IMG/VR virus record: IMGVR_UViG_3300010938_000950
Coordinates: 62,001 to 126,000 of that record
Strand: one strand, 5' to 3'
DNA length: 64,000 bases
Shown here: positions 1-64,000 of the stretch, in pieces
How positions within the stretch are numbered: position 1 is the stretch's first letter
Layout of the letters: the number at the start of each line of letters is the position of its first letter
The notes under the pieces: model-generated
What the model saw: only the letters and a program-made list of their open reading frames with translations
Told to the model about the DNA's origin: nothing
Database searches by the model: none
Position numbers and translations under genes: made by a program

Positions 1-365
1 CTTGCGATATCGTATTCACGATGACACACGCCGAATGTTTTTGGATGCCGGGCTTAGAGGGGTTTGCTGCTAATAAAATTGTGATTGCCCCTAGATATGG
101 CGGCCAATTAGATTATATGAATGATGATAACTCAATTCTTATAGATGGTAAAATTATTAGAGCTGATATGAGAATGCAATATTGGGAACCGTCACCATAT
201 GCAGAAGTTTTTGATCCTGATACAGATCAGGCGGCTGCTAAGCTTAAAGATGTAATTGCTAATTACGATGATTATTTGAAGAAGTTTTCTCCGGGTATGC
301 AAGAAATGGCTCATAAATTTACTTGGGAAAATGCTGCAAAACAAATTATAGGACTGTGCAAATGA
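1..365 (+). CDS. GT-B (GT4-like) glycosyltransferase, C-terminal part; 5' end outside window
   Basis: Frame is open upstream of the ATG at 21 (CDIVFT-MTHAECFWMPGLEG, matching the GT4 E-x7-E region) and ends FTWENAAKQI. Confidence 0.8.
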   Translation, partial: CDIVFTMTHAECFWMPGLEGFAANKIVIAPRYGGQLDYMNDDNSILIDGKIIRADMRMQYWEPSPYAEVFDPDTDQAAAKLKDVIANYDDYLKKFSPGMQEMAHKFTWENAAKQIIGLCK

Positions 366-1054
366 CAACTCTCAGTATTGTTATCCCGGTTTTTAACAAA
401 TGGAATTTTACCAAATCCTGTCTAAATGATCTTGCACAACTACCAAAAGATCATCAAATTATTGTTATTGATAATGCCAGTACTGATGGTACGAGCATCG
501 AACTTGATAAGCTGATCAAAGAATTATCATCTAAATATCCAGAGCGCGCAGAAATTGGCTATGTTGTGAATGATACGAATACTTTCCATTCCAAAGCGTG
601 TAATCAAGGTGCCCAATTAGCACAAGGCGATTATATTTTGTTTTTGAACAATGATATCAGAGTTCGAAGTAATCATGCTAATTGGACAAAAACTATTATT
701 GATGCTTGCGAATCTACCAATGGTCTTGTCGGTCCTACCATGGGTCTTTTAGACAAAAACCTTAATTTTGTTAAAGAGGCAAACGAACAATTAACTGGTA
801 ATTCTTATTTGGGCGGCTGGTGTATTGCTGCCAAAAAAGATGTATGGCATAAGGTTGGGTTTTGGAATGAAGAATTCCCATTTTACTTTAACGATACCGA
901 TCTAAGTTTTCGTGCCCGCCAGAAACAGATTCCAATTACTGTTGTACATTTACCAGATATCACGCATTTTGGTAAAATCTCAGCACAACAGATTAACATT
1001 CCGAAATTGTACCAAGAAGGACGAAACGTCTTTCTTAAGAAATGGAGTAAATGA
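362..1054 (+). CDS. GT2 family glycosyltransferase
   Basis: LSIVIPVFN, IDNASTDGT, LFLNND, YFNDTDLSFR; start moved to ATG 362 (ATGA overlap). Confidence 0.9.
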   Translation: MTTLSIVIPVFNKWNFTKSCLNDLAQLPKDHQIIVIDNASTDGTSIELDKLIKELSSKYPERAEIGYVVNDTNTFHSKACNQGAQLAQGDYILFLNNDIRVRSNHANWTKTIIDACESTNGLVGPTMGLLDKNLNFVKEANEQLTGNSYLGGWCIAAKKDVWHKVGFWNEEFPFYFNDTDLSFRARQKQIPITVVHLPDITHFGKISAQQINIPKLYQEGRNVFLKKWSK

Positions 1055-1056
1055 TC

Positions 1057-1896
1057 ATGCCGGAAGGCCCTGAAGTTAAGTTAAGTGCCGATTTAATCAG
1101 ACCATTAGTAATTAATAGATCCATTATTAGTTTGGGAGTTACTGACAATAGTAGATACGCCAATTCTCCACCCGAAGGAATGAAGGCTTTTATAGATGCT
1201 ATTAGCTCTTCACCTAGCCCAACAACTGTTACTGAAGTGGAAGTTAGGGGCAAGTTTATGTACTGGGCCTTTAGTAATGGTTGGTATTTAATGAATTCTT
1301 TTGGTATGAGCGGGCAATGGTCTCCTAAAGAAGGAAAGCATCCTTGTTTCTTTTTAACCTTTGCCACACAACACGGACATGAGGACCAAATATATTTTAA
1401 TGACCCGCGTCATTTCGGAACAATAAAGTTTACAAATTCTGAAAAAGAACTCAACAAAAAACTTGATGAATTAGGTTGGGATCCGTTATCGATGCCACTT
1501 GACAAAAGTTTGCGGTGGCTTACATTTCAACTTTCCAAATCTAAAAAACCTATTGCAGAAGTTTTAATGGATCAATCACTTTTTTCTGGCGTAGGAAACT
1601 ATATCAGGGCCGAAGCGTTATATGCATGTAAGCTTTCTCCATGGAAAATTGCGAATCAGCTTTCCAAGGATCAAGTTGAATCGTTATGCATCGCTATTGT
1701 TGATGTGATGCAAGAATCATATCAACATCAGGGCGCCACCATTCATACTTATAAAACAGTGTATGGTGAAGAGGGGAATTACTCAACTAAGTTTAAAGTA
1801 TATGGCCAAAAACAAGATCCTTTAGGTCATAAAATTGTGAAACAGCAGACAGCAGATAAGCGAACGATTCACTGGTGTCCTGATATTCAATTATAA
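1057..1896 (+). CDS. Fpg/Nei-family DNA glycosylase/AP lyase
   Basis: N-terminal (M)PEGPEV, RGKF, FGMSG, FNDPRHFG, H2TH LMDQ..FSGVGNYIRAE; start set at 1057 so Pro is N-terminal, GGAG upstream. Confidence 0.92.
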   Translation: MPEGPEVKLSADLIRPLVINRSIISLGVTDNSRYANSPPEGMKAFIDAISSSPSPTTVTEVEVRGKFMYWAFSNGWYLMNSFGMSGQWSPKEGKHPCFFLTFATQHGHEDQIYFNDPRHFGTIKFTNSEKELNKKLDELGWDPLSMPLDKSLRWLTFQLSKSKKPIAEVLMDQSLFSGVGNYIRAEALYACKLSPWKIANQLSKDQVESLCIAIVDVMQESYQHQGATIHTYKTVYGEEGNYSTKFKVYGQKQDPLGHKIVKQQTADKRTIHWCPDIQL

Positions 1897-1905
1897 GGTG
1901 TTATT

Positions 1906-2898
1906 ATGTCTCCTACTTTGGTAAAAATTCTCGTTGCTGTTGGTGCTGTACTTACTCTCGGCACCTTAATTTTTATTATCTATAGTGTGCAACAAATCAA
2001 AGCACAACAAACCGCTATTCAATCTCAGCTTGTTGAACAAAAACAACTGGTGGACGGAATTATGCGCAGTCAAAGTCAGTTTGCTAGTAAAGATGATATT
2101 GAGAAATTTGCTAAAGACAACAATGTCAATTTAAAGGCGATTCAGGATGATTTGGATAAGCTGAATGCCCAAGTTACTTCAATTAATGTTATAATTGCAT
2201 CCAGTAAACCACAACATAGTACTAACATTCCAAGTACTCCTCCCGGTCCTAATAATCCAACTAACCCAAATCCAGTGGATCCTAAAAATCCAGACCCATT
2301 CGGTTACATGAAAGAGCAACAGAACTTGGCCTTGAATGAGGATTTCGGTTCCGTAAAAGTACCATTCGGTAAGGTTGGATTTTCAGCCTGGAAGGAAAAG
2401 CCATGGTCAATTGATATAAATCAAAGAGATTATAATCTAAGTACTGTTGTTGGAACTGATGAAAATCAAAGACAATATTTCTATAATAAATTTAGTGTAA
2501 CCACTGGCGGCAAGACCTATGATGTTCCAATCAAAACAGCTACTACTAAACAAGAATATCCAAGCCCAAAATTTAGCTGGTGGAATCCGCGCTTATTGAT
2601 GGGTTTGGATGGTGGTCTTAATATCACTCATATGCAAGGAGAGTTTACTCCAAGCGTAAATGTTGGTGTTATGTCCTATGGACAGTATAAGACAACCCCG
2701 GATCTCTCTATCCTAGAAGTAGGTGTAGGTTATGGTACGATTAATAAAACTGGTCAAATAATTGTTACACCAGTGGCTTATAACATAGGTAAAAATTGGT
2801 TTTCACCATTAATGAATAATACATACGTTGGCCCAAGCCTTCAAGTTGCGACTGATGGTTCTATTGGGGCAGGCGTTGGCGTAAGGGTAGGTTTCTAA
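1906..2898 (+). CDS. Membrane-anchored protein: N-terminal TM, coiled coil, Pro/Asn linker, beta-rich C-terminus ending in Phe
   Basis: ILVAVGAVLTLGTLIFIIY TM; Q/K heptads; C-terminal GAGVGVRVGF. Confidence 0.6.
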   Translation: MSPTLVKILVAVGAVLTLGTLIFIIYSVQQIKAQQTAIQSQLVEQKQLVDGIMRSQSQFASKDDIEKFAKDNNVNLKAIQDDLDKLNAQVTSINVIIASSKPQHSTNIPSTPPGPNNPTNPNPVDPKNPDPFGYMKEQQNLALNEDFGSVKVPFGKVGFSAWKEKPWSIDINQRDYNLSTVVGTDENQRQYFYNKFSVTTGGKTYDVPIKTATTKQEYPSPKFSWWNPRLLMGLDGGLNITHMQGEFTPSVNVGVMSYGQYKTTPDLSILEVGVGYGTINKTGQIIVTPVAYNIGKNWFSPLMNNTYVGPSLQVATDGSIGAGVGVRVGF

Positions 2899-3737
2899 TG
2901 CTACATATTCTCACTTTAACATGGAACGCGGCTGATAAAATTACTAAACTGCATGAGACACTCATGCCGGCTTTGGAAGGCATTGATTTTCAATGGTGGA
3001 TCAAAGACAATGCATCTAAGGATGACACGGTAGCTCGTGCTAACACTTGGGGTGATAAAGTTCATTGCATTGCTTACAAAGACAATCGACAAAATTTTTC
3101 AGAAGGTTGTAATTTTCTTTTCAACGAAGCAAAGCCAAGTGATAGTGATTATGTAATGTTGCTTAACAATGATATTATCTTTAATGATAAAGACTCTATC
3201 AAGAAGATGATTTCTATTATCGAAAAAGATAATTCAGTGGGTATGGTTGGTGCAAGACTATTATACACTGATACTGATTTACTACAGCATGCTGGTGTTG
3301 TTTTTAACCCAACTTATAAGACCCCAATGCATTTCCGTGCGGGCCAAAAGACTGATGCTGATGCTGAACGTGATCGTGAATTTCAGGTAGTCACCGGGGC
3401 AGTCTGCCTTACCAAAGGTGAATATTATCGTAATGCAAATCCAAAAACTAAGTCTGGTATAGCTGGAATGGATGAAAGCTATCATTGGGCATTTGATGAT
3501 GTAGATTTGTGTCTATCCATTAAATACAATCTGAATAAGAAGATTGTCTATTGTGGTGGTACCAATATCTTCCATGAAGAAAGTGCTTCTCTCAAAAAGA
3601 ATCAAGTTAATAAACTATTCTTGCCTCATAATTTGCAATATCTTTTCAAAAAGTGGCAAGATCGTTATGTTATTGATCAAGAAGCTTATACCAAAGATTC
3701 TAGACTCAATTTGTATCGAGGACCAAATGTCGGTTGA
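2898..3737 (+). CDS. GT2 family glycosyltransferase
   Basis: DNASKD, NFSEGCN, LLNND, VGARLLY..LQHAG, VTGAVCL, FDDVDLCL. Confidence 0.9.
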   Translation: MLHILTLTWNAADKITKLHETLMPALEGIDFQWWIKDNASKDDTVARANTWGDKVHCIAYKDNRQNFSEGCNFLFNEAKPSDSDYVMLLNNDIIFNDKDSIKKMISIIEKDNSVGMVGARLLYTDTDLLQHAGVVFNPTYKTPMHFRAGQKTDADAERDREFQVVTGAVCLTKGEYYRNANPKTKSGIAGMDESYHWAFDDVDLCLSIKYNLNKKIVYCGGTNIFHEESASLKKNQVNKLFLPHNLQYLFKKWQDRYVIDQEAYTKDSRLNLYRGPNVG

Positions 3738-3984
3738 AGGGGGATATTACAAACACTTCAAAGGTAATATCTACCAAGTTATTGGTGTTGGTAAACATTC
3801 TGAAACTGGTGAAGAGTTAGTTATATACAGAGCATTATATGATAGCCCTCATGGATATGGTGCTATTTGGGTTAGGCCAGTTCCAATGTTTCTAGAGACG
3901 ATTGAGAGGGATGGAAAAATAATGCAACGTTTCGCGCCAATCTCTGATCAAGAAGCAATTGATGAGTTACACGAGAAGGTATAA
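3727..3984 (+). CDS. DUF1653-family protein
   Basis: GYYKHFKGNIYQV..HSETGEELVIYRALY..WVRP..MF; start moved to ATG 3727. Confidence 0.85.
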   Translation: MSVEGGYYKHFKGNIYQVIGVGKHSETGEELVIYRALYDSPHGYGAIWVRPVPMFLETIERDGKIMQRFAPISDQEAIDELHEKV

Positions 3985-4956
3985 ATGAAGAAAGTTCTTG
4001 TTACTGGCACATGTGGTTTTATCTTTGGTAATTTTATTCGTAAGGCTATTTATGACCAGAACCAGAAGAGGCCGCAGGATAGGGAGTATGCGTTCTCAAG
4101 TATAGACCGCGTCAGCTATCCAGGCAACTCTATGTACTGGAATAAGAACCACACCTTCTATCCGGCTGATATCCGCGATCAACATATCATAGATACGATT
4201 TTCCAATTTGAGAAGCCAGACGTAGTTATACACGGCGCAGCAGAAACTTTCGTAGATACTTCTTTGAAAGATCCAAATGCCTTCGTTACTTCCAACGTTC
4301 TGGGTACACAAGTTATCATTAATGCCTGTCTCAAACATAAAGTAGAAAGAATGATTTACATCTCTACAGATGAGGTGTATGGTCATTTAACTAGCGAATC
4401 TGACGCGCCTTGGAAAGAGGATGCCCTTTTGAATCCTAGAAATCCATATTCGGCCTCCAAAGCTGCTGGAGAACTGATGGTTAAAGCCGCTCACCAGACT
4501 CATGGATTAATTTATAACATTACTAGAAGCTCCAATTGCTATGGACCCCGCCAGTACGCAGAAAAGCTGGTACCGAAGGCAATAAAGTGTATCCTGCAAG
4601 ACCAGAAAATACCAATCTATGGTCAGGGCCTTCAAATTAGGGACTGGACTTATGTGGCTGACAATTGTACTGCCATAATGACGGTGTTAGATCGCGGTAA
4701 GCCTAATGAGGTGTACAACATTTCAGCAAATCAAGAGTTTACTAATATTGAAACTATTAATCTAGTCTGTAATGCTATGGGCAAAGGACATGATTTAATT
4801 TCTTTTATTCCCGATCCAAGAACTGGGCACGATTTTAGATACGCTATTGATACGACTAAAATTCGTGAACTCGGCTGGAAGCCTACATATAAGTTCAAAG
4901 ATGGTATCAGAGATACAGTACAGTGGTATCTAGATAATCAATGGTTTTTGAAGTGA
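3985..4956 (+). CDS. rmlB: dTDP-glucose 4,6-dehydratase
   Basis: VTGTCGFIF, HGAAETFVD, STDEVYG, PYSASKA, YGQGLQIRDW, GHDFRYAID. Confidence 0.9.
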   Translation: MKKVLVTGTCGFIFGNFIRKAIYDQNQKRPQDREYAFSSIDRVSYPGNSMYWNKNHTFYPADIRDQHIIDTIFQFEKPDVVIHGAAETFVDTSLKDPNAFVTSNVLGTQVIINACLKHKVERMIYISTDEVYGHLTSESDAPWKEDALLNPRNPYSASKAAGELMVKAAHQTHGLIYNITRSSNCYGPRQYAEKLVPKAIKCILQDQKIPIYGQGLQIRDWTYVADNCTAIMTVLDRGKPNEVYNISANQEFTNIETINLVCNAMGKGHDLISFIPDPRTGHDFRYAIDTTKIRELGWKPTYKFKDGIRDTVQWYLDNQWFLK

Positions 4957-4996
4957 TATAGTAAGGCGAGGAGCATACAACTTTAAAGGATAAATA

Positions 4997-6355
4997 ATGT
5001 CAGCGACATCTAAAACAGAGACAAACGAAAAAGAAGAAATGGTAGACGATATTTCTAAAGAAAAAGTTGAATCAGAAAATGCGGTTGATGCGTCAAAGCT
5101 TGCTGCATTAAAAGCAAAGAGCCAGGCCAAACAAGAGGAGAGTAAGATGGCGGCAAAAATTGTATCAAAGAAGGATAGAAGCATTGTATTGGGTGTACTG
5201 GGGTCTGGTCAAGCCGGCTCTAGAATTGCCGAAGCTTTTTATAAGTTAGGTTATGATGCTGTTGCAGTAAACACTGCCATTCAAGATTTAAAATTTATTG
5301 ATATTCCTGACTCCAACAAGTTGTTGCTTGAGTATGGTCTTGGCGGAGCTGCTAAAGAGATTGAAATTGGTCGTACCGCTGCCGAAATGCACCGCGGTGA
5401 AATTCTACAACTCATCAATGAAAAATTACAGAACTCTCAAGTGAATGTTCTATGTTTGAGTTTGGGTGGTGGTTCTGGTGCAGGCTCCTGTGAAACGTTA
5501 GTTGATATCATGGCCAACTTAGGTAAACCATTAGTTGTTATCACAGTTCTTCCAATGGATACTGAAGATGCCCAAACTAAAACCAATGCACTAGAAACTC
5601 TTTCCAAGTTAGCCAAACTAACTCAGAACAAAAAGGTTAATAATCTAATTGTGGTTGATAATGCTAAGATTGAAGCTATCTATCATAATGTAAGTCAGGT
5701 TGACTTCTATGGCACTGCTAACAAAGCTATTGTTGAGCCAATTGATATTTTCAATACACTTTCTTCAATGCCATCTTCTGTAAAAGGTCTAGATCCAATG
5801 GAGTGGGGTAAACTTTTCACTGATGGTGAAGGTCTTACTGTTTATGGTGAACTAACTGTAGATAATTTTGCTGAGGATACAGCTATTGCAGAAGCAGTTG
5901 TTAATAATCTAAATGGTAATTTGTTAGCTGGTGGTTTTGATCTTAAGCAATCTAGATATGTTGGTGTTATTATTGCAGCCAACAAAGAAGTTTGGTCCAA
6001 AATTCCAAGCTCTAGTATTACCTATGCTATGGCAATGGTCAATGATCAATGTGGAACTCCAAAAGGTGTATTTAAGGGAATCTACACGGTAGAATCTCCA
6101 GATCCAGTAGTTAAAGTTTACTCAATGTTTACTGGTCTTGGCCTACCAGATAGCCGTGTTTCTCAGCTTAAAAAAGAAGCCCAAGAACATATGCAGACTG
6201 TCAAGGGCAAAGATGAACAGAGAAATCTTAACCTTCAGTTAGATACCGGAACTAATGAAACTGTCTCCGCTGCGCAGAAGGTTAAAGAAAAGATGGCACA
6301 GAAGGCTTCCGCATTCGGTAAGCTTGTAGGTGGTGTGGTTGATAGGAGAAAGTAA
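4997..6355 (+). CDS. Tubulin/FtsZ-superfamily GTPase (PhuZ/TubZ/CetZ-like)
   Basis: GSGQAGSRIA, AVNTA, SLGGGSGAG signature loop, VVDN. Confidence 0.9.
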   Translation: MSATSKTETNEKEEMVDDISKEKVESENAVDASKLAALKAKSQAKQEESKMAAKIVSKKDRSIVLGVLGSGQAGSRIAEAFYKLGYDAVAVNTAIQDLKFIDIPDSNKLLLEYGLGGAAKEIEIGRTAAEMHRGEILQLINEKLQNSQVNVLCLSLGGGSGAGSCETLVDIMANLGKPLVVITVLPMDTEDAQTKTNALETLSKLAKLTQNKKVNNLIVVDNAKIEAIYHNVSQVDFYGTANKAIVEPIDIFNTLSSMPSSVKGLDPMEWGKLFTDGEGLTVYGELTVDNFAEDTAIAEAVVNNLNGNLLAGGFDLKQSRYVGVIIAANKEVWSKIPSSSITYAMAMVNDQCGTPKGVFKGIYTVESPDPVVKVYSMFTGLGLPDSRVSQLKKEAQEHMQTVKGKDEQRNLNLQLDTGTNETVSAAQKVKEKMAQKASAFGKLVGGVVDRRK

Positions 6356-6657
6356 TGGAAACTGACATTCTAAAACACTTTATTGGCAAGAATGTAGAAG
6401 TCCTTGTTGGAGGTGTTTGGATTGAAGGTCACTTGCAACCAATTGCAAAAGGGGTAGTTACACTAGTTCCAACTGATGAAACTGCTCCTTTTTATGGGCC
6501 AACTGCTATGAAGGCCGATGTTATTCAGGCTATTAGGCAGGTTAAACGTTCAGGGCAGAGATTGTCAGAGCCAGTTCCAGAAATAAATCCACAACCAGTT
6601 GTTAGATCAAGTTTAGACCAAGTAACTCCTGGTCAACGTTTTAAGGGGAATCGATGA
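6355..6657 (+). CDS. Small protein, possible Sm/LSm-like fold
   Basis: LKHFIGKNVEV..G..IEGHL...VTL...IQAIR pattern. Confidence 0.4.
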   Translation: METDILKHFIGKNVEVLVGGVWIEGHLQPIAKGVVTLVPTDETAPFYGPTAMKADVIQAIRQVKRSGQRLSEPVPEINPQPVVRSSLDQVTPGQRFKGNR

Positions 6658-7022
6658 AAAGAACTAGAAGACTTACACGTAGGCAATTAAAAAATGCACA
6701 AGAACTTTTCTCTGAGTTATCAGATAAGCCAAAGAAGAGCCACAAGAAAACAAAACTTGTTCTTGCTTTGAGGAAGCATCTTACTGATACGGTAGAGCAG
6801 ACCACTCTTAGATCCACTAGAGTAGATCCTATTTTTAGTTTAGAGAATTACTTTGCCAAAAAGGCACAGAAAAGGCTAGAGAAACTTACTCATCGTGAGG
6901 AAAAGCGCCAGGCCAAGGCAGATAAAATTGCCGTCAGGGCCAAAGAAAAGGCGGCTAAGAGAGCAGCTCGTGAAGCTAAAGAAGCTAAGAGGACTGCCAG
7001 ACTAGCAAAAGAAAAAGTGTAA
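6654..7022 (+). CDS. Highly basic Lys/Arg/Ala-rich protein, putative nucleic-acid binder
   Basis: About 39 of 122 residues K/R; AKxK repeats in the C-terminal half. Confidence 0.6.
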   Translation: MKRTRRLTRRQLKNAQELFSELSDKPKKSHKKTKLVLALRKHLTDTVEQTTLRSTRVDPIFSLENYFAKKAQKRLEKLTHREEKRQAKADKIAVRAKEKAAKRAAREAKEAKRTARLAKEKV

Positions 7023-7031
7023 GGCGGTTGT

Positions 7032-7889
7032 ATGGCAGATTTGATTAAAGGGCTTGACGTATCTGTTTACCAGGGCGACAATATCAATTGGAAAGCTGTT
7101 GCAGCAGCAGGTTACAAATTTGTTATTTGTCGTTGTGGTGTGGGCAATACTGCTAAAGACAAAAACTATGAAAAGAATATTGCCGGAGCAAGAGCGGCTG
7201 GCTTAAAGGTTGCAGCTTACCATTTCATTTATCCGCTTCCTACTATCCCAAGTCAACCATTGCGAGACCCAAAGGCCCAAGCTAAATTACATGCTGATTG
7301 GGCAGGTAATGACATTCTAGCTTGCTGCGATCTAGAATGGCCAGAGCCAGAAAACTGGAAAAAATGGGGATGTACAGCTCAGCAAATCATTGATTGGACA
7401 GTTGTGTATCTGGAAGAGTATGAAAGGTTAACTGGAATTAGACCTCTTGTTTATACTTATCCTTACTTTGCTAAAGCAATTAATCTTCCACCATCATTTG
7501 CTCAGAAATGGAAATTATGGATTGCTAGTTATACAGCAAAACCAGCTATTCCCAAACCATGGACTGATTGGGTTATTTGGCAAGATTCTGGAGGTAAAAC
7601 CACTAATCTACCAGGTGGTGGGCCTGTAGACACTAATAAAGCTCGCGATCTATCTTGGTTTGAAGAATTTGAAAATCGTAATAAAATACCAGAACCACCG
7701 CCTCCGCCAGTTGTAGAGCCAGTACCAGAACCAGAACCTCTACCACCAGTTGTAGAGCCTTCTCCACCTCCGTCACCACCACCACCTCCGGTGCCTACTC
7801 CACCAAAACCAAGTACCACAAATTTTTTCGTAGCTTTCATTCAAGAAGTGATCGAAATTGTGAAAAAAGTGTTTCAATCTAGGAAGTAA
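7032..7889 (+). CDS. GH25 lysozyme/endolysin with Pro-rich linker and C-terminal amphipathic helix
   Basis: GLDVSVYQG, AYHF, DLE, LVYT, LWIASY, WVIWQ, VDTN. Confidence 0.9.
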   Translation: MADLIKGLDVSVYQGDNINWKAVAAAGYKFVICRCGVGNTAKDKNYEKNIAGARAAGLKVAAYHFIYPLPTIPSQPLRDPKAQAKLHADWAGNDILACCDLEWPEPENWKKWGCTAQQIIDWTVVYLEEYERLTGIRPLVYTYPYFAKAINLPPSFAQKWKLWIASYTAKPAIPKPWTDWVIWQDSGGKTTNLPGGGPVDTNKARDLSWFEEFENRNKIPEPPPPPVVEPVPEPEPLPPVVEPSPPPSPPPPPVPTPPKPSTTNFFVAFIQEVIEIVKKVFQSRK

Positions 7890-7961
7890 TCGCACCAAGA
7901 GCGCCACAATTAAGAAGTAAGATTTGTCGAGAAAAAGGTATCAGTTATATATGATATCTGC

Positions 7962-9488
7962 ATGGCGAAGATCGTAATCAAAGGCAACACCTCGCAAATT
8001 ATCGAAGAAGCGGATGTCGAACACATTCTTGCTCTTGATAAACATTTATCATTCTATGTGCAGGGTGCAGAACATACTGCCGCATTCAAGGGCTATCTTA
8101 ATCGTGATGGAGATTGGATTAAGTGGGATGGTTTCAAAAAACTTCTTACCCCTACTTTACAGTTTCCTAGCGGATTAGTAGAGCGTGTAAAAGACTTTTA
8201 TCAAGCCGCATCAAAACCTATTGAAATACTAGATAAACGCGCACCTAAAAGTCAGGGGCGGCCTAGAAATATTCTTGATAATTTACAAAAGATTGGCAAA
8301 CCGCCTTACCCATATCAAACGGAAATTCTCGATGTCATTGACAAATATGATCGAGGAATTATTAAAGTAGCTACAGGAGGCGGCAAGTCCCTCATCGCTG
8401 CGTTAATTACTGCAAAATTGGGCAAGAAAACTGTCATTTACGTAATTGGCAAAGATTTGCTTTATCAATTTCACGAATTTTTCTCACAGTGTTTTAACGA
8501 GCCTATTGGTATTATTGGAGATGGCCAATGTCAAATTCATGATATCAACATTGCTAGTATTTGGACTATTGGACAAGCTATCGGTATGAAGAAAAATGAA
8601 ATTCTTCTTGATTCTGATGATGATGAAAAACTAATTAATAAAGCCAAGTACGTAGATATTCTGAAGTTAATGAAAGAAACTAGGGTTTCAATTATTGATG
8701 AATGCCATATGTCAGCTTGTGAAACTATTCAACAGATTTTTAAACACTCTAATACAGAATATTTATATGGGCTTAGTGGGTCTCCCTGGCGTGATGATGG
8801 GGCCGATCTAATGATTGAGTCTATACTAGGAAAATACATTGTTAATATTCCGGCCTCTAGACTTATCAAAGAAGGATACTTAGCACAGGCAATTATTCGT
8901 TTCCGTGTTACACCGCCATATCCTTATGAGTTAGAAAAGAATTACCAATCTATCTACAAAAAATACGTTGTTGAAAATGAGGTACGTAATGGTTTAGTGT
9001 TAGAGGCGGCCAAAGCTCTAGTAAAAAAAGGTTATCAAACACTAGTTCTATTTAGCAGCATCAAACACGGCAAAATTCTATATGAGTTATTTAAAGAGCA
9101 CATGAACTGTGCCATATTAGATGGCTCAAATGATAAAGATGAGCGCGAGAAGGTCAAGAAAGACCTAATGAATCATAAAATTGATTGTGTTCTTGCATCA
9201 CGTATTTTTGATATAGGCGTAGACATTCCAAGTTTATCTGGCCTAGTTATTGCATGTGGCGGCAAATCTACTGTCAAGGCTTTGCAGAGAGTCGGCCGAG
9301 TTATTCGTAAGTACCCTGGCAAAAAATTTGCTGTGGTAATTGATTTTGCAGATCAGGTGACATTTTTGGATAACCATTCTCGTATTAGACATAGTATCTA
9401 TTCTTCAGAAGATGGATTTGACGTATCGTGGCCGGCGGAAGTAAAGCAAACAAGGAAGAGGAAAAAGAAAAATGAGCAAGAAGAATGA
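7962..9488 (+). CDS. Superfamily 2 helicase (UvsW/Rad25-like)
   Basis: ATGGGKS, IIDECH, GLSGSP, GVDIP, QRVGRVIR. Confidence 0.9.
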   Translation: MAKIVIKGNTSQIIEEADVEHILALDKHLSFYVQGAEHTAAFKGYLNRDGDWIKWDGFKKLLTPTLQFPSGLVERVKDFYQAASKPIEILDKRAPKSQGRPRNILDNLQKIGKPPYPYQTEILDVIDKYDRGIIKVATGGGKSLIAALITAKLGKKTVIYVIGKDLLYQFHEFFSQCFNEPIGIIGDGQCQIHDINIASIWTIGQAIGMKKNEILLDSDDDEKLINKAKYVDILKLMKETRVSIIDECHMSACETIQQIFKHSNTEYLYGLSGSPWRDDGADLMIESILGKYIVNIPASRLIKEGYLAQAIIRFRVTPPYPYELEKNYQSIYKKYVVENEVRNGLVLEAAKALVKKGYQTLVLFSSIKHGKILYELFKEHMNCAILDGSNDKDEREKVKKDLMNHKIDCVLASRIFDIGVDIPSLSGLVIACGGKSTVKALQRVGRVIRKYPGKKFAVVIDFADQVTFLDNHSRIRHSIYSSEDGFDVSWPAEVKQTRKRKKKNEQEE

Positions 9489-10074
9489 TGATGGTGGAGA
9501 TTTAACACCCATTCCGAATGATAAATATAGAAAGTTCTTCGAGAAGTTTGCTGAAATAGATACCTTGGATGTGTCGCAATGGAAGGTTGCTCACATCCTC
9601 GGTTATTTTTGCAGAAAATATAAGCAAACCTATGGGATAGATTATTCTTGGAAGTTCAATAATCAAAGCCCAACCAAGTCTTTTGAGGTTTGGCAAGCCA
9701 ACACCCTAGCTGCCAAGTTATCGGCCAATCCTAAAATTCTACGAGACTATATTGATTGGGTATACCAAAACTATGTGCCCAAGACCAAAGCACGTTTCCG
9801 ATCTGTTTCTTTTATTACAAAAGATGAAATAGTACAGGATTATAAAATGAATGTATTGTTAGCTGGCCAAAAGAATTTACAAGTGGACCGTTCAACTCCA
9901 TTGCCACCTAATTATGTAGATATTGTGAAAGAGCTAGCTAATCTTAATGTTTCCACATACGGAGATTTGGCTTTTATTTCCCAGATGGATCCCATGCCAG
10001 ATAATATCGCTAAAGCTTTGGAAAAGTTGGCAGAGTTCGGGCTCGATCAAAACGTATTGAAGAGAATAGTATGA
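9472..10074 (+). CDS. Hypothetical protein in the replication block
   Basis: 200-aa ORF overlapping both neighbours. Confidence 0.6.
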   Translation: MSKKNDDGGDLTPIPNDKYRKFFEKFAEIDTLDVSQWKVAHILGYFCRKYKQTYGIDYSWKFNNQSPTKSFEVWQANTLAAKLSANPKILRDYIDWVYQNYVPKTKARFRSVSFITKDEIVQDYKMNVLLAGQKNLQVDRSTPLPPNYVDIVKELANLNVSTYGDLAFISQMDPMPDNIAKALEKLAEFGLDQNVLKRIV

Positions 10075-10604
10075 ATCAAACAATAATTGGCAGACACATT
10101 AAATGTATTCTTCGTAATTCTGTCGTAATAGAAGGCGTGGCGGAAGAATGGTCTGATGTCAGGGTAGTATTAAGATCATTAGATGGTGAAAGTTTAATGA
10201 TTATACACAAGCCCACCGACGATATACTTATGACCAAGGTTCTGTTGCACTCTCCAACGAATGATATTCCAGTAGAAACGCCTGAACCACCAAAAACTCC
10301 TGTGCCATCTGAAATGCAGGAGAAGATCAAGGAAAAATTGCAGGAAACACTGCAAATGACTGACGATCCGGAACTTCAGAAGAAAAGTGTAGAGGAACTG
10401 CGTCATCTTGTACACGAACAAGAACGACAAATTCTTGCACAAAAGAAACGTGAACACTTTGGCGTTCCTGGCGCCGCTAAGATGACTCAATATAGTTCAC
10501 CTTACATGCCAAGAGTGCATCCAAGGTCTAACGTAGCTCGTTCTGCGTATCAGCCGGGCAAATTACCCTCTTGGGCATACGGTCGCCCACCAAAGGATAA
10601 GTAA
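10071..10604 (+). CDS. Hypothetical protein; N-terminal Sm-like beta domain plus coiled coil
   Basis: IIGRHIKCILRNSVVIEGVAEEW..VVL pattern; ATGA overlap. Confidence 0.45.
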   Translation: MNQTIIGRHIKCILRNSVVIEGVAEEWSDVRVVLRSLDGESLMIIHKPTDDILMTKVLLHSPTNDIPVETPEPPKTPVPSEMQEKIKEKLQETLQMTDDPELQKKSVEELRHLVHEQERQILAQKKREHFGVPGAAKMTQYSSPYMPRVHPRSNVARSAYQPGKLPSWAYGRPPKDK

Positions 10605-11305
10605 TGGAACCAATTGATTTCACTAGGAGCCGAGCACTTAACAACATTCCTAACAAAAAACTGCAGGAAAGACTTGACGCAGTTAATGCCGGCAATGAAG
10701 AGGACCAAGTCAAACGTGTCAGATTGATCGCATATAATCGATATGCAGAGAGTAATATTCCTTTAGAATATTGGGATCTCAAAATGGAGAAAGACTTCAT
10801 TGGGGACCCGCGTCTTAAACAGAAATATGATGAGTACGTAGCTGATGTAAAAGCTTCTCATCAGTCTGGCTCTTCTTTTTGCTTAGCCGGCGGACACGGT
10901 GTTGGAAAAACAATGACAATGGCTTGTATTCTAAAAAAAGCTAGTCAAAAGGGATATTCCTGTTTATACACAACGCTCAGTGATATCGTGAGTGTACTCA
11001 CTCAAGCTCCGGCAGAAGAAAGGTTCTTGGCACGTCAAGAACTAATCAAAGTAGACTTTCTAGTAATAGATGAATTTGATCCAAGATTTATGGCCTCTGA
11101 AAATGCGGCTGATTTGTACGCTAGAACACTGGAGAGCATTTTCCGCACTCGTAGTGCTAACAAACAACCGACACTGATGTGTACTAATAGCCCAAATGTA
11201 ATCGAGAGTTTTGGCGGCGCATTGAAGGCTAGTATTGGTAGTTTAATGAAGGGCTACACAAAAATATTCCCAGTATTGGGCGAAGATGTTAGGGGCAAGA
11301 AATGA
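10604..11305 (+). CDS. DnaC/IstB-like AAA+ ATPase (helicase loader)
   Basis: GGHGVGKT, VDFLVIDE, R.ANKQPTLMCTN; directly upstream of DnaB. Confidence 0.85.
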   Translation: MEPIDFTRSRALNNIPNKKLQERLDAVNAGNEEDQVKRVRLIAYNRYAESNIPLEYWDLKMEKDFIGDPRLKQKYDEYVADVKASHQSGSSFCLAGGHGVGKTMTMACILKKASQKGYSCLYTTLSDIVSVLTQAPAEERFLARQELIKVDFLVIDEFDPRFMASENAADLYARTLESIFRTRSANKQPTLMCTNSPNVIESFGGALKASIGSLMKGYTKIFPVLGEDVRGKK

Positions 11306-12747
11306 GTTTTGATGATTTGGAAATGAGGGTGCTCAAAACTATCACTACTAATAAGAAGTTTGGTCTTGATTTTGCCAATGAAAATGATCCGAAACTCTTT
11401 TCTGGTGAGTTGTGGAATTTTGCTAATGTAGTTGTTGGTTACATAAAAACTCATAAAGAATTACCAACTATTCGTGTTATCAATGAGAAGCTTTCAAAAG
11501 GCAATAACGATAATCTTCTAAAAAAGATTAACTCGGTGTGGGATGCCTTACAAAAGACGCAAGCTGATGATAAGGAATATAAACACGATCTTGATAAACT
11601 CAAGAAACGTTTTGCTGAAAAACAACTGCTCGATACATCTAGCTTATTGAGCAAGTTGGAGCCGGGCAGCATTGATGTAAATAAAACCATCGTTGAGATG
11701 CAGAAAACGATTCAATCAATTAAAGGTTTGAGTCAGGCGCGTACATTCGAGCGCAGAACTTTAAAAGATGAAGTTCCACATTTCCGTGATGAGTATAACG
11801 CAAAGCTGGAAAATCCTGATTTCGATGCTGGTATTAAAACCGGCTATACATTCTTAGATTACGTTACTGATGGTTTACGTCCCGGCGAACTTTTATTGAT
11901 TGGTGGTGAGTCTGGTGGTGGTAAGTCCATGTTGCTCATGAATATGGCTTTACAAATTTGGTTACAAGAAAACCAGCAATTACTTGATGAGTATTTGCAA
12001 GGTGGTGATTTAGAGCAAATACAAGCTCGAATCAAACCAGGCGTTAATGTAATGTATTTTTCGCTGGAAATGCCTTTCAAGCCTTGCCGTAATCGTGTAC
12101 TCGGCCGATTATCCTCTAATCCTACCAAATTAATTCGTACAGCCAAATTAAACAATGAAGAAGCGGCAAAACTTAAAAAAGTTTTAAAGTTTGTCCAATT
12201 ATATCAAGCTCAATTTGAAATTATTGACATTCCTCGTGGTGCCACAATGGAAAGTCTTGAGTTGATATATGAGGAAGCCAAAGTTATGTATGATCCTAAA
12301 ATCATTGTCATCGACTATCTTGGTTTGATGGATTATGAAGGCGGCAAAGACATGGATGACTGGCTCAAGCTTGGTAAGATTGCTGAACGCATCCATGAAT
12401 TTGCTCGTGTACACAACGTTACTGTTTTAAGTGCTGTGCAGTTGAATCGAAACAAAGGCGCAAAAGAAGAAGACAAAATTGGTCTGCATCGTATTGGTCG
12501 TTCAGCCTTGATCATGACCAATGCTAACATTGCTATCCAAATTGAAACACGTGCAAACGAGAAGAATTTTCCAGATATGAAATACCACATAATTAAAAAT
12601 CGTGATGGAGAATTAGGAGATGGCCGACTCATCAAAAATTTGGCTTGTGGTACACTTTTGGATGAAAAAACCGAAGAAGATCCAACTACTTTCGAGATGC
12701 GAGATCCTGATGATATTTCTGAAAAGATTGAATTATTAGACATATAA
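11302..12747 (+). CDS. dnaB: Replicative DNA helicase
   Basis: GIKTGY..LD...GLRPGEL..GGESGGGKS, YFSLEM, IVIDYLGLM, SAVQLNR, KNRDG. Confidence 0.92.
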   Translation: MSFDDLEMRVLKTITTNKKFGLDFANENDPKLFSGELWNFANVVVGYIKTHKELPTIRVINEKLSKGNNDNLLKKINSVWDALQKTQADDKEYKHDLDKLKKRFAEKQLLDTSSLLSKLEPGSIDVNKTIVEMQKTIQSIKGLSQARTFERRTLKDEVPHFRDEYNAKLENPDFDAGIKTGYTFLDYVTDGLRPGELLLIGGESGGGKSMLLMNMALQIWLQENQQLLDEYLQGGDLEQIQARIKPGVNVMYFSLEMPFKPCRNRVLGRLSSNPTKLIRTAKLNNEEAAKLKKVLKFVQLYQAQFEIIDIPRGATMESLELIYEEAKVMYDPKIIVIDYLGLMDYEGGKDMDDWLKLGKIAERIHEFARVHNVTVLSAVQLNRNKGAKEEDKIGLHRIGRSALIMTNANIAIQIETRANEKNFPDMKYHIIKNRDGELGDGRLIKNLACGTLLDEKTEEDPTTFEMRDPDDISEKIELLDI

Positions 12748-12758
12748 TAGAGGTCAAA

Positions 12759-12929
12759 ATGCAGGATAAAGTAGTGGCAGAAGCCGTCAGAATAGAGTAC
12801 GAAGAGAAGACCGGAAAACTATATATAGTTTTCGAGGTTAAAGATGAAAAATATAAACAAGATATCAAAGCCAATTGGACAAAAGATATAGAATTTAGAC
12901 TAGTAGATAAATCTTTGGTGATGGGATGA
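12759..12929 (+). CDS. 56-aa hypothetical protein (not in ORF track)
   Basis: Read manually: MQDKVVAEAVRIEYEEKTGKLYIVFEV...LVMG*, GAGG RBS, ATGA overlap with next gene. Confidence 0.7.
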   Translation: MQDKVVAEAVRIEYEEKTGKLYIVFEVKDEKYKQDIKANWTKDIEFRLVDKSLVMG

Positions 12930-13273
12930 AAAAGAGACAGATTGATAATCTGAGGGAACTAATCAATATGGAATACCCTCACATTTGTTTGAACACGAAT
13001 GATTTTCAGCAATTTATACAAATACCCTGGGAGGCTAAGCGCTTTTATCCAATGCGGGGTCGTGGAAATTGGTATGAGAAAAGAGGCTTCTTTCACAATG
13101 GTAAAACTGCCGTCTGGGCAACACTTGGCATGAAGCCTAACCATATTAAGATTGCTGATAAAGAAATTCCAACATTAAGTAGTGGCGCTTATTGGTCTCA
13201 AGAATTTTCTTTTGAAGAAGAAGGTAGTCCACGAATCATTCAAAAAATGATGAAACTAAAAGCATTCTGGTAA
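12926..13273 (+). CDS. Hypothetical protein with C-terminal KLKAFW
   Basis: ORF fills the gap; terminal motif shared with 63453..63755. Confidence 0.65.
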   Translation: MKKRQIDNLRELINMEYPHICLNTNDFQQFIQIPWEAKRFYPMRGRGNWYEKRGFFHNGKTAVWATLGMKPNHIKIADKEIPTLSSGAYWSQEFSFEEEGSPRIIQKMMKLKAFW

Positions 13274-13282
13274 GAGGATAAC

Positions 13283-13591
13283 ATGCCAACTTATGAACAT
13301 CGTTGTGATACTTGCAAACATGAATGGGAGGAATCTTATTCTATAAAAGCAGATCCGCCTAAACAATGCCCTGAGTGTAAAGCAGAAACTGTAACAAGAC
13401 TTATTTCTGGAACTGCCAAAGGGGTAGTTGAACTGTATGGTCAAGACCTAATAGACAAGGTTAAGTCTGATGCTCAAAAAATCAAGGCAGAGGCGGCTAA
13501 AGATGAAAAGGTGTACGCCAATTTGTTAGGCGAAGATAAATATCAAAGCTTACAAAAACAAATGGATCAGCGTAGACGCGAGCGCCGATGA
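13283..13591 (+). CDS. FmdB-family zinc-ribbon protein
   Basis: MPTYEHRCDTC...CPEC...RLIS. Confidence 0.85.
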   Translation: MPTYEHRCDTCKHEWEESYSIKADPPKQCPECKAETVTRLISGTAKGVVELYGQDLIDKVKSDAQKIKAEAAKDEKVYANLLGEDKYQSLQKQMDQRRRERR

Positions 13592-13815
13592 ACGAAGACC
13601 GTCGCATTCAATTATCTGGTGATATGCTTGCCTGTAAACATACAGTTAAAAAATTATTGCGCAGAATTTTTGATCTGGAATATGACACCCAAACTTCCAC
13701 AGAAGAGAAGATGTCTGAAATCAAAAAGATTAAAGATGAAATGATAAAAGTTGGTGCGGAAATTGACAAGATAAAAAAAGAGATTACATTACTTGGAAAC
13801 TATAACGTAAATTGA
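13588..13815 (+). CDS. Small coiled-coil protein
   Basis: Heptad I/K pattern, overlapping start. Confidence 0.6.
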   Translation: MNEDRRIQLSGDMLACKHTVKKLLRRIFDLEYDTQTSTEEKMSEIKKIKDEMIKVGAEIDKIKKEITLLGNYNVN

Positions 13816-13821
13816 GGATAA

Positions 13822-14016
13822 ATGCCGACGTATCTTTATGAGTGTCCCGATCATGGGGAATTTGAACATCAACATTCAATTAATGATGAGTTAGAATTTT
13901 GTCCTAAATGTCAGGAAGAAAAATCCACCTCACCGCATAAAGTAAAAAGGCTTATTGCTGGTGGTAGTGGTTTTATACTGAATGGGAGCGGTTGGGCTAA
14001 AGACAACTACAGCTAA
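13822..14016 (+). CDS. FmdB-family zinc-ribbon protein (second copy)
   Basis: MPTYLYECPDH...CPKC...RLI..GFILNGSGWAKDNY. Confidence 0.85.
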   Translation: MPTYLYECPDHGEFEHQHSINDELEFCPKCQEEKSTSPHKVKRLIAGGSGFILNGSGWAKDNYS

Positions 14017-14017
14017 T

Positions 14018-14167
14018 ATGAAAAACAAGGGCGGAGATAACGATAAACATAAGTTAGAGCACGTAGTTGAGTTGCTTAAGTTTGCGTTGTCCCTTGACGA
14101 TGATGAGATAATAAAATCTACTGTTGAATCGGTTATTGAAATTTTAGAAGAGGAAATCGGTAAGTGA
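14018..14167 (+). CDS. Small hypothetical protein
   Basis: ATG 14018 just after the upstream stop; helical, acidic. Confidence 0.5.
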   Translation: MKNKGGDNDKHKLEHVVELLKFALSLDDDEIIKSTVESVIEILEEEIGK

Positions 14168-14214
14168 ATTCGAGACGTTGTAGTGCTCGATATCTAATTT
14201 TTTGATGCCGTATC

Positions 14215-14227
14215 AATAATGGAGTAT
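14215..14227 (+). promoter_or_regulatory. Candidate phage promoter motif AATAA-N4-RYAT
   Basis: aataa tgga gtat upstream of the sigma gene; motif recurs before several genes. Confidence 0.45.
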
Positions 14228-14260
14228 AACATTACTTTCGACTAAAGTGAGAGAAGACTA

Positions 14261-14890
14261 ATGCTGACAGAACAAGAAGCACATGACCTAATGACCAAGT
14301 TAATCGATCTTAGAACTCAGGCAAAAGAGACCGGAGATGCTAAGATTGTTGCTCAACTCAAGCGTCATGAACAGGAATGCATTGAAAAATTTCGATATCT
14401 AGTCACCATGAAAACTGGCCGTTACAAGGCGTTCAGTAATTATGAGGATTTAAATCAAGAGGGCTTTGAAGCTCTGATCAAAGCAATGAAAACCTTCAAA
14501 CCAAATAAGGGATCTTTCTTTGCGTGGGCACATAATTATATTGGTACTCGTATTTCTAGAAGTGCCAATTTGCACACGACTATTCGTTTCCCGCTGAAGG
14601 TTGCTAAGGCCAATACCCCGCACAAAGAGTCTGTAATGCCTGTGCAGGTTGAGGAACGTTATTGCCCTGATAAGGAGCTTGAGGACTCTCAAGTTAATCA
14701 TGCTATTCAGAGTGCTCTATCTGTCCTTTCGAAAGAACAGAAGGAGATTATTAGCCTAGCATACGGTTTTGATGGTGATAAACCTATGTCTATTAACAAG
14801 ATATGTAAGAAATTGAACATATCTCGATTGAGCTGTATCAAAACGATCAACAGCGCTCTTTCTATGATGAAAGAGAACATCAAAATATAA
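14261..14890 (+). CDS. RNA polymerase sigma-70-family factor
   Basis: Region 2 YEDLNQEG..LIKA...F.PNKGSFFAWA; region 4 LSKEQKEII.LAYG...SINKICKKLNIS. Confidence 0.88.
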   Translation: MLTEQEAHDLMTKLIDLRTQAKETGDAKIVAQLKRHEQECIEKFRYLVTMKTGRYKAFSNYEDLNQEGFEALIKAMKTFKPNKGSFFAWAHNYIGTRISRSANLHTTIRFPLKVAKANTPHKESVMPVQVEERYCPDKELEDSQVNHAIQSALSVLSKEQKEIISLAYGFDGDKPMSINKICKKLNISRLSCIKTINSALSMMKENIKI

Positions 14891-14945
14891 CTAGCTCATT
14901 AGCTAACAAACTAAAGTTTTTGAACTTAATTCTTAAGGACGAATT

Positions 14946-17450
14946 ATGCAGGGATACACTTATTCTCAGGTTTTGGAAGCATCAAAAGAATATTTTTCGG
15001 GTGATGAATTTGCCGCTAAAGTTTTCGTTGATAAATATGCTTTGCAAAATTTGAAAGGTGAGTTTCTAGAACTCACCCCTACCGACATGCACCGTCGTTT
15101 GGCCAAGGAGTTTGCTCGTATTGAAGCAAAATATCCCAATCCACTTGATGAAGAAACTATATTTCAACTTATAGATCATTTTAGATTTATTGTGCCGCAG
15201 GGCAGTCCAATGTCTGCCATTGGAAATCCTTACCAGCTACAAAGTCTTTCTAATTGTTTTGTCATCCAGGGTGTACATTCCAACAAATTAGATTCCTACG
15301 GTGGAATCATGTTAGCAGATCAAGAACTAGCCCAAATAATGAAGCGTCGTGGAGGATGTGGTTTAGATATTTCCGGTATACGACCTAAAGATGTAATTAC
15401 TAATAATGCCGCCAGAACTACTGACGGCATTGCTGTCTTTATGGAAAGATTCAGCAATACCTGTCGTGAAGTAGCTCAGAATGGACGCCGTGGTGCAGAG
15501 ATGCAAACCATTTCTGTTAATCATCCAGAAATAGAAACCTTCATTAACATAAAGCGTGATTTAAAGAAAGTTACTGGTGCAAATATTTCAATTAAACTCA
15601 ATGATGAGTTTATGCGTGCAGTTAAAAATGGCGAAGATTATATTCTGCGCTGGCCAGTTGATAAATCACCAGACGAAGCAAAAGTAACTAAAAAGGTTAG
15701 TGCTAAAGACATATGGAACCAAATTATTGATTCGGCCTGGGCCTCAGCAGAACCTGGTCTTCTATTTTGGGATACTGTAAAAAAGAATACTCCGTCAGAC
15801 ATCTATTCTATGTTTGGTCATGATTCTATCTCTACAAATCCATGTGGAGAGATAGTTCTCCCCGCTTACGATGCTTGTAGATTACTGGTGTTAAATCTAA
15901 CAGGGTACGTGTCGAATCCTTTTACCAAAAAAGCCTCCTTTGATTTTGCCAAATTCAAAGAGCATACTATTATTGCTCAACGTTTAATGGATGATATTAT
16001 CGATCTAGAATTAGAGTGCATTGATCGTATCATGGCTAAAATTGAATCCGATCCTGAGCCGCTGGAAGCAAAGCTCGTTGAGATTAATTTGTGGAAAAAG
16101 ATTCGTGACATGAATACCAGTGGTCGTAGAACTGGATTAGGTATTACGGCTTTGGGTGATACTCTGGCTATGCTTGGAATTAAGTATGGCTCCAAAGATT
16201 CAATTACCATGACAAGAAAAATCTACCGTGCACTTGCTGTAGGTTCTCATACTTCATCTTGTATTATGGCAAAAGAACGTGGTGCATTTCCAATCTTTGA
16301 TTATAAACTAGAGAAGAACCACGCATATTTAAATGATATTTTCGAAGACTGTGGCGAAGAAGTTAAGCGGATGTGGAGAAAGTATGGCAGGAGAAATATT
16401 GCCAATACCACAACTGCGCCAGCCGGCTCAGTATCTGCATTAACTCAAACTACGTCTGGTATCGAGCCTGTCTTTTTGCTTTCATATGTTCGTCGTAAAA
16501 AACACAATCCGTCTGATAAAAATGCTCGTATTGATTTTACCGATGCTATGGGTGACAATTGGCAAGAGTTCACTGTTTATCATCACGGTGTAAAAAAATG
16601 GATGGATATCACAGGAGAAACGGATCTACAAAAATCTCCTTATTGGGGAGCAACTTCTGCGGAAATAGATTGGGTAGCTTCGGTTGACATCCAAGCCGCT
16701 GCACAACAATCTATTGATCATAGTATTAGCAAAACTTGCAATTTGCCAGAAGAAGCAACTAGAGAACTTGTATCTGAAGTGTATATGAGGGCATGGGAAG
16801 CGGGCTGCAAAGGATTCACTGTTTATCGTGATAAGTGCCGTGATGGTGTGCTGATTAGCTCCTCCACTCCTAAAAAATCACAAGATGGAAGGCCATTTAA
16901 TATTGAAACCCACATGGCCCCTAAGCGTCCACCTGAATTAGTTTGTGATATTAAGAAAGCTAAAGTTCAGGGAGAACAGTGGACTATATTTGTTGGTTTA
17001 TTTAATGGTAAACCTTATGAGGTATTTGGAGGATTATCAAAGTATGTAGATATTCCTAATAAGTACAAAACAGGCAAGATTGTAAAGAATGGTAAAGTAG
17101 AAGATATTACTACTTACAATTTAGTTGTTGGTGAAGGTGAAGATCAAATGTTAATCAAAGATATAGCTAATGTCTTTGAAAATGCTAACTTTGGAGCTTT
17201 TACTCGCACTATTTCTCTAGCTTTACGTCATGGTACTCCGGTACAATATGTAGTAGAACAATTACAAAAAGATAAACATTCAGATGTAACTTCTTTTTCC
17301 AAAGTAGCGGCAAGAGTTCTTAAGAATTATATTGCCGATGGAACTAAATCTACTGCCGAAAAGAAATGCCCTAAATGTGGAATGGAGAATAACTTTGCTT
17401 ACCAAGAAAAATGTCTTACATGTATGGGTTGTGGTTGGAGCAAATGCTAA
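14946..17450 (+). CDS. nrdJ: Class II (B12-dependent) ribonucleotide reductase with C-terminal zinc ribbon
   Basis: SNCFV, RRGA, TNPCGE, RRTGLG, APAGS, SISKTCN, terminal CxxC..CxxC..SKC; no beta subunit nearby. Confidence 0.9.
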   Translation: MQGYTYSQVLEASKEYFSGDEFAAKVFVDKYALQNLKGEFLELTPTDMHRRLAKEFARIEAKYPNPLDEETIFQLIDHFRFIVPQGSPMSAIGNPYQLQSLSNCFVIQGVHSNKLDSYGGIMLADQELAQIMKRRGGCGLDISGIRPKDVITNNAARTTDGIAVFMERFSNTCREVAQNGRRGAEMQTISVNHPEIETFINIKRDLKKVTGANISIKLNDEFMRAVKNGEDYILRWPVDKSPDEAKVTKKVSAKDIWNQIIDSAWASAEPGLLFWDTVKKNTPSDIYSMFGHDSISTNPCGEIVLPAYDACRLLVLNLTGYVSNPFTKKASFDFAKFKEHTIIAQRLMDDIIDLELECIDRIMAKIESDPEPLEAKLVEINLWKKIRDMNTSGRRTGLGITALGDTLAMLGIKYGSKDSITMTRKIYRALAVGSHTSSCIMAKERGAFPIFDYKLEKNHAYLNDIFEDCGEEVKRMWRKYGRRNIANTTTAPAGSVSALTQTTSGIEPVFLLSYVRRKKHNPSDKNARIDFTDAMGDNWQEFTVYHHGVKKWMDITGETDLQKSPYWGATSAEIDWVASVDIQAAAQQSIDHSISKTCNLPEEATRELVSEVYMRAWEAGCKGFTVYRDKCRDGVLISSSTPKKSQDGRPFNIETHMAPKRPPELVCDIKKAKVQGEQWTIFVGLFNGKPYEVFGGLSKYVDIPNKYKTGKIVKNGKVEDITTYNLVVGEGEDQMLIKDIANVFENANFGAFTRTISLALRHGTPVQYVVEQLQKDKHSDVTSFSKVAARVLKNYIADGTKSTAEKKCPKCGMENNFAYQEKCLTCMGCGWSKC

Positions 17451-17454
17451 TATC

Positions 17455-17467
17455 AATTAACTAGCAT
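17455..17467 (+). promoter_or_regulatory. Candidate phage promoter motif
   Basis: aatta acta gcat, 10 nt before ATG 17478. Confidence 0.4.
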
Positions 17468-17477
17468 TGTCATAAGA

Positions 17478-17876
17478 ATGAAAGGCACTATACTTCTCAA
17501 TTATAATGAGGATACCCGTCAGGTCGAAGAGGAAGAAAAGGCTAGATTTCTCAAGCTAATTCTAGAACAATGCTTCGAAAATACGGATGTGGCAACCCAA
17601 ATTCAAACAATTTGGAGTTCCGATGGTCCCTTGCCAGCTTCTCAAAAAGTAAAATTGAGAGGTATCCTCGCTACTTACGGCATCCAGGTTATAGATGATC
17701 TTGATGGCCATATGCAAATTTATTTGGAAAATGACCTAATTGCCGAATGGTTCAAGTGTACTTATAAATTAAAGAGAGACTTGCGTGCTATAGATCCGCG
17801 TAAGCGCATCTATCTTGAAATGGAAGTTAATTGTTGGTCAGTTTTTGACGACAAAGAGGAACCAGAAACAGAATGA
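17478..17876 (+). CDS. Hypothetical protein
   Basis: 132-aa ORF overlapping the PhoH start. Confidence 0.65.
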   Translation: MKGTILLNYNEDTRQVEEEEKARFLKLILEQCFENTDVATQIQTIWSSDGPLPASQKVKLRGILATYGIQVIDDLDGHMQIYLENDLIAEWFKCTYKLKRDLRAIDPRKRIYLEMEVNCWSVFDDKEEPETE

Positions 17877-19186
17877 GAAAAACTTACGTACTTGATACTA
17901 GTACCTTAATTTATGACCCGGTTGCATATAAATCTTTTACCCACAGTGATGTTATCATTCCCATTGCTGTACTTAACGAGCTGGATAAGCTAAAGAAAGG
18001 CTCTAATGAAGCTAGCAAGAATGCTAGAGTAGCAATTAGATTATTAGATGAAATTGCCAATCAAGGCGACATCAGTACTGGTATTTTATTAGATGATGAT
18101 ATTATGCTTAGTATTGATGCAACTTATCGTGATTTAAGTAATCCGGCTTATCTAGGATTTGGCGATCCAACTTATGGAGATACTCATATTTTAGCTTGCT
18201 TGTATGCAGCTTGGATAGGACATGCTTCACACGATGTAGTATTGGTTAGTAATGATATTAATTTGCGTGTTAAAGCCAAATCCCGTGGCATTGACGCTGA
18301 ATCTCATGAAGGAGCAAAATACTCCCTCAGTGATTTGTATGCAGGATTTCAGACTATTGTGAACGAAGATGCGGGTTTAGCCTTACAGCAAGATGGTAAG
18401 ATTGATCCCCGAGTTTTTGGTATTCATCTTAATCCAAATGAGTGTGTGTTATTCCAAGCAGATAACGGTGATGGTATCGCTATGGGACGCAAAGTAGCAA
18501 CGGATTGTGTCAAATTAGTTCGTAAAGTATTTCCATGGAATATTGCTAGTCGTAACAAGGAACAGCAATTTGCTATGGATTTAATTATGGATAGAAATAT
18601 TGACCTAGTTACACTAATTGGTAGGGCTGGTACTGGTAAAAGTTTAATTGTTCTTGCTACTGCATTAGAATTAGTTCTTGGTAGAAAAGAATATGATAAA
18701 TTCATTATCTATCGCCCAATTCAACCAGTTGGTAATGATATTGGTTATCTACCAGGTACCATGGAAGAAAAATTAGCGCCATGGTTCCATGCTATTATGG
18801 ATAATTTTGAGATGTTATTTACTCCTAAAAATGGAGGTGGCGACTGGAAACGTGAACTAGAAATGTACCAGAAAAAGGGCAAAATTGAGATGGAAGCTAT
18901 CACCTATATTCGTGGTAGAAGTATTCCAAATGCTATTATTCTAGTTGATGAATGTCAAAACTTATCTAAAGAAGACGTAAAAACAATACTTACCCGTGCC
19001 GGTGAAAACACCAAAATTATCTTGACTGGTGATATAGAGCAGATTGATAATTCGCTACTAGATGCTACCAGTAACGGATTAACTCATGTTATTGAGAAGT
19101 TTAAAGACTCTGAGTTAGCTGGTCATATTACCTTCACTCAGGGTGAGCGTAGTAAGTTGGCTTCTAAAGCCGCTGAAATTTTGTAA
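17873..19186 (+). CDS. phoH: PIN-PhoH protein (PhoH2-like)
   Basis: YVLDTS PIN, SNDINLRVKA, GRAGTGKS, GYLPG, RGRSI, DECQN, GDIEQID. Confidence 0.92.
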   Translation: MRKTYVLDTSTLIYDPVAYKSFTHSDVIIPIAVLNELDKLKKGSNEASKNARVAIRLLDEIANQGDISTGILLDDDIMLSIDATYRDLSNPAYLGFGDPTYGDTHILACLYAAWIGHASHDVVLVSNDINLRVKAKSRGIDAESHEGAKYSLSDLYAGFQTIVNEDAGLALQQDGKIDPRVFGIHLNPNECVLFQADNGDGIAMGRKVATDCVKLVRKVFPWNIASRNKEQQFAMDLIMDRNIDLVTLIGRAGTGKSLIVLATALELVLGRKEYDKFIIYRPIQPVGNDIGYLPGTMEEKLAPWFHAIMDNFEMLFTPKNGGGDWKRELEMYQKKGKIEMEAITYIRGRSIPNAIILVDECQNLSKEDVKTILTRAGENTKIILTGDIEQIDNSLLDATSNGLTHVIEKFKDSELAGHITFTQGERSKLASKAAEIL

Positions 19187-19195
19187 GGAGCTTTC

Positions 19196-19570
19196 ATGTC
19201 TAAGAAGAAGAATCAACCTGGTGCTGAAGTGGTATTGACCCCAGATGAGAAACCTGCTGAACCCACCGTAAATGCTAATGGTGTGCCACTTGGCTCTGTT
19301 GTTCCAGTACCACTGGCCGGTGCCCCTGCTAAGTTAACTGATATGGATCGTATGGCTCTAGAGTTGGCTCGCCAACAGAGACTAACTGCATTAGCCGATG
19401 CTAAAACGGCCATTGCTCAGAACGAAAAAGCAGAACTAGCTTATAAGTACGTAGTACTTCAGCTTTATATGAAGTATGGTCTAACTGACGCGGATGCTAT
19501 TAGTGAAACTGGTGAGATCGTTAAAAACGGTGCTCTAATGGCTGCTCAACAACAACAGAAGACACAGTAA
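19196..19570 (+). CDS. Hypothetical protein with coiled coil
   Basis: AGGAG RBS, 124 aa. Confidence 0.65.
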   Translation: MSKKKNQPGAEVVLTPDEKPAEPTVNANGVPLGSVVPVPLAGAPAKLTDMDRMALELARQQRLTALADAKTAIAQNEKAELAYKYVVLQLYMKYGLTDADAISETGEIVKNGALMAAQQQQKTQ

Positions 19571-19851
19571 TGGAATTTGAAGAACTCATTGGCCTAATCA
19601 AAATTAGAGAATACGTAATTAATTCTATTGCACTGCCTACCATTGATAGGAAGACGGTAAACGAACTGAATGGTATTCTCTTGTTATTGGACAAAAAAAT
19701 TATTGGCCTCTTGACAAGCGAGGACTTCAAGGATTATATTGGCTACACTAACGTGCAAGAAGCCAAAGAAGCAGCAGCACGTATTACAAATATCTATTCT
19801 GGAATTGAAAATAAAAACAGTTCCCTTCATAAACACATTAGACAGAAATAA
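19570..19851 (+). CDS. Hypothetical protein
   Basis: TAATG-coupled 93-aa ORF. Confidence 0.6.
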   Translation: MEFEELIGLIKIREYVINSIALPTIDRKTVNELNGILLLLDKKIIGLLTSEDFKDYIGYTNVQEAKEAAARITNIYSGIENKNSSLHKHIRQK

Positions 19852-19862
19852 TAGGTTACAAC

Positions 19863-20666
19863 ATGAGAATGAACGCTCCTAAAGAGCTGTTCAGTGATAA
19901 CAGCTTGGTCCGTCTCAAAAATCAGGATTGGCTGGATAAACAGAGGGTCGCCGGTAGAATTGCTGCCGAGACCCTCAAACTTTTGGAGGATGCTGTAAAA
20001 GGCAAAACCTTCCATTCCCTTATTGCATTAAATGAAATGGCAGAACACTATATCATTAAGAATGGTGGAACTCCTACTTTCAAAGGATACAAAGGGTTTC
20101 CAGCCGGTGTTTGTATCTCCGTTAATAAAGAACTAGTCCATGGTATTCCTAAAGACTATGTTATGGATGATGGTGATATCGTGAGTTTTGATCTGGGTGT
20201 AACATACCAGGGCGCTATCGCTGATACAGCAATTACTTGTATTTTTGGTACTCCTAAATTAGAAAGACATACTGCCCTTGTTAGAGCAACTGAAGAGTGT
20301 TTAATGAAGGGCATTGAAGCTATTCAGGTTGGTAAACGTTTAGGGGTCATCGGGCAAGCAATCTCTCAACATGCTAAAACGTATGGTTTTGGCTTAATTA
20401 ATAATTATGGCGGCCACGGATTAGATTGGAATACTCCTCATGCTCCGCCCTTCGTAGAAAATAAATCAGATTCCGGACGTGGAATTCGAATTACACCGGG
20501 ATTAGCAATTGCTATAGAGCCGATGCTCGTGCTTGGTTCAACCACCACCACTACATTAAGTGACGGTTGGACTGTAGTTACTCCTGATCTAGGAGCGCAT
20601 TTTGAGCACTCTGTATTTGTACATGAGGATCATGTGGAAATCATTACTGATAGGAGCAAATTGTAA
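19863..20666 (+). CDS. map: Type I methionine aminopeptidase
   Basis: CISVN..VHGIP, DLG...DTA, GHG, IEPM, AHFEHSV. Confidence 0.93.
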   Translation: MRMNAPKELFSDNSLVRLKNQDWLDKQRVAGRIAAETLKLLEDAVKGKTFHSLIALNEMAEHYIIKNGGTPTFKGYKGFPAGVCISVNKELVHGIPKDYVMDDGDIVSFDLGVTYQGAIADTAITCIFGTPKLERHTALVRATEECLMKGIEAIQVGKRLGVIGQAISQHAKTYGFGLINNYGGHGLDWNTPHAPPFVENKSDSGRGIRITPGLAIAIEPMLVLGSTTTTTLSDGWTVVTPDLGAHFEHSVFVHEDHVEIITDRSKL

Positions 20667-20836
20667 TGAAAATTACTTTCGACGATAAAAGCTTTATCGA
20701 ATGTAAGAAATCCGATAATCCTGGTAAAGTAGTTATTACTATTTCTGCGAAAGATCATACTGATCCTCTCAAGAAAATCACTAATGCAGTTGAAATCACA
20801 ACTGATGAATTCAAGAAATTGATTTCTGAAATATGA
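20666..20836 (+). CDS. 56-aa hypothetical protein (not in ORF track)
   Basis: Read manually: MKITFDDKSFIECKKSDNPGKVVITISAKD...LISEI*, AGGAG RBS, TAATG coupling. Confidence 0.7.
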   Translation: MKITFDDKSFIECKKSDNPGKVVITISAKDHTDPLKKITNAVEITTDEFKKLISEI

Positions 20837-20843
20837 GGTATGT

Positions 20844-21392
20844 ATGAGGGTTTATTTTGTAGGAAGTCACTCCACAGGCAAAACGACTTGTGCTAGGTAT
20901 GTATCTGAAAAATATGATATGCCAATGATCACCGAAGTGGCTAGGGCAGTATTATCAGAGAAAGAACTTCAGCTAGATAGTCTGCGCTATAATATGGACT
21001 TGGTTGATGAATATCAAGAAGCTATATTTTTTAGACAATTAGCTGAGGAACAGAAACATTCAAATTTCGTATCTGACAGGAGTTTTGACTGTTTGGCATA
21101 CGCGGCCCAACATACACGCATCTTACCCAAGCTATTACTTAGCGATCAGACTGGTCCTTATATTCAAAAGTTAAAGGCCCCAGATTCATTTATATTCTTC
21201 GTTCGACCAAGCCGTGCTACCTTGAGGGCTGATGGTGTCAGAGAAAGTTTAACATGGGATGGCGTGGTCGCAATTGACGCTATGATTAAGTATATGTTAG
21301 TCCAGTGGGAATTGCCTCATTTTCAAATTAATATGGATAATATGCAAGAAAGAGTCCAACTAATTGATTCTGTTTTGGCTCTACATAGGTAA
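20844..21392 (+). CDS. P-loop nucleotide kinase / AAA_28 (NadR-like)
   Basis: GSHSTGKTT, EVAR, VSDRS. Confidence 0.8.
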   Translation: MRVYFVGSHSTGKTTCARYVSEKYDMPMITEVARAVLSEKELQLDSLRYNMDLVDEYQEAIFFRQLAEEQKHSNFVSDRSFDCLAYAAQHTRILPKLLLSDQTGPYIQKLKAPDSFIFFVRPSRATLRADGVRESLTWDGVVAIDAMIKYMLVQWELPHFQINMDNMQERVQLIDSVLALHR

Positions 21393-21400
21393 GATATACT

Positions 21401-21442
21401 AAAAATTTGGTATTCTCTTGAATAATTACGTTCAAGAGGATG
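21401..21442 (+). promoter_or_regulatory. Candidate promoter motif followed by an RBS-sequestering hairpin
   Basis: aaaaa tttg gtat (21401-13); stem ctcttgaa (21415-22)/ttcaagag (21431-38) covers AAGAGG. Confidence 0.55.
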
Positions 21443-21443
21443 C

Positions 21444-23129
21444 ATGAGTGGTATTCTAACACCAGGATATTTGAGATGGGACGGCACAAAGTACGTCCTA
21501 GACCAGGATGTGGAAATCGTTGGTCCAGCCGGTTCACAAGGGCCAGCCGGGCCTGTAGGCCCCGCAGGTCCACCTGGTCCTAATGGTACTGCAAGTGGAG
21601 ACTTGCTAGGAACTTACCCAGGCCCCATTGCTGTAGTTGGTTTAACCGGCATTTCTGGTGTTGTAAGCTTTGGTTCTGGTATCCTTAATCCTACCATTAC
21701 TCAGGTAACTACTGGTGCTACTAGTGGTCAAGCTTTAACTTATAAAGCCCAAAATGCAACTAATTTTGGTGGCAACGTAGTATTGCAGAGTGGTACGGGC
21801 ACCACGGCCGGATTGGTTAGGTTTTTGGTTGGCACCAATCTAGCTGGATATTTTGATGCAAATAGGTTATTTAGAGTAGGCCCAAGCGCCGAATCTGCAT
21901 TTGTTGGCCCTAACGGAACGTCTCCAATTGCTGGCACCGATTATTTATTTGGAGGTAATGCTGCTGGTAGCATGTGGATGCAACTATTTAGCGGCTCTTC
22001 ATCCAGTAGAGCAGCGGTAGCAGTATATAATACTTCAGTTGGCGCTACAACTACCAATGGTATAAGTATTCAAGCCGCCGGATCTACTCACGCTATTACC
22101 TCTTATCAAAACCAGGGAGTAATCGAACAGTCCGGTTCATCTACCTCCGCATTAGTATTTGGTAAAGTTCTTGGTGATGGAACTAGCCGTGGAGTAACGG
22201 GCCGTATTTTCCAGTCAGGAGCTTGGAGCATCGGCGATCTAAGTAGTTCCTCTTCTTTTAGTCAAGCTGGCCTCTCCGGGCCTCTAATTACCTTTGGATA
22301 TGCTAGTGGCACTATGACAACTACAAGTGGTCAGAGTATAATTTATAGTACTAATACTCCTTATGTGTCTCCGTTCCCTCCAACAGGCTCTTTAACATTA
22401 CAAGGTAATACTGCCGTAGCCAACTATATAGGCACAACACTAGTTTTCGGTGGAAACTCTACTAAGTTTATTACTTCCCAGGGAAGAAGAGTTAAAGTAG
22501 TTACTACAACTGCTACCACCGTTAACGTTGCAGCCACAGATGAAATAATCAATATTGGAACTTTAGCTGCACCATGTACAGTTAACTTACCAGCAAGCCC
22601 TACAACCGGTGATACTTATACTATTAAAGACGCTAATGGTAGTGCCGGCACATTTAATATCACTGTAAATGGAAACGGCGTTAACATTGATGGTGGTTTT
22701 GCAAGCATTACCATAATGACCAATTACACACAAGCTACATTTGTGTACAATGGTACTACTTGGATTTCATCACTAACTAACAATATTTCACCAAATGCTG
22801 GTTATACTTCAGTTGTAAATATTCCTGGAGGCGGAAGCACAACTGTAACTGGTTTTGATCAGTTAATTTTATGTGATACACTCGGAGGACTTTGCACGGT
22901 TACGGCTCCGGCTACACCACAAGTTAATATGAGGTTTACAGTTAAAGATGCCAACAGTAATGCAGCAACTAATAACATTACTGTAAATGGAAATGGTAGG
23001 ACTTTAGAAAATCCAAATTCACCAGGCACTTATACGTCTCCAATTTTATTAAATACTAATAATAGATCGGCAACATGGGCTTACGATCCAACTAGAAATA
23101 GGTATACTTTGGTATCAATAGTACCATAA
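21444..23129 (+). CDS. Tail-fibre-like protein with a short collagen stretch and two C-terminal LPASP..GD..IKDA..NITVNGNG repeats
   Basis: About 7 GXY triplets, GDLLGTYPGP module, Thr/Gly/Ser-rich; C-terminal module shared with 49482 and 49979. Confidence 0.7.
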   Translation: MSGILTPGYLRWDGTKYVLDQDVEIVGPAGSQGPAGPVGPAGPPGPNGTASGDLLGTYPGPIAVVGLTGISGVVSFGSGILNPTITQVTTGATSGQALTYKAQNATNFGGNVVLQSGTGTTAGLVRFLVGTNLAGYFDANRLFRVGPSAESAFVGPNGTSPIAGTDYLFGGNAAGSMWMQLFSGSSSSRAAVAVYNTSVGATTTNGISIQAAGSTHAITSYQNQGVIEQSGSSTSALVFGKVLGDGTSRGVTGRIFQSGAWSIGDLSSSSSFSQAGLSGPLITFGYASGTMTTTSGQSIIYSTNTPYVSPFPPTGSLTLQGNTAVANYIGTTLVFGGNSTKFITSQGRRVKVVTTTATTVNVAATDEIINIGTLAAPCTVNLPASPTTGDTYTIKDANGSAGTFNITVNGNGVNIDGGFASITIMTNYTQATFVYNGTTWISSLTNNISPNAGYTSVVNIPGGGSTTVTGFDQLILCDTLGGLCTVTAPATPQVNMRFTVKDANSNAATNNITVNGNGRTLENPNSPGTYTSPILLNTNNRSATWAYDPTRNRYTLVSIVP

Positions 23130-23141
23130 TGTAGGAGTAAT

Positions 23142-23513
23142 ATGAATTCTGTAGATAGACTTTTTAAATTAGCAGAACATTTCGCAAATAAAATATCTTT
23201 AGCCCAAGCGCAGATGGAAACTCAACCTGCTCAAATAGAGCAAATACTACAGGCCGCTGGTTTATGGGATAAAGCTAATGAAGTATCTCCTTTATTGAGT
23301 GCTGCTGGTGTGGATAATGATCCTGTAGTTATCAATTTCCAAGTTGATCCTCAGCTAAATATTAAGTTTCTAGTGACAGCTTCACCGCCGCCAGCCGCTA
23401 CCAAACTAGCTGGTTTATTAAAAAATAAATATGCAGCAGCAATGAAAGCTGCCTTAGTAAAAGCTGGAGCCAAAAGGGAAGCACCAGTAGATATTAAATG
23501 GTTAACTTTCTAA
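23142..23513 (+). CDS. Hypothetical protein, possibly virion-associated
   Basis: AGGAG RBS; Ala-rich. Confidence 0.6.
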   Translation: MNSVDRLFKLAEHFANKISLAQAQMETQPAQIEQILQAAGLWDKANEVSPLLSAAGVDNDPVVINFQVDPQLNIKFLVTASPPPAATKLAGLLKNKYAAAMKAALVKAGAKREAPVDIKWLTF

Positions 23514-23544
23514 AGAAATACTTTGTCTGATATAATAAGAGGGC

Positions 23545-24753
23545 ATGAAAGATTTTGATGTCGGTATTATTGGAGCTGGTGTAGCTGGTGCATTTGCAAC
23601 GTTAAAACTTGCAAAAGATCATAAGAACGTTAAAGCCATATTATTTGATTTAGGAAGACCTCCTATGAAACGCAGAAGGCAACTAGAAGGTTGGCTGGGA
23701 TGCTTTCCAAATAGTGACGGAAAACTATATCAAACTGATATTGGTAAGGTGGCGCAATTGACTGGCCTCCGTAGGGCCAAGTCTGCGTATACGTGGTTTA
23801 GACATATTTTAGAAGAGGTTGATGATTTTAAAGTCATCAAAGACCGTTCTCCTGTAGCGGCAATGGAGAAGAAAATTAAAAAATTGGGATACGAAATTAC
23901 TCTCAATGATTACGTTCAAATATATCCAAAAGAGATTCATGCTCTTTCTAAATATATGGCTGAAGTAATTGAGCGTGATAAAAATATCACCTTCAATTTT
24001 GATAGTGAAGTACTTAGAGTTACTAAACAGAAGAATATTTTTATTGTTTCTACCGAAGACCAAGAGTACCGCTGTAAGAAGATTATTGTGGCTGTTGGAC
24101 GTAGTGGTTGGCGATGGGCTAGAGACCTTTACAAAAATTTTGGTATTATAGATAATAATGATATTGCTCGTTTTGGTATTCGTGTAGAAACTAACTCCAG
24201 TATTATGAAGGATTTTAACAAATCCAACTGTACATTGACTAGGCCAGATTTAGAAATTGGACCGTTGTCTTGGTTTGGTACAGTAATACCAGAAGATCAT
24301 TTGGATTTAGCAATTTCTGCATTTCGATCTAACGAGAATAGATGGAAAACAGATAAAGTGTCTTTCAATTTAATTGGTAATCGACCATTTCCTGGAGCTG
24401 GTTTTGAAGAAACCGATAGAATGGGCAAACTGGCATTCGTATTGGCTAATGACAGAATAGTTAAGGAAAGAGTATCTGCTATATTAAATGAAAAAAGCAG
24501 AATATCAGTCATCCAAGAATATAGTTGGTTGAAACCTGTAATCGAAGAGTTGTCTATTATCATTCCAGAAATAACAAGTAAGGCATATTTTCATGTTCCT
24601 ACTATCATTCCATCTGCCCCGCCCATTAATATAGGTGATAACTTAGAAACTGAAGTTGACGGAATGTTTGTAGTTGGCGAAAGTGCTGGTATTCATGGTA
24701 TATTAGCTGCTGGGATCATGGGCGTTATAGCCGCAGATGCCGTTTGTAAGTGA
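23545..24753 (+). CDS. FAD-dependent oxidoreductase (COG2509-like)
   Basis: GIIGAGVAG, SDGKL, AVGRSG, GIRVE, FVVGESAG. Confidence 0.8.
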   Translation: MKDFDVGIIGAGVAGAFATLKLAKDHKNVKAILFDLGRPPMKRRRQLEGWLGCFPNSDGKLYQTDIGKVAQLTGLRRAKSAYTWFRHILEEVDDFKVIKDRSPVAAMEKKIKKLGYEITLNDYVQIYPKEIHALSKYMAEVIERDKNITFNFDSEVLRVTKQKNIFIVSTEDQEYRCKKIIVAVGRSGWRWARDLYKNFGIIDNNDIARFGIRVETNSSIMKDFNKSNCTLTRPDLEIGPLSWFGTVIPEDHLDLAISAFRSNENRWKTDKVSFNLIGNRPFPGAGFEETDRMGKLAFVLANDRIVKERVSAILNEKSRISVIQEYSWLKPVIEELSIIIPEITSKAYFHVPTIIPSAPPINIGDNLETEVDGMFVVGESAGIHGILAAGIMGVIAADAVCK

Positions 24754-24760
24754 GAAATCA

Positions 24761-25135
24761 ATGGCTAATCCAACTAACAAAAATAAAACTAGTACAGATC
24801 AAACGCCAAATTTACCATCTGGTACAGATGAATCAAAAGATGGTAATCTTAAATATAATTTAAGTAAATTTGAATATGATCTGTATCATGAAGAAGATGA
24901 TGTTGCTGAGAAAGTAATTAGAGTTAAAAGAGTTTCCATGCCCAATAAAGGTGAAAAATGGAAAATCTTTGAAGACAATAAAGTCATGTTTGTTGTTGAG
25001 GGCACCAAACTAACGAACAAAGAAAAAGAATTTCTACGAACAATTGACGGAGTCAATTTTCTAATTACTCAATACAAGCAAGGTATCAAATCTTTTAATT
25101 CTTTGAAAAAAGAGATTAAGAAAAAATTGAAATAA
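24761..25135 (+). CDS. Hypothetical protein
   Basis: ORF; start moved to the first ATG after the upstream stop. Confidence 0.6.
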   Translation: MANPTNKNKTSTDQTPNLPSGTDESKDGNLKYNLSKFEYDLYHEEDDVAEKVIRVKRVSMPNKGEKWKIFEDNKVMFVVEGTKLTNKEKEFLRTIDGVNFLITQYKQGIKSFNSLKKEIKKKLK

Positions 25136-25141
25136 CGGGGG

Positions 25142-25169
25142 TTGACAATCCTCCCATAATTCTTACATT
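25142..25169 (+). promoter_or_regulatory. Sigma70-type promoter
   Basis: TTGACA-16 nt-TACATT in an intergenic gap. Confidence 0.55.
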
Positions 25170-25201
25170 AGCTTAGGCAACCAATGCTAGAGGTGTATCG
25201 T

Positions 25202-25819
25202 ATGAATTATGTATTTTATGTCGCTGATATTGAGACTACTGGATTAGATTCCCACAAGCATGACATAATTGAATTGTCGTTGCGACGATTGGGTGATGAC
25301 AGTGAGAATGCTCAAAAAACTTGGTGTTTCAAGCCATTAACGCCAGAGACTATTGATTCGACTTCATTAAAAATTAACGGCCACAAATTAGAAGACCTTC
25401 TTCATAAAACTAAGGAAGGTCGCGAGCGTTATCAAGATCCAAATGTAGCGATAGTAGACGTGGAAAACTGGCTAGCAGAAGATGGTGTTCCCGCTGAAAA
25501 GAGATTCCTCATTGGTCATAATATTGCGTTCGATAAAGAAAGACTTCAAGTTTTCTGGGCTAAATGCAATTCAGAAAGCTCTTTCCCTTTTGGCCGCCGC
25601 TTAATTGATACAATGGAAAACGCGCTCTTTTTTGATTATTGTTTAGAAGAATTTGCTGAAGGGTATAGTTTAGCTAATCTAAACAAAAAATATGGAATTA
25701 AGAATGAGAAAGCTCATACAGCAGCGGCCGACGTTAATGCTACCAAAGAAGTTTTTGAGAGACAGGTAGATTTAATGAGAAAACTTATTAAGTTAGGAAA
25801 AGAACACGGCATCCTGTGA
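25202..25819 (+). CDS. DEDDh 3'-5' exonuclease (DnaQ-like)
   Basis: DIETTG, GHNIAFD, HTAAAD; GAGGTG RBS before ATG 25202. Confidence 0.88.
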   Translation: MNYVFYVADIETTGLDSHKHDIIELSLRRLGDDSENAQKTWCFKPLTPETIDSTSLKINGHKLEDLLHKTKEGRERYQDPNVAIVDVENWLAEDGVPAEKRFLIGHNIAFDKERLQVFWAKCNSESSFPFGRRLIDTMENALFFDYCLEEFAEGYSLANLNKKYGIKNEKAHTAAADVNATKEVFERQVDLMRKLIKLGKEHGIL

Positions 25820-26790
25820 AGATTTTGTATGCAGCGTCTCATAATCAAAATGCTAGAATTCAGCTTTCACGTTTCTTGAAGGCTATGGATAAATCTAACC
25901 ATCAGATCAAGATAGCTGCTTATAAAAAATCTTCACCTAAAAATGTTAATATTGATTGGACTTTGGATGCTTTACTTAACATTTATCGTCCTGACTTGCT
26001 TTCTCTTTATAGTGATAACCTAAGTATTTATCTGGAGCAAGTCAAAAGTTTTGCGCCAGATTTGATTATTAGTGATTTAGAATATTTCACGAGCAGCGTT
26101 GCGAACGAGTTGAATATTCCATTGTGGCAGTGTAGTTCATCATTAATCAATTATGCTCTTATAAGAAACGAAAAATATAACCTTGGATTATTCAAATATC
26201 ACGCACACGCTCTTAACAGAGACACTATACATTCTCAAAGAATGATTAATATTCTAGATAACTCTAATAGAAATTTTGTGTATTCTCATTATGGTGACAT
26301 GGCAGATCCGCCTTCGTTACTTGATGGTTTTCAATGGATTAGACCTTATCATCAAACTGCTAAAAATTATGTCCCGTGCCAGCACTTCATGACTGCTGCG
26401 TTTTCGGTGCCGGATAAAAAACTAATAGCGTTTTTGAAAAACTATCCTGATAGTATTGTTTTTATTGACGATCCGCGCGAGAGTTACCAGAATCCGCAAG
26501 TTAAGGATATAAGGATCGAGGACGAGTATTACTGTAATCTTAAAAATTCTGTCTTCTATGTTTGTCAAGGACAAACAAGCTTTTTGGCAGATGCATTTTA
26601 TAATGGTAAGTACGCCCTTATATTCCCTGATTATGAGGACGCCGAATCTCTTACTAATAGCCAACTAGCTCAGAAAATAGGTATTGGAAGTATCATGACT
26701 TATACAGATGACTTACCAGATCAGTCTTTGGTTGAACCGGTTTATTCCAACTCAACCAAATATTTACATGAACATATAGAGGAATTATGA
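25816..26790 (+). CDS. GT-B glycosyltransferase-like protein (MJ1255-like)
   Basis: MKILYA, PDLIISDLE, CQGQTSFLADAFYNGK...P...E...N. Confidence 0.65.
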   Translation: MKILYAASHNQNARIQLSRFLKAMDKSNHQIKIAAYKKSSPKNVNIDWTLDALLNIYRPDLLSLYSDNLSIYLEQVKSFAPDLIISDLEYFTSSVANELNIPLWQCSSSLINYALIRNEKYNLGLFKYHAHALNRDTIHSQRMINILDNSNRNFVYSHYGDMADPPSLLDGFQWIRPYHQTAKNYVPCQHFMTAAFSVPDKKLIAFLKNYPDSIVFIDDPRESYQNPQVKDIRIEDEYYCNLKNSVFYVCQGQTSFLADAFYNGKYALIFPDYEDAESLTNSQLAQKIGIGSIMTYTDDLPDQSLVEPVYSNSTKYLHEHIEEL

Positions 26791-27449
26791 AGTATGCTGC
26801 TTTTGATGTTGGTAATGTCTTATTCAATGTCAATTTTCCTGATTTCGTAAATAAGCTTTCCAAAACCTTAAATATCTCTGTTGAAGAGGCTACATACTTT
26901 ATGAATCGTAGTCAGAAATTACATGATTTAGGACTAACGGTTATGAAGGATGAATTAATTGACCATTTACACATTAAATCGTCAGTTCTTAGAGATGATT
27001 TAATTCGAGAATGGAATAATTGTATTACGCCCGCCGATTGGTTGTTGAATAAATTAGATACTATATGTAATACTCATAATATTCAGGTGGCTTTATTATC
27101 TAATGTTGGATTAGAGCACGCTGTTAGAATGAGAGAAATGCTTAGTTCATATTCTTTTTTCAAAGAAGGTATCACTCATTTTAGTTGTGAGGTAGGGGCT
27201 CGTAAACCTACTATTTTATATTATCAAAGTTTTTTGCAATTACATCCAGAATTTCAAGGATGCCCTTATTTTGATGATTTAAGGGAAAATCTAGAGGTAG
27301 GAGTAAAATTTGGATTCAAACCTTTTAGATTTTCTTTAGAAGAGATCACTGGCCCCAATTATCAGGAAGAGCTGTTCAATGCAGAAATGGAAAGTTTTGA
27401 GGCTCACCTTATTCAAGACCCTAGAATGGATGATATATTCAATTCGTAG
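26787..27449 (+). CDS. HAD-superfamily hydrolase (YihX-like)
   Basis: FDVGNVL, LLSN, SCEVGARKP, FDDLRENL. Confidence 0.8.
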   Translation: MKYAAFDVGNVLFNVNFPDFVNKLSKTLNISVEEATYFMNRSQKLHDLGLTVMKDELIDHLHIKSSVLRDDLIREWNNCITPADWLLNKLDTICNTHNIQVALLSNVGLEHAVRMREMLSSYSFFKEGITHFSCEVGARKPTILYYQSFLQLHPEFQGCPYFDDLRENLEVGVKFGFKPFRFSLEEITGPNYQEELFNAEMESFEAHLIQDPRMDDIFNS

Positions 27450-27471
27450 AGCCGATTTATAAGGACACAAT

Positions 27472-27963
27472 ATGAACAAAGATAGTAATCAATCCGCCAA
27501 GTTATTTCAGCCACAGGGTAGAGTTAAGGTAATTCAGGGAAGTATTGTATCCCCACAAAATGCCGGTCTTAGATTTGTACTTAATGTAGCTAATACGGTT
27601 GGCAAGGCTGAGGGTCCAATGTATACTCTTTTTGAGAAGAAATGGCCAACCGTCAAAAGAGAGGTTCGTGGTTGGTATACTACCCGTGATGGCAAATACA
27701 AGCTTGGAGCAGTTCACACAGTTGCTGTGCAAAGCGATACTTGGGTAGTCAGTATGTTATGCCAAGACGATGAGCTTAATACTCAGGACGATGCATTACG
27801 TACTTGTTTAAAAGAAGTATGTAAGTCGGCTAAATATGAGAAGGCTACAGTTCATGTTTCTACTAAGTTAACTGATGCTATGCCCGCACTACAACAACTT
27901 CTTACTGAAGAGTTGGTAGAACAAGGTGTTTCTGTTAACTTTTATGAAGAGCCACAAGCGTAA
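27472..27963 (+). CDS. Macro-domain-like protein
   Basis: VKVIQGSI..VLNVAN..G...KKWP..YKLG..VVSMLCQ..LRTCL. Confidence 0.6.
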   Translation: MNKDSNQSAKLFQPQGRVKVIQGSIVSPQNAGLRFVLNVANTVGKAEGPMYTLFEKKWPTVKREVRGWYTTRDGKYKLGAVHTVAVQSDTWVVSMLCQDDELNTQDDALRTCLKEVCKSAKYEKATVHVSTKLTDAMPALQQLLTEELVEQGVSVNFYEEPQA

Positions 27964-28025
27964 GTGATTTGGCTTAATTTAGTTCTTCCTCAAGATCATT
28001 ATCTTGATGATGAAGAAGATGACGC

Positions 28026-28038
28026 CATAATTTCACAT
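28026..28038 (+). promoter_or_regulatory. Candidate phage promoter motif
   Basis: cataa tttc acat, 6 nt before ATG 28045. Confidence 0.35.
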
Positions 28039-28044
28039 AATGGA

Positions 28045-28428
28045 ATGACGAAACTCAAACCGGGAGACCGAGTTGATTGTCGTGTGAAGGCGTCCACCAT
28101 AGTCAGCCCTTACAAAAGCTATGATGAAATCAAGACTTTTGAAATTGTTGCAACTGATGATCATGGCTTCTACTTATATGTACCTCACTATTATAGTTTG
28201 AAGGGAACTAGTATCGCCGATCGATACCAATGTAAGGCCCTCGGTATCGATCAGAAATTTCTAAACGAAGAGATTATTTACATTCAAGGCAATATGGTGG
28301 CTTCTATTCATGAAACTATGGATGGGCTGTGTTGTAAAATATGTAAAGAGTTCTATCGGTACGCAGCCAGTAATCAAGAAGATGGCTCATTAATTTGCTA
28401 TTCATGCCGTCAAAATCCATATCGATAA
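28045..28428 (+). CDS. Hypothetical protein, SH3-like N-terminus and C-terminal CxxC..CxxC
   Basis: LKPGDRV; CKIC...CYSC; start uncertain (GTG 27964 possible). Confidence 0.6.
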   Translation: MTKLKPGDRVDCRVKASTIVSPYKSYDEIKTFEIVATDDHGFYLYVPHYYSLKGTSIADRYQCKALGIDQKFLNEEIIYIQGNMVASIHETMDGLCCKICKEFYRYAASNQEDGSLICYSCRQNPYR

Positions 28429-28436
28429 AGAAGTAT
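28424..28436 (+). promoter_or_regulatory. Candidate phage promoter motif
   Basis: gataa agaa gtat, 7 nt before ATG 28444, no RBS. Confidence 0.4.
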
Positions 28437-28443
28437 TATTGGT

Positions 28444-29235
28444 ATGGCAGATTCGTTCGAAAGCTATTTTCAGGGACTGATTAATCAAATAAAGTCCTTG
28501 TTTAGCTATAAAAAGCAACCAAGTGCTCCAGCGGTCGGGACCCCTTCGACTCCGCAAACGCAATTTATAGGGTCTCCTGGAGGCTACAAAGCGCCAATCC
28601 ACGGCCAGTGGTACAATCTTGGCGGGTTTGACTTAAGCATGGTCCGATATGACGATCCTCAAGGCGCTAAGAAGGGCCGAGGGCACAAAGGCGTAGATAT
28701 GAGCGCTTCGGCTGGAACTCCTATTTATCCAATGGCACCAGGCGTAGTTACTCAAGTTAGTACTACCAAAATTGGTGGCAATAATGTTAGTATTAAACAC
28801 GATAATACTTTATCAACTTACTACGCCCATATGGCAACAGTTAATGTTCATCCTGGAGATAAAGTAGATACAGACACCATTATTGGCACAGTTGGAAATA
28901 GTGGTAATGCTGGGGATATGGATAATCCATCAGTGACTACCGAAGGCGGTAGAACTTTTCCACATCTTCATTTTGAGGTTCATGTCGGCGGCCAAGCGGT
29001 TGATCCAGCTAGATATTTTTCTATTCCGCCTTACAACAGTGATTATGCTCGCAATCCAAAAAAGTATTTAAACTTTTGGGCTAGCGATAAAGCCAAACAA
29101 GAAGCACAAGCTTTTAATATGAAAGATCATCTTTCATCACGCAGGGTAGCCTTCTCCAGAGATATTGATGCTTTAATGAAAGTATCTTTTGAATATTATA
29201 AGCTAACTAAAAAAATTAGCGATCGACCCAAATAA
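28444..29235 (+). CDS. M23 family metallopeptidase
   Basis: HKGVD, GTPIY, YYAHM, IGTVGNSGNA, PHLHFEV, VDP. Confidence 0.92.
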   Translation: MADSFESYFQGLINQIKSLFSYKKQPSAPAVGTPSTPQTQFIGSPGGYKAPIHGQWYNLGGFDLSMVRYDDPQGAKKGRGHKGVDMSASAGTPIYPMAPGVVTQVSTTKIGGNNVSIKHDNTLSTYYAHMATVNVHPGDKVDTDTIIGTVGNSGNAGDMDNPSVTTEGGRTFPHLHFEVHVGGQAVDPARYFSIPPYNSDYARNPKKYLNFWASDKAKQEAQAFNMKDHLSSRRVAFSRDIDALMKVSFEYYKLTKKISDRPK

Positions 29236-29539
29236 GCACTATTTCAATATTTGAAAGTAGATTTCCAGTTGGTGGAATTAAATTTGGTTTGCCCACGGAG
29301 TACCAAATTTCATACTCATTAGTATTGGTATTATATCCTTGCAGTTTGTAGTATGTGTTAAATCCGGTAGTTACTAGTTGTGTAGAGTTAAGCTCTTCCG
29401 TACTCACAGTTGGCACATAAGCTGTGGTAAAAAAAGCACTATCAAATGCTTGTGTGCCGTGGCTGCCAGAGTATTGGCCTTTCCAACTCAGAAAGCTTAC
29501 CAAATTAAATATTGAGCTTTGATCAGTTACTAGCGCCAT
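29216..29539 (-). CDS. Small structural-cluster protein Z1 with YYK..Y..W module
   Basis: YYKLQGYNTNTNEYEIW...PPTGNLLSNIEIVLIW; paralog of 36324. Confidence 0.7.
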   Translation of the reverse strand: MALVTDQSSIFNLVSFLSWKGQYSGSHGTQAFDSAFFTTAYVPTVSTEELNSTQLVTTGFNTYYKLQGYNTNTNEYEIWYSVGKPNLIPPTGNLLSNIEIVLIWVDR

Positions 29540-29546
29540 AATAATA

Positions 29547-32084
29547 TCATGCGGTTAGACCGCCAGCTCCATTCCAAGTTAAGTAAATTCCATTTTGTAG
29601 ATGTAGCCAGCGGGCTGTACCGTTAACAATTCCTCCGCTTGTATATACTCCATTACCCGTTGTTCCATTAAGAGTGAAATGAGTATTATCTATAACTGTA
29701 ATTACAAAAGTGCCATTGGCAGCAGTGTTACCATTAACACCCGAAATAACAACTGTTTGACCAGTTGTTAAACTATTGGCTGCAGAAGTTGTAATTTGAA
29801 TAGGTGAAGTGTTGCTGGCGCCAGTTACCGTAAGTGTAGCAGTGTTTTCTGTACTTAGAGTAAAAGTACCAAAATTAGTTCTACCTTGTCTAATAAATGG
29901 AGCAGTACCCATTAGTCTCTGATTTAATCCATAGGCCGTAATTCCTGCGCTTGGATAAGGCAGTACTAAAGCAGGGTCAGTTGCTATACCTGCCCATATT
30001 TCCCAAGGTAATACCTCGGTGGTTCCGGTGAATGGACAATCTCCTGCGTTGGATGAATATACAGTTGATGTTCCAGAAACGCCATCAGCGTTGGCCCATC
30101 CTGCCAAGGCACACATTTCAGGAGCAAAATCTCTGTATGTAAATCCTACATTAAAATTTGCTCCCCATCTAGCCTGTATTCCGCCATAATCTCCGGTGTT
30201 ATTTCCACCGTATATAAATGGTCTATTTGAATTTGCAGGGGGCGGAGATGGTTCGTTATCTGGCAATCCAAACGTTACAAATCCGCTGGTACCACCACCT
30301 TGCGGTCTAGTATATAAAAATACTGCTTGTCCACTATCATCTCCTACAATGGTAGTACGCGGTGCAAGAGAGACGTTGGCTGTTCCAATTAACGTATTTG
30401 CGTACTGTGTTCCTAAGTTGCTGGTTAAATCTAAATATTGAGATATATGGGTGGTTGTTCCGCCAATAGAAAAATCACCAGCCGCACTACCTCCGTAGCC
30501 TACACTTATTGATGCATAAGCTGGACCACCATTGATATTCCATGGTTCACCTGCTACTCTAACTTGCCATCCACTGGAGTGCGGACTTTGAAGTATTATT
30601 CTACTATTTTGTGACACATCGCTTCCTCCAGTATAACCAATGCGAGTGACGGTGCCTCCACCCGTATAGTTTCCGTTACCAGAAGATCCGTTCAAAGTAA
30701 ATATACCAGATCCAATTCTAGTAATTGTCCATGTACCATTGGCGGCCGTATTACCGTTCACACCGGAAATTGTAACTCTTTGTCCCGTATCAAAATATGA
30801 AACAGCATTAACGCTAACGTTAATTTGAATAGGAGTAGTATTTGTTGCGCCAGTTATAGAAACACCAGTAACTCTATTATTGTCACCAAGCAACAAATAT
30901 TCTGACATTCTTGTTTCAGTTTCATATAGCCACCAACTCATACCGCTTTCAGGAGGAGGCGTATCAGTTGATCTATATTCAATAGTATAAGAATTAGTTG
31001 CAGTATTGGTAGCAGTTATTTTAAAAACACCTGAATTTTTGGTTGGATATAAATTACTTTTAAGAACTAATATTCTGCCAGTATCTCCAGTTGTAGGTGC
31101 TGTGCCGTTCACAACTGTTCTCGTAGCAGTAGGAATTTGTACCGCATAAACGGAGGGCGCGCCACCAAAATTTATACTAGCTCCCGTTCCAGATGCCACT
31201 AGTAAGCCTTGTGGTAAAATTGAACACGAATTAGCAACATAAGCTCCAGCTAATGTTGTCCAGAGTAGTCTCATTTGTGTTGAGCTAATAACTTCTACTT
31301 TACTTGGACCAAAATTTCCAAGGTTGCTGCTAATACCGTACATACCAGTTCCACTACCAGATTGAATAGCGGTATAATCTCCAGTATTCATTCCGTGAGG
31401 GAATTGAGTTGTGATAGTAACAGGGTTGCCAGTAGCGGTGACAATTCTATTTGGACCACAAGCAACACCACCAACGCCAGCAGACGAAACATTATTACCA
31501 GTGTTCATTGTGCCAGTTCCACCAGTACAACCTGTAAAACTAGTTCCAGTAGTACCAGTGTAAGTGACTGTTTGTACGCCTGCAGTTGTTATGACATAAA
31601 TTGTTCCAGAAGTCGGAAATCCCGCCGTAGAAACAACGTTAATTGTTGCCGTAGGCAATGCAACGTTATTGGAACCTGCAGCAATAGTTGTTGTAAAGCC
31701 AGAAGACATTGTGCCAGTTCCGCCTGTACAATTAGTAAAGGTAGTAGCGGTAGTTCCAGAATATTTAACTATCTGTACACCATCACTAGTAGTTACGTAA
31801 ATAGTTCCAGAGGCTGGAAATCCTGTAGTTGAAGTTACGTTAATAGTTGCTTGGGGTAAAATCTGACCGTTGGAACCAGCCGCAATCGATGTGTTTTGAG
31901 ATATTGTAAAAGATTGGTTATTAGAATTGTTTAAATCAAATCCGGTGTGTCCTACAACAGAGTATCCTAATATCTTATTCAAAAATACAGCAGTATTAAA
32001 TAAATAAGATACGTGTGCAAAACTTGAAGCGCTCGTGTATCCGCTGGTAGAAGCTGTGAAATCTCGTAGTATATGAACTGTCAT
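29547..32084 (-). CDS. Virion-type scaffold X protein carrying 2 A and 3 B modules
   Basis: Shares H.LRD, GR.LVL.S, RIILQSP.S.GWQVR, GRTNFG, H...G.Y..W.G with 34036 and 36836. Confidence 0.75.
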   Translation of the reverse strand: MTVHILRDFTASTSGYTSASSFAHVSYLFNTAVFLNKILGYSVVGHTGFDLNNSNNQSFTISQNTSIAAGSNGQILPQATINVTSTTGFPASGTIYVTTSDGVQIVKYSGTTATTFTNCTGGTGTMSSGFTTTIAAGSNNVALPTATINVVSTAGFPTSGTIYVITTAGVQTVTYTGTTGTSFTGCTGGTGTMNTGNNVSSAGVGGVACGPNRIVTATGNPVTITTQFPHGMNTGDYTAIQSGSGTGMYGISSNLGNFGPSKVEVISSTQMRLLWTTLAGAYVANSCSILPQGLLVASGTGASINFGGAPSVYAVQIPTATRTVVNGTAPTTGDTGRILVLKSNLYPTKNSGVFKITATNTATNSYTIEYRSTDTPPPESGMSWWLYETETRMSEYLLLGDNNRVTGVSITGATNTTPIQINVSVNAVSYFDTGQRVTISGVNGNTAANGTWTITRIGSGIFTLNGSSGNGNYTGGGTVTRIGYTGGSDVSQNSRIILQSPHSSGWQVRVAGEPWNINGGPAYASISVGYGGSAAGDFSIGGTTTHISQYLDLTSNLGTQYANTLIGTANVSLAPRTTIVGDDSGQAVFLYTRPQGGGTSGFVTFGLPDNEPSPPPANSNRPFIYGGNNTGDYGGIQARWGANFNVGFTYRDFAPEMCALAGWANADGVSGTSTVYSSNAGDCPFTGTTEVLPWEIWAGIATDPALVLPYPSAGITAYGLNQRLMGTAPFIRQGRTNFGTFTLSTENTATLTVTGASNTSPIQITTSAANSLTTGQTVVISGVNGNTAANGTFVITVIDNTHFTLNGTTGNGVYTSGGIVNGTARWLHLQNGIYLTWNGAGGLTA

Positions 32085-34028
32085 TTAAGCTCCACTCGCA
32101 AGGAAATTGTATGGCAGTATTGCCCCATCCCATGGAAGACATATACCATTAACTAAGTGAATAAATTCACCACTATTGCCAATTAAGAAAAATGATGGCA
32201 ATCCTCCAAACGTAAGCCTAAATGGTCGCATTTTAGCTCTGGCAAATGAAAATTGTCCAGCAGTTGATGAAACTGACATTATGGCTTCTCCAGTCACAAC
32301 CTGTGCCAAACTTTTTTGAAATCCTAGTAATGAGTTTAAATTAAAACCCACAGTGTACGTAGGGCCTACAGTGGCATTAGCAGTATCACCAACTAAATTT
32401 CTACTAAGTAATTGGTGTGACCTGGTTATTCCATCAAACCCTGTCATTCCAAACGATGTACAAAAAGAATCAGTTCCAGTGCTGTTATTAAGAGCATTAC
32501 CTCCTACTAAAACTGCTATTAAATTTGGATCCTGAGTTTGTGAATATAATCTTAGAGGTGTGGTGGCCATAAAATAAAGTGCTGATGAACTATTTGTAGG
32601 AGATTTAACATGGGCAAAAATAAAATCAGTATCTGCAACTATAGATACAAACCCATTTGCACTAGCAGTTGTACCTGTAATACTACCAGTTCCGTTTGTT
32701 CTTTCGGTCATTGTGGCATTTGATCCAGAACCGGAAAATGCACTTCCATTCCAGCTACCATTTGGAGATCCAACTACTCCGAATAATCCGAAAGCATTTG
32801 CTGCACCTCTAAGTATAAATTGGAATTGTGATGGTACTGCACCAGGATTTATATTAGGGGCGCCAGTAAATGTACCAATAAAATAATTACCATTTGCTAT
32901 CGACAGTTGTGAAGCTGCCGTAACATCAATTACACGATAACTGAGAGAGGCTCTAGCAGTTAAATTATTCTTCAAAGTAGAGATATCAGTAGTTCCTCCA
33001 CTGAATGGTACAATCTTTACCTGGTCACTAGATGGTACTGCAATAATTCTATAAATGGAATCATCAGTACTAGGAGGATTAGTTGAAACTGATCCATTAG
33101 GCGATAGAGTGCCGGTTCCACCAGTGCAACCAGTAAATATCTGCCCAGTAACAGAATTGCCAGTTGTTAAAGTACCAGAACCACCTGAACATCCAGTAAA
33201 GCTCGTAGCTGTAATACCCGTATAAGTAACTATTTGTTGTACGTTTGAAGAGGTAGTGACATTAATAGTTCCAGATGTTGGGAAGCCTGTTGTAGAAGCT
33301 ACGTTGATAGTTGCTTGTGGCAATACTTGTCCGTTCGATGCGGCAGAAATTACGGTATTAATTATTCCAGTATAGTTAACAGTTTGTAGTCCACTACTGC
33401 TTAATATAAACAAAGTTCCGCTACTAGGAAATCCTACGGTAGATTGTACAGATATAGTGGCTTGTGGTAATGTCAAACCTGCGGATGCTGGGGCAATTCC
33501 ACTTCTAGGTCCAGCCAACCAAACAACTACGTGTTTTCCAATCATAGATTGAGAAAATGGTTGTGAAGAGGCGGCAGTTAGTGAGTCTCCAATTGCAGAA
33601 GTTACTCCATCATTTCCAACAGCAAGTACGGACGAGCCCTCAAAAAATCCAGTCGGACCACTTGTGGGTGATATTGGTATTCCACCGGGGACAGTGACTT
33701 GTCCACCACTCACATAGTTGGCGTTTCCTGTAGCGCCATTTAGAGCAAATTGTGTAGAATTAACAACAGTAACATTCCATCCACCATTAGCGGCGGTATT
33801 GCCCTGAACACCGTAGACTCCAACTAACTGGTTATTAGATAGTCCATGTGGAGTAGAGGTGGTAATTACGATCGGATTAGCATTGGATGCAGCCGTAACT
33901 GTAAGTATCGGTCTAGTACCATTTACACAATAGGACCAGAACTCGTAGCACAATTTCATAAAAATAGGTACATCCCTACCATTTGTGCCAGTTGTATATT
34001 GTAATCCTCTGAGAAATTTGATGGCCAT
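32085..34028 (-). CDS. Virion-type scaffold Y protein carrying 1 B and 2 nested A modules
   Basis: FLRGL.Y, YEFW.YCVNG, EG..VLA.GNDG, DSIY shared with 38606. Confidence 0.75.
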   Translation of the reverse strand: MAIKFLRGLQYTTGTNGRDVPIFMKLCYEFWSYCVNGTRPILTVTAASNANPIVITTSTPHGLSNNQLVGVYGVQGNTAANGGWNVTVVNSTQFALNGATGNANYVSGGQVTVPGGIPISPTSGPTGFFEGSSVLAVGNDGVTSAIGDSLTAASSQPFSQSMIGKHVVVWLAGPRSGIAPASAGLTLPQATISVQSTVGFPSSGTLFILSSSGLQTVNYTGIINTVISAASNGQVLPQATINVASTTGFPTSGTINVTTSSNVQQIVTYTGITATSFTGCSGGSGTLTTGNSVTGQIFTGCTGGTGTLSPNGSVSTNPPSTDDSIYRIIAVPSSDQVKIVPFSGGTTDISTLKNNLTARASLSYRVIDVTAASQLSIANGNYFIGTFTGAPNINPGAVPSQFQFILRGAANAFGLFGVVGSPNGSWNGSAFSGSGSNATMTERTNGTGSITGTTASANGFVSIVADTDFIFAHVKSPTNSSSALYFMATTPLRLYSQTQDPNLIAVLVGGNALNNSTGTDSFCTSFGMTGFDGITRSHQLLSRNLVGDTANATVGPTYTVGFNLNSLLGFQKSLAQVVTGEAIMSVSSTAGQFSFARAKMRPFRLTFGGLPSFFLIGNSGEFIHLVNGICLPWDGAILPYNFLASGA

Positions 34029-34035
34029 ATTTTCC

Positions 34036-36315
34036 TTAAGGTACTAGTGGGGGCCCGCCCCAAAAAATATACATTCCCCTTCGCATATGCTGAAAAGAAC
34101 GATTAGTATCGTGTGTTAACGTATATTCTCCAAAATTAGTTCTTCCTTCCCTTATATGCGGAATAGTTCCTATAAATCTTGCTTCTGTATTTGGAAAACC
34201 TACCCCACCTCCCCAATCGTTAACAGTGCCCCCTATCACATCTACAGATAATAATTCAGTTGCTCCTAACCAAGGATTATCTCCTGCGCTTCCATCAAAC
34301 ATAGGACTTCCGCCTTGCCCTACTCCGGAAACATACGTTAATAGAGATACTCCCGCTGATATTGGAACAGGGGTGGTAGTATTTTCATTTGCTTGCATAC
34401 TAACACCCTGGGAACGATTATTAATAGTAGTTGAAGTACCAAAAAGCCAACTACCATCATTTAAACTATTACCACTGCTTGATCCTAATCCACTTCCTAT
34501 ACAGTATAGTCGCGCTTCGTTATTCGCTGGAATTAGTGGCGGCTCAACTTCTGGCATACCAAATGATACATAAAATGATTTGGGATCGGTTGCATTTCCT
34601 GGCCTACGCCCAAACATTGTAACACCTAATCCATATCCATCATCTCCAATTATAGTATGTCTATATGAAATTGATGTTAGTGTACTAGTGTCTCCGCAAC
34701 CGGGAGCGCCACCAATATAAATGCTACTGTTACTATTATAATATAGTGGCGTATGTAAATGTCTACCAGCTACTGGAAAATCTCCGGCCGCATCACCACC
34801 AAATCCTGGTATGAAGGTAATTGGTGCACAGTTGCTTTGATCTGTATTTGTTTCATTGCAAATTCTAACCTGCCATCCAGTAGAGTTTGGGCTTTGTAAA
34901 ATTACACGTGGTGTAGTAGAATTACCATTGCCCCTGTACGACCCCGAAGGACTACTATTTACTGCTCCATTAGCTGGGGCATTAGCATCGCTGGCATATA
35001 AATACCAATTCATACTATCTGTAGGCTCAATTGGCGGCAAACTTGGAGAGTAGAAAACAGCTCCGCCAGTACTCATAACACCAGTACCGCCTGTACATCC
35101 TGTAAATGTAGTTGCCGTAATTCCAGTATATGATACTTGCTGTACGCCTGCTGCTGTGGTTACGAAGACAGTTCCAGATGGTGCAAATCCGGCACGGACA
35201 GCACCGCCAGTGGTCATTAATCCAGTACCGCCCGTACATCCTGTAAATGTAGTTGCGGTAGTTCCTGTATATGATACTGTTTGAGTGCCAGTGCTAGTGG
35301 TAACAAAAATAATACCAGTAGTAGGAAATCCAGTAGTTGAAACTACGTTAATAGTGCCTTGTGGTAATCTAACGTTATTGGATCCTGAAGCAATAGTTGT
35401 ACTTGCTGTATTTGTAGAAGCCACGTTAATGGTGGCCTGAGGTAAAGATTGTCCGTTAGAACCGGCGGCAATTGTGGTAGCTACTCCTGCTACAACCTGT
35501 GAACCACCAAGTATACTTCCGCTGCCTCCTGTACATCCTGTAAATGAGGTTGCAGTTGTACCGGTATAATTAACTGTTTGCCTGCCTGCTGGAGAGCATA
35601 TAAATATAGTTCCGCTCGTAGCAAATCCAGTAGTAGAAGTGACGTTAAGTGTAGCTGTAGGTAATGAGATACTAGCTATAACAGAGTTACCAGTAGACAT
35701 AGTGCCAGTACCTCCAGTACAACCTGTAAAAGTAGAGCCTGTAGTACCAGTATATGTAACTGTTTGTGTTCCAGCATTTGTAGCAACTAAAATGGTTCCA
35801 GATGTTGGGAAACCAGAAGTCGAGGCTACGTTAATGGTTCCTGTTGGTAAGGAAACGTTATTGGAAGCAGCGGCAATTGTGGTTGTACCACTAAGAAATG
35901 TACCAGTTCTATAGTTTATACGATAAGAGTTTGTGCTTGTATCATATCCATCAATAAGAAAACAACCAGAATTATATTGTGGATTAGTTGTGCTTCTTAA
36001 AACTAATAATCTGCCAACATCAACTTGACTAACTACTCTAGTGGCGACTGGAATAGAAACAAAGAACTCTTTTCCTGAACTTAAATTAATGCCAGCCCTA
36101 GTTCCTGCTGCGAAAGTTGGTGTGGCGGCTGTAGGAGTAGAGTCCGCTGTTGAAATTAATAAAGTACCAACTGAATTAATATTAAAATTAGTATCACCTA
36201 CATAAGTGTAAAGCAAAACTCTACGCAAAAAAATAGCCATTAAATAGGAAGGTATCCATTTCCTATTTGTACTAGTATCTTGTATTACGTAGTCTCTGAG
36301 TAAATGTCTTGCCAT
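34036..36315 (-). CDS. Virion-type scaffold X protein carrying 4 A modules (one nested)
   Basis: Close paralog of 36836 outside the inserts. Confidence 0.75.
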   Translation of the reverse strand: MARHLLRDYVIQDTSTNRKWIPSYLMAIFLRRVLLYTYVGDTNFNINSVGTLLISTADSTPTAATPTFAAGTRAGINLSSGKEFFVSIPVATRVVSQVDVGRLLVLRSTTNPQYNSGCFLIDGYDTSTNSYRINYRTGTFLSGTTTIAAASNNVSLPTGTINVASTSGFPTSGTILVATNAGTQTVTYTGTTGSTFTGCTGGTGTMSTGNSVIASISLPTATLNVTSTTGFATSGTIFICSPAGRQTVNYTGTTATSFTGCTGGSGSILGGSQVVAGVATTIAAGSNGQSLPQATINVASTNTASTTIASGSNNVRLPQGTINVVSTTGFPTTGIIFVTTSTGTQTVSYTGTTATTFTGCTGGTGLMTTGGAVRAGFAPSGTVFVTTAAGVQQVSYTGITATTFTGCTGGTGVMSTGGAVFYSPSLPPIEPTDSMNWYLYASDANAPANGAVNSSPSGSYRGNGNSTTPRVILQSPNSTGWQVRICNETNTDQSNCAPITFIPGFGGDAAGDFPVAGRHLHTPLYYNSNSSIYIGGAPGCGDTSTLTSISYRHTIIGDDGYGLGVTMFGRRPGNATDPKSFYVSFGMPEVEPPLIPANNEARLYCIGSGLGSSSGNSLNDGSWLFGTSTTINNRSQGVSMQANENTTTPVPISAGVSLLTYVSGVGQGGSPMFDGSAGDNPWLGATELLSVDVIGGTVNDWGGGVGFPNTEARFIGTIPHIREGRTNFGEYTLTHDTNRSFQHMRRGMYIFWGGPPLVP

Positions 36316-36323
36316 ATTTTACC

Positions 36324-36839
36324 TTATTGAATCCATCGTCCAACTATTTTAATATCTATTAATGGATTTCCAGATGGTGGAGTGTAGAAAATTCCTAAAT
36401 CTACATTTGGTGGGCTGCTGTTTGGGTTAATCGGCAAGCTACCAGGAGTATTAAATAATTCTGGTCGTGGCACTATATTTTCTGCAATTACCCAAGTTTC
36501 ATACGAACTAGTATTTGGGTTGTATCCGGATACTTTATAGTAGATAGTTTGATCCTTAGGATGTGTCAAAATGGGGTTATTATCTACTTGTATAGATTGT
36601 GGCGCCAGAATTGGCCTGGTATCAAAATTAGTAGTAATTCCATTGTATACTTGATCTCCGGCAGATCCTATAATGTTGTTTACATTGACGGCATCATAGT
36701 TGCTAGCTAAACCACCATAATCTTGCAAAGATGATCCTCTCGCCAGATCAAAATCGGCACTGGCAAAAGTATTGGCTTGTCCACCAAAATTTTCACTAGA
36801 TCCAAAGTTGGTAATTGTTAAATCAAAAGCATAGCTCAT
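36324..36839 (-). CDS. Structural-cluster protein Z2 with YYK..Y..W module
   Basis: YYKVSGYNPNTSSYETW...PPSGNPLIDIKIVGRW; start moved to ATG 36839 (ATGA overlap). Confidence 0.7.
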   Translation of the reverse strand: MSYAFDLTITNFGSSENFGGQANTFASADFDLARGSSLQDYGGLASNYDAVNVNNIIGSAGDQVYNGITTNFDTRPILAPQSIQVDNNPILTHPKDQTIYYKVSGYNPNTSSYETWVIAENIVPRPELFNTPGSLPINPNSSPPNVDLGIFYTPPSGNPLIDIKIVGRWIQ

Positions 36840-38596
36840 GGTATTGTTTGTGGTCCATTCCAAGTAACGTAAACTCCTCGCTTTAAATGCATCCAACTAT
36901 GGTTGGCTTCGGTTGTTATCGAGAAGTTTCCAAAGTTTGATCTTCCTGCTCTTAAATGTGGTATTGTTCCTAGTATTCTGGGTTCTAGTGGCATTGAAGC
37001 TTCAATGCCTGCATTTCCATTCCAAGTGTTAAATGTACCAGCTATTAAATCTACAGAGAATAATTCTGTACTTAAACTCCATGGACTATCTGCTGCACTA
37101 CCATCAAATATTGGACTTCCAAATTGTCCAACACCGGATACATAAGTCCATAGGGACGGTGCACAACTACAAATAATTCCTCCTTGAGTTTGTGTTACTC
37201 CTTGCAGAAACGGGTTATGATTTGCATCACCAAAGCTACCAGCATAAATAATTCCAGGAGTCCAGGTAATATCATTTAGATTATCACCAAATCCGTTATT
37301 TCCTCCCGTGCTAAGACTGCTGCCTAGAACAAATAATCTTGCTACATTATTAACTGGTAATGGCAGTGGTTCATTTTCTGCTAAACCGAATGACGCAATA
37401 TAATTTTTTGGTCTTCCAGCATTGGATGGGTCTCGCCAGAAGCGGCTAAAAATAACTACACCCTGCCCAGTGTCGTCTCCAACTAGTGTTATTCTAAATT
37501 GCATCTGTTGATATTGTGATGGACTGTATGGAATACCGAATGATCCGGAATCGTCCCCAAATCCAGGAGCCATTCCTACATATTTAGTGGTGTTATTTGT
37601 GTTGTACCATAATGGACCATGCAGGTGCGGGCCTGCAACAGCAAAATCACCTGCTGAATTGCCGCCAAATCCTGGTATAGCTGTGATTAAAGGAACATTT
37701 CCATAATTACCATTGGTTTGAATATTTTGACTATAATCAGCAAAAGTCTCATGGCATAATCTTACTTGCCAACCCAATGAGTGTGGACTTTGTAAAATTA
37801 TACGCGGTGTAGTGGAGTTACCATAACCGCCATATGTACCATTGTTAACGCCCACCCAAGTACTATTTGGCGCACCTGATGTTGGAGTTAAAGTTTCAGC
37901 AGCATATAGATACCAGTTCATGCTATCGTATGGTTCAACAGGTGGATATCCCGTAGCCCCCATTGTTCTGTAGTCAATTATGTAACAGTTTGTTACTACA
38001 GTTCCTCCGCCAGCATATGCTCCATTACCCGTTGTTCCATTGAGCGTAAATTGCGTATTATTTAATACAGTAATGGTAAAAGTTCCATTAGCATTCGTGT
38101 TTCCAGTAACTCCCGAAATAGTTACTGTTTGTCCTGTAGTTAGGGCATGTGGTGCTGTAGTTGTTACCTGTATCGGGGAAACAGCATTGCCTGAGGTGGT
38201 AGACACACTATAGTTAAGCGCTTCAAAACCAGTAATTAAAAATATACCAGAATTGAATGTAGAGTTGGCTGTACTTCTTAATACCAGCAACCTGCCTACG
38301 TCAGAAAAACTAACAGTCCTTACTGAAGGAGGAACCCATACATAAAATTCTCTTCCGGTACCTTGATTAATACCAGCTTTAGTACCCACTGCGAAAGTTG
38401 GAGATCCTGTAGGCGTAGAGTCTGGAGTAGCAATTAACAAAGTTCCTACAGCGTTGATAGGATAGTTTGTATCACCAACATAACTATACAAAAGTATTCT
38501 TCTTAAAAAGATACTCATGAGATAGCCTGGTACCCACTGCCTACTAGCCGTAGTGATATTTTGAGTAACATAATCTCTAACTGTGTGTATAGCCAT
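36836..38596 (-). CDS. Virion-type scaffold X protein carrying 1 B module
   Basis: Paralog of 34036 and 29547. Confidence 0.75.
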   Translation of the reverse strand: MAIHTVRDYVTQNITTASRQWVPGYLMSIFLRRILLYSYVGDTNYPINAVGTLLIATPDSTPTGSPTFAVGTKAGINQGTGREFYVWVPPSVRTVSFSDVGRLLVLRSTANSTFNSGIFLITGFEALNYSVSTTSGNAVSPIQVTTTAPHALTTGQTVTISGVTGNTNANGTFTITVLNNTQFTLNGTTGNGAYAGGGTVVTNCYIIDYRTMGATGYPPVEPYDSMNWYLYAAETLTPTSGAPNSTWVGVNNGTYGGYGNSTTPRIILQSPHSLGWQVRLCHETFADYSQNIQTNGNYGNVPLITAIPGFGGNSAGDFAVAGPHLHGPLWYNTNNTTKYVGMAPGFGDDSGSFGIPYSPSQYQQMQFRITLVGDDTGQGVVIFSRFWRDPSNAGRPKNYIASFGLAENEPLPLPVNNVARLFVLGSSLSTGGNNGFGDNLNDITWTPGIIYAGSFGDANHNPFLQGVTQTQGGIICSCAPSLWTYVSGVGQFGSPIFDGSAADSPWSLSTELFSVDLIAGTFNTWNGNAGIEASMPLEPRILGTIPHLRAGRSNFGNFSITTEANHSWMHLKRGVYVTWNGPQTIP

Positions 38597-38605
38597 ATCG
38601 ATTCC

Positions 38606-41600
38606 TTATATAATGTAGAACAAGCTAGATGGAAGTATTGTATTATCCCAAATAATGGCAATACCATTTTGAGTATTTAAGAATTGGCCAGTTGCTGTAC
38701 CAAATCTGTGATAGAGTGGCAAGGTAGTTCCTGTAAACTTTAATGTTCTTAATTTAACTCTACCCAAAGAATATTGTCCGGTTACTCCTGGTAGTGATAA
38801 TACACCATCTGAAGCTAGTACTGTACCTCTTGTAGTATTAAATGTTAATCTAATATCAGTTAAGTTAGACCCAAATGTTGGAGTACCATCTCCGCCTAGT
38901 GACTTAGCAAGCATTCTATAAGTTCTTATGGTGCCAGTTGTATCTTTCATAACGAATCCATTACCGATAGTTCCGCTGTTACCGCTAGTTCCGTCGCATC
39001 TAAATACTGAACCGTTAAATACTCCACCTCTACTTAATACTGCCACAGGATTTGTATCAGCGGCTTGAGTATAAAGTCTTATTGGAATTTCACAATGTAG
39101 ATACGAGGATGCATCACCACTGTTTACATCTTTGAAATGCATCCAGAAAAATGCAGGATCGGCAGCCATAGTCATAGCCATAGTGTTTGCTGGAATACCG
39201 TTGAAAATACCTCCACTTTGACTAGTAAACTGTGTTGTAGCATCTGTTTGAGGATCTCCTGTTACTGGGAAAGTAAGTCCATTCCAGTTGCCGCCTGGTG
39301 ATATAATGGTTCCAATAGTACCCGCAGTATCGTTGCCAAATAACTGTATTTGACTATTGGCTTGCCCTGGATTTATTCCAATGGATGAAGGATTGAACTG
39401 CATAACCATATAGTTACCGTTACCGCTACTGAATGTTTGAGCAAGACCAGCATCTACTATTCTGTAATTAATATTACTTCTTTGAGTAAATGACGGGTGC
39501 AAATTAGTTGGGTCTGGTGTTCCGCCAGTATTCAAATTAATTCTGATAGAATTTGGACTATTTACGGCTGTAATTATGTAAATACTATCTTCTGTAGTTC
39601 CAGAATTTGGCTTCCACATAATCAATAGCTTACCTACCATATTGCTAGTTGTAACAGTTTGAGTGCCGCCACTTGTCCATGAGCCGTTTGGAGTAGAGTT
39701 GTTTAATATAATACTATTACGATTGGCAATTGAGCCACCGCTGGTATAAGCACCACTAGCAATTGTACCATTTAGTGTTGCAACTCTATTACTAATTACT
39801 GTTGTTAATGCTGTAGTGTTAGCGTTTGGTAAACCATTAATACCAGATGTTATTACAGTTTGTCCAGTTAATAGTGTATGGAAATCAGATGTAGTAATGG
39901 TAATTGGTGACAGTATAGTATTACCAGTAGTCATAGCTCCGGTACCGCCAGAACATCCTGTAAATGTTGTGGCAGTAGTTCCTGTGTAGGATACAATTTG
40001 GTTTCCGGTACTGGTCATAATTGTAAATGAACCAGTTTGTGCAAAACTAATAAACACAGGATTACCTGTAGTCATAGTTCCGGTGCCGCCAGAACATCCT
40101 GTAAAAGAAGTGCCCGTGGTACCAGTATACGTTACAGGTTGATATCCGGTAGTTGTTAATACATATATGTAACCGCTAGTTGGGAAACCTGTAGTTGAAG
40201 CTACGTTAATAGTAGCTTGTGGCAGTACTTGTCCACTGGATGCGACTGCAATTGAAGTGTAATTGCTAGCTGGAGAGAAGGCTGTGAACACCGATCCGCC
40301 AGCAGAAGTGCTTCCCGTACCACCTGAGCATCCAGTTAGTGATGTGGCACTTACGCCAGTATAATTTATTAGTTGAGAACCGGCTGAGGTAGTAATGTAC
40401 AATGAACCGGCAGTTGGAAAATTAGTAAAAAATCCAGTGTTATTTACTGTGTTGCCAGTAAACATAGTTCCGAATCCGCCCAATGCACCAGTGAAGGAAG
40501 TGCCGGTTACACCAGTATAGGTAACTGTTTGATTGAATGGTCCGCCGCCAATTGGAATACCAATCAACAGAGTACCAGTTCCGCCCGTACATCCTGTAAA
40601 TGAAGTTGAAGTTAGTCCCGTATAAGAAACCGAAGTGGCCGCATAAACAACACCACCAGTTGACATGGTTCCACCACCACCAGAACATCCAGTGAAGGAA
40701 GTTCCTGTGGTACCCGTGTATGTGACTATCTGTGCACCAGAGCTTGTTGTTACATAAATAGTTCCAGAAGCCGCAAATCCTACTGTCGAGGCTACGTTAA
40801 TAGTGCCTTGTGGTAATGCCTGTCCGTTGGAGCCGGCAGCGATAGTTGTTTGAATAGAGTTGTCTGCTACACTGAGAGTTCCGCTAGTTGGAAATCCATT
40901 AGTAGTAGATACATTAATAGTTGATTGAGGTAATGATTGACCACTAGATCCTAGTGCAATACTAGTTACTACTGTAGTGGCAATATTTAATGTACCTGTC
41001 GTTGGAAATCCGGTAGTTGAAACTACGTTAATCGTACCGGTTGGCAATGCGATATTGTTAGATCCTGATGCAATGGTCGTACTTGCCGTTGCTGTGGCGG
41101 CTACGTTGATTGTAGCTGTTGGTAATGCTTGAATGCCAGTAGTGGTTGTGAAAGGTGCAGCAGTATTTGCATTAACAGTTGCCTGTGGCAAAGATGCTCC
41201 ATTCGATGGAAAACCAGTTGTGGTATTAAAGTATGTTGCATTGGAAATATTGTTAGTTGGGGTGGTAATTATCCAAGTTCCATTGGCAGTTGTATTTCCA
41301 GTGACGCCACTTACTACAACAGATCCTAAATTAGAATAAGAGTTCGCGGCCGTCATATTAACTGATATTGGTGCAGTTACTGCCCCACCAGTTGACATAG
41401 TGCCAGTACCACCAGAGCAACCAGTAAAGGTTGTTCCTGTAATACCGGTATAAGTAACTGTTTGTACACCACCGCTAGTCGTAACGTTAATTGTTCCACT
41501 GCTTGGGAATCCGATGGTGACAGTACCACCAGTTTGCATGGAACCACGTCCTAGAGTACATCCAGTAAAAGTAGTGGCCGTAATACCTGTGTACAGCACT

Positions 41601-42373
41601 TGTTGGATGCCTTCAGTAGTTTGTACATTTAAATATCCACCAGAAGGAAAACCAGTAGTGGATGCTACGTTGATAGTACCAGTAGGTAGTGAAACGTTGT
41701 TAGAAGAGGCTGCGATGGTTGTGCTAGCGGTTGTAGTAGAAGCAACGTTTATGGTAGCCTGAGGTAAAGATTGTCCGTTAGATCCCGCAGCAATAGTAGT
41801 TCTGTAATTAGAAACATTGTTAATTGTAAAGCTAGTAGCGGCACTTGTAAATGGATTGACATTGGTTGCACTGAAAACAGCATCCCCACTGACAGACGTA
41901 CTAACCTGAGCAGCAGTGTATCCATCATTTCCGATTGCTAAAACAGGGGTTCCTTCTGTAAAATTAACTGGCCATGCGAATGGGGTAGTATTAATGACAC
42001 CGCCGCCAGTATACGATCCATTTCCAGTTGATCCGTTTAAGCTAAATGTGGTTGTAGAAGTAACTGTAATTTGAAAAGTTCCGTTAGCGGCCAAATTTCC
42101 TAATACTCCAGAAATTGTAACTTGTTGTCCAGTAAATAGTGCGTGAGTTGTTGTAGTAGTAATAACGATTGGAGATACGCCAGCGCCTGTGGTATTTGAT
42201 ACGTTGTATGAAATGCTCATGGTGTTTGCAAATCCACCAGGCGTTTGCAAGCCGGTTCCACCATTAACGCAGTATCCCCAGAACTCATAGAGTACTTTTA
42301 AGAACTCGGAGGCTCTTCCAGTTTGGTTATAATTGTAAAATAGTCCTCGACAGAACCTTAGTGAAGTTGGCAT
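38606..42373 (-). CDS. Virion-type scaffold Y protein with a ~730-aa nested insert (8 A and 3 B modules in total)
   Basis: Paralog of 32085; see findings. Confidence 0.75.
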   Translation of the reverse strand: MPTSLRFCRGLFYNYNQTGRASEFLKVLYEFWGYCVNGGTGLQTPGGFANTMSISYNVSNTTGAGVSPIVITTTTTHALFTGQQVTISGVLGNLAANGTFQITVTSTTTFSLNGSTGNGSYTGGGVINTTPFAWPVNFTEGTPVLAIGNDGYTAAQVSTSVSGDAVFSATNVNPFTSAATSFTINNVSNYRTTIAAGSNGQSLPQATINVASTTTASTTIAASSNNVSLPTGTINVASTTGFPSGGYLNVQTTEGIQQVLYTGITATTFTGCTLGRGSMQTGGTVTIGFPSSGTINVTTSGGVQTVTYTGITGTTFTGCSGGTGTMSTGGAVTAPISVNMTAANSYSNLGSVVVSGVTGNTTANGTWIITTPTNNISNATYFNTTTGFPSNGASLPQATVNANTAAPFTTTTGIQALPTATINVAATATASTTIASGSNNIALPTGTINVVSTTGFPTTGTLNIATTVVTSIALGSSGQSLPQSTINVSTTNGFPTSGTLSVADNSIQTTIAAGSNGQALPQGTINVASTVGFAASGTIYVTTSSGAQIVTYTGTTGTSFTGCSGGGGTMSTGGVVYAATSVSYTGLTSTSFTGCTGGTGTLLIGIPIGGGPFNQTVTYTGVTGTSFTGALGGFGTMFTGNTVNNTGFFTNFPTAGSLYITTSAGSQLINYTGVSATSLTGCSGGTGSTSAGGSVFTAFSPASNYTSIAVASSGQVLPQATINVASTTGFPTSGYIYVLTTTGYQPVTYTGTTGTSFTGCSGGTGTMTTGNPVFISFAQTGSFTIMTSTGNQIVSYTGTTATTFTGCSGGTGAMTTGNTILSPITITTSDFHTLLTGQTVITSGINGLPNANTTALTTVISNRVATLNGTIASGAYTSGGSIANRNSIILNNSTPNGSWTSGGTQTVTTSNMVGKLLIMWKPNSGTTEDSIYIITAVNSPNSIRINLNTGGTPDPTNLHPSFTQRSNINYRIVDAGLAQTFSSGNGNYMVMQFNPSSIGINPGQANSQIQLFGNDTAGTIGTIISPGGNWNGLTFPVTGDPQTDATTQFTSQSGGIFNGIPANTMAMTMAADPAFFWMHFKDVNSGDASSYLHCEIPIRLYTQAADTNPVAVLSRGGVFNGSVFRCDGTSGNSGTIGNGFVMKDTTGTIRTYRMLAKSLGGDGTPTFGSNLTDIRLTFNTTRGTVLASDGVLSLPGVTGQYSLGRVKLRTLKFTGTTLPLYHRFGTATGQFLNTQNGIAIIWDNTILPSSLFYII

Positions 42374-42393
42374 TTATTCTCCGTTTAACCAAA

Positions 42394-42406
42394 ATGTCGT
42401 ATTATT
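42394..42406 (-). promoter_or_regulatory. Candidate phage promoter motif
   Basis: Minus strand aataa tacg acat, 20 nt before the start at 42373. Confidence 0.45.
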
Positions 42407-42412
42407 GCGTGT

Positions 42413-43372
42413 TTATGCGAACCAAGTGTCTAAGACCTCTGGAGTAGAATAAGGCCCTATACACGGGAAAGCTGGCGCATTTGCTAAAGAAATTTCTGTG
42501 TCTACCCAAACAACCGGAGTAGGAGTTGTACAGGAAGTATCATAAGCTCTTAATTTATAATATCTCACGGCGCTGGTAACTGTGATTGGTAAAACCCCAA
42601 CTTTGTACACTAATTTAAAATAATCCAGAGGTCTTGCAATATCCGCGACTCTAATATCTTGAATTAAAATATTTGGTTCTTCTTTATTGGCTGATCCTGT
42701 AGCTGTAATTGCACCAGTTCTCCAAAATCCAAAACCATTAACACCGTCGGTATACGATAAGGATGCTGCTGCTACAGAATTTAATTGTGTACTTCCAGAA
42801 TATCTAATACATTGAAATCCATTTAAATAGGCACGCAAATCTGTGCCATCGTGTGTTAATCCTATATGCGACCACTGCTGCAGGGGTATCGGAAAATCGG
42901 TAACTGTGAATGTAGCATTGGTACTCGAAGTTAAAGCAACTTGTGCTATCCAGTCTTGGCCACCGTTAGATGTAAGTGTAGAAATATTAATAGCTTGAAA
43001 GGGGCTCGTCCAACTTGAAGTAATTGTACTATCTCTATATTCTTTTCCAAATAATGTTGTATTATTTGTAGTAGTATAAGATTTTAAATATACCCAAGCC
43101 GACACAGTTAATGGCGGCGTAGGATTAATAGTTTTAGCGCCAGCCGCGTAATTTCTAGTGGCTGAGGCGCCGGTCGGAAAATTTCCTGTGCTAGGAAACT
43201 GCGCACAAGAGTCATCAAAAACGCCAGTTCCAGTCCTTACTATGGTATTAGTAATATTTAAATCTGTACTTACATCATTAGGTGAAGTGACGCCGGTATT
43301 TCTATACGGACCAGAACTTTCGTTAAGTCTCCACACTAAAATATCATGTTCGTCTGGTGTTACTCTACCCAT
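42413..43372 (-). CDS. LamG/concanavalin-A-like domain protein with C-terminal YYKLRAYDT module
   Basis: TVSAWVY, WSHIGLTHDG..LRAYLNG, IQDIRV. Confidence 0.8.
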   Translation of the reverse strand: MGRVTPDEHDILVWRLNESSGPYRNTGVTSPNDVSTDLNITNTIVRTGTGVFDDSCAQFPSTGNFPTGASATRNYAAGAKTINPTPPLTVSAWVYLKSYTTTNNTTLFGKEYRDSTITSSWTSPFQAINISTLTSNGGQDWIAQVALTSSTNATFTVTDFPIPLQQWSHIGLTHDGTDLRAYLNGFQCIRYSGSTQLNSVAAASLSYTDGVNGFGFWRTGAITATGSANKEEPNILIQDIRVADIARPLDYFKLVYKVGVLPITVTSAVRYYKLRAYDTSCTTPTPVVWVDTEISLANAPAFPCIGPYSTPEVLDTWFA

Positions 43373-43374
43373 GA

Positions 43375-44316
43375 TTAAAATCCTAACTTAGTCCAAGATT
43401 GCACTATTTCTATCGGCCCCAAACTACCACCACATGGAGGAGATGGTGCACCGTTGTAGTTTATTCCATTAGATACCCAATAAACTGGAGGAGAATTTGA
43501 ACAAGTTGTATCATATGCTCTTAATTTATAATATTGAGATAGTGGATTTGAACCTGTACCTGGGGATAACACTCCGTTTCTGTATACATTTTGAAAATAT
43601 GATTGTGGTCTAGCTACATTAGCAATTCTAATATCACATATTGAACATACTGGTTCTTCTGGATTTCCTGAGCCGGCTGGTATGGCACCTACGAACCATG
43701 GACCTGGAGTAGTGCCGTAGTTTATATTTCCGCTAGCTGTACCTGTAGCGACTATACTTCCATTAATATAGCCTATCTGAGTGGCACCATCATATGTTAG
43801 TCCAACATGTGTCCAATTATATAAAGAAATTGTGTTTTCAGCAGATACCGTACCTGCACCGCCAGATGCCGTAACAAAAAATAAGTCCCAGGCTGACGAT
43901 TGTGAGGTATATGTTCTATTTTGTAATCCCAATGCTCCAAATGTACTAGACCAGTTTCCGGTATTCATTTGTTTCATGAACGGATGCTGTGTAAATCCTG
44001 TAGTATTGTAGGCTCGCAAATAAATCCAAAAAGATATGGTAATAGGGGCTTGTAGCGTAAAATTATTAGCACCAGCAATAAAATTGCGAGGGCTGCTGCT
44101 ATTAGATCCTGTGAACTGTACACAACTGTTATTACCAGATGCAGCAAATAGACTCGGCTGTTGTAATAAGACTGTTCCTGATAACGTAGCTAAATCAGAA
44201 ACGGCATGTGAAGGGGCTGATGGAGAAGTAGAAGAATTTACAAACGGAGCTGCCGCTTCGTCTAATTTCCACACAACAAGATCATTATTATCTGGTTCTA
44301 TTCTAGTTCCTGACAT
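43375..44316 (-). CDS. LamG/concanavalin-A-like domain protein with C-terminal YYKLRAYDT module
   Basis: TISFWIY, WTHVGLTYDG...YING, ICDIRI. Confidence 0.8.
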   Translation of the reverse strand: MSGTRIEPDNNDLVVWKLDEAAAPFVNSSTSPSAPSHAVSDLATLSGTVLLQQPSLFAASGNNSCVQFTGSNSSSPRNFIAGANNFTLQAPITISFWIYLRAYNTTGFTQHPFMKQMNTGNWSSTFGALGLQNRTYTSQSSAWDLFFVTASGGAGTVSAENTISLYNWTHVGLTYDGATQIGYINGSIVATGTASGNINYGTTPGPWFVGAIPAGSGNPEEPVCSICDIRIANVARPQSYFQNVYRNGVLSPGTGSNPLSQYYKLRAYDTTCSNSPPVYWVSNGINYNGAPSPPCGGSLGPIEIVQSWTKLGF

Positions 44317-45038
44317 TATGGCACCGTTCCACCAAAGTATGCTTCAGCAAAATATGATTGAGGTCTTACTATATTTGCGAGTCTAACATCTTGCACAATT
44401 AAATTTCCACCATCTAATGAAGCGGTATCTGGAATAGTACCTACAAACCATTTACCAGGATTTCCACTATTACTTACAGCGCCACCACCTGGAACTAAAC
44501 TTCCAACTAATGTACCATTCAAATAAGCTCTCAGAGTGGTGCCGTCCCATGTTTCTCCTACATGAACCCACCTGCCTTGTGGTATTAAATAAGGAGAATT
44601 AATGGCTAACTCTCTTAGTGTACCACCCGTTGTTACGTAGGCTATCCATCTACCATCCGATGTGTTTCTAATATATAATCCACATGTGAGGAAGGGTGAA
44701 GACCATGATCCTGCTGAGTATTGTTTAGTAAAAATGGATCCGTAGCTGCTGGAATATCTTCTAACAAATACCCAAGCTGAAAGAGAGAAGTTAGCAGGTA
44801 CATCAACTCCAAATCCACCACCACTGCCATCATGATTTGAAGAGATATTTTGACCAGGAATATAAACTCCTTTGAAATCTGCGTCTATTTTGATGAGACC
44901 TGGAACTTCCGAAATTATACCACCATAATCCACCAGATCACCAGCAGAACCAGCAGTTCCTAAATTTTGACGATTTGGACCCGCTTCATTTAGTGGATAG
45001 ACTAAGATATCATTTGCATCTGGTTGTAATCTAGCCAT
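44316..45038 (-). CDS. LamG/concanavalin-A-like domain protein
   Basis: SLSAWVF, WVHVGETWDGTTLRAYLNG, VQDVRL. Confidence 0.8.
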   Translation of the reverse strand: MARLQPDANDILVYPLNEAGPNRQNLGTAGSAGDLVDYGGIISEVPGLIKIDADFKGVYIPGQNISSNHDGSGGGFGVDVPANFSLSAWVFVRRYSSSYGSIFTKQYSAGSWSSPFLTCGLYIRNTSDGRWIAYVTTGGTLRELAINSPYLIPQGRWVHVGETWDGTTLRAYLNGTLVGSLVPGGGAVSNSGNPGKWFVGTIPDTASLDGGNLIVQDVRLANIVRPQSYFAEAYFGGTVP

Positions 45039-45045
45039 TCATGCC

Positions 45046-46428
45046 TCACGAGTATACTATTGTAAGTCGCGCATTATTACATATTACTCGGTCTGTAACT
45101 GCTCCACTAGTTTTCCAAATTTGAACTTCATATCTTGTTACTGCATCACTCCTAATTGTTCCTGGAGTTGTTCCAACGGTGAGTGGAAGCGATGTATATT
45201 CTGTTGTCACAGTATTGTTGAACTGGAATAAAGTATTTGTAATTGGTACATTATGAGTAGTATCAAATAATCTACAATATCCGTCAACACCAGCCGCTGA
45301 TACTTCTAGACTGGCCTTAAAGGTTATACTTCTAGTTCTTCCACTGTTATCAGTTAACAGCGCTGGATAAAGAGTAATATCTAACTCTCTTCCTCCGGTA
45401 CCTGCTGGTGTAGAGAACCCATTCATTTCCGTACCCGCAACAAAATTGATATCGGATGGCATAGCTAAGGCTAGAAGGGTAGTAATTAAAACAGGCGGGC
45501 TATAAGTGATGTTTATTCTTGCGTTTCTACAAATAACCTGATCATTTACTCCACCACCAGTGATATAAATCTGTACTTCATATTGAGCAACCATATCAGT
45601 TCGCATTAATCCGGCAGTTATTCCTGAATTTATTTCAGCAGATAATTCTACCGAAGTTAGACTGCTGGTAGACAGGGTGCTGCTAGCAATGATTGCATTA
45701 TTTGTAACATCTTTAATTCTTACGAATCCAGTAGCTGCAGCATTAGTTACCTCTAAGTCAGCAATGAATTTCATTGTTCTGGTACGACCATCCAGTGTAG
45801 TTGAAGGATACGGAGACATATCTACGGCACGTGCACCAACTCTAAATGGAGAAGATGAGTTGCTGTATCCATCGCCGCCAACAAATGTGATATCAACCGG
45901 CAACAAAGTAACTGTTGGTAGAATATTTAAAGTTACTGATTGTGTAACGGGTTTCCATATATACCCGTCCCAGGTAAGTACTTGATTTGTTGTAGGAGAT
46001 TGCGTAGAAACTGGCCTTCCCTGTAACCCGGTAACGTAAGGTAAAGCATGTGTATTGCCTAAATCTTGAGCTAATTGAATAGAATTAGTTGGTTCCCAAA
46101 CAATGCCATTCCAGCCCACAACTTGACCTGGTGAAGGGGCAGCACTGGAAAGTGGACGATTTTGTAATCCAATAACTAATGGATGAGAAGGTACTCCTCC
46201 CAAGTCTCCAGCAATTGTAACAACTTGCTGTGTGATAAGAGTTTCTATATTATCTAATCTGGCTCTAACAGTAGCAAAAGTACCACTTGGTTTAGCTCCT
46301 AATTCATTTTCAATTGCAATAATGGCATTTCTTAGTCGATTGACCGTATCTCCGCCAATAGGGGATTGATTATCTACCACAAGAGGTAAAGTAACATTAT
46401 TGTCTATTTGTGCAGGATAATTAGTCAT
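45046..46428 (-). CDS. Virion structural protein with NYP..DN..LP head, two GDLG..VIGLQ..P modules and a duplicated C-terminal domain
   Basis: Internal duplication DI.FV.G..G.S.....GR.R...F.A.LEV...YEVQI...D.VIC.NAR..I.YS. Confidence 0.7.
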   Translation of the reverse strand: MTNYPAQIDNNVTLPLVVDNQSPIGGDTVNRLRNAIIAIENELGAKPSGTFATVRARLDNIETLITQQVVTIAGDLGGVPSHPLVIGLQNRPLSSAAPSPGQVVGWNGIVWEPTNSIQLAQDLGNTHALPYVTGLQGRPVSTQSPTTNQVLTWDGYIWKPVTQSVTLNILPTVTLLPVDITFVGGDGYSNSSSPFRVGARAVDMSPYPSTTLDGRTRTMKFIADLEVTNAAATGFVRIKDVTNNAIIASSTLSTSSLTSVELSAEINSGITAGLMRTDMVAQYEVQIYITGGGVNDQVICRNARINITYSPPVLITTLLALAMPSDINFVAGTEMNGFSTPAGTGGRELDITLYPALLTDNSGRTRSITFKASLEVSAAGVDGYCRLFDTTHNVPITNTLFQFNNTVTTEYTSLPLTVGTTPGTIRSDAVTRYEVQIWKTSGAVTDRVICNNARLTIVYS

Positions 46429-46470
46429 GAAAGCCTTTGGATCTCTTAACGTTATTTTTTACTCAGATGT

Positions 46471-46488
46471 ATGCTAAAAATTTAGTAT
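46471..46488. promoter_or_regulatory. Palindromic, possibly bidirectional copy of the candidate promoter motif
   Basis: atgctaaaaatttagtat reads aaaaa ttta gtat (+) and aaatt ttta gcat (-) between divergent structural operons. Confidence 0.5.
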
Positions 46489-46533
46489 ACTTGTGTGGTA
46501 AGGACCTACCGCTATAGGCTGAAACGTTAAAAC

Positions 46534-49482
46534 ATGAGTAATTATCCCTTTAGTTTCGACAACAATATCACTCTACCTGGAGTTTCTGGAAGTTCGCAGG
46601 AAGATGTAGCTATTACTGCTCTGAGAAGTGCAGTTTTTGCTATTGAAACCGAGCTTGGAATTACTCCAAGCGGAATTTATCCCGATGTTAGAACTAGATT
46701 AGATATTTTAGAATCTAGAATTCAATTTGGAGTTTCTCCTCAAATTCCAAATGATGGTTATGTAAAAAGTCCTTTATATATTTGGAATGTCCCGCAAAAT
46801 ATAGTTTTAAGCATTAGCGATGGATATGGGGCACCTACCGAAAATAGACTAGACGGCTCTCTCTATATGAGAGGCGGGGATGGCTATGCCAATAATCAAC
46901 TTTATGTTAGACTAAATGGTCAATGGTATCCTGTACAAACTGAACAATTTACCGCAGCTAATGACTTAGCTGGGTATCCACCTGGTTCAGATGGACATTT
47001 AGCACAGACAGTTATTGGATTATATAATCATCCATTTAATACTACCATGGACACCGTGGGCGCCGTAGAAGATGGCTATCACGTTACCTGGAATAATATT
47101 TTAGGAATGTGGGAAGCTCAAACTGGATTTATTCCAGGTCGCGACCTCATGGCATTTTCTGGTCCTTACGGACGTACTGGTCAACAAGTTATTGGCCTTC
47201 AAGGTTTCCCTCTCTCAGGATTCCCTCCAACTGATGGATACACGCTAGTTTGGCAGGCGTCTGATAATCGTTGGGAACCACAAGCACGCGCTGTCATATT
47301 TGACGGGTACGTTGCTCGTGTCAACTTACGTTCCAACCGCGCTCAACAATCACCAATTTTAAACACCAAAACTGGAATTGTAAACTTTGGAACTGATACG
47401 AGCGGGCTGACTCTCGGAGCCACCAATGACTACGCTATAATTTTAGGTGGTGACCGAAATCTTTCATCTGGAATTCACTCCATCGTTGTAGGTGGTTTTG
47501 CTGGCAATTCTTCGGATGGTTACGCTCTTATTATTAATGGAAATTCCAACACAGCATCCGCCCAATATGCTACAGTTGTTAACGGAACTACCAATGCCGC
47601 TAGCGGTATACGATCATTAGTATTACACGGAACTTCCAATATAGCTTCTGGTGCTAATTCCTATATAGGTAACGGCGCTAGCAATACAACAGCGGCCAAT
47701 TTTTCTGCCGTACTAAATGGATCTTCTAATAGTATCTCTTCAGGATCTACCCATGCAGCAATCGGATTTGGTAATCTAAATCAAATAACGGGCGGCGCAG
47801 CTTCACAATTCTCTATCATCCTTGGCGGAACTACCAACGTTATTTCTAGCGCTGAAAATGTTCTCATCGGAGTTCCAGACAGTTCTGATTCAGCGGCCCC
47901 ACACTCTATTTTACTATCCGGTGTAAATAATTCAATTCTTACACTGTCTGATTACTCAGCTATTTTAACTGGCACGAATAACACAATAAATACGTCTTCA
48001 GAATATGGATTTATTGGAACTGGTCAAAATAATAATGCTACTGGCCATTTTTCTACTATCTTAAATGCAGATACTTCCACGGTAAATGGACAACACGCTA
48101 CGGTTCTAAAAGGTCTTAGTAATAGTGCAACCGGACAGCATTCCACCATTATTAATGGAAATAGTAACACCATAAATAGTGCCGGCTGGAGTATTATTCT
48201 AGATGGTTATAATAATTCTGTAACCGGCACAGGATCATTTATTGCAGATGGTTACAACAATAGTGTTTCCGGATTCTTTTCATCTATTCTGAATGGTAAT
48301 TTCAATATTATTGCGGGTAGAAATAGCACCATCATGAATGGTACTGGCAATAATATAGACACTAATAGTGCTGAAAGTGCTGTTATTTTAGGAAATAATA
48401 ATACGTTTGTCAACTCAACCAATGCACTTGTAACCGGTACTGGTAACGTACTAACAAATGCATCGCAGCAATTTGTATTGGGAGCTAATAACAGTACTCA
48501 ATCAGCCTTCTCATTTATCAATGGCAGTTTGAATACACTGGCAACGGGTTCAGCATTCAATAGAATTTTCGGTTCAAGTAATACACTGGGAGCAAATGCT
48601 TCTACCAATTTTATTATGGGCAGCTCCAATATTGTGGGACCAGCTAACGCTACATCAAATACAGTTATTTTAGGAACCAATAACCTTGTAGATAATTCTA
48701 GCGCAGCCTATGTGAGAGGATCTAGTAATATCGTAAGTTCTAATTTTGGTTTTGTAGACGGTCAGTTTGGTAAATCAAGAATGTTTGGCCAAGGAGTAAT
48801 GTCCAATTCTAGATTTACTGCAACCACAATCGCTGCCGGTTCCAATGGTCAAAGTTTACCACAAGGCACTATTAACGTAGTTTCCACGGCCGGATTCCCA
48901 TCCAGTGGATCAATAGCTGTCATTACTTCACTTGGTTTACAGTCTGTTACCTATTCTGGTACAACTGGTACCAGCTTTACAGGCTGTGCTGGCGGTAGTG
49001 GTGTTATGTCTACTGGTAATGCTGTAGGTAAGATTGGTGAAGTCCAATGGTCGCGCTTGGTATTGACTGGTAGATCAACTGGTGGAGCTGCAATTCCATT
49101 ACAATTACAAGATACAGTTGCTGCTAACCCAACCTTCGTTGATGGTTATTCTTATGATTTAAGTATCAAAGTTCTTATCGTTAATACTTCGCCAATCACA
49201 CCAAATCCAGTGGTTCCAGCAAGATATCACATAGATGTTCTTGCACATCAAGAAAGTGGTGTGTTGGTGTTGGATAATATCAATTATACATTGTCTACGC
49301 CTAACACAGTAGATAGTATATTTAGAACGCCTTGGACCGTTACGATTTCTACTAACGGCGCAAACCAAATGTTAGTAACAGTTGATGTTGAAGCGCTTAC
49401 CTCTTACGTACAACCAAGCAATACACCTTCTGATAGAAGAGCAATTGCTACAATTGAAATGCGAGAAATTTCGAGACTATAA
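46534..49482 (+). CDS. Fibre/adhesin-like protein with ~15-aa beta-solenoid repeats (YadA-head-like) and one A module
   Basis: N.A.G..S.I.NG..N repeats; N-terminus paralogous to 45046. Confidence 0.7.
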   Translation: MSNYPFSFDNNITLPGVSGSSQEDVAITALRSAVFAIETELGITPSGIYPDVRTRLDILESRIQFGVSPQIPNDGYVKSPLYIWNVPQNIVLSISDGYGAPTENRLDGSLYMRGGDGYANNQLYVRLNGQWYPVQTEQFTAANDLAGYPPGSDGHLAQTVIGLYNHPFNTTMDTVGAVEDGYHVTWNNILGMWEAQTGFIPGRDLMAFSGPYGRTGQQVIGLQGFPLSGFPPTDGYTLVWQASDNRWEPQARAVIFDGYVARVNLRSNRAQQSPILNTKTGIVNFGTDTSGLTLGATNDYAIILGGDRNLSSGIHSIVVGGFAGNSSDGYALIINGNSNTASAQYATVVNGTTNAASGIRSLVLHGTSNIASGANSYIGNGASNTTAANFSAVLNGSSNSISSGSTHAAIGFGNLNQITGGAASQFSIILGGTTNVISSAENVLIGVPDSSDSAAPHSILLSGVNNSILTLSDYSAILTGTNNTINTSSEYGFIGTGQNNNATGHFSTILNADTSTVNGQHATVLKGLSNSATGQHSTIINGNSNTINSAGWSIILDGYNNSVTGTGSFIADGYNNSVSGFFSSILNGNFNIIAGRNSTIMNGTGNNIDTNSAESAVILGNNNTFVNSTNALVTGTGNVLTNASQQFVLGANNSTQSAFSFINGSLNTLATGSAFNRIFGSSNTLGANASTNFIMGSSNIVGPANATSNTVILGTNNLVDNSSAAYVRGSSNIVSSNFGFVDGQFGKSRMFGQGVMSNSRFTATTIAAGSNGQSLPQGTINVVSTAGFPSSGSIAVITSLGLQSVTYSGTTGTSFTGCAGGSGVMSTGNAVGKIGEVQWSRLVLTGRSTGGAAIPLQLQDTVAANPTFVDGYSYDLSIKVLIVNTSPITPNPVVPARYHIDVLAHQESGVLVLDNINYTLSTPNTVDSIFRTPWTVTISTNGANQMLVTVDVEALTSYVQPSNTPSDRRAIATIEMREISRL

Positions 49483-49910
49483 TGGCAACAACAGTTAGAA
49501 CAACTAGAACATTAACCATGCCCGATATGTCGGACAGGTACCCAAGCAACAATCCTCCTGACGGCTATATTATTACTTTTAGTGGAGCCGATGGTTATTA
49601 TTTAGCTAAACCATTGTCTAGAATTTTAGCAATTAGTAGTCCAACTTCTCCATATACTCCAACAACTGAAGATGTTGTTTTAGTTCCAAATCACGTTGGT
49701 GTTTTTACAATTAATTTACCACTTGGTCAAACTCCTGGAAAAACTTTTTATATTAAAGATTTTGGTGGGGTTGCAGCAGCCAATAACATATTGGTTTCTG
49801 GAAACGGTAATAATATTGATGGCGCACCAAGCCAAACAATTACTTCAAATTTCGGTGGATTACAGGTAATTTGGAGTGGGGCCAGTTGGGCAATTATTTC
49901 GAACATCTAA
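49482..49910 (+). CDS. Small fibre-associated protein with one INLP..GK.F.IKD.G...NNI.V.GNG.NIDG module
   Basis: Module shared with 21444 and 49979. Confidence 0.7.
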   Translation: MATTVRTTRTLTMPDMSDRYPSNNPPDGYIITFSGADGYYLAKPLSRILAISSPTSPYTPTTEDVVLVPNHVGVFTINLPLGQTPGKTFYIKDFGGVAAANNILVSGNGNNIDGAPSQTITSNFGGLQVIWSGASWAIISNI

Positions 49911-49949
49911 TATCTTCAAAATTCTACGCATTTAGAATAACGATAATCT

Positions 49950-49962
49950 AATAAAGAGACAT
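49950..49962 (+). promoter_or_regulatory. Candidate phage promoter motif
   Basis: aataa agag acat, 16 nt before ATG 49979. Confidence 0.45.
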
Positions 49963-49978
49963 CTCTCTAGGAGATTCT

Positions 49979-52900
49979 ATGGCAATACAGTACTATATGC
50001 GAGCCTACAATACAACTTTGTCCCAATATGTGGACTGGGTTGTAAATGATGCGCCAGACAGTATAGGAACTTTTTCTGGTTACCCAACTAACCAACTAGT
50101 CAATATTACTGTTAATAGAGTAGTACAGTCAAAAGTTGAGAATTTTCTAAAACCGAACCAATCTTTAGGTGGTACGGACGGCCTCTTCTTCCACGTTAAT
50201 AGTTACGATTGGCGAAATGCTGTTACCCCTATTCCCCCTCCTACCAGCTATACTGGTTTTCAGATTGAAAGAGGCGTAAATTTCGTCTCTAATATTACAT
50301 CGGCCTCCAATACTGCACCTATTACGATTACGACATCTTCCAATCATAATTTAGTAACTGGCCAAATTGTAACTATTAATGGAGTTTCTGGTAACGTAGC
50401 CGCTAATGGTAGCTGGCCCATTGTAGTTACTGGTTTAACCACTTTTACCCTAACCGGTTCTGTAGGTTCAGGAAATTCTGTTGTTGGTGGTAGTGTTTTT
50501 ACTCCGAGAGATATGTCTTCCCTTATTTGGGATGAACTGGGTGATATCTGGAGATTTGTTTTAAATACCAATGGTGATGGAACTTCTCTCGGAGCATCAC
50601 AATCTCTCAGCGTTAATAATCTACTTGTTGATGGTTTTCTGGCCCTTGGTTCTGACCCGGCTGATACTGGAATTATCAGAATTCCAAATAATCAATATAT
50701 CTTTTCTGAATCTAATCCAAGTGGAACTGATGTTCAACTAATTGGCGCTGATTTATTTAATAGAATTAAACTCGGAAGTACAGTAACTGATATTGTTTAT
50801 ACTCCAGGTGTTGTAGTAGTTGATGGATACGTGCAGCATGATGGAACTAGTGGAAATATCGCTGCTTCAACTGGATTTATTCGTGAGCAAAATAATACGA
50901 CCATAGTTGCATTCAAGAATGTTAATCAGTCATTTTCTGACATAGCGGCATTATCATCAAATTCATTTAATAATATAGTAATAGGCGATACAGTTAATAC
51001 GGGCACCATTCATAATACAGCCAGTGGTGTATTTAATATCACCGCTGCCACTGCCGCTAGTCCAGTTCAGATTACAGTATCTGCTCCAACTACTTTCGTT
51101 ACCGGACAAAGTGTTACGATCAATGGAATCACTGGTACCATCGGAACCGATCCAACTAATGGATTAAATGGTAAAACATTTGCAATTGTAGTATTGAGCC
51201 CAACTCAATTTACACTTACTGGATCTAACGGTACGGGATTAGCTTACACCAGTGGTGGTACAGTCACTACAAATAACGTTCATTCATTCCAGGTAGGTGG
51301 AACAACTCAAGTCGAAATTGGTGCTCCTTTTGTTAGATTTCCGTCTGGAATTACTTCACCATTCATCTATCAGCTTCCGGCTGCCCCAAGCACTAGCGGA
51401 CAAAATCTAACTATTCAATCTCAGAATGCTGGATTAGGCGGATCCAACGGTGGTAATTTAACTCTAACAACCGGTACTGGTACAACTAATGGTATCATTA
51501 ATTTACAGACTGGTGGAGTAACTAGAATAACATTAAGCGATACAACCGAAACTCATATTCATCAAATAATTACATTTGCTAATACTGTCGCTAACCCAAT
51601 CATTACCCAAAATACCGCAACTGCTGCTGCTGGTACTACGCTAACTGTACAGGCACAAGCAACTTCATTAGCCGCTTCTGCTGGCGGTAATTTAGCACTC
51701 AGCTCTGGAGCTGGCACATCTCAGTCTGGAAATGTATTCATTCAAACTGGAGGAACTACACAAATTGTTGTTTCCCCTTTGACTATCGCCCCAAGTGATG
51801 CAACTTTCGGTCCACCAACCAGCGGAACAGTTATCATTAAAGGCAATTTAGAAGTTCAAGGAGCAATGACTACCGTAGAAAGTACGGTTGTTGATATAAT
51901 TGGTAGAGTCATCCACGCTAATTGGGCAGATCCAATTGGATCTCCAAACGTTGCTCGTCCAACACAAAATGTTGGCTATAGCATCCATAGAGGCAACGTA
52001 GGTGGCCAGCCACGTGATGGTGCTGCTTGGATATGGACTGAAGGCGCACTTGATGGCGGAGCCGATGGTTATTGGAGAGCTGTAACTATCCATGGTGATG
52101 GCTATGGAACTGATAACTTCAATATTACAAACTCTATAAGTGCTGTTGGAGTAATGGGCAATGACTTTGTTGCAAGTTCTGACCCTGCACCTGTTTTAGG
52201 TTATATTGCCGCTAGTGGAAGTTTGAGAACAGCTAATAATGTTCCAGTAGCTGTTTCTAGAGACATCACAGCAACCACAACGGTCACCGCAGCCTCAAAC
52301 TTAGCTACGCTGCCTCAAGGAACTATAAACGTAGTTTCAACTGCTGCATTTACTACCTCTGGAACATTGCTAGTTCTATCATCAACTGGTGTTCAAACTA
52401 TTACCTATACTGGTACGACCGGAACAAGTTTTACGGGATGTGTTGGTGGTACTGGTACAATTATTACAGGTAGTATTGTTGGTCAAACTAATAATAGCAC
52501 TACTATTGCTGCTCCATCCAACGGACAAATACTTCCTCAAGGAACAATTAACGTAGTTTCAACCACCGGATTCCCTCAAGCCGGAACTCTGCGCATTTAT
52601 ACCACTACTAGCACGGGTGGTATTCAGAATGTGTCGTACACAGGTACCACTGCTACCAGCTTCACCGGATGTACTGGCGGTACCGGAACTCTAAATACTG
52701 GAAATATTGTAACTAGTATTCCTGCAACTGGAACTCAAGATTTAGTCCTACTGGGAACTGACTTCGGTAATCGTATTCTTCATGGAGCGCCAACCAGTAA
52801 TGCTGGTCATATCTTTAATACGACCACTGGATCTATTTATGACTTCCAGATTAATAGTGTATCTCAGGTTCAACTAAGGGGTGATACTGACGTAGATACA

Positions 52901-54673
52901 TTCACTAAGACTATTACTATTGCCCCAACAGTCAGTAATCCAAAGATTTATCAGATAGTCCGTCCAGACACTGGAGCCAATAATGGCTTCAACATGATGC
53001 TCCATGCTCAAGATGGACAGCAACAAACTGGTGCCAATGCTAATAACAATGGTGGTTTGTTAATTCTATCTTCTGGTACTGCAGGTACTGGAGGATCTGG
53101 TGCTGCTGGTACTGATGGTTACGTAGATATCAGAACTGGTGTAACTACTAAGATTAGAGTATTCCCAACAGATGCTGCTCCGCCTGGTCCAAGCACTAAC
53201 GATAATAGTATTCTCTATTTTGAAAATCTATTTAGAGTAGATACTGCACAGCTTACCCCACTATTTAGACAGGATGACACGGCAACCGCTACTGGACAGT
53301 CTTACACTATTCAGGCACAGAATGCAACCACTACAGGTGGCGCTCTAGTATTAACTTCCGGAACTGGTGCAACCACTGCTGGTGATGTTCAAATTAGAAC
53401 AGGTGGTGTTGATAAGGTAATTGTTCATCCAACGTTTACTGAATTTAGGGATACGGCAGAGGCGTTGCGTGTCACTCCAGTTTCTGCTGGTACTACACAG
53501 ATTACCTACGCAGCCACTGTAACATCTGCACAAATTAACCAGACTCAAACAGCTTCCACACCAAGCGCTCCGATGACCATTCAGTCTCAGGTTACAACTG
53601 CGGCATCAGGTCAGGGCGGAAACCTAATTCTAATTGCTGGTAACGCAACTGGCACTACTTCCACTGGCGGTAATGCTATATTAACTTCCGGAACTGGAAC
53701 AACAGTTGCTGGAAATACTCAGCTACAAACTGGTGGTGTTGATCGTGTTGTTGTACATCCAACATTTACGGAGTTTAGAGATGCCGCTGAAGCTGTACGC
53801 ATTACTCCAGTTTCTGCCGGCACCACACAAGTTACATTTGCATCCACAGTAACTGCTGTTTCTTTCAATCAGACTGCAACAGTTGGTGCTACAGGCGCTC
53901 CTTGGACAATCCAAGCACAAGCCGGAGCTTCAGGAACTGGTGGAGATATCTCTATCATTGCAGGAAATGCTACTACAACAGGTGGAGACGCCATTATTAC
54001 ATCTGGTACTGGTGCTACAGCCGGAAATGTTCAACTACAAACTGGCGCGGTAGATCGTGTAGTAGTTCACCCAACATTTACTGAATTTAGAGATACCGCT
54101 GAAGCTTTGCGTGTCACCCCGGTATCCACTGGCACCACTTCTGTTCAGTTTGCATCAACTGTATTATCTTCCAGAATATTCCAAGCAGACCTAACTACTG
54201 CTAGTGGAGTTGGAGCAACTCTGACTGTACAAGCTCAGAATGAAACTGGTGCAACGTCTACCGGCGGAAGTTTGAATCTAACTTCTGGAACTGGTACTTT
54301 GATGGATGGGTACACCAACCTACAAGCTGGTGGCTCCACCGTTGCAAGTGTCCATACTGATAAGTTTATCTTTGCCAAAGGATGGAGAAGAAACGTATCT
54401 ATGATCTCCAGCAGTGGAACGTACAATGTTTTGGATATGGACGATTATATTGCGGTAGTCAGCTTGTCTGCGGCATTCCAAATCAATTTACCAGCTTCTC
54501 CGATGATAGGCGATACATACGAAGTCAAAGACACCACCGGAAATGCAGTTACTTTCAATATCACCATATCTGGTAACGGTAAAAACATTGACGGTGCTGG
54601 TACATTTGTACTCACTCAAGCATACGCATCTGCCGCCTTTACATACACTGGTACGCAGTGGAGTGTGACATAA
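49979..54673 (+). CDS. Large mosaic tail-fibre-like protein (2 B, 2 A, ~7 TIQAQ..GG.L.LTSGTG repeats)
   Basis: 1564 aa, Thr/Gly-rich; HPTFTEFRD.AEA.R.TPVS.GTT three times. Confidence 0.75.
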   Translation: MAIQYYMRAYNTTLSQYVDWVVNDAPDSIGTFSGYPTNQLVNITVNRVVQSKVENFLKPNQSLGGTDGLFFHVNSYDWRNAVTPIPPPTSYTGFQIERGVNFVSNITSASNTAPITITTSSNHNLVTGQIVTINGVSGNVAANGSWPIVVTGLTTFTLTGSVGSGNSVVGGSVFTPRDMSSLIWDELGDIWRFVLNTNGDGTSLGASQSLSVNNLLVDGFLALGSDPADTGIIRIPNNQYIFSESNPSGTDVQLIGADLFNRIKLGSTVTDIVYTPGVVVVDGYVQHDGTSGNIAASTGFIREQNNTTIVAFKNVNQSFSDIAALSSNSFNNIVIGDTVNTGTIHNTASGVFNITAATAASPVQITVSAPTTFVTGQSVTINGITGTIGTDPTNGLNGKTFAIVVLSPTQFTLTGSNGTGLAYTSGGTVTTNNVHSFQVGGTTQVEIGAPFVRFPSGITSPFIYQLPAAPSTSGQNLTIQSQNAGLGGSNGGNLTLTTGTGTTNGIINLQTGGVTRITLSDTTETHIHQIITFANTVANPIITQNTATAAAGTTLTVQAQATSLAASAGGNLALSSGAGTSQSGNVFIQTGGTTQIVVSPLTIAPSDATFGPPTSGTVIIKGNLEVQGAMTTVESTVVDIIGRVIHANWADPIGSPNVARPTQNVGYSIHRGNVGGQPRDGAAWIWTEGALDGGADGYWRAVTIHGDGYGTDNFNITNSISAVGVMGNDFVASSDPAPVLGYIAASGSLRTANNVPVAVSRDITATTTVTAASNLATLPQGTINVVSTAAFTTSGTLLVLSSTGVQTITYTGTTGTSFTGCVGGTGTIITGSIVGQTNNSTTIAAPSNGQILPQGTINVVSTTGFPQAGTLRIYTTTSTGGIQNVSYTGTTATSFTGCTGGTGTLNTGNIVTSIPATGTQDLVLLGTDFGNRILHGAPTSNAGHIFNTTTGSIYDFQINSVSQVQLRGDTDVDTFTKTITIAPTVSNPKIYQIVRPDTGANNGFNMMLHAQDGQQQTGANANNNGGLLILSSGTAGTGGSGAAGTDGYVDIRTGVTTKIRVFPTDAAPPGPSTNDNSILYFENLFRVDTAQLTPLFRQDDTATATGQSYTIQAQNATTTGGALVLTSGTGATTAGDVQIRTGGVDKVIVHPTFTEFRDTAEALRVTPVSAGTTQITYAATVTSAQINQTQTASTPSAPMTIQSQVTTAASGQGGNLILIAGNATGTTSTGGNAILTSGTGTTVAGNTQLQTGGVDRVVVHPTFTEFRDAAEAVRITPVSAGTTQVTFASTVTAVSFNQTATVGATGAPWTIQAQAGASGTGGDISIIAGNATTTGGDAIITSGTGATAGNVQLQTGAVDRVVVHPTFTEFRDTAEALRVTPVSTGTTSVQFASTVLSSRIFQADLTTASGVGATLTVQAQNETGATSTGGSLNLTSGTGTLMDGYTNLQAGGSTVASVHTDKFIFAKGWRRNVSMISSSGTYNVLDMDDYIAVVSLSAAFQINLPASPMIGDTYEVKDTTGNAVTFNITISGNGKNIDGAGTFVLTQAYASAAFTYTGTQWSVT
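53290..54330 (+). repeat. Tandem ~100-aa coding repeats (three close copies)
   Basis: VHPTFTEFRD at ~53425, ~53755, ~54065. Confidence 0.85.
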
Positions 54674-54688
54674 AGATAAGGAATAACT

Positions 54689-55894
54689 ATGGCTTATAAT
54701 GTAACAGTTGTTGGACAATCCAGTTTAGATGCTTTTGGAAGAAGTAGGGTTTCTAATCCAACCACCATTTTCGATAGCAAACAATTGTTTGATGGAAGAA
54801 CCATATTCTGGTCAACTTCTACGGCGACTGGTGCATCGATTACTTTTGATGGTTATAGGGCATCTAGTACTTTATCCGTAACCAGCTCTGGTGGTTCCGA
54901 AGCTATCAAACAAACAAAAAGACGCTTTAATTACAGCCCTGGCAAATCTTTGCTTATCATGAACACATTTGTGATGGGCACATCTGCTTCTGGTACACGA
55001 AAAAGAGTTGGTTATTTTGATGCCAACAACGGAATTTTCTTTCAAGACAACGGTGGTACTAAATCTATGGTTCTGAGAAGCAGTGTGTCTGGCAGTCCTA
55101 GTGATACGATTGTTAACCAGGCAAACTGGAATATTGACAAGATGGATGGCACGGGAAGCAGCGGAATTACTCTTGATATTACCAAGGCTCAAATTCTATT
55201 TATTGATCTAGAATGGCTAGGAGTTGGCGCTGTAAGAGTAGGCTTTGTAATTAATGGGCTAGTTCACTATGCTCACCAATTTTTAACTGCCAACGTTGGC
55301 ACCTCCGTGTATATGTCTTCCCCTAATTTGCCAATTAGATATGAGATTACAAATACAGGTGCCGGTGGTGCAAGTTCATTAGAACAAATTTGTAGTACTG
55401 TAGTTGTAGAAGGAAATACGCAATCAGAAGGTATGCTATTATCTGCTGATAGAGGAGCTACCGCACTGGCCTCTGTTGATAATGCTGCCCTATATCCTCT
55501 AGTGTCCATAAGATTAGATAACACTAAACCTGGCGCAACCATTACTCCAGCACAATTAAGTGTATTGGCAACTACAGCGGGCGTAGATTTTAAGTGGGCT
55601 TTAGTACTCAATCCTACTATTGGTGGGTCTGATGCCGCATCCTGGACTTCTATTCCTAACAGTGCAGTGCAGTATGATGTTAGTAGAACAATCACTAATA
55701 CAGTAACAGGTGGTACTGTCATCGCATCGGGGTATGGTAACGATGCTGCAGCCATCACAGCTAACTTTAGTACCGTACTTACATTAGGATTAAGTATAGC
55801 GGGCGTATCTGATCAATTCGTGCTGGCCGTACAGAAAATTGGAGCGGGTACTGATTCCTTCGTGGGAGCTATATCCTGGCGCGAGTTTGAATAA
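54689..55894 (+). CDS. Conserved viral beta-rich protein, probably structural
   Basis: DAFGR.RVSNP.TIFDS, Y.PGKS, WN.DKMDGTG.SG, EWLGVG.VR.GF motifs recalled from large-phage proteins. Confidence 0.6.
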   Translation: MAYNVTVVGQSSLDAFGRSRVSNPTTIFDSKQLFDGRTIFWSTSTATGASITFDGYRASSTLSVTSSGGSEAIKQTKRRFNYSPGKSLLIMNTFVMGTSASGTRKRVGYFDANNGIFFQDNGGTKSMVLRSSVSGSPSDTIVNQANWNIDKMDGTGSSGITLDITKAQILFIDLEWLGVGAVRVGFVINGLVHYAHQFLTANVGTSVYMSSPNLPIRYEITNTGAGGASSLEQICSTVVVEGNTQSEGMLLSADRGATALASVDNAALYPLVSIRLDNTKPGATITPAQLSVLATTAGVDFKWALVLNPTIGGSDAASWTSIPNSAVQYDVSRTITNTVTGGTVIASGYGNDAAAITANFSTVLTLGLSIAGVSDQFVLAVQKIGAGTDSFVGAISWREFE

Positions 55895-56410
55895 TTATTT
55901 CTTGATTTTCTCGTAGATAACAACCATTGCCTTTAGGTCTGGTTTTTCTGGGGCTAACATTAGTGTCTGTTTGGCAATAAATTCTAGCGGATTGATCCAT
56001 GGAAATCTGGCAGCTTCTTGACCATACGACACATCTATCCAATTAGGCACGATAGTCAAATGAATTTCATCCGCAAATTCCATGCCAGCTTCATAAATAC
56101 GTTCCCCTCCTACAATCCAAACGTCTTTGCCATTGTCACAGGTATCTAACGCTTCCGGCACTGAGGCAAATACTTCGATGCCTTCATGATTAAGAACACC
56201 AAGTCCGTTAGCTAGTCGGCTAATAACAATATTTCGACGGTTTGGTAATGGTCTGCTACCAATTGATTCAAAAGTCTTCCTCCCCATAATAATGGTAGAA
56301 TTTTTTGTTTTACTGGCGAATAGCTTCATGTCTTCCGGATAATGCCACGGTAGTTTGCCATCTAATCCAATGTAGCCATTCTGACTAACAGCAGCGATCA
56401 TTTTAATCAT
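55895..56410 (-). CDS. folA: Dihydrofolate reductase
   Basis: IAAVSQNGYIG..GKLPWHYPEDM, IMGRKTFESIG.RPLPNRRNIVIS, VGGERIY. Confidence 0.93.
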   Translation of the reverse strand: MIKMIAAVSQNGYIGLDGKLPWHYPEDMKLFASKTKNSTIIMGRKTFESIGSRPLPNRRNIVISRLANGLGVLNHEGIEVFASVPEALDTCDNGKDVWIVGGERIYEAGMEFADEIHLTIVPNWIDVSYGQEAARFPWINPLEFIAKQTLMLAPEKPDLKAMVVIYEKIKK

Positions 56411-56419
56411 CTGATTACC

Positions 56420-57067
56420 TCATCCAAAAATCTTTTCTTTAGTCCACCCAAAAGCTTCTAAAGACATATTAAATGATCCTGTCTCATATGTTTGTTGTAG
56501 CATGGTCTTAGCTAAATTAGCCACTTCAAGTTGGGCGCCATCTTCATTGCGCAGACCCTGGAAATGCATAAAAGAGCGGAAATTAAACATAACGTCTGCT
56601 GTTAATTGGTGGCAGTATGGTAGATAGAAACGAGCGCTTTCCTTAGCTCGTTTTCTGCTGTATCCCTTAGCTACTAGTCTTTCTAGGGTATCATGGTATT
56701 TCTTGAAAGATTCTTTATAATGCTGGAGAAGCAGTACTTGTTCATCTTCTGGCCAATCAATTGGTACATATCCTTTTTCTTCTTGTAGTTTCTTATATCT
56801 TGCCGACTCTCCATTGACTGATACCCCAATTCTATGTTTTAGGATATGGATGTGTGTGGCAATATCAGTGGTTACTAAAAAGTGTAGAGAAGACTTCTCA
56901 AATGGAGTATGATGACCATTTTGAGCTAGCATAGTTAACAGCTTATCCATACGTCCACGTTTTTCCTCGGTTAGGTCACGGGAGGTTGAAGTCCAAGCGG
57001 AGAGCGCATGCGTCTCATCAGAGCCGTAAAAACCTACTAGCTCTACTTTATTATCATAGTCTTTCAT
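56420..57067 (-). CDS. thyX: Flavin-dependent thymidylate synthase
   Basis: HHTPFE, KHRIGVSVNGESARY, KESARFYLP, NFRSFMHF..LR...AQLE. Confidence 0.9.
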   Translation of the reverse strand: MKDYDNKVELVGFYGSDETHALSAWTSTSRDLTEEKRGRMDKLLTMLAQNGHHTPFEKSSLHFLVTTDIATHIHILKHRIGVSVNGESARYKKLQEEKGYVPIDWPEDEQVLLLQHYKESFKKYHDTLERLVAKGYSRKRAKESARFYLPYCHQLTADVMFNFRSFMHFQGLRNEDGAQLEVANLAKTMLQQTYETGSFNMSLEAFGWTKEKIFG

Positions 57068-57075
57068 GTATTATC

Positions 57076-57726
57076 CTATTGTTTAGCTGCAATCATTAAT
57101 TCAGAAATCAATTTATTCAAAGCAGGATCCGAGATAGATTCGGGTTTTCCTTCTTTGATGTTGGTGGCTTCAATCGCAAATCGTGCTTCTTCACCAAATG
57201 GCATCATCCAATAATACGACGAGTTCTTGAAGTTTTTAGCGTAATGGGGGCCAGAAAATCCAGGATCTATACCATAAAGTTCATAACCAACTCTCATACT
57301 CACAAAATAAGCTCGTCTTTCAAAAGCCGCACGAAATGGAGCTGGCCAGGGCAACAAGCATAGCAGTGCAAGGGGCACTACAATTTTCCATGTCAACACA
57401 AATAAGAGTAATAGCATCGGTAATGCCAGAATTTGTGGAAACAAATAGCCAAGTTTGAATGGTGCTGAGCCTACTCTTTTTTCATCGTAGATATGGACGC
57501 ATTCATGTATGAAAATTTCAGAGGCGGAAGGTCTGGCGGTGCTTGCCTCATTTGGCCAGTAAATAGTTTCTCCGATAGTAGTGACAAATGATGTCATGAA
57601 TGTCGGATTGAAAAACATTAACTTACCCAACAATTTCATCAACGGATCTTGATCTTTATATTTGATTTGTAGATTTGGGAAGTAAGTTTGAGCTTTTGTT
57701 ACTAGTTCGTCAAACGCCATATTCAC
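57076..57726 (-). CDS. HExxH zinc metallopeptidase-like membrane protein
   Basis: TTIG.TIY.P, HECVH, hydrophobic hairpin, downstream ERRAY. Confidence 0.7.
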   Translation of the reverse strand: MNMAFDELVTKAQTYFPNLQIKYKDQDPLMKLLGKLMFFNPTFMTSFVTTIGETIYWPNEASTARPSASEIFIHECVHIYDEKRVGSAPFKLGYLFPQILALPMLLLLFVLTWKIVVPLALLCLLPWPAPFRAAFERRAYFVSMRVGYELYGIDPGFSGPHYAKNFKNSSYYWMMPFGEEARFAIEATNIKEGKPESISDPALNKLISELMIAAKQ

Positions 57727-58025
57727 CCTATTTCTTTAACTATAATTTCATCTGGTAAAAAACCGAAGGTAGACGGTTTAAAAGGAATATCCTTAAACCC
57801 TCCTGCTTTTGGGTTGATAATGAGCCGCCATCCCATCAAATAATTATTACACACGTCATATCTGCAATCTTCAGTTTCGAATATGATTCCACTGTAATCT
57901 TTGCATGAATACTTCTCGTATTCAAATTTAGTTGGGTAAAGAAACATATAGTTTCCTAACTGACATGCCGTACAATCTTTGTGGGTTTCAAGAAATACTG
58001 CAAGTTCTTTTTCTAAACTTTCCAT
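57723..58025 (-). CDS. Hypothetical protein
   Basis: ORF; start moved to MESLEKE. Confidence 0.55.
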   Translation of the reverse strand: MESLEKELAVFLETHKDCTACQLGNYMFLYPTKFEYEKYSCKDYSGIIFETEDCRYDVCNNYLMGWRLIINPKAGGFKDIPFKPSTFGFLPDEIIVKEIG

Positions 58026-58167
58026 AGAACAATCCACCTATAAATCCAGCAACGCCAGCCACAAAACCTAGCCAGCAACCAAATTTTACACCAGAATAGA
58101 GCGCTTCAGCCATGACCAGCCCAAAGAACATCCAGGCTAGTGATTTCCATAATTTGCATCTGTTCAT
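57988..58167 (-). CDS. 59-aa two-TM membrane protein (not in ORF track)
   Basis: Read manually: MNRCKLWKSLAWMFFGLVMAEALYSGVKFGCWLGFVAGVAGFIGGLFYGKFRKRTCSIS*; ATGA overlap. Confidence 0.6.
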   Translation of the reverse strand: MNRCKLWKSLAWMFFGLVMAEALYSGVKFGCWLGFVAGVAGFIGGLFYGKFRKRTCSIS

Positions 58168-58358
58168 TTCTTATCAAAGAAATACTTATAATCGGCAAAG
58201 GAAAAGTAACCGAATGGCAATAAAAGCGCGCCTAGTGTAACTGGAACAATTGCTGGTAGGCCCTCAGCAATAGACCAAACAAGACCACTAATTAAAGCAA
58301 CATTTGTAAGTGCTGTTGCCGAAGCCGTAATAATTTTAATAGTTTTTGCAGTATCCAT
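58164..58358 (-). CDS. 64-aa two-TM membrane protein
   Basis: GAGGT RBS before ATG 58358; two hydrophobic segments. Confidence 0.6.
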   Translation of the reverse strand: MDTAKTIKIITASATALTNVALISGLVWSIAEGLPAIVPVTLGALLLPFGYFSFADYKYFFDKK

Positions 58359-58365
58359 AATAACC

Positions 58366-59409
58366 TCACTTGATAATAACGTCATGCGGATGAGACTCTT
58401 TCAGCCCCGCACTGGTTATTCTTATAAATGTCGGATTATCCTTAAGCTCCTCTAAGTTACGTGCGCCTTGATATGAGCATCCAGATTGTAATCCTTCAAC
58501 TAGTTTAGTCATTATATTTTGGAATGTTCCCTTATAAGGGACCAACGCCGCCACACCTTCGATATGATTGGTTTTGTGGGTAGAACTTCCAACATATTCT
58601 TTGTAGATTACTTTGTCTATTTCCACTCTTCTACCCGGCGCTTCTTCACAGCCTGCAAAAAGATTTCCAATCATTACCATATCAGCAAAGCAAAGAGCCT
58701 TGACAATGTCTCCTGCGCTTTTGATTCCGCCGTCAGATATAAAACGGAACTGACGTCTTTTCTCGTGGGGATAGTGTTTAGTCCTTTCTAGTTCATTTAG
58801 CTGACGTTGAACTTCGGCAACATCAGCCAAGGCTGTGAATTGTGGCACACCATTGCCTGTTTCAATTCTGGTAGTACACAAACTACCTGGCCCCACACCA
58901 ACTTTAACCACATCAGCTCCAGCTTGCCATAGTCGGCGAGCGCCTTCTCCGGTAGCTACATTTCCAGCAATAATAAAAATATCTGGGTATTTTTCTTTAA
59001 TCCAACTAGTCATCTCCATGCACATTTTTGAATCACCGTGTGCCACATCAATACAAACTATCCGGATGCCAGCGTCTCGAAAGCGAGCAACCATTTCTCT
59101 GTCAGAAGGTTTCACGCCTATGGAAACGGCAAAATGCTCATTACCATAGTTATCAAAAATCCTGTTTGCAATTTGCAGTTGCTCTTTCTCATCCATGAAT
59201 CGATGTAAAATAGCTAATCCGCCACTTTTGATAATTTTTACAGCCATCTCTTCGCCAATAACCGTTTTCATGTTGGCTGGAATAATTGGGTGTGCAAATT
59301 CTAAACAGCCCCATTTTACTGAAACATCCACATCTTTTGAGCGACTTTCTATATCAGAATATTGTGGAACCAGAAGCACATCATCAAACGTCAAACCCTC
59401 ACGAATCAT
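58366..59409 (-). CDS. IMP dehydrogenase / GMP reductase family protein without CBS domains
   Basis: [43 protein letters not shown]. Confidence 0.9.
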
Positions 59410-59464
59410 AGATTACCTCCAAACGACAGCCAGAATCGATATAACATTCGCCATAATAATGCAT

Positions 59465-59493
59465 ATTATACGAGACAAGTTTATTTAAAGCAA
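59465..59493 (-). promoter_or_regulatory. Sigma70-type promoter for the IMPDH-ThyX-DHFR operon
   Basis: Minus strand TTGCTT-17 nt-TATAAT; GGAGGT RBS downstream. Confidence 0.7.
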
Positions 59494-59566
59494 TGATAAG
59501 ATAATGATTTAATTATCTTTGTCAAGGCTACAGCAAAGAAAATCATTAGTAAGACAGGGAGTTTAT

Positions 59567-60499
59567 ATGAGCCTAGATATTTTCAAATTAATTCAAGATT
59601 TGATTGGCGGCCTCTTTGGCTCTAAATCAAAAGAGAACGTATCTGTACCGATAGATAATTCTCCACCTACCACGAATCCACAAACTCAGGTAGTATCAGC
59701 CCCAGTCACATCCCCAATTTCAAATACAAGCCCTGTTACTACTTCTAGCCCTATTCCAAATCGTAATCCATATTCTGTTACTGGCTCTGGATTTATACAA
59801 GCAAACATGAATTTGGTTGGTGCAGCCAGAGAAGCAAACATTTTGAGAGAATTTCAGGAAGGTAATATTCCTGATTTTCTAAGAAACTTTGTTGATATTA
59901 AAGTGACAGATGGAATTAATACTATTATTTATAAGGTAATGCCTGATTACTTATCCATTGGTAGCGATGAAGATTACGTTAGAGTTCCAATGAATCCTCA
60001 CACGGCCCAATCCATTGCTGATCAGTATGACTGTACTTTAATCACCAGAAAAATGGTGAATGATATTTGGAAACGGTCTGTTAATAAACTATCACCAAAA
60101 CCCTGGGGCCCACCGTATAATGCTGACATGGAAAAAACCCATCGCATTGGCACCCATAGCAACACTATACAAAAGCAGTTAACATCTGCGAATCTTAACC
60201 CATTTTCATTAACATCAGGACACAAAAAAGATGTTGTATTAACCAATAGATTAGCGCCCAACAATCCTAATAGAAGAGTAGCTATATATGGATGGATACA
60301 GCTTAACGGTAAACCAATTCAAGATTTAAATCCGTCAAGTCATGATGATAAATATGCAGACTACAGTCATGGTATTAGACTAGCCGATAATATTGCAGTA
60401 GTAAACGGGCAACCAATGAGAATGAAAGATGTGTTTAAACATCCGACTTATTCAAAATTGGTTAGCGATGAAGGCCCTCTTAACTTTTTGAGCTATTAA
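59567..60499 (+). CDS. Uncharacterised enzyme-like protein (GHKKD..VAIYGW..H..YADYSHG), putative cell-wall hydrolase
   Basis: Amphipathic N-terminus, Pro/Thr linker, catalytic-looking motifs; GGGAG RBS before ATG 59567. Confidence 0.55.
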   Translation: MSLDIFKLIQDLIGGLFGSKSKENVSVPIDNSPPTTNPQTQVVSAPVTSPISNTSPVTTSSPIPNRNPYSVTGSGFIQANMNLVGAAREANILREFQEGNIPDFLRNFVDIKVTDGINTIIYKVMPDYLSIGSDEDYVRVPMNPHTAQSIADQYDCTLITRKMVNDIWKRSVNKLSPKPWGPPYNADMEKTHRIGTHSNTIQKQLTSANLNPFSLTSGHKKDVVLTNRLAPNNPNRRVAIYGWIQLNGKPIQDLNPSSHDDKYADYSHGIRLADNIAVVNGQPMRMKDVFKHPTYSKLVSDEGPLNFLSY

Positions 60500-60501
60500 C
60501 A

Positions 60502-61893
60502 ATGAGTTTTGAACAGGATTTTGCAAAAACACCAGCCGGCCCACAAAGAGAGAGATTGGTTTATCAGGCAGTAGTCAGCCAAGGTAAACCTACTGATCTA
60601 TGGCCGGTTACTGTTAATGGTCCTCAAGGAACTAAAATCACTTTTTACATAACTAGAGATTTTCTTAAAGTAGGTAATCAATATCTACCAATGACTGCCA
60701 CTACTGCGCAGATGATAGCTAATAAATTTGGTATGTACTTACCCACTAATACTATTGCAGACCACGTATGGGCAGCGGCCAAGGCGGCCGGATCAACTGT
60801 CAATGTTGATCCACTAAGTGGCACAGGATACCAAGGTGCGGATGGCAAATGGTATTCGGGAGCAGATGTAGCAAATAAACGAATTGGTACCACAGACGCA
60901 GCAGTAGAATTTAGTAAAAGAGTTAATCAGCAGGTGTCCCAGAACCCTAACTCTCAAAAGGGGTTGGTGGATATCGGCAGTGGAGGTAAGTGGTTGACAG
61001 TGCCACCAGCCAGCGGCAGCTTGGGCTTACATGGGATTAGGCAGCCAGGTGGTATGTTGCAAAGCGGCTATGGTACCAAGCATCCAAACTATGAAGATCA
61101 TGTAGAGTACGGAACTTATGTTCGTTTAGTTGATAATAAAGTAACGGTACAACATGCTGATGGTCGCAAAGAGAGTATGACTATGGATCAATTCATAAAA
61201 AGTCCATACCGTTCCGCTCTTTTTATGGAAGGTCAAGACATTCGTGATGGCAGTATTGCTCAGTACAATATTAGAAGAGATAGGGCTGATCTTGCTAGCT
61301 TGGATCGTGGGACACAACCATCTCGGCCCTCTGGACCAAATTTAGACCAAGTGAACCAATTTTTAGACCAGGCATTAACTCAGGTAGCCAGTCGTATGAA
61401 AATTTATGGCAGGATCATTAAGCGGGCAAAAGGTGATATTAAAATTTTACCTAGTATAGGAAAAGATCCAGTTATCAAAGATTTGAGTGCCAAAAGTATT
61501 CCTGGTTACCCGCCTACCGGATATAGGGCTTTGAAAGCTGGCGAGAATAATACAGATGTTGGTATTGCTGCTAATAAAATTCTTCATACCTCTTCTTTAG
61601 GAGATCAGACACCATTCACTATCGATGGTAAAGAATATATGGGAAGAACCGAGCCCCATTTCCACCCATATCCGCCGCCTGGCACAAAACCATCTGAATA
61701 CGGTAAATATCCTAAGCCATGGGGCTGGCATAAAGGCGTAACAGTTTTCAAGAAAGCGGAAAGTGTTCCTAAAGTGTCAGGACCATCGAACACCCAATCT
61801 AGGATGGCATTATTACAAAAAATACAAGATACCCCTGTGGACGGAGATAGTACTATCGTGAATCTTCTTTCAGAAATTGAGAGAGATGTTTAA
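60502..61893 (+). CDS. Diverged paralog of 59567 fused to a His-rich EPHFHP..KPWGWHKGVTV domain
   Basis: RE......G..P..L..V.V...T.I....DFL.VG...PM...TAQ.IA.....L.T....D.VW aligns with the upstream gene. Confidence 0.6.
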   Translation: MSFEQDFAKTPAGPQRERLVYQAVVSQGKPTDLWPVTVNGPQGTKITFYITRDFLKVGNQYLPMTATTAQMIANKFGMYLPTNTIADHVWAAAKAAGSTVNVDPLSGTGYQGADGKWYSGADVANKRIGTTDAAVEFSKRVNQQVSQNPNSQKGLVDIGSGGKWLTVPPASGSLGLHGIRQPGGMLQSGYGTKHPNYEDHVEYGTYVRLVDNKVTVQHADGRKESMTMDQFIKSPYRSALFMEGQDIRDGSIAQYNIRRDRADLASLDRGTQPSRPSGPNLDQVNQFLDQALTQVASRMKIYGRIIKRAKGDIKILPSIGKDPVIKDLSAKSIPGYPPTGYRALKAGENNTDVGIAANKILHTSSLGDQTPFTIDGKEYMGRTEPHFHPYPPPGTKPSEYGKYPKPWGWHKGVTVFKKAESVPKVSGPSNTQSRMALLQKIQDTPVDGDSTIVNLLSEIERDV

Positions 61894-62111
61894 GCTCCCT
61901 TAATGCGATATACGATACGTCCCCTACTAGGATCATACTCCGAAACTTCAATTTTTACTCTGTCTCCTAACAGAATACGAACTGAATTTGTTCTGATTTT
62001 TCCACTTAAGGTACAGAGAACAGTGTAGTTATCACTTACCTGAACTTTAAACTGTCCCTTGTTAGCATCGATAACTTCGCCTTCAAACTCTAATCTATCA
62101 CGATCACTCAA
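61890..62111 (-). CDS. infA: Translation initiation factor IF-1
   Basis: EFEGEV..FKV...LCTLSGKIR...RILLGDRVKIEVSEYD..RGRIVYR; TTG start. Confidence 0.93.
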   Translation of the reverse strand: MSDRDRLEFEGEVIDANKGQFKVQVSDNYTVLCTLSGKIRTNSVRILLGDRVKIEVSEYDPSRGRIVYRIKGA

Positions 62112-62123
62112 TGTAGTATCCCT

Positions 62124-62774
62124 TTATTGTTTTAGTATTGTTGATATCATTTCGGATTGTTTGTAAATATCCGAAATGAATGCGTTACTCGCCGGCAAAT
62201 AAGATAGCCATGCCGAGCCCGAAATGCAAGGAATAGCCAAATTTTCTTTCTTTCCTAATTGCTGATAATATTTAACGTCTAAATGATTAGCTATGGTTTT
62301 CAAACTAGTCAAACCAATAATCAGTGGCGAAACCTGTTGCCACTCGTCATGCCAATACAAATATGAACGCAGATGTTCATCGATACCTAGAAAATTAATA
62401 AGACAACAATCCTGATAGATATCTTCATCCTTGCCGTGGACCAAGTGCACCAACTTACTCATCTTCACGATTTTGTCAATACCAAGTCCGTAATATAAAT
62501 CGGTACTAACAATTCTTTTTTTATCAAGGCGCAGGTCATTCAGTACTATTTCGAGGCGCTTGTACTTGTTTACCACTAGCGAATTTCCAAACTCGTCAAA
62601 CCACCATTTGTATAGAACTACTTTTTCAGTTCTTTCTTGGAAAATGTAATCGTATGGTTTAAGACGGCATGCTTTAATGATAAATTCTAGCTCTGGAATT
62701 TCTGTAAATCCAGTGACTAGTTTAATATGTTTATCTAATTTGGCGTGGAGCCATTCAATACTTGGGCTTCTCAT
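62124..62774 (-). CDS. Hypothetical protein
   Basis: 216-aa ORF with ATGA overlap. Confidence 0.6.
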   Translation of the reverse strand: MRSPSIEWLHAKLDKHIKLVTGFTEIPELEFIIKACRLKPYDYIFQERTEKVVLYKWWFDEFGNSLVVNKYKRLEIVLNDLRLDKKRIVSTDLYYGLGIDKIVKMSKLVHLVHGKDEDIYQDCCLINFLGIDEHLRSYLYWHDEWQQVSPLIIGLTSLKTIANHLDVKYYQQLGKKENLAIPCISGSAWLSYLPASNAFISDIYKQSEMISTILKQ

Positions 62775-63442
62775 TCTTGATCTAGTAATAGAGTTGGATC
62801 AAGCCCTTCATCTGCATCTGGTGTCACAACAGTGTGTACGTGAGTTTTAATAAACGGTAGGTAGTCTATTTTTCTTTCATCCACCAAATTGCGATAAAGC
62901 AAATAAGTATTTCTGCTATCTACTTTAGCATTGTGAGCTTCTGAAATTTTCTTAATGCCCACCATATCACAGCAAGCATGCAATTGTGTGCTCACTCGCC
63001 CGGTTGCCGTTTTAACAATGTTAAGTTGGGACGTATCATTTTCGTCTATAAATTTCTTAGTAAGTGAAATGGTGTCTAACCACAAATGTGCAGGAAATTC
63101 TTTACCGGAAGCCTCCCACATGGCATGTAAAAATTTTCTATCAAATGGAGCATTATGAGCAATGATACAGCGGTGTGCTGGTGTTAGACCATCTTCCGCA
63201 AAGAATTTTTCGCATTCAGCAATTACTGCGTCACGATCATAGCCTCGCTCTAGATCAGCCATTGTTTTCTTTGTAATAGCTAAGGCATCAAAATTTGCAC
63301 GTTCAGGATAAACACATTTAATTTGGCGCCAGAGTTGTACTCGGTCAGTAACTCGTATAATACCAATTTCAGTTATCTCGTGGTAACCGCTTTTTAAACC
63401 AGTTGTTTCAGTGTCAATTACGTAATATTGTAGTCCAGACAT
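62771..63442 (-). CDS. DEDDh 3'-5' exonuclease (second copy)
   Basis: DTETTG, AHNAPFD, HNAKVD. Confidence 0.88.
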   Translation of the reverse strand: MSGLQYYVIDTETTGLKSGYHEITEIGIIRVTDRVQLWRQIKCVYPERANFDALAITKKTMADLERGYDRDAVIAECEKFFAEDGLTPAHRCIIAHNAPFDRKFLHAMWEASGKEFPAHLWLDTISLTKKFIDENDTSQLNIVKTATGRVSTQLHACCDMVGIKKISEAHNAKVDSRNTYLLYRNLVDERKIDYLPFIKTHVHTVVTPDADEGLDPTLLLDQE

Positions 63443-63452
63443 TCTTCCTCAC

Positions 63453-63755
63453 TTACCAAAATGCTTTGTTTCTCATGTAACATTCAAATTCTTGTTGAGT
63501 CGTTACGAATAATTTTTTACCATCCAACCACCACTCCATCGTTCCATCTCTTTTAATGGCGGCAGGCCCATCTTCATTATGAATTTTGTGTCTGCTGAAG
63601 AAAATACCAGTTGGCCGCTCATAATCTTTAACATAGATAGTGACATAATCTTCCCAATTGTGAGGGAACAGCAAATTCTCCACAAGAGCCCTAAATATAC
63701 TCCCAGGTCTCATATCTGTACTGTTGTTAAAATCACAAATATCAATACGTTTCAT
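63453..63755 (-). CDS. HNEDGPA..G..EWWLDG motif protein ending KAFW
   Basis: H(R/N)EDGPA-type motif familiar from large phages. Confidence 0.65.
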   Translation of the reverse strand: MKRIDICDFNNSTDMRPGSIFRALVENLLFPHNWEDYVTIYVKDYERPTGIFFSRHKIHNEDGPAAIKRDGTMEWWLDGKKLFVTTQQEFECYMRNKAFW

Positions 63756-64000
63756 CTCTTATGAATTAAAGTTGGGTGTGAAATATAAAGTGGTATTATA
63801 TTTTTCTTCTTATATGATTCTTGTAACTCGGGACTTAAATATTGAAAACCGCTAATTATTTTACGACATTTGAACGAGCCACACTTACATTCCATCTTCC
63901 AGGTTTCGTGCGTGTCAGTGGATGTAGTTGAATAATCAAAAGTTAGTTCGGCCCCAGCAGGAATTACATATAAGGAATATAGAATGGCTCTATTGCCTAC
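63752..64000 (-). CDS. SET-domain lysine methyltransferase with post-SET, C-terminal 82 aa; 5' end outside window (not in ORF track)
   Basis: Read manually: VGNRAILYSLYVIPAGAELTFDYSTT...MECKCGSFKCRKIISG...HKR*; ELTFDY and CxCx4C motifs. Confidence 0.85.
   Translation of the reverse strand, partial: VGNRAILYSLYVIPAGAELTFDYSTTSTDTHETWKMECKCGSFKCRKIISGFQYLSPELQESYKKKNIIPLYISHPTLIHKR

Follow-up and report, generated by a model that had tools for sequence, protein, structure and literature searches.

Five related genes of a soil phage of roughly half a megabase, inferred to encode virion structural proteins, have repeatedly gained and lost two small domains in their loops and in the loops of those domains themselves, giving nests up to six domains deep, with no sign of a currently active mobile DNA element. 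The analysed window comprised 64,000 nucleotides (positions 62,001 to 126,000 of IMG/VR record IMGVR_UViG_3300010938_000950). An earlier note had proposed that paralogous scaffolds in this window carry modules at different loops, some filled and some empty, and its observation proved correct. Its interpretation, repeated independent frame-preserving insertion by a mobile in-frame domain system that diversifies a virion surface, was only partly supported.

To verify the observation, we examined the five minus-strand open reading frames, all of which were present. They represent two collinear paralogous scaffolds, X (845, 759 and 586 aa) and Y (647 and 1255 aa). HMMs built from the window detected 16 A domains and 7 clear B domains in the five genes, with domain E-values down to 1e-33, as well as one further degenerate B-like stretch in the 845-aa gene. 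Module B matches the Pfam E1_FCCH beta-barrel family (PF16190) by sequence and exceeded the gathering score (29.5 bits) in 4 of 5 genes, scoring 57.7, 37.9 and 40.0 bits for the 845-, 586- and 1255-aa genes and 35.1 bits for a 1564-aa gene, whereas the 647-aa gene scored 25.4 bits, just below the cutoff. The E1_FCCH fold is described as a six-stranded closed antiparallel barrel with adjacent N- and C-termini, as in Uba1, where it is itself an inserted domain (PMC13576161, citing Lee and Schindelin 2008). No other Pfam domain was found in any of the five genes, including the ThiF adenylation and catalytic cysteine domains that surround the FCCH domain in ubiquitin-activating enzyme E1, so that only the FCCH-like barrel is shared with that enzyme. 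Module A (68 aa) has no Pfam model. It was predicted to fold alone at pLDDT 97.7 and pTM 0.84, and it occurred in 2,486 protein clusters, mostly not X or Y, with nests elsewhere too. The names of A-bearing proteins were hypothetical or absent.

Each filled and empty pair listed in the note was confirmed. In the X scaffold, YRT..PP.EP is empty in the 586-aa and 845-aa genes and holds four A in the 759-aa gene, one of them nested; FLI.G...TN.Y is empty in the 759-aa gene and holds B in the 586-aa gene; and the loop before W.H...G.Y.TWNG holds B only in the 845-aa gene. In the Y scaffold, PFSQSMIGK is empty in the 647-aa gene and holds 716 aa in the 1255-aa gene, while W..STDDS/TTEDS holds a nested A[A] only in the 647-aa gene. 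Further sites were identified in the 845-aa gene, namely two A near the N-terminus and a B at residues 408-481.

We next mapped the modules within each minus-strand gene. The 845-aa X gene (29547-32084) carries two A (31692-31892 and 31488-31691), the degenerate B-like stretch (31233-31430), a B (30642-30863) and a C-terminal-loop B (29619-29834). The 647-aa Y gene (32085-34028) carries a B (33690-33905) and an outer A split into 33354-33503 and 33087-33149 by an inner full A (33150-33353). The 759-aa X gene (34036-36315) carries A at 35680-35883 and 35494-35679 and an outer A (35410-35478 plus 35056-35190) split by an inner A (35197-35400), and its C-terminal loop is empty. The 586-aa X gene (36836-38596) carries a single B (37991-38206) in the hairpin FLITGF / YIIDYR, and its orthologs in the sister clade (483-488 aa) have no module. 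The 1255-aa Y gene (38606-42373) carries B1 (41987-42202) plus the 716-aa nested insert (39650-41800). This insert begins with an A split by an A (41732-41800 / 41519-41722 / 41378-41512), followed by B2, which is split (41231-41377 and 39650-39715) around four successively split A domains, with N-parts at 41150-41224, 41084-41140, 40973-41080 and 40850-40966 and C-parts at 40553-40645, 40445-40552, 40289-40441 and 39914-40054. These enclose the innermost A (40646-40849), and B2 also contains a further full A (40055-40258) and B3 (39722-39913). The insert is six domains deep.

To determine whether the partial modules represent halves of interrupted domains, we rejoined them and aligned the products. 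Seven split A copies of the window rejoined into full A domains of 64-71 aa with no internal gap apart from short loop and N-terminal differences. In every complete X or Y protein but one, the N-parts and C-parts paired in nested order with complementary breakpoints; the exception, a 755-aa protein of relative L002, has one extra C-part that may be a divergent full copy. The split B2 scored 46.1 bits when rejoined, compared to 32.0 when read as contiguous, using an HMM built without it. Its two halves were found in 15 of 17 orthologs, the window's own copy among them, while in the other two the model read the first half as a near-complete B but still found the C-half. Three of the four insertion points in A fall in its predicted loops. 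The model of the 759-aa protein had a pLDDT of 77.5, with 74-91 across the nest, and the scaffold sites there lie between strands. The packing of split halves into one fold is inferred from sequence pairing, not from coordinates.

To assess whether architecture is conserved, we compared orthologs and more distant relatives. The note had named invariant ortholog architecture, together with module trees that follow host-gene trees, as the pattern that would refute its view, and neither was found. On the scaffold tree of 68 orthologs of the 845-aa gene, the four sites required at least 9, 11, 6 and 7 state changes, at least 33 in total, although such counts are inflated by recombination between lineages and by some HMM detection noise. 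Sister pairs at 79-82% identity differed by one clean module block. Orthologs of the 1255-aa gene formed a graded series of nesting depths (1103 to about 1340 aa), and the nearest relative, P0228 (85% identical), lacks only the innermost A and has an intact host A there. The 759-aa gene and its sister-clade orthologs carry their A arrays on opposite sides of one strand. Module trees did not follow host genes and sites. The B of the 586-aa gene, with its SVSTTSGN linker, was 61-67% identical to the C-terminal B of sister-clade orthologs of the 759-aa gene, a different site of a different paralog, compared to 43-58% for any B of its own genome, and the joint clade had an SH-aLRT of 99. Distant relatives (L011-L016) have 2-6 X/Y paralogs and no modules. 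However, architecture was nearly constant among relatives at 58-80% protein identity, and losses and allele exchange between phages probably account for part of the pattern. These results support repeated frame-preserving insertion of whole domains, loss and relocation.

To test for an active mobile element, we examined the modules at the DNA level. The copies are old: the best pair shared 75% nucleotide identity and the median was 62%; even lineage-specific insertions, in lineage L018, were only 62-71% alike. The same-codon fraction was 0.436, against 0.392 expected from codon usage. Codons at the first and last 8 module positions were no more conserved than codon usage predicts (0.393 against 0.356, and 0.444 against 0.354), per-column codon tables showed mixed codons, and module ends carried no conserved nucleotides. 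No duplication was visible at the junctions at the protein level; the closest filled and empty pair is only about 75-80% identical in DNA, so that short duplications would be erased. Nucleotide junction analysis of the best pairs (the L018 internal copies, and relative L021 against the window) yielded no readable junction because synonymous sites are near saturation. No transposase, reverse transcriptase, integrase, recombinase or homing endonuclease was found among the window ORFs of at least 100 aa that were scanned, the window covering only about 13% of the genome. An active DNA element is therefore not supported.

We also searched for related sequences and structures. Megablast and tblastn against GenBank phages with the region, an A pair and the 586-aa protein gave no match, although low-complexity filtering may hide A. 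PHROGs, Pfam and PDB sequence profiles found nothing for the X and Y scaffolds. Foldseek with the 759-aa model found nothing significant in PDB and only weak matches to uncharacterised or cyanophage structural proteins in BFVD, and the ESM Atlas gave only leads below 0.9. Among sequencing reads, only two soil runs held short, low-depth contigs of relatives, in which the apparent joints were cross-mapping between modules and carried no presence/absence information. A scan of metagenome contigs returned no additional contig.

The explanation we favour, with moderate confidence, is slow domain accretion by recombination plus selection. X and Y are paralogous proteins of a soil phage lineage, about 430-490 aa when bare, lying in a block of virion-type genes; related contigs, including one that carries the window's own 845-aa protein, run to about 0.47-0.5 Mb. 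In this view, DNA encoding one of the two domains has been copied in frame over long evolutionary time into hairpin turns and loops of the scaffolds and into loops of A and B. Because guest and host are the same domains, repetition would give Russian-doll nests, and modules would also be lost cleanly, moved between sites and paralogs, and copied as composites. The likely route is rare illegitimate recombination or template switching between the many Thr/Ser/Gly-rich module-coding stretches of one genome, with homologous recombination between module copies and between alleles of co-infecting relatives spreading or removing inserts, and selection keeping only in-frame, whole-domain, loop-located products. 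Insert boundaries are very precise, however (0-3 linker residues, some up to about 9), and some linkers recur (TAS before the insert and NNTGFF after it), which is more order than random illegitimate recombination predicts without strong selection or copying of composites. The identity and positions of the modules, the complementary nested halves, the predicted fold of A and the variation among orthologs and paralogs were shown by our analysis, whereas the recombination mechanism, the virion-surface location and a role as outward-facing decoration or adhesion domains that vary the particle surface are inferred. The location is suggested by the neighbouring genes, which encode ConA-like lectin paralogs, a homolog of a gene annotated as virion structural protein in cyanophage records and a peptidase M23, and by the literature: the FCCH domain is an outward-facing decoration of siphophage tail tubes (PMC13576161), and tail sheath proteins gain extra domains, more so in large phages (PMC9230969).

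An alternative that remains possible but unlikely is that A and B are true mobile in-frame cassettes, moved either by a trans-acting enzyme encoded elsewhere in the roughly 0.49-Mb genome or by a homing-like gene conversion in which an interrupted A converts uninterrupted copies. Such a protein-level selfish domain, helped by a phage-encoded recombination function, would make A, and perhaps B, both the mobile unit and its own target and would generate unlimited nesting; we likewise regard this version as unlikely. In its favour, domain boundaries are precise at at least 16 sites, the same loop of A is hit repeatedly with the same linkers in different genes and lineages, L018 carries a 69-aa A variant at three new places, and B relocated between paralogs and sites together with its linker. 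Beyond the DNA divergence, the lack of conserved ends, the absence of a detected enzyme and the near-fixed architecture described above, same-site modules cluster across genomes, so there is no ongoing concerted evolution.

Differential pruning of a maximally decorated ancestor, without any insertion, is very unlikely. Clean losses clearly occur, as the A at site s2 of the orthologs of the 845-aa gene is present in the sister clade and in part of the window's clade, and the shallower nests could be losses. However, all distant relatives are module-free, a nested order in which a full domain lies between an N-part and a C-part cannot arise from tandem duplication and needs insertion, and the uninterrupted A of a 579-aa L002 protein groups with the outer, not the inner, A of the 647-aa gene. 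The relocated B and the differently placed A arrays also argue against pruning. Equally doubtful is the reading of partial A units as sub-repeats of an NHL-like propeller or solenoid. An A profile matched designed NHL 'Pizza' propeller blades over residues 3-42 (summed E 6e-8, but E about 2-3 per blade), and arrays of C-part-only units exist in other proteins; however, A is predicted to be a compact domain whose nearest structures are small beta-barrels of phage tail proteins and ATPase N-domains, not propellers, and N-parts and C-parts are equal in number in all but one complete protein and appear or vanish together across 17 orthologs. A metagenome assembly artefact in these repeat-rich genes can be practically dismissed, since the repeats are too divergent in DNA to mis-join, identical architectures appear in independent samples and assemblies, and the reading frames are intact.

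We then compared the locus with described systems. Ig-like, FN3 and BACON-type decoration domains of phage structural proteins, the former reportedly described as 'promiscuous' by Fraser and colleagues in 2006, are small beta domains dispensable for assembly, scattered among unrelated virion proteins, exchanged horizontally and thought to give weak adhesion to surfaces. Here the folds differ (an E1_FCCH-like barrel and a new 68-aa barrel), and the modules sit in internal loops rather than mostly at termini, occupy at least 16 different sites and insert into one another. The FCCH decoration domain of siphophage tail tube proteins, whose place is taken by Ig-like domains in other tube proteins, belongs to the same Pfam family as B but is a single N-terminal fusion to one protein (PMC13576161), whereas here multiple copies lie in loops of two other scaffolds and B also hosts further insertions. 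In contractile tail sheath proteins, a conserved core formed by the N- and C-terminal parts is interrupted by added surface domains, more of them in jumbo phages and some formed by two chain segments, meaning nested (PMC9230969); sheath insertions are few, differ from one another and are stable within groups, whereas here one domain family is re-inserted into itself with graded depth among orthologs. Rickettsia palindromic elements and other MITEs are likewise short units of about 100-200 nt in frame inside many unrelated protein-coding genes (reviewed in PMC10969869), but are DNA-level elements with palindromic or inverted-repeat ends and high copy identity, neither of which was found here, and the modules encode a conserved folded domain. 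Inteins are in-frame, domain-sized insertions that can spread by homing into homologous empty sites; no Pfam Hint hit was obtained, the A consensus starts TTIA and ends G-x-x-V with variable following residues rather than splice-junction residues, and the modules stay in the mature protein and are conserved as structural domains. In contrast to a diversity-generating retroelement, the variation is whole-domain presence or absence, not adenine-directed substitution, and no reverse transcriptase was found among the ORFs scanned.

Decoration of phage virion proteins with small domains is known, and this locus shows the process at unusual resolution and to an extreme, with one unannotated domain family and the FCCH barrel inserted at about 16 sites and into each other, and with orthologs preserving successive stages of the nesting. 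It offers a natural map of permissive loops in two scaffolds and two guest domains, a test bed for how far nested domains can fold, and a way to measure rates of domain gain, loss and relocation in huge phages. Module A deserves a family definition, and if a dedicated mechanism exists, it would be a new kind of in-frame mobile unit.

The cluster also includes a small module-free minus-strand gene (36324-36896, about 171-190 aa) that is conserved in relatives. Additionally, the same modules were detected in two unrelated plus-strand genes of the window. A large gene at 46534-49482 carries one A (48823-49026) and a beta-roll (LbR_Ice_bind), and the 1564-aa gene at 49979-54673 carries two A (52277-52480 and 52499-52711) and two B (50294-50497 and 51038-51271).

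To characterize the genomic setting of the module-bearing genes, we examined the stretch at window positions 29547-42373, which holds five minus-strand genes of 845, 647, 759, 586 and 1255 aa, plus a small gene of about 190 aa. The window is part of IMG/VR contig UViG_3300010938_000950 (209.8 kb). The 845-aa protein was also found on a 490,849-bp contig, and relatives sit on contigs of 470-500 kb, indicating a clade of roughly half-megabase phages; the 210-kb contig is therefore probably a fragment of a genome of about 0.5 Mb. The sequencing runs that hold related sequence are soil metagenomes.

To define the modules, we built HMMs seeded from the window, which resolved two domains. Module B (about 70 aa) is Pfam E1_FCCH, whereas module A (68 aa) has no Pfam or PHROG model and has invariant residues S7, L12, P13, G29, Y44, C55, G58 and G60. 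The five genes hold 16 A and 7 B, plus one degenerate B-like stretch. This stretch, in the 845-aa gene (31233-31430, minus strand; domain E 5.5), is a recognisable B in the orthologs at loci L006 and L007 of two relatives, showing a module eroding in place rather than being excised. Two large plus-strand genes (46534-49482 and 49979-54673), unrelated to the five and transcribed divergently from the cluster, hold a further 3 A and 2 B, and the first also carries a beta-roll (LbR_Ice_bind). To assess whether A can fold independently, we modelled it alone from 44 copies. The model gave pLDDT 97.7 and pTM 0.84, so A is an autonomous compact beta domain by prediction. A Foldseek search with this model returned nothing significant; the nearest shapes were small barrels, namely the phage Mystique tail tube chain 9n71_A (TM 0.68), tailspike chains (4y9v_A, 4ru4_A) and chains of F1/V1 ATPases. 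Residues 3-42 of A showed weak sequence similarity to NHL-type propeller blades of designed 'Pizza' proteins and PknD (summed E 6e-8, about 2-3 per blade), although A is predicted to fold as a barrel; this may be convergence or a distant relationship. Each A (for example 31488-31691) has one invariant cysteine in the motif FTGC and no second conserved cysteine, and this residue may serve in an inter-domain disulfide, in metal binding or otherwise. A profile search of 1.84 billion representative proteins found A in 2,486 clusters at E<=1e-3 and in 1,046 at E<=1e-10. These proteins are 250-3,300 aa long and mostly unrelated to the X and Y scaffolds, and one carries a pectate-lyase-type domain of the kind seen in tailspikes.

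The earlier note had proposed that the five genes comprise two collinear scaffolds, X (845, 759 and 586 aa) and Y (647 and 1255 aa), that carry modules at different loops, and this observation held: every filled/empty pair it listed is real. With modules removed, X and Y are collinear within each family, and module-free profiles of 448 positions could be built from relatives.

To determine the origin of the many partial A hits, we joined the corresponding segments and aligned them to intact A. The results showed that the partial hits are the two halves of A domains interrupted by another complete module. Joining the halves of the seven split copies in the window gave 64-71-aa sequences that aligned to intact A over their full length, with no internal gap apart from short loop and N-terminal differences. 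In every complete X or Y protein examined but one, the N-parts and C-parts formed a balanced, properly nested series with complementary breakpoints (28/21, 36/37, 42/43 and 56/46). The exception, a 755-aa protein of relative L002, has one extra C-part that may be a divergent full copy. Tandem duplication cannot produce the order N-part, full copy, C-part, whereas insertion can. The 716-aa insert of the 1255-aa gene parses into two blocks. The first is an A split by an A; the second is a B split around three things: an A that holds a further full A and a stack of three more successively split A domains enclosing one intact A; and another B. Six domains thus lie one inside another within a scaffold loop.

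To check the split B, we scored it with an HMM that excluded it. The rejoined halves scored 46.1 bits, compared to 35.8 for the N-half alone and 32.0 for the contiguous reading. The two halves were detected as separate partial hits in 15 of 17 orthologs; in the other two, the window's own copy among them, the model read the first half as a near-complete B but still found the C-half. We next placed the insertion points on predicted structures. Three of the four points in A (about positions 22-28, 36-42 and 46-56) fall in loops of the A model, while a rarer fourth (about 13-17) lies at the edge of a strand. In the model of the 759-aa protein (pLDDT 77.5, and 74-91 across its nest), the scaffold sites lie between strands and the strand pattern of the split copy matches an intact A; direct packing of the halves is inferred.

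To assess how module content varies, we compared related loci. Distant relatives (L011-L016, 30-40% identity) have two to six X/Y paralogs of 434-540 aa and no module, and the bare scaffold is therefore the basal state. Relatives at 58-80% identity (L004-L007) share almost all module positions with the window, with a few clean differences: an extra A in the L006 ortholog of the 845-aa gene, and an extra B plus a divergent A-like unit in the L007 ortholog of the 759-aa gene. However, a sister clade (L002, L003, L008) differs widely. Its orthologs of the 586-aa gene have no B, one ortholog of the 647-aa gene has neither A nor B, its orthologs of the 759-aa gene carry their A array on the other side of a strand and have a C-terminal B that the window's gene lacks, and its orthologs of the 845-aa gene have an A nested inside the C-terminal B. 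The window's clade has 2 Y and 3 X genes, whereas the sister clade has 3 Y and 3 X. The small module-free gene (171-190 aa; 36324-36896, minus strand) sits between the 586-aa and 759-aa genes in the window, but after the 759-aa ortholog in the sister clade (L003 12884-13453); the listed ORF overlaps the end of the 586-aa gene by 61 nt, so its true start is probably later.

To quantify these changes, we mapped module states onto a tree of the module-masked scaffold for 68 orthologs of the 845-aa gene (597-989 aa). At least 9, 11, 6 and 7 changes of state were needed at four sites, and sister pairs at 79-82% identity differed by exactly one module block, for example a nested A[A] inside a loop of B. 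Similarly, the 17 orthologs of the 1255-aa gene (1008-1343 aa) showed a graded series of nests: two levels give 1103 aa, three about 1185-1200 aa, four 1255 aa (the window), and four plus an extra nest in the sixth A about 1330-1340 aa. In every one of the 17, N-parts and C-parts were equal in number and properly nested. The window's nearest relative, protein P0228 on locus L021, is 85% identical overall and 90% in the scaffold; it lacks only the innermost A and has an intact host A there. Depth states needed at least 7 changes on this small tree, which also suggests allele exchange between lineages.

To compare module history with host history, we examined module trees. Same-site A modules of close relatives cluster together, so inheritance is mostly vertical and there is no ongoing homogenisation. 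The uninterrupted A of the L002 ortholog groups with the outer A of the 647-aa gene, and the inner A therefore arrived later. The outer and inner A of the nests in the 759-aa and 1255-aa genes pair with each other, suggesting that a composite was copied between an X gene and a Y gene. Additionally, the B of the 586-aa gene, including its linker SVSTTSGN, groups with the C-terminal B of sister-clade orthologs of the 759-aa gene (SH-aLRT 99), being 61-67% identical to those compared to 43-58% to any B in its own genome, while the window's 759-aa gene has that site empty. This is a relocation between sites and paralogs. The outcome that would have refuted the earlier note, module trees following host trees with invariant orthologs, was therefore not observed.

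To assess whether the modules form an active mobile element, we examined their DNA, and the evidence says no, or at least not now. Within the window, the best A pair is 81% identical in protein and 75% in DNA, and the median pair is 62% in DNA. At identical residues the same codon is used in 0.436 of cases, against 0.392 expected from codon usage, the same as for the scaffold paralogs (0.44-0.51 against 0.42-0.43), and the first and last eight positions are not special. In relative L018, a 69-aa A variant with one extra residue before FTGC (motif GGNQF or GTTQF) occupies three places that are uninterrupted in the window (L018 5492-8029, 10001-12784 and 3-3230); this looks like a lineage-specific spread, although the copies are only 62-71% alike in DNA. 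The closest filled/empty pair is about 75-80% identical in DNA, so junction signatures are unrecoverable. No transposase, integrase, reverse transcriptase or homing endonuclease appears among the window ORFs scanned, the window being only about 13% of the genome. Some features still look orderly: boundaries are precise to within about 0-3 residues, though some linkers reach about 9, and certain linkers recur (TAS before the insert and NNTGFF after it) in the window, relatives P0156 and P0160, and L018. Copying of composites and recombination between A copies can explain this, but a homing-like process is not excluded.

Taken together, the observation in the earlier note was confirmed and extended, and its interpretation was partly supported, in that repeated in-frame insertion is supported whereas a dedicated mobile system is not. 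The best-supported mechanism is slow domain accretion and loss by recombination under selection. The module positions, the nested order and the differences among orthologs were shown from the sequences and trees, while this mechanism, the packing of split halves and the function remain inferences. A literature search found no description of this system.

The role of the cluster was inferred from its neighbours and from the literature. Directly upstream lie three tandem paralogs (319, 313 and 240 aa; 42413-45038, minus strand) with a ConA-like lectin domain (Laminin_G_3), conserved in relatives (L021). A peptidase M23 gene (28444-29235, plus strand) converges on the 3' end of the cluster, is conserved there in relatives, and may be a virion-associated cell-wall hydrolase. 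The cluster also lies beside a homolog (43-47% identity) of a gene annotated as virion structural protein in T4-like cyanophage records, and beside the two large module-bearing genes. The FCCH domain is an outward-facing decoration of siphophage tail tubes, interchangeable with Ig-like domains (PMC13576161), and tail sheath proteins gain surface domains, more so in jumbo phages (PMC9230969). Module regions diverge faster than scaffolds between the window and L021 (0.6-0.8 against 0.83-0.97 protein identity). The likeliest role is variable decoration or adhesion on a tail or baseplate structure. Elsewhere in the window, a gene at 4997-6355 (plus strand) encodes a tubulin/FtsZ-family protein with a TubZ-like C-terminal domain (Pfam Tubulin 1.9e-14, TubZ-like_C 5e-6; weak PHROG hit to PhuZ), a cytoskeletal gene in a very large soil phage.

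What the first reader, a model, noticed from the sequence alone, without database searches (positions are those of the whole stretch)
33081..33503. Independent A-inside-A insertion at a different loop
Seen: in 32085 the outer A is split between YTGII and QIFTGCTGG by a complete A (~33144-33359). Elsewhere A is split after INVAST (34036, 38606), after GTL.(I/V)A (38606) and probably before its last strand (29547). At least three or four loops of A accept a copy of A, which argues against simple unequal crossing-over, since that gives tandem copies.
Basis: partly seen in the sequence, partly recalled or inferred. Interest (0 to 1): 0.7.

Follow-up and report, generated by a model that had tools for sequence, protein, structure and literature searches.

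The report
Self-nested domains in phage fibre proteins
A small 70-residue barrel domain on the tail-fibre proteins of a huge phage is repeatedly found plugged, whole, into surface loops of another copy of itself (up to four or five levels deep), a rare "Russian-doll" way of building proteins that here can be followed step by step among related phages.

Summary
In the minus-strand gene 32085-34028, a profile of domain A matches three pieces. These are an N-part (profile 3-51, window 33360-33500), a complete copy (1-70, 33147-33359) and a C-part (48-69, 33087-33146).

Orthologues from independent metagenomes form a series: no A, one uninterrupted A at this site, or the same A interrupted by one contiguous block of about 72 residues. 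So this is an insertion, not a tandem array.

A is predicted with high confidence (pLDDT 96.8) as a six-strand small barrel of a fold common in phage tail proteins. The three split points seen in the window (profile 24/25, 36-42, 50-52) all fall in predicted loops.

Gene 38606 holds a 4-5-level nest. Cut into two chains, its halves are predicted to interlock level by level (score 0.78, best control 0.00). Nest depth differs between close relatives and changes at least 6 times on a 24-tip tree. Clean nests with different junctions occur across a family of about 2,600 representative proteins.

The closest known analogue is the recursive HABAS-in-HABAS insertion of cyanobacterial RNA polymerase Si3. 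The DNA mechanism and the function of A remain inferred.

The parts
32085..34028 (-). Gene for a 647-aa fibre-forming virion protein: one core domain carrying loop-inserted B (E1_FCCH-like) and A-inside-A.
   Evidence: ORF. 461 homologues. AF2 model pLDDT 82.7. The core matches JBD30 baseplate/tail-fibre chain 8rk3_K at Z 17.1, 265 of 317 residues.
33360..33500 (-). Outer A, N-part (residues 177-223; profile 3-51; predicted strands b1-b3).
   Evidence: Strands 191-194, 204-210 and 213-219.
33147..33359 (-). Inner, complete A (residues 224-294; profile 1-70), inserted in the b3-b4 loop of the outer A.
   Evidence: A-alone model pLDDT 96.8.
33087..33146 (-). Outer A, C-part (residues 295-314; profile 48-69; strands b4-b5).
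33693..33866 (-). B domain (PF16190 E1_FCCH-like, residues 55-112), also a loop insert in the core.
   Evidence: E 1.5e-5. VIA Z 12-13 to the Uba6/Uba1 FCCH domain. Absent in the 425-437-aa orthologues.
35056..35478 (-). Nest in gene 34036: outer N 35410-35478, inner full A 35197-35403, outer C 35056-35196 (split at profile 24/25).
41375..41800 (-). First nest in gene 38606: outer N 41729-41800, inner full A 41516-41728, outer C 41375-41515 (split at 24/25).
39914..41227 (-). Deep nest in gene 38606. L0-N 41147-41227 (weak match). L1-N 41090-41146. L2-N 40973-41089. L3-N 40862-40972. L4 full 40646-40861. L3-C 40556-40645. L2-C 40445-40555. L1-C 40289-40444. A second full A 40055-40288. L0-C 39914-40054.
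   Evidence: Two-chain prediction scores 0.78 against best control 0.00, with level-by-level contacts.
31488..31895 (-). Two complete A copies in plain tandem in gene 29547. This is not a nest.
   Evidence: residues 64-131 = profile 1-68 and 131-199 = profile 1-69.

Best explanation
A is an autonomous six-strand small beta-barrel of about 69 residues that decorates the tail-fibre and baseplate proteins of a clade of huge phages (contigs up to about 490-500 kb). Its first and last strands lie side by side, so a whole A can be plugged into a surface loop of a host domain and the chain returns to where it left.

In gene 32085-34028 the order of events was as follows. The core first gained one A in a hairpin. 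Later a second, canonical A, most likely copied from another fibre gene, was inserted as one in-frame block of about 72 codons. It landed in the b3-b4 loop of the resident A, between YTG and FTGC. The two halves of the resident A still fold together around the guest.

The same process at the b1-b2 loop and the b2-b3 hairpin turn, applied repeatedly, built the 4-5-level nest in gene 38606.

Shown here:
- the three-piece sequence topology;
- the contiguous indel relative to un-nested orthologues;
- split points in predicted loops;
- many different junctions across the family.

Predicted only:
- the halves refold in cis;
- the chain termini of A are adjacent.

Inferred:
- At the DNA level, insertion is by illegitimate or template-switch recombination of a whole repeat unit. 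Selection then keeps only in-frame, whole-domain, in-loop products.
- Alleles of different depth are shuffled by homologous recombination between co-infecting relatives.
- Nesting serves to stack more exposed, probably ligand-binding, modules outward from a subunit whose two chain ends must both stay in the core.
For: Topology.

Natural series at this site: no A (425-514 aa), one uninterrupted A (565-592 aa), nested A (643-673 aa).

Core tree, A and B columns removed. The A-bearing rows form one side of a branch (98*). All nested rows lie in one 32-row clade (100*), with the single-A protein P0029 basal. The junction Y(T/S)GI | xNTxI ... xVTG | QIFTGC is conserved in all nested rows, which points to one origin.

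A second, more recent case. P0123 (the window protein) and P0124/P0126 are 85-88% identical in the C-terminal core domain. They differ by one contiguous block of about 71 residues, a whole A, sitting in the TDAG hairpin turn.

Structure. A alone has pLDDT 96.8 with strands at model residues 3-6, 19-22, 32-37, 43-48, 55-57 and 71-74. The split points fall in the loops 23-31, 38-42 and 52-54. In the full-length model the nest region has pLDDT 74-93, and the outer halves show the same strands as the inner copy.

Two-chain test of the deep nest. ipSAE 0.78 (three runs 0.77-0.79) against best control 0.00. The mark was reached by 51 of 78 solved complexes and 2 of 108 mismatched pairs. The runs share at least 91% of contacts and the partner pLDDT is at least 77. 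Contacts pair L3-N with L3-C, L2-N with L2-C, L1 with L1 and L0 with L0. The first strand of L3 (470-472) touches its last strand (602-608).

Complementarity: 123 of 141 N/C pairs, against a shuffled maximum of 68.

Origin of the guest. The inner copies keep 98.6% of the canonical signature residues. These include N9 (100%), T65 (100%) and G66 (96%). The outer halves show 0%, 26% and 0% at those positions, like the single-A orthologues (14%, 50%, 30%). Mean identity is 66% inner-to-other-A and 53% inner-to-outer.

Generality. 2,602 representative proteins match at E<=1e-3. Of the 144 newly returned proteins among the 150 best representatives, 56 contain partial pieces. Clean N-F-C nests occur at profile 24-30, 34-40 and 48-52, with unrelated linkers of 0-22 residues.
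Against: All structural support comes from predictions (AF2, ESMFold2). I could not inspect coordinates, and such networks may favour completing familiar folds.

AU tests on the 66-column A alignment reject none of the groupings tried: outer+single, inner+outer, inner+single. The foreign origin of the guest therefore rests on signature positions and mean identities only. Gene conversion could mimic those.

The core tree places five single-A orthologues inside the nested clade. This needs either two precise losses, or allele exchange by recombination, or repeated gains.

DNA identity among A copies is only 56-75%. No flanking direct repeat is visible at the P0123/P0124 junction. So nothing identifies the mutational mechanism.

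No function of A has been tested.
Confidence: 0.85

Rival explanations
1. Two successive partial tandem duplications within one resident A. First profile 1-51 is duplicated, then 48-69. This gives the same linear order N-part, full copy, C-part without any insertion.
For: The linear order 1-51 | 1-69 | 48-69 is formally what two such duplications would give. AU tests cannot reject inner and outer forming one clade (p 0.46).
Against: It predicts that the inner copy shares the resident A's site-specific states. It does not: N9 is 100% against 0%, and G66 is 96% against 0%. It needs an intermediate (N-part plus full copy) that none of 79 orthologues shows. It gives no reason for complementary, mirror-ordered end points across 123 of 141 pairs. 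For the deep nest it would need six matched events. The P0123/P0124 difference is one contiguous whole-domain block.
Confidence: 0.05
2. Nests arise from ordinary tandem arrays (A-A-A) by deletions. Selection for foldability then enforces complementary remnants. The nest would be a decay product, not an insertion.
For: Tandem arrays of A exist in the same proteins (29547, 34036, 49979). Some proteins carry unmatched C pieces (18 of 159), so partial copies can persist.
Against: No tandem array is seen at the 32085 site in any of 79 orthologues. The states there are none, one or nested. The size difference between states is exactly one domain (about 72 residues). The single-A state is basal to the nested clade. 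Each nest would need two matched deletions.
Confidence: 0.05
3. The split pieces do not refold in cis. They complement pieces of neighbouring subunits, or swap strands with the guest copy, in an oligomeric fibre. This would be as reported for some recursively inserted HABAS domains of RNA polymerase Si3.
For: Domain-swapped recursion is documented in Si3 (PMC11515920). The structural homologues of the core, JBD30 gp47/gp48, work as stacked heterodimers (PMC11445458). I had no coordinates with which to exclude swapping.
Against: Monomer AF2 gives high confidence through the nest. The two-chain test pairs each N-piece with its own C-piece, with expected errors under 1 A. The outer halves keep the barrel's core signature (LP, G30, Y45, FTGC, GG.G, V69 at 88-100%).
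Confidence: 0.05

Closest known systems
Recursive HABAS (sandwich-barrel hybrid motif) insertions in the Si3 region of cyanobacterial RNA polymerase beta' (PMC11515920; a 6-level nest is described in PMC13114784)
   Same: A small beta domain is inserted into loops of copies of its own fold, several levels deep. Some hosts carry more than one guest. Lineages differ in the number of copies.
   Different: The fold and family differ: the Foldseek hits for A are phage tail domains and ATPase N-terminal barrels, with no RNA polymerase hit. Here the hosts are virion fibre proteins of phages. Three different loops are used. Depth differs between relatives that are 85-88% identical in the core. There are many junction variants across about 2,600 representatives.
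Generic A1-B-A2 domain-insertion architectures (about 20% of multidomain proteins; PMC13114784)
   Same: The host is discontinuous and the guest continuous. The guest is inserted in a loop and has adjacent termini.
   Different: Here the guest and host belong to the same sequence family, and the insertion is recursive. I did not check in that survey how often a family hosts itself. It describes deeply nested architectures as a minority.
Tail-fibre-forming proteins gp47/gp48 of Pseudomonas phage JBD30 (PDB 8rk3; PMC11445458)
   Same: The core of the 32085 product (both chain ends) superposes on chain 8rk3_K at Z 17.1 over 265 of 317 residues. The window encodes two alternating paralogous families, as JBD30 has two similar-fold subunits.
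   Different: By the alignment, the JBD30 chain corresponds to the core only (317 residues against 647). The A and B decorations lie outside it. Heterodimer stacking was not tested here.
Loop-inserted decoration or carbohydrate-binding modules in phage tail proteins (for example extra domains on tail tube, Dit and Tal proteins). This comparison is from my own knowledge.
   Same: Small beta modules are plugged into loops of structural tail proteins. The A fold matches such extra domains: 9n71_A (phage Mystique tail tube) at TM 0.73, and tail-fibre and tip-attachment-protein-J models at TM 0.76-0.83.
   Different: Those are heterologous single insertions, not self-nesting.

Membership tests
Recursive homotypic domain insertion (architecture class, as in RNAP Si3) | The host domain is interrupted in sequence by one contiguous complete guest domain. 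| tested here: met
   HMM coordinates 3-51 | 1-70 | 48-69. A contiguous 72-residue indel separates it from the single-A orthologues.
Recursive homotypic domain insertion (architecture class, as in RNAP Si3) | Guest and host are homologous. | tested here: met
   All three pieces match one profile. The outer halves keep 79% of the signature residues.
Recursive homotypic domain insertion (architecture class, as in RNAP Si3) | The insertion points lie in loops, and the host halves refold as one domain. | tested here: met
   By prediction only. The loops are at model residues 23-31, 38-42 and 52-54. Interlocking scores 0.78 against best control 0.00. There is no experimental structure.
Recursive homotypic domain insertion (architecture class, as in RNAP Si3) | A guest can itself be a host (depth above 1). 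| tested here: met
   Gene 38606: N24 [N37 [N36 F C42] C41] C24 inside a probable further level.
HABAS / sandwich-barrel hybrid motif family | A has the HABAS fold or sequence. | tested here: not met
   Foldseek against PDB, AFDB clusters and the ESM Atlas lists no RNA polymerase or HABAS hit. There is no Pfam hit over A.
Tandem repeat array made by unequal crossing-over | Complete copies lie head to tail, with copy number varying by whole in-register units. | tested here: not met
   At 33087-33500 the first and last pieces are complementary partial copies. Gene 29547 does meet this definition.
PF16190 E1_FCCH-like domain | Profile match over the repeat in question. | tested here: not met
   PF16190 matches the separate B domain (residues 55-112), not A.
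NHL / PknD-type beta-propeller blade | The repeats assemble as blades of a propeller. | tested here: not met
   The A profile (positions 6-42) matches the designed Pizza6 propellers at E 2e-7, and natural PknD only at E 0.06. A is modelled at pLDDT 96.8 as a six-strand domain whose best structural matches (TM 0.75-0.88) are domains of phage tail proteins, not propellers.
JBD30 gp47/gp48-like tail-fibre-forming subunit (the core of the protein) | Shared core fold. | tested here: met
   VIA Z 17.1, rmsd 4.5 A, 265 of 317 residues, model range 4-634.
JBD30 gp47/gp48-like tail-fibre-forming subunit (the core of the protein) | Forms heterodimers that stack into a fibre on the baseplate. | not tested
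   The only lead is the alternation of two paralogous families in the locus.

The most novel reading that the evidence does not exclude
A is a self-insertable plug-in module, and nest depth is a fast-evolving, selected trait of huge-phage fibres. Depth changes at least 6 times among 24 close relatives, and there are dozens of independent junctions across the family. The nests would be produced by a biased DNA-level process that copies whole repeat units into loops. They would be used to tune the reach or avidity of receptor binding. That would be a mode of host-range diversification distinct from domain swapping, tandem expansion or diversity-generating retroelements.
Probability: 0.25. Interest if true: 0.8.

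Novelty: new member of a known kind. Interest (0 to 1): 0.62.

Why it matters
Domain insertion is common, but a domain repeatedly inserted into copies of itself is documented mainly for RNA polymerase Si3, an ancient and fixed case.

Here the same architecture occurs in a fast-evolving viral protein with the intermediate states still alive. At one site there is no A, one A and A-in-A. At another there are depths 1, 2 and 3. That makes several questions directly testable:
- which loops tolerate insertion;
- what nesting costs in stability;
- how an interrupted domain folds around its guest;
- how nested architectures arise at the DNA level.

For phage biology it defines an unannotated decoration domain with no Pfam match and about 2,600 representative proteins. 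It also shows how fibre subunits whose two chain ends are locked in one core can still grow outward.

For protein engineering, A offers a natural scaffold with three proven insertion-tolerant loops.

Tried and rejected
- Megablast of 29000-43000 against GenBank phages found no match.
- PHROGs on the five fibre proteins gave only one unnamed family, on 34036.
- Pfam gave nothing over A.
- A tree of 79 A sequences with AU tests, meant to decide the origin of the inner copy, had too few columns. Every grouping was accepted. I fell back on diagnostic positions.
- Pairwise DNA identity of A copies and a repeat search, meant to find a recent donor, showed only old copies at 56-75%.
- I compared the DNA junctions of the window with the contigs of P0124 and P0126, looking for microhomology or a target-site duplication. 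I saw none. MAFFT at the DNA level mis-paired the single copy with the inner copy, and I corrected this by motif-anchored comparison. In that comparison the C-part looked closer to the inner copy. I attribute this to attraction towards the consensus, because the rare 'IG...GGPF' tail is shared with the shell.
- The sequence match to Pizza/PknD propellers was considered and rejected as fold evidence.
- Foldseek with the whole 647-residue model found only the B domain. VIA-align was needed to recognise the core.
- Four literature searches for nested self-insertion in phage tail proteins found nothing specific.

Full report
**Setting.** The window is bases 62001-126000 of a 209,766-bp viral record that is estimated to be about half complete. 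Orthologues of its proteins sit on contigs of about 470-500 kb. The window also carries ribonucleotide reductase, helicases, PhoH and a PhuZ-like tubulin. So this is a huge phage.

Bases 29547-42373 hold five back-to-back minus-strand genes. They are flanked by three LamG-like genes, an M23 peptidase, a protein matching a PHROG of virion structural proteins, and one with a weak baseplate-protein match. Their products fall into two paralogous families by their N- and C-termini.

For the 32085 product, VIA-align superposes the core, formed by both ends of the chain, on a chain of the phage JBD30 baseplate/tail-fibre complex (8rk3_K, Z 17.1, 265 of 317 residues). In JBD30 the lateral fibres are stacks of gp47/gp48 heterodimers of similar fold (PMC11445458). 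I did not establish which protein chain K is. I therefore treat these genes as probable fibre-forming subunits. That is an inference from fold and context.

**The observation.** I built an HMM from 11 uninterrupted A copies in the window. On the 32085 product it finds residues 177-225 = profile 3-51, 224-294 = profile 1-70 and 293-314 = profile 48-69. In window coordinates these are 33360-33500, 33147-33359 and 33087-33146.

The same HMM confirms the nests at profile 24/25 in 34036 and 38606. It also resolves 38606 residues 383-820 as a balanced bracket expression: N31 [N24 [N37 [N36 F C42] C41] C24] F C25. That is four certain levels plus a probable outermost one, whose N-part is a weak match (9.9 bits).

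Gene 29547 holds two complete tandem copies, not a split copy. No Pfam family covers A. The other repeat, B, is PF16190 E1_FCCH-like.

**Insertion or tandem duplication?** A search of 5.8 billion proteins returned 461 homologues of the 32085 product. Those covering the core fall into length classes, and the HMM explains each class:
- 425-437 aa: neither A nor B.
- 500-514 aa: B only.
- 565-592 aa: one uninterrupted A between the KH..W strand and the STDDS.Y strand.
- 643-673 aa: the same A interrupted by a complete A.

The nested and single forms differ by one contiguous block of about 72 residues. All nested forms share the junctions Y(T/S)GI | xNTxI and xVTG | QIFTGC. No orthologue shows a tandem pair or a lone partial copy at this site.

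I built a tree on the core with the A and B columns removed. The A-bearing proteins form one side of a branch (98*). All nested proteins lie in one clade (100*), with a single-A protein basal. So single is ancestral and nested is derived. Five single-A proteins lie inside the nested clade. This requires either two clean losses or, more simply for phages, allele exchange by homologous recombination in the flanks.

**Where did the guest come from?** AU tests on the short A alignment cannot discriminate, but diagnostic positions can. The canonical residues N9, T65 and G66 are present in 96-100% of inner copies and 90-100% of A copies in other proteins. In the outer halves they are present in 0%, 26% and 0%, and in the single-A orthologues in 14%, 50% and 30%. 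Mean identity agrees: inner to other A is 66%, inner to its own host is 53%.

Hence the outer pieces are the resident A, and the guest is a canonical A from elsewhere. This contradicts in-situ partial duplications, barring later gene conversion.

**Structure.**
- A alone, with a 103-sequence alignment, is modelled at pLDDT 96.8. Strands are at model residues 3-6, 19-22, 32-37, 43-48, 55-57 and 71-74 (model residue = profile position + 2).
- The three split points fall in the loops 23-31, 38-42 and 52-54.
- In the full-length model (pLDDT 82.7) the nest region scores 74-93, and the outer halves show the same strand pattern as the inner copy. The last outer strand before the guest runs on into the guest's first strand. 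The guest's last strand runs on into the next outer strand. This suggests a two-stranded connector.
- The fold is a small barrel that recurs in phage tail proteins. AFDB cluster hits reach TM 0.75-0.83 in 'tail fiber' and 'tip attachment protein J' proteins. ESM Atlas hits reach TM 0.81-0.88, mostly viral clusters, some carrying SU10 adaptor, Baseplate_wedge or Phage_Wedge1 families. The PDB hits are weak: extra domains of tail proteins and the N-terminal barrel of F1/V1 ATPases.

**Do the halves refold?** I cut the deep nest of 38606 after its innermost complete copy and submitted residues 383-576 and 577-822 as two chains.
- The score was 0.78 (three runs 0.77-0.79) against a best control of 0.00.
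- That mark was reached by 51 of 78 solved complexes and 2 of 108 mismatched pairs.
- The runs agree in at least 91% of contacts, and the partner pLDDT is at least 77.
- The confident contacts pair each N-piece with its own C-piece: 486-502 with 581-595, 461-468 with 615-635, 415-426 with 652-697, and 399-411 with 785-807.
- The first strand of a level touches its last strand (470-472 with 602-608), so the termini of A are adjacent.

This is a model's confidence, not a measurement.

**Generality and turnover.**
- Across 145 proteins, the pieces parse into 141 N/C pairs. Of these, 123 are complementary within 6 profile positions, against a shuffled mean of 50 and maximum of 68. The rows are not independent.
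- Orthologues of 38606 show depth 1 (P0066), 2 (P0124 and P0126 among others) or 3 (the window protein, P0125 and P0127 among others) below L1. The second guest in L0 is plain in some and itself nested in others.
- On a tree of the C-terminal core, depth changes at least 6 times and the second-guest state at least 4 times among 24 tips.
- The window protein and its nearest relative (88% identical in the core) differ by one contiguous whole A set into the TDAG hairpin turn. No flanking repeat is visible.
- A profile search of 1.84 billion representatives finds 2,602 proteins at E<=1e-3. Among the top hits, clean nests occur at profile 24-30, 34-40 and 48-52. They have unrelated linkers of 0-22 residues and different exact positions, so there were many independent events and there is no site-specific motif.

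**Mechanism.** The A copies in the window are only 56-75% identical in DNA, so the events are old and no donor or junction signature survives.

My best inference has two parts. First, illegitimate or template-switch insertion of a whole repeat unit, filtered by selection for in-frame, whole-domain, in-loop products. Second, recombinational shuffling of alleles between related phages.

Homologous recombination between copies inside a nest would leave unbalanced remnants. Few are seen: 5 unmatched N-pieces and 18 unmatched C-pieces, some of them from truncated proteins.

On function, both ends of these subunits belong to one core, so added modules must return the chain to where it left. Nesting does that automatically and stacks modules outward. 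Ligand binding by A is a guess from its relatives.

**Comparison with what is known.** Domain insertion as such is common. Recursive insertion of one fold into itself is documented for the HABAS domains of cyanobacterial RNA polymerase Si3 (PMC11515920, PMC13114784). A is not a HABAS domain. The present case is therefore a new member of that architectural kind.

It is notable for three permissive loops, for the surviving intermediates and for rapid change of depth. I found no description of it for phage tail proteins in the library searched.

**Verdict.** Confidence that this is whole-domain insertion is 0.85. The DNA mechanism and the function remain open.

Noticed in passing
window 33693-33866 (B in 32085); also 38606 residues 71-128 and 29547 residues 762-821: The E1_FCCH-like B domain is itself a loop insert whose presence varies. 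Orthologues of 425-437 aa lack it. P0044 and P0045 carry a second B in a different core loop.
   Followed up: partly
window 41228-41374 (38606 residues 334-382): Between the two nests lies a short B-like remnant (motif 'SGVTGNTTANGTW') that looks like a truncated E1_FCCH-like copy. I did not analyse it.
   Followed up: no
A profile positions 6-42, e.g. window 33234-33344: The A profile matches the blades of the designed Pizza6 beta-propellers (E 2e-7, 5 stretches) and natural PknD weakly (E 0.06). Pfam gives a weak TEN_NHL hit on 32085. This may be an ancient shared hairpin motif or convergence. The predicted fold of A is not a propeller.
   Followed up: partly
window 35080-35136 versus 35221-35277: A 57-nt stretch is 91% identical between the outer C-part and the inner copy of the 34036 nest. 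The copies are otherwise 56-75% identical. Local gene conversion between host and guest is possible.
   Followed up: no
window 29547-42373: Two paralogous subunit families alternate: 38606 and 32085 against 36836, 34036 and 29547. All end in a similar H..G.....W.G motif. This recalls the gp47/gp48 pair of JBD30 fibres (PMC11445458).
   Followed up: partly
window 42413-45038: Three consecutive paralogous LamG (Laminin_G_3) genes lie directly upstream of the fibre genes. The same neighbour is present on the related contigs L009 and L011.
   Followed up: no
window 4997-6355: A 452-aa protein has a weak PhuZ-like tubulin match (phrog_4733, E 2e-8) in this huge phage.
   Followed up: no
window 46534-49482 and 49979-54673; genome C1:22981-24081: Further A copies, all uninterrupted, sit in two large plus-strand proteins of 982 and 1564 aa and in a 367-aa ORF outside the window. 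The 982-aa protein also matches an antifreeze-type beta-roll (PF21300).
   Followed up: partly
window 36324-36896: A 190-aa TTG-start ORF overlaps the end of gene 36836 by 60 nt. Its true start and whether it is a real gene were not examined.
   Followed up: no

What the first reader, a model, noticed from the sequence alone, without database searches (positions are those of the whole stretch)
35194..41782. The nested A[A] pair appears to have moved as a cassette between genes
Seen: the junction TINVA(S/A)T(N/T/A)-TASTTIA(S/A)(G/S)SNN(V/I).LP occurs once in 34036 and twice in 38606. A 26-nt stretch (gcctgaggtaaagattgtccgttaga) is identical at 35435-35460 and 41757-41782, although the host scaffolds X and Y are very divergent. 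Inference: recent copying or gene conversion of composite modules.
Basis: partly seen in the sequence, partly recalled or inferred. Interest (0 to 1): 0.6.

Follow-up and report, generated by a model that had tools for sequence, protein, structure and literature searches.

The report
Nested barrel repeats in phage proteins
Two neighbouring structural genes of a very large phage carry a 66-residue beta-barrel module inserted inside other copies of itself, up to five deep. The copy-in-copy unit they share is old and conserved in related phages, not a recent transfer between the genes.

Summary

Synonymous difference between the nested-pair copies (pS 0.64 outer, 0.63 inner) sits in the middle of all 190 A-unit pairs (median 0.66). 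Same-genome and cross-genome paralogue identities are equal (about 0.67). The A[A] architecture is kept in more than 50 orthologues down to 52-58% identity. Equally long identical runs (29, 26 and 25 nt) link non-nested A units.

What is there:
- 'A' is a 66-aa module with no Pfam match, modelled as a small six-stranded beta-barrel.
- Whole copies are inserted into three loops of other copies.
- HMM pieces form balanced brackets, [A][[[[A]]]A] in gene 38606.
- AlphaFold models (pLDDT 88-95) reassemble the split halves into single barrels.
- Nesting depth differs between orthologues, and one inner nest has been exchanged between phage lineages.

The closest precedent is the recursively nested hybrid-motif domains of cyanobacterial RNA polymerase Si3. 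A short conversion tract (about 30 nt or less) may explain the 26-mer.

The parts
34036..36315 (-). Gene g34036 (759 aa, P0001). It has an N-terminal scaffold domain, the A array 'A A [A]', and a C-terminal domain of about 330 aa. It belongs to scaffold family 1, together with g36836.
   Evidence: ORF list and translation; HMM pieces; paralogue BLASTP with A masked.
35686..35883 (-). Unit 34_a, a complete A module (HMM columns 1-66).
   Evidence: hmmsearch domain 1, 96.5 bits.
35500..35673 (-). Unit 34_b, a complete but N-terminally short A module (HMM columns 9-66).
   Evidence: hmmsearch domain 2, 80.2 bits.
35413..35478 (-). Unit 34_O, N-terminal piece (columns 1-22) of the split outer A unit. 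It contains the 26-nt identity at 35435-35460.
   Evidence: hmmsearch domain 3; pattern search.
35203..35400 (-). Unit 34_I, a complete A module inserted into 34_O after column 22 (insertion site a).
   Evidence: hmmsearch domain 4, 97.5 bits. In the AF2 model, residues 163-235 form one barrel.
35062..35196 (-). Unit 34_O, C-terminal piece (columns 22-66) of the split outer unit.
   Evidence: hmmsearch domain 5. Structural alignments spanning model residues 136-282 with only about 70 aligned residues show that the N and C pieces form one barrel.
38606..42373 (-). Gene g38606 (1255 aa, P0002). It has E1_FCCH-type barrels, the A arrays '[A]' and '[[[[A]]]A]', and a C-terminal domain of about 430 aa. 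It belongs to scaffold family 2, together with g32085.
   Evidence: Translation; Pfam; HMM pieces.
41384..41800 (-). Nest 1. Outer unit 38_O1 is split (N piece 41735-41800, C piece 41384-41521) around the complete inner unit 38_I1 (41525-41722). It contains the second copy of the 26-mer (41757-41782).
   Evidence: hmmsearch domains 1-3. Conserved in all 24 orthologues examined.
39920..41224 (-). Nest 2, five levels deep.
- X: N piece 41159-41224, C piece 39920-40051.
- O2 inside X: N piece 41093-41131, C piece 40295-40441.
- I2 inside O2: N piece 40973-41080, C piece 40451-40534.
- J inside I2: N piece 40865-40966, C piece 40559-40642.
- K, complete, inside J: 40652-40849.
- T, complete, also inside X after O2: 40061-40258.
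   Evidence: hmmsearch domains 4-13 have complementary cut points: N34/C38, N36/C39, N28/C18, N29/C23. AF2 model pLDDT 88.2. Single-barrel structural matches span model residues 26-319 (O2), 49-268 (I2) and 1-443 (X).
33102..33500 (-). Nest in the neighbouring gene g32085. Outer unit 32_O is cut at column 48/49 (insertion site c) by the complete unit 32_I (33156-33356).
   Evidence: hmmsearch domains 1-3 of ORF 32088-34043.
31494..31892 (-). Two tandem complete A units (29_a and 29_b) in g29547, not nested.
   Evidence: hmmsearch, 100.0 and 102.4 bits.
48823..49020 (+). Single complete A unit (46_a) in gene 46534-49482 on the opposite strand. It shares a 29-nt identical run (48856-48884) with unit 34_I (35339-35367).
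52277..52705 (+). Two complete A units (49_a and 49_b) in gene 49979-54673.
   Evidence: hmmsearch, 87.5 and 92.1 bits.

Best explanation
The interval lies in a block of structural genes of a very large phage. The virion role is inferred from context only.

What the genes contain. Their middle segments are built from 'A', a 66-residue module with no Pfam match, modelled as a small six-stranded beta-barrel. The inserts join their hosts through linkers of only 2-5 residues. From this I infer that the barrel's two ends lie side by side, so that a whole copy can sit in a surface loop of another copy without breaking it. Coordinates could not be inspected to confirm this. Three loops accept inserts:
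- site a, after column 22, in the long loop between strands 2 and 3;
- site b, columns 36-38, the hairpin turn between strands 3 and 4;
- site c, column 48/49, the turn between strands 5 and 6.
Repeated insertion has produced Russian-doll architectures: A A [A] in g34036 and [A] ... [[[[A]]]A] in g38606.

The A[A] composite in g34036 and the first one in g38606 are ancient. They are fixed in every orthologue found and saturated at synonymous sites. They have not been copied or homogenised recently. I judge it somewhat more likely than not (about 0.55) that these composites descend from one ancestral composite that was duplicated into a second scaffold. The alternative is independent insertion at the same permissive loop.

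The 26-nt identity. It is specific to this genome. It is either chance or a conversion tract of about 30 nt or less, and it carries no information about the composite as a unit.

How the architecture evolves (shown by comparing orthologues):
- single A units are gained or lost inside other units;
- a whole inner nest has been exchanged between phage lineages at the orthologous place.

Inferred function. The nests form compact, branched clusters of barrels in the variable middle of virion-surface (fibre or decoration) proteins. Conserved N- and C-terminal domains would do the anchoring and the distal work.
For: Module and nesting:
- An HMM built from the genome's own copies finds 20 A units in the 209,766-bp assembly, 6 of them split.
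- The split pieces have complementary HMM coordinates and form balanced brackets. The spliced halves read as normal full-length A units.
- AlphaFold2 with orthologue alignments gives pLDDT 94.8 for P0001:141-422 and 88.2 for P0002:380-822.
- VIA-align matches the contiguous inner unit (model 163-235) to small beta-barrels at Z 5-7.7, rmsd 2.2-2.6 A, over 62-71 residues. The targets are phage tail-tube and tail-tip decorations, EF-Tu domain 2, the F1/V1-ATPase N-terminal barrel, the P22 I-domain and UBA1 FCCH.
The split halves therefore rebuild single barrels.
- The insertion sites fall in loops or turns of the DSSP string.

Age:
- pS is 0.641 and 0.625 for the composite's units, against a median of 0.66.
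- Composite nt identity is 68% over 424 nt.
- Same-genome identity equals cross-genome identity.
- 30 of 34 close relatives of g34036 (58-90% identity) parse as A A [A]. All 24 g38606 orthologues keep nest 1.
- Units group by position across genomes. SH-aLRT supports: 34b 94, 38O1 85, 38X 98, 38T 95, 38J 94.
- The nearest relatives with DNA are only 74-76% identical over the cluster, yet they share the architecture.

Ongoing change:
- Orthologue architectures are [[A]A], [[[A]]A], [[[[A]]]A] and [[[[A]]][A]].
- Tin, the insert in unit T, groups with K, while its host groups with T.
- P0126 and P0127 are 85-95% identical to P0002 except across aa 441-640, where identity is 20-67%. There they are 72-78% identical to distant orthologues.

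Context:
- A neighbouring gene matches phrog_1645 'virion structural protein' and the cyanophage S-RIM12 virion structural protein.
- Three concanavalin-like lectin genes lie alongside.
- Synteny is conserved on 340-498-kb metagenomic contigs.
Against: - The structures are predictions. No coordinates could be inspected, so reassembly of the split barrels rests on the first and last aligned residues and the aligned lengths reported by the aligner.
- All structural Z-scores are below 8, so the fold assignment is a class resemblance, not homology.
- The 66-column unit trees are poorly resolved. Inner units 34_I and 38_I1 group only weakly (63-81), and 38_I2 does not join them. Common descent of the three junctions is therefore not shown.
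- The site-a linker (T-x-x-A-S/T) also appears at the separately derived T[Tin] junction. That weakens the junction motif as evidence of shared ancestry.
- No experimental or proteomic evidence places these proteins in the virion, and no family library names their N- or C-terminal domains.
- Long identical runs among A units are in excess: 8 pairs of 20 nt or more against 2.6 expected, P = 0.0055. Some short-tract exchange between units probably does occur.
Confidence: 0.8

Rival explanations
1. One reading: the whole A[A] composite was copied, or homogenised by gene conversion, between g34036 and g38606 recently.
For: There is an exact 26-nt identity inside otherwise divergent genes. The two composites align collinearly over 424 nt. 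The junction motif is shared.
Against: - pS of the outer and inner pairs ranks 72 and 59 of 190, that is, like random A pairs.
- Overall nt identity is 68%.
- Same-genome paralogue identity equals cross-genome identity.
- The nest is conserved in orthologues at 52-58% identity.
- Units cluster by position, not by genome.
Confidence: 0.03
2. A short gene-conversion tract of about 30 nt or less, from g38606 into g34036, arose in this genome's lineage and produced the 26-mer. It is one of several short exchanges among A units. This is compatible with the best explanation.
For: - The run of 26 is seen only in the window's own pair. Eleven other valid g34/g38 comparisons, within and between genomes, give runs of 11-18.
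- P = 0.005-0.008 for this pair alone.
- Within the tract, the window's g34036 uses TTA CCT CAG like g38606, whereas all three g34036 orthologues use CTA CCA CAA or TTG CCG CAA.
- Identical runs of 20 nt or more are in excess in the family: 8 against 2.6 expected, P = 0.0055.
- Units 34_I and 34_O are 87% identical over 75-81 nt at their 3' ends, more than either is to its orthologue.
Against: - With 190 pairs tested, some pair reaches 26 in 18% of column-wise codon shuffles.
- Only three informative synonymous sites support the direction of transfer.
- Three of the four runs of 25 nt or more involve one shared tract (34_I / 46_a / 38_K), which may be retained ancestry or position-specific codon preference.
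Confidence: 0.35
3. The three 'T-x-T-A-S' junctions arose by independent insertions of single A units into the same permissive loop. No composite was ever copied between genes, and the similarity of site and linker is structural convergence.
For: - A separately derived insertion at the same site, T[Tin] in the P0043 clade, has a similar linker (T-S-V-A-T/S). Its insert groups with K and its host groups with T.
- Site a accounts for 110 of 195 closed insertions in the homologues fetched.
- In the large unit tree, 38_I2 does not group with 34_I or 38_I1.
Against: - All three junctions combine the same outer subtype (NGQ) with the same inner subtype (NNV/NNI).
- 34_O and 38_O1 are the most similar pair at 82% aa and group at 85/90.
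- 38_I1 nests within 34_I.
- AU tests do not reject monophyly of the outers or of the inners, p = 0.32-0.51.
Confidence: 0.4
4. There is no domain nesting. The region is a fibre or solenoid built from two kinds of sub-repeat (an N-type hairpin and a C-type meander) in variable order, and the brackets are an artefact of the HMM.
For: The composition is low-complexity and rich in T, G and S. The partial HMM matches are short.
Against: - N and C pieces are equal in number and pair in strict bracket order with complementary cut points, in dozens of independent assemblies.
- The AF2 models are confident, and single-barrel alignments span the discontinuous pieces.
- Spliced pieces recreate canonical 66-aa units.
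Confidence: 0.03

Closest known systems
Recursively nested hybrid-motif (SBHM/HABAS) domains of the Si3 insertion in the cyanobacterial RNA polymerase beta' subunit (rpoC2)
   Same: A small beta-rich domain is inserted into loops of further copies of the same fold, giving A1-B1-C-B2-A2 patterns several levels deep. Six levels and eight domains are reported for Prochlorococcus rpoC2, and depth varies between lineages (PMC13114784). Here there are five levels (X > O2 > I2 > J > K), with depth varying between orthologues.
   Different: - It is a different domain family and fold class.
- The host is a virion-type structural protein of a phage rather than a core enzyme.
- Three distinct insertion sites are used within one 66-aa module.
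- The nest differs between orthologues of about 80-88% aa identity and has been exchanged between genomes.
- The copies are still 55-80% identical in sequence, so their kinship is visible without structures.
E1_FCCH-type (PF16190) six-stranded barrels that decorate phage tail-tube and tail-tip proteins
   Same: The same proteins carry true PF16190 matches (g38606 aa 71-128 at 40 bits; also g36836, g29547 and g49979). In paralogue g36836, an FCCH barrel occupies the slot where g34036 has its A array. FCCH barrels face outward on siphophage tail tubes (PMC13576161). The A model resembles UBA1 FCCH at Z 4.5-4.9.
   Different: The A module has no Pfam match. It also shows no profile-level similarity to the FCCH-like domains of these proteins: hhalign probability 0.05%. 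FCCH copies here are not nested.
Insertion-type small barrels: the phage P22 coat I-domain, EF-Tu domain 2 and the F1/V1-ATPase N-terminal barrel
   Same: VIA-align matches one A unit to these at Z 5.4-6.5, rmsd 2.2-2.6 A, over 63-71 residues. Small barrels of this class often occur as inserts or add-ons to larger folds (my own knowledge).
   Different: All Z-scores are below 8 and sequence identity is 4-18%, so only a common arrangement is shown. None of these is known to me to be inserted into copies of itself.
Tandem Ig-like or BACON-type decoration domains on phage structural proteins (from my own knowledge, not tested here)
   Same: Small beta domains are added in variable number to virion-surface proteins. 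They are thought to give weak carbohydrate binding or to act as spacers.
   Different: Those arrays are beads on a string. Here the copies are nested, which should give a branched, compact cluster rather than a chain.

Membership tests
Recently duplicated or gene-converted paralogous segment | Synonymous divergence between the copies clearly below that of other family pairs | tested here: not met
   pS is 0.641 (rank 72 of 190) and 0.625 (rank 59 of 190), against a median of 0.66. Mean nt identity is 0.6175, against 0.60 under random synonymous codons.
Recently duplicated or gene-converted paralogous segment | Paralogues within one genome more alike than paralogues taken from different genomes (concerted evolution) | tested here: not met
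   Same genome: 0.669, 0.676, 0.652. Cross-genome: 0.628-0.681. Units cluster by position, not by genome.
Recently duplicated or gene-converted paralogous segment | Identical tracts longer than chance allows | tested here: inconclusive
   For the focus pair, P = 0.005-0.008. Some pair among the 190 reaches 26 nt or more in 18% of shuffles. Across the family there is an excess of runs of 20 nt or more, 8 against 2.6, P = 0.0055. The run is seen only in this genome.
Recursive (nested) domain-insertion architecture, as in RNA polymerase Si3 | The host domain's sequence is interrupted by a complete domain, with complementary host halves on either side | tested here: met
   HMM coordinates pair as N28/C21, N36/C39, N34/C38, N29/C23 and N50/C47. 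The spliced halves give full units.
Recursive (nested) domain-insertion architecture, as in RNA polymerase Si3 | The interrupted halves fold together into one domain | tested here: met
   This holds in predicted models only. Single-barrel alignments of 65-72 residues span model ranges 136-282, 26-319, 49-268 and 1-443. Model pLDDT is 94.8 and 88.2.
Recursive (nested) domain-insertion architecture, as in RNA polymerase Si3 | Inserted domains themselves host further inserts (three or more levels) | tested here: met
   g38606 has five levels, [[[[A]]]A]. Nine of the 146 fetched homologues that carry an A piece reach level 5.
Pfam PF16190 E1_FCCH | The A module matches the family profile at or above the gathering score | tested here: not met
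   There is no Pfam match over any A unit. P0001, whose middle consists only of A units, has 0 Pfam families. hhalign of A against the proteins' own FCCH-like domains gives probability 0.05%. Other segments of the same proteins do pass: g38606 aa 71-128 scores 40 bits against a cut-off of 29.5.
Elongation-factor domain-2-like / F1-ATPase N-terminal small beta-barrel fold | Structural match well above background that covers the domain | tested here: inconclusive
   Z is 5-7.7, rmsd 2.2-2.6 A, and 62-72 of 66-73 residues align. The tool's own note says that Z below 8 may mean only a common arrangement. Foldseek found no hit with E of 0.001 or better.
Phage tail fibre or receptor-binding protein | Homology to a named tail-fibre, tailspike or baseplate family, or presence in virion proteomes | tested here: inconclusive
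   The five large proteins have no PHROG or Pfam tail family. Neighbouring genes match virion structural proteins. In other proteins, A modules sit beside pectate-lyase-like beta-helices (precomputed Pfam hits). Virion proteomics cannot be done with these tools.

The most novel reading that the evidence does not exclude
The A module is a self-inserting building block. It may form a naturally evolvable, fractal-like display scaffold in which phages gain, lose and swap whole nested barrels at three permissive loops. Changes in nest depth or content would then retune how the fibre or decoration proteins bind the host surface, so nesting would act as a host-range diversification mechanism. This would be a second, and still active, example of deep homotypic domain recursion after RNA polymerase Si3.
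Probability: 0.2. Interest if true: 0.7.

Novelty: new member of a known kind. Interest (0 to 1): 0.45.

Why it matters
For the scan, the specific claim of a recently moved cassette should be dropped.

What remains is a clean natural example of recursive self-insertion of a protein domain. The copies are still recognisably alike in sequence. Intermediate depths (2, 3, 4 and 5 levels) coexist among related phages, and one inner nest has been exchanged between lineages. That makes the order and mechanism of domain insertion testable in a way that the old, fixed RNA polymerase Si3 nests do not allow.

The finding also defines three loops of a 66-residue barrel that tolerate a whole-domain insert, which is of practical interest for protein engineering.

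It flags a widespread module that Pfam does not match. The profile finds 2,509 cluster representatives at E of 0.001 or better, and in the few of them scanned against Pfam the module sits beside surface-type domains (pectate-lyase-like beta-helix, PMP repeats).

Tried and rejected
- Megablast and tblastn of the region and of P0001 against the phage collection found no match. The family is known only from metagenomic contigs, and no named relative is available.
- Foldseek against the PDB with the four-unit model gave nothing at E of 0.001 or better. Only the exhaustive VIA search gave usable single-barrel matches.
- Unit trees were built for 20 units from this genome and for 232 units from orthologues. 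The backbones are too weakly supported to decide between common descent of the three junctions and independent insertion. AU tests reject nothing (p = 0.32-0.51).
- hhalign of A against the FCCH-like domains found no relationship, so I rejected the idea that A is simply a divergent FCCH.
- The C-terminal domain of P0001 gave no informative match in the ESM Atlas (scores 0.84 or less, TM 0.36 or less) or among PDB sequences.
- I tried to infer gain versus loss of unit K from the tree of orthologue C-terminal domains. This is confounded, because the inner nest of P0126 and P0127 is a recombinant segment.
- I considered whether a single homologous crossover between units could remove or add a nested unit. 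It cannot: it leaves an unbalanced N-C-C or N-N-C product. The DNA-level mechanism of insertion therefore remains open.
- The reads tools and the complex predictor were not used, because no claim here depends on them.

Full report
**Setting.** The window is bases 62001-126000 of a single 209,766-bp contig. It encodes ribonucleotide reductase, PhoH, DnaB-type and other helicases, a DNA polymerase exonuclease, ThyX, DHFR, GMP reductase and an M23 peptidase, together with virion-type genes. This is the gene content of a large phage. Exact or near-exact copies of the proteins studied here lie on metagenomic contigs of 340-511 kb. The finding lies in a minus-strand block at 29547-46428. That block holds five large proteins (g29547, g32085, g34036, g36836, g38606), a small ORF, three concanavalin-like lectin genes and a 460-aa gene. 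The block is syntenic in relatives L001, L002 and L003.

**Check of the observation.** The 26-mer is present exactly twice, at the stated places. The junction motif is present once in g34036 and twice in g38606, and nowhere else in the assembly. With the repeat modules masked, g34036 and g38606 share no detectable similarity. Instead g34036 pairs with g36836 (63% over the first 126 aa, 47% over the last 370 aa), and g38606 pairs with g32085. The description is therefore correct.

**What the 'A' module is.**
- An HMM grown from one copy finds 20 units of 66 residues in the assembly.
- Six units are split. In each case an N-terminal piece, one or more complete units and a C-terminal piece follow each other. 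The HMM coordinates of the two pieces are complementary.
- Written as brackets, g34036 is A A [A], g38606 is [A] ... [[[[A]]]A], and g32085 is [A] with a different cut point.
- Splicing the halves gives sequences that align column for column with intact units.
- Three cut points are used: after column 22, at columns 36-38, and at column 48/49.
- AlphaFold2 with orthologue alignments gave confident models (pLDDT 94.8 and 88.2). By the DSSP strings, the three cut points fall in loops or turns.
- An exhaustive structural search matched the contiguous units to small six-stranded barrels at Z 5-7.7. The targets were phage tail-tube and tail-tip decorations, EF-Tu domain 2, ATPase N-terminal barrels, the P22 I-domain and UBA1 FCCH.
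- The same folds matched discontinuous ranges (136-282, 26-319, 49-268 and 1-443) with only about 65-72 aligned residues. That is what reassembled split barrels should give.
- The module has no Pfam match and no profile similarity to the true FCCH domains present elsewhere in the same proteins.
- It is widespread: 2,509 cluster representatives match at E of 0.001 or better. About a quarter of the new top representatives show some nesting. In other proteins it sits beside pectate-lyase-like beta-helices, PMP repeats and other surface-type domains.

**Test of the inference (recent copying or conversion of the composite).**
- I built an in-register codon alignment of all 20 units and computed Nei-Gojobori values for all 190 pairs.
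- The outer/outer pair (34_O, 38_O1) has pS 0.641, rank 72. The inner/inner pair (34_I, 38_I1) has pS 0.625, rank 59. The median is 0.66.
- Redrawing synonymous codons at random gives a mean nt identity of 0.60, against 0.6175 observed, so synonymous sites are close to saturation.
- The composite as a whole is 68% identical over 424 nt. Several single-unit pairs reach 72-77%.
- As a control that cannot involve conversion, I compared the g34036 composite of one genome with the g38606 composite of another. Identity was 0.628-0.681, the same as within genomes (0.652-0.676).
- In a tree of 232 units taken from orthologues, units group by position, not by genome.
- 30 of 34 close relatives of g34036 parse as A A [A]. 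All 24 orthologues of g38606 keep the first nest, down to 52-58% identity.
- The nearest relatives with DNA are only 74-76% identical across the block.
- The composite is therefore much older than the time needed to saturate synonymous sites.

**The 26-mer itself.**
- Among the 190 in-register pairs there are also identical runs of 29 nt (34_I with 46_a, a gene on the other strand), 26 nt (34_I with 38_K) and 25 nt.
- When codons are shuffled among units that carry the same residue in the same column, some pair reaches 26 in 18% of trials. The focus pair alone reaches it in 0.8% of trials. The number of runs of 20 nt or more (8) exceeds expectation (2.6; P = 0.0055).
- The run is peculiar to this genome. 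Eleven other valid g34/g38 comparisons give 11-18.
- Inside the tract, the window's g34036 carries g38606-type synonymous codons at three consecutive positions where its three orthologues differ.
- A conversion tract of about 30 nt or less is a fair reading (I put it at about 0.35). Such a tract is not movement of the composite.
- A second possible short tract joins the 3' ends of 34_I and 34_O inside g34036. They are 87% identical over 75-81 nt, more than either is to its orthologue.

**Did the composite ever move as a unit?**
- In favour: the three junctions share the site, a T-x-T-A-S linker, and the order of subtypes (outer 'NGQ', inner 'NNV/NNI'). The two outers are the most similar pair in the genome (82% aa) and group together (85/90). 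38_I1 falls inside 34_I. Because the scaffolds are unrelated, one old copy event is a simple explanation.
- Against: in one clade of g38606 orthologues, unit T has acquired an insert at the same site with a similar linker. There the insert is K-like and the host is T-like, so a single unit entered on its own. Site a is also the commonest site overall.
- I leave this at roughly 55:40 in favour of common descent.

**How the architecture changes.**
- Orthologues of g38606 show [[A]A], [[[A]]A], [[[[A]]]A] and [[[[A]]][A]].
- P0126 and P0127 are 85-95% identical to the window's protein everywhere except aa 441-640 (window 40454-41053). There they carry a shallower nest that is 72-78% identical to distant orthologues.
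- Nested modules therefore do travel as cassettes, but between genomes at the same locus, not between these two genes.
- A single homologous crossover between units cannot add or remove a nested unit cleanly, so the DNA mechanism of insertion is open.

**Comparison with what is known.**
- Domain insertion is common, but deep recursion is rare. The published extreme is the six-level nest of hybrid-motif domains in the cyanobacterial RNA polymerase beta' Si3 region (PMC13114784).
- The present case works the same way, with a different and still sequence-similar module, in phage structural proteins, and with depth varying between related phages.
- FCCH-type barrels are known outward-facing decorations of phage tail tubes (PMC13576161). 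In paralogue g36836, such a barrel occupies the slot that holds the A array in g34036.

**Verdict.** The real feature is a recursively nested barrel repeat, a new member of a known kind and of moderate interest.

Noticed in passing
window 40454-41053 (g38606 aa 441-640), compared with P0126 and P0127 (locus L002 10001-13555): Close orthologues are 85-95% identical along the protein but only 20-67% identical across the inner nest. There they carry one level less and resemble distant orthologues (72-78%). The inner nest appears to have been exchanged between phage lineages.
   Followed up: partly
window 40061-40258 (unit T of g38606), compared with P0043, P0128, P0129 and others: Unit T is intact here. 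In several orthologues it hosts an extra A unit at site a. That insert groups with unit K and its host groups with T, so this is a separate single-unit insertion.
   Followed up: partly
window 35057-35137 and 35198-35278 (3' ends of units 34_O and 34_I in g34036): These two stretches are 87.7% identical over 81 nt, the highest nt identity among all A pairs. Each is more like the other than like its own orthologue (73-80%). This may be a short intragenic conversion tract.
   Followed up: partly
window 35339-35367 (minus strand) and 48856-48884 (plus strand); also 40792-40817: A 29-nt identical run links unit 34_I and unit 46_a, which lie in genes on opposite strands. The same tract is shared over 26 nt with unit 38_K.
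   Followed up: partly
window 33102-33500 (g32085): A third kind of nest: the outer A unit is cut at column 48/49, between 'YTG' and 'FTGC', by a complete unit.
   Followed up: partly
window 36836-38596 (g36836) compared with 34036-36315 (g34036): These paralogues share N- and C-terminal domains (63% and 47% identity). Between those domains, g36836 has a single E1_FCCH barrel where g34036 has the A A [A] array. The middle of these proteins behaves as an exchangeable slot.
   Followed up: partly
window 42413-45038: Three tandem paralogous genes encode concanavalin-like (Laminin_G_3) proteins next to the large repeat proteins. The arrangement is conserved in L001-L003.
   Followed up: no
whole assembly (G000) and contigs carrying identical proteins: The held assembly is 209,766 bp, but proteins identical or nearly identical to P0001 and P0002 are recorded on a 490,849-bp contig. 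Relatives lie on 340-511-kb contigs. The phage genome is probably about 0.5 Mb, so the held assembly would be partial.
   Followed up: no
window 55895-59409 and 14946-19186: The structural block is flanked by nucleotide-metabolism genes: DHFR, ThyX, GMP reductase/IMPDH-type dehydrogenase, ribonucleotide reductase, PhoH and a thymidylate-kinase-like gene.
   Followed up: no
window 36324-36896 and 36836-38596: The mechanical ORF 36324-36896 (TTG start) overlaps the 3' end of g36836 by 61 nt. Relatives have a gene of 164-194 aa here, in some cases also overlapping. The true start is uncertain.
   Followed up: no
window 46534-49482 and 49979-54673: Two large plus-strand genes also carry A units. 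Gene 46534-49482 also has an ice-binding-like beta-roll match (PF21300), and gene 49979-54673 an E1_FCCH match (PF16190). The A module is therefore shared by at least seven genes of this genome, including one outside the window at genome 22981-24081.
   Followed up: partly
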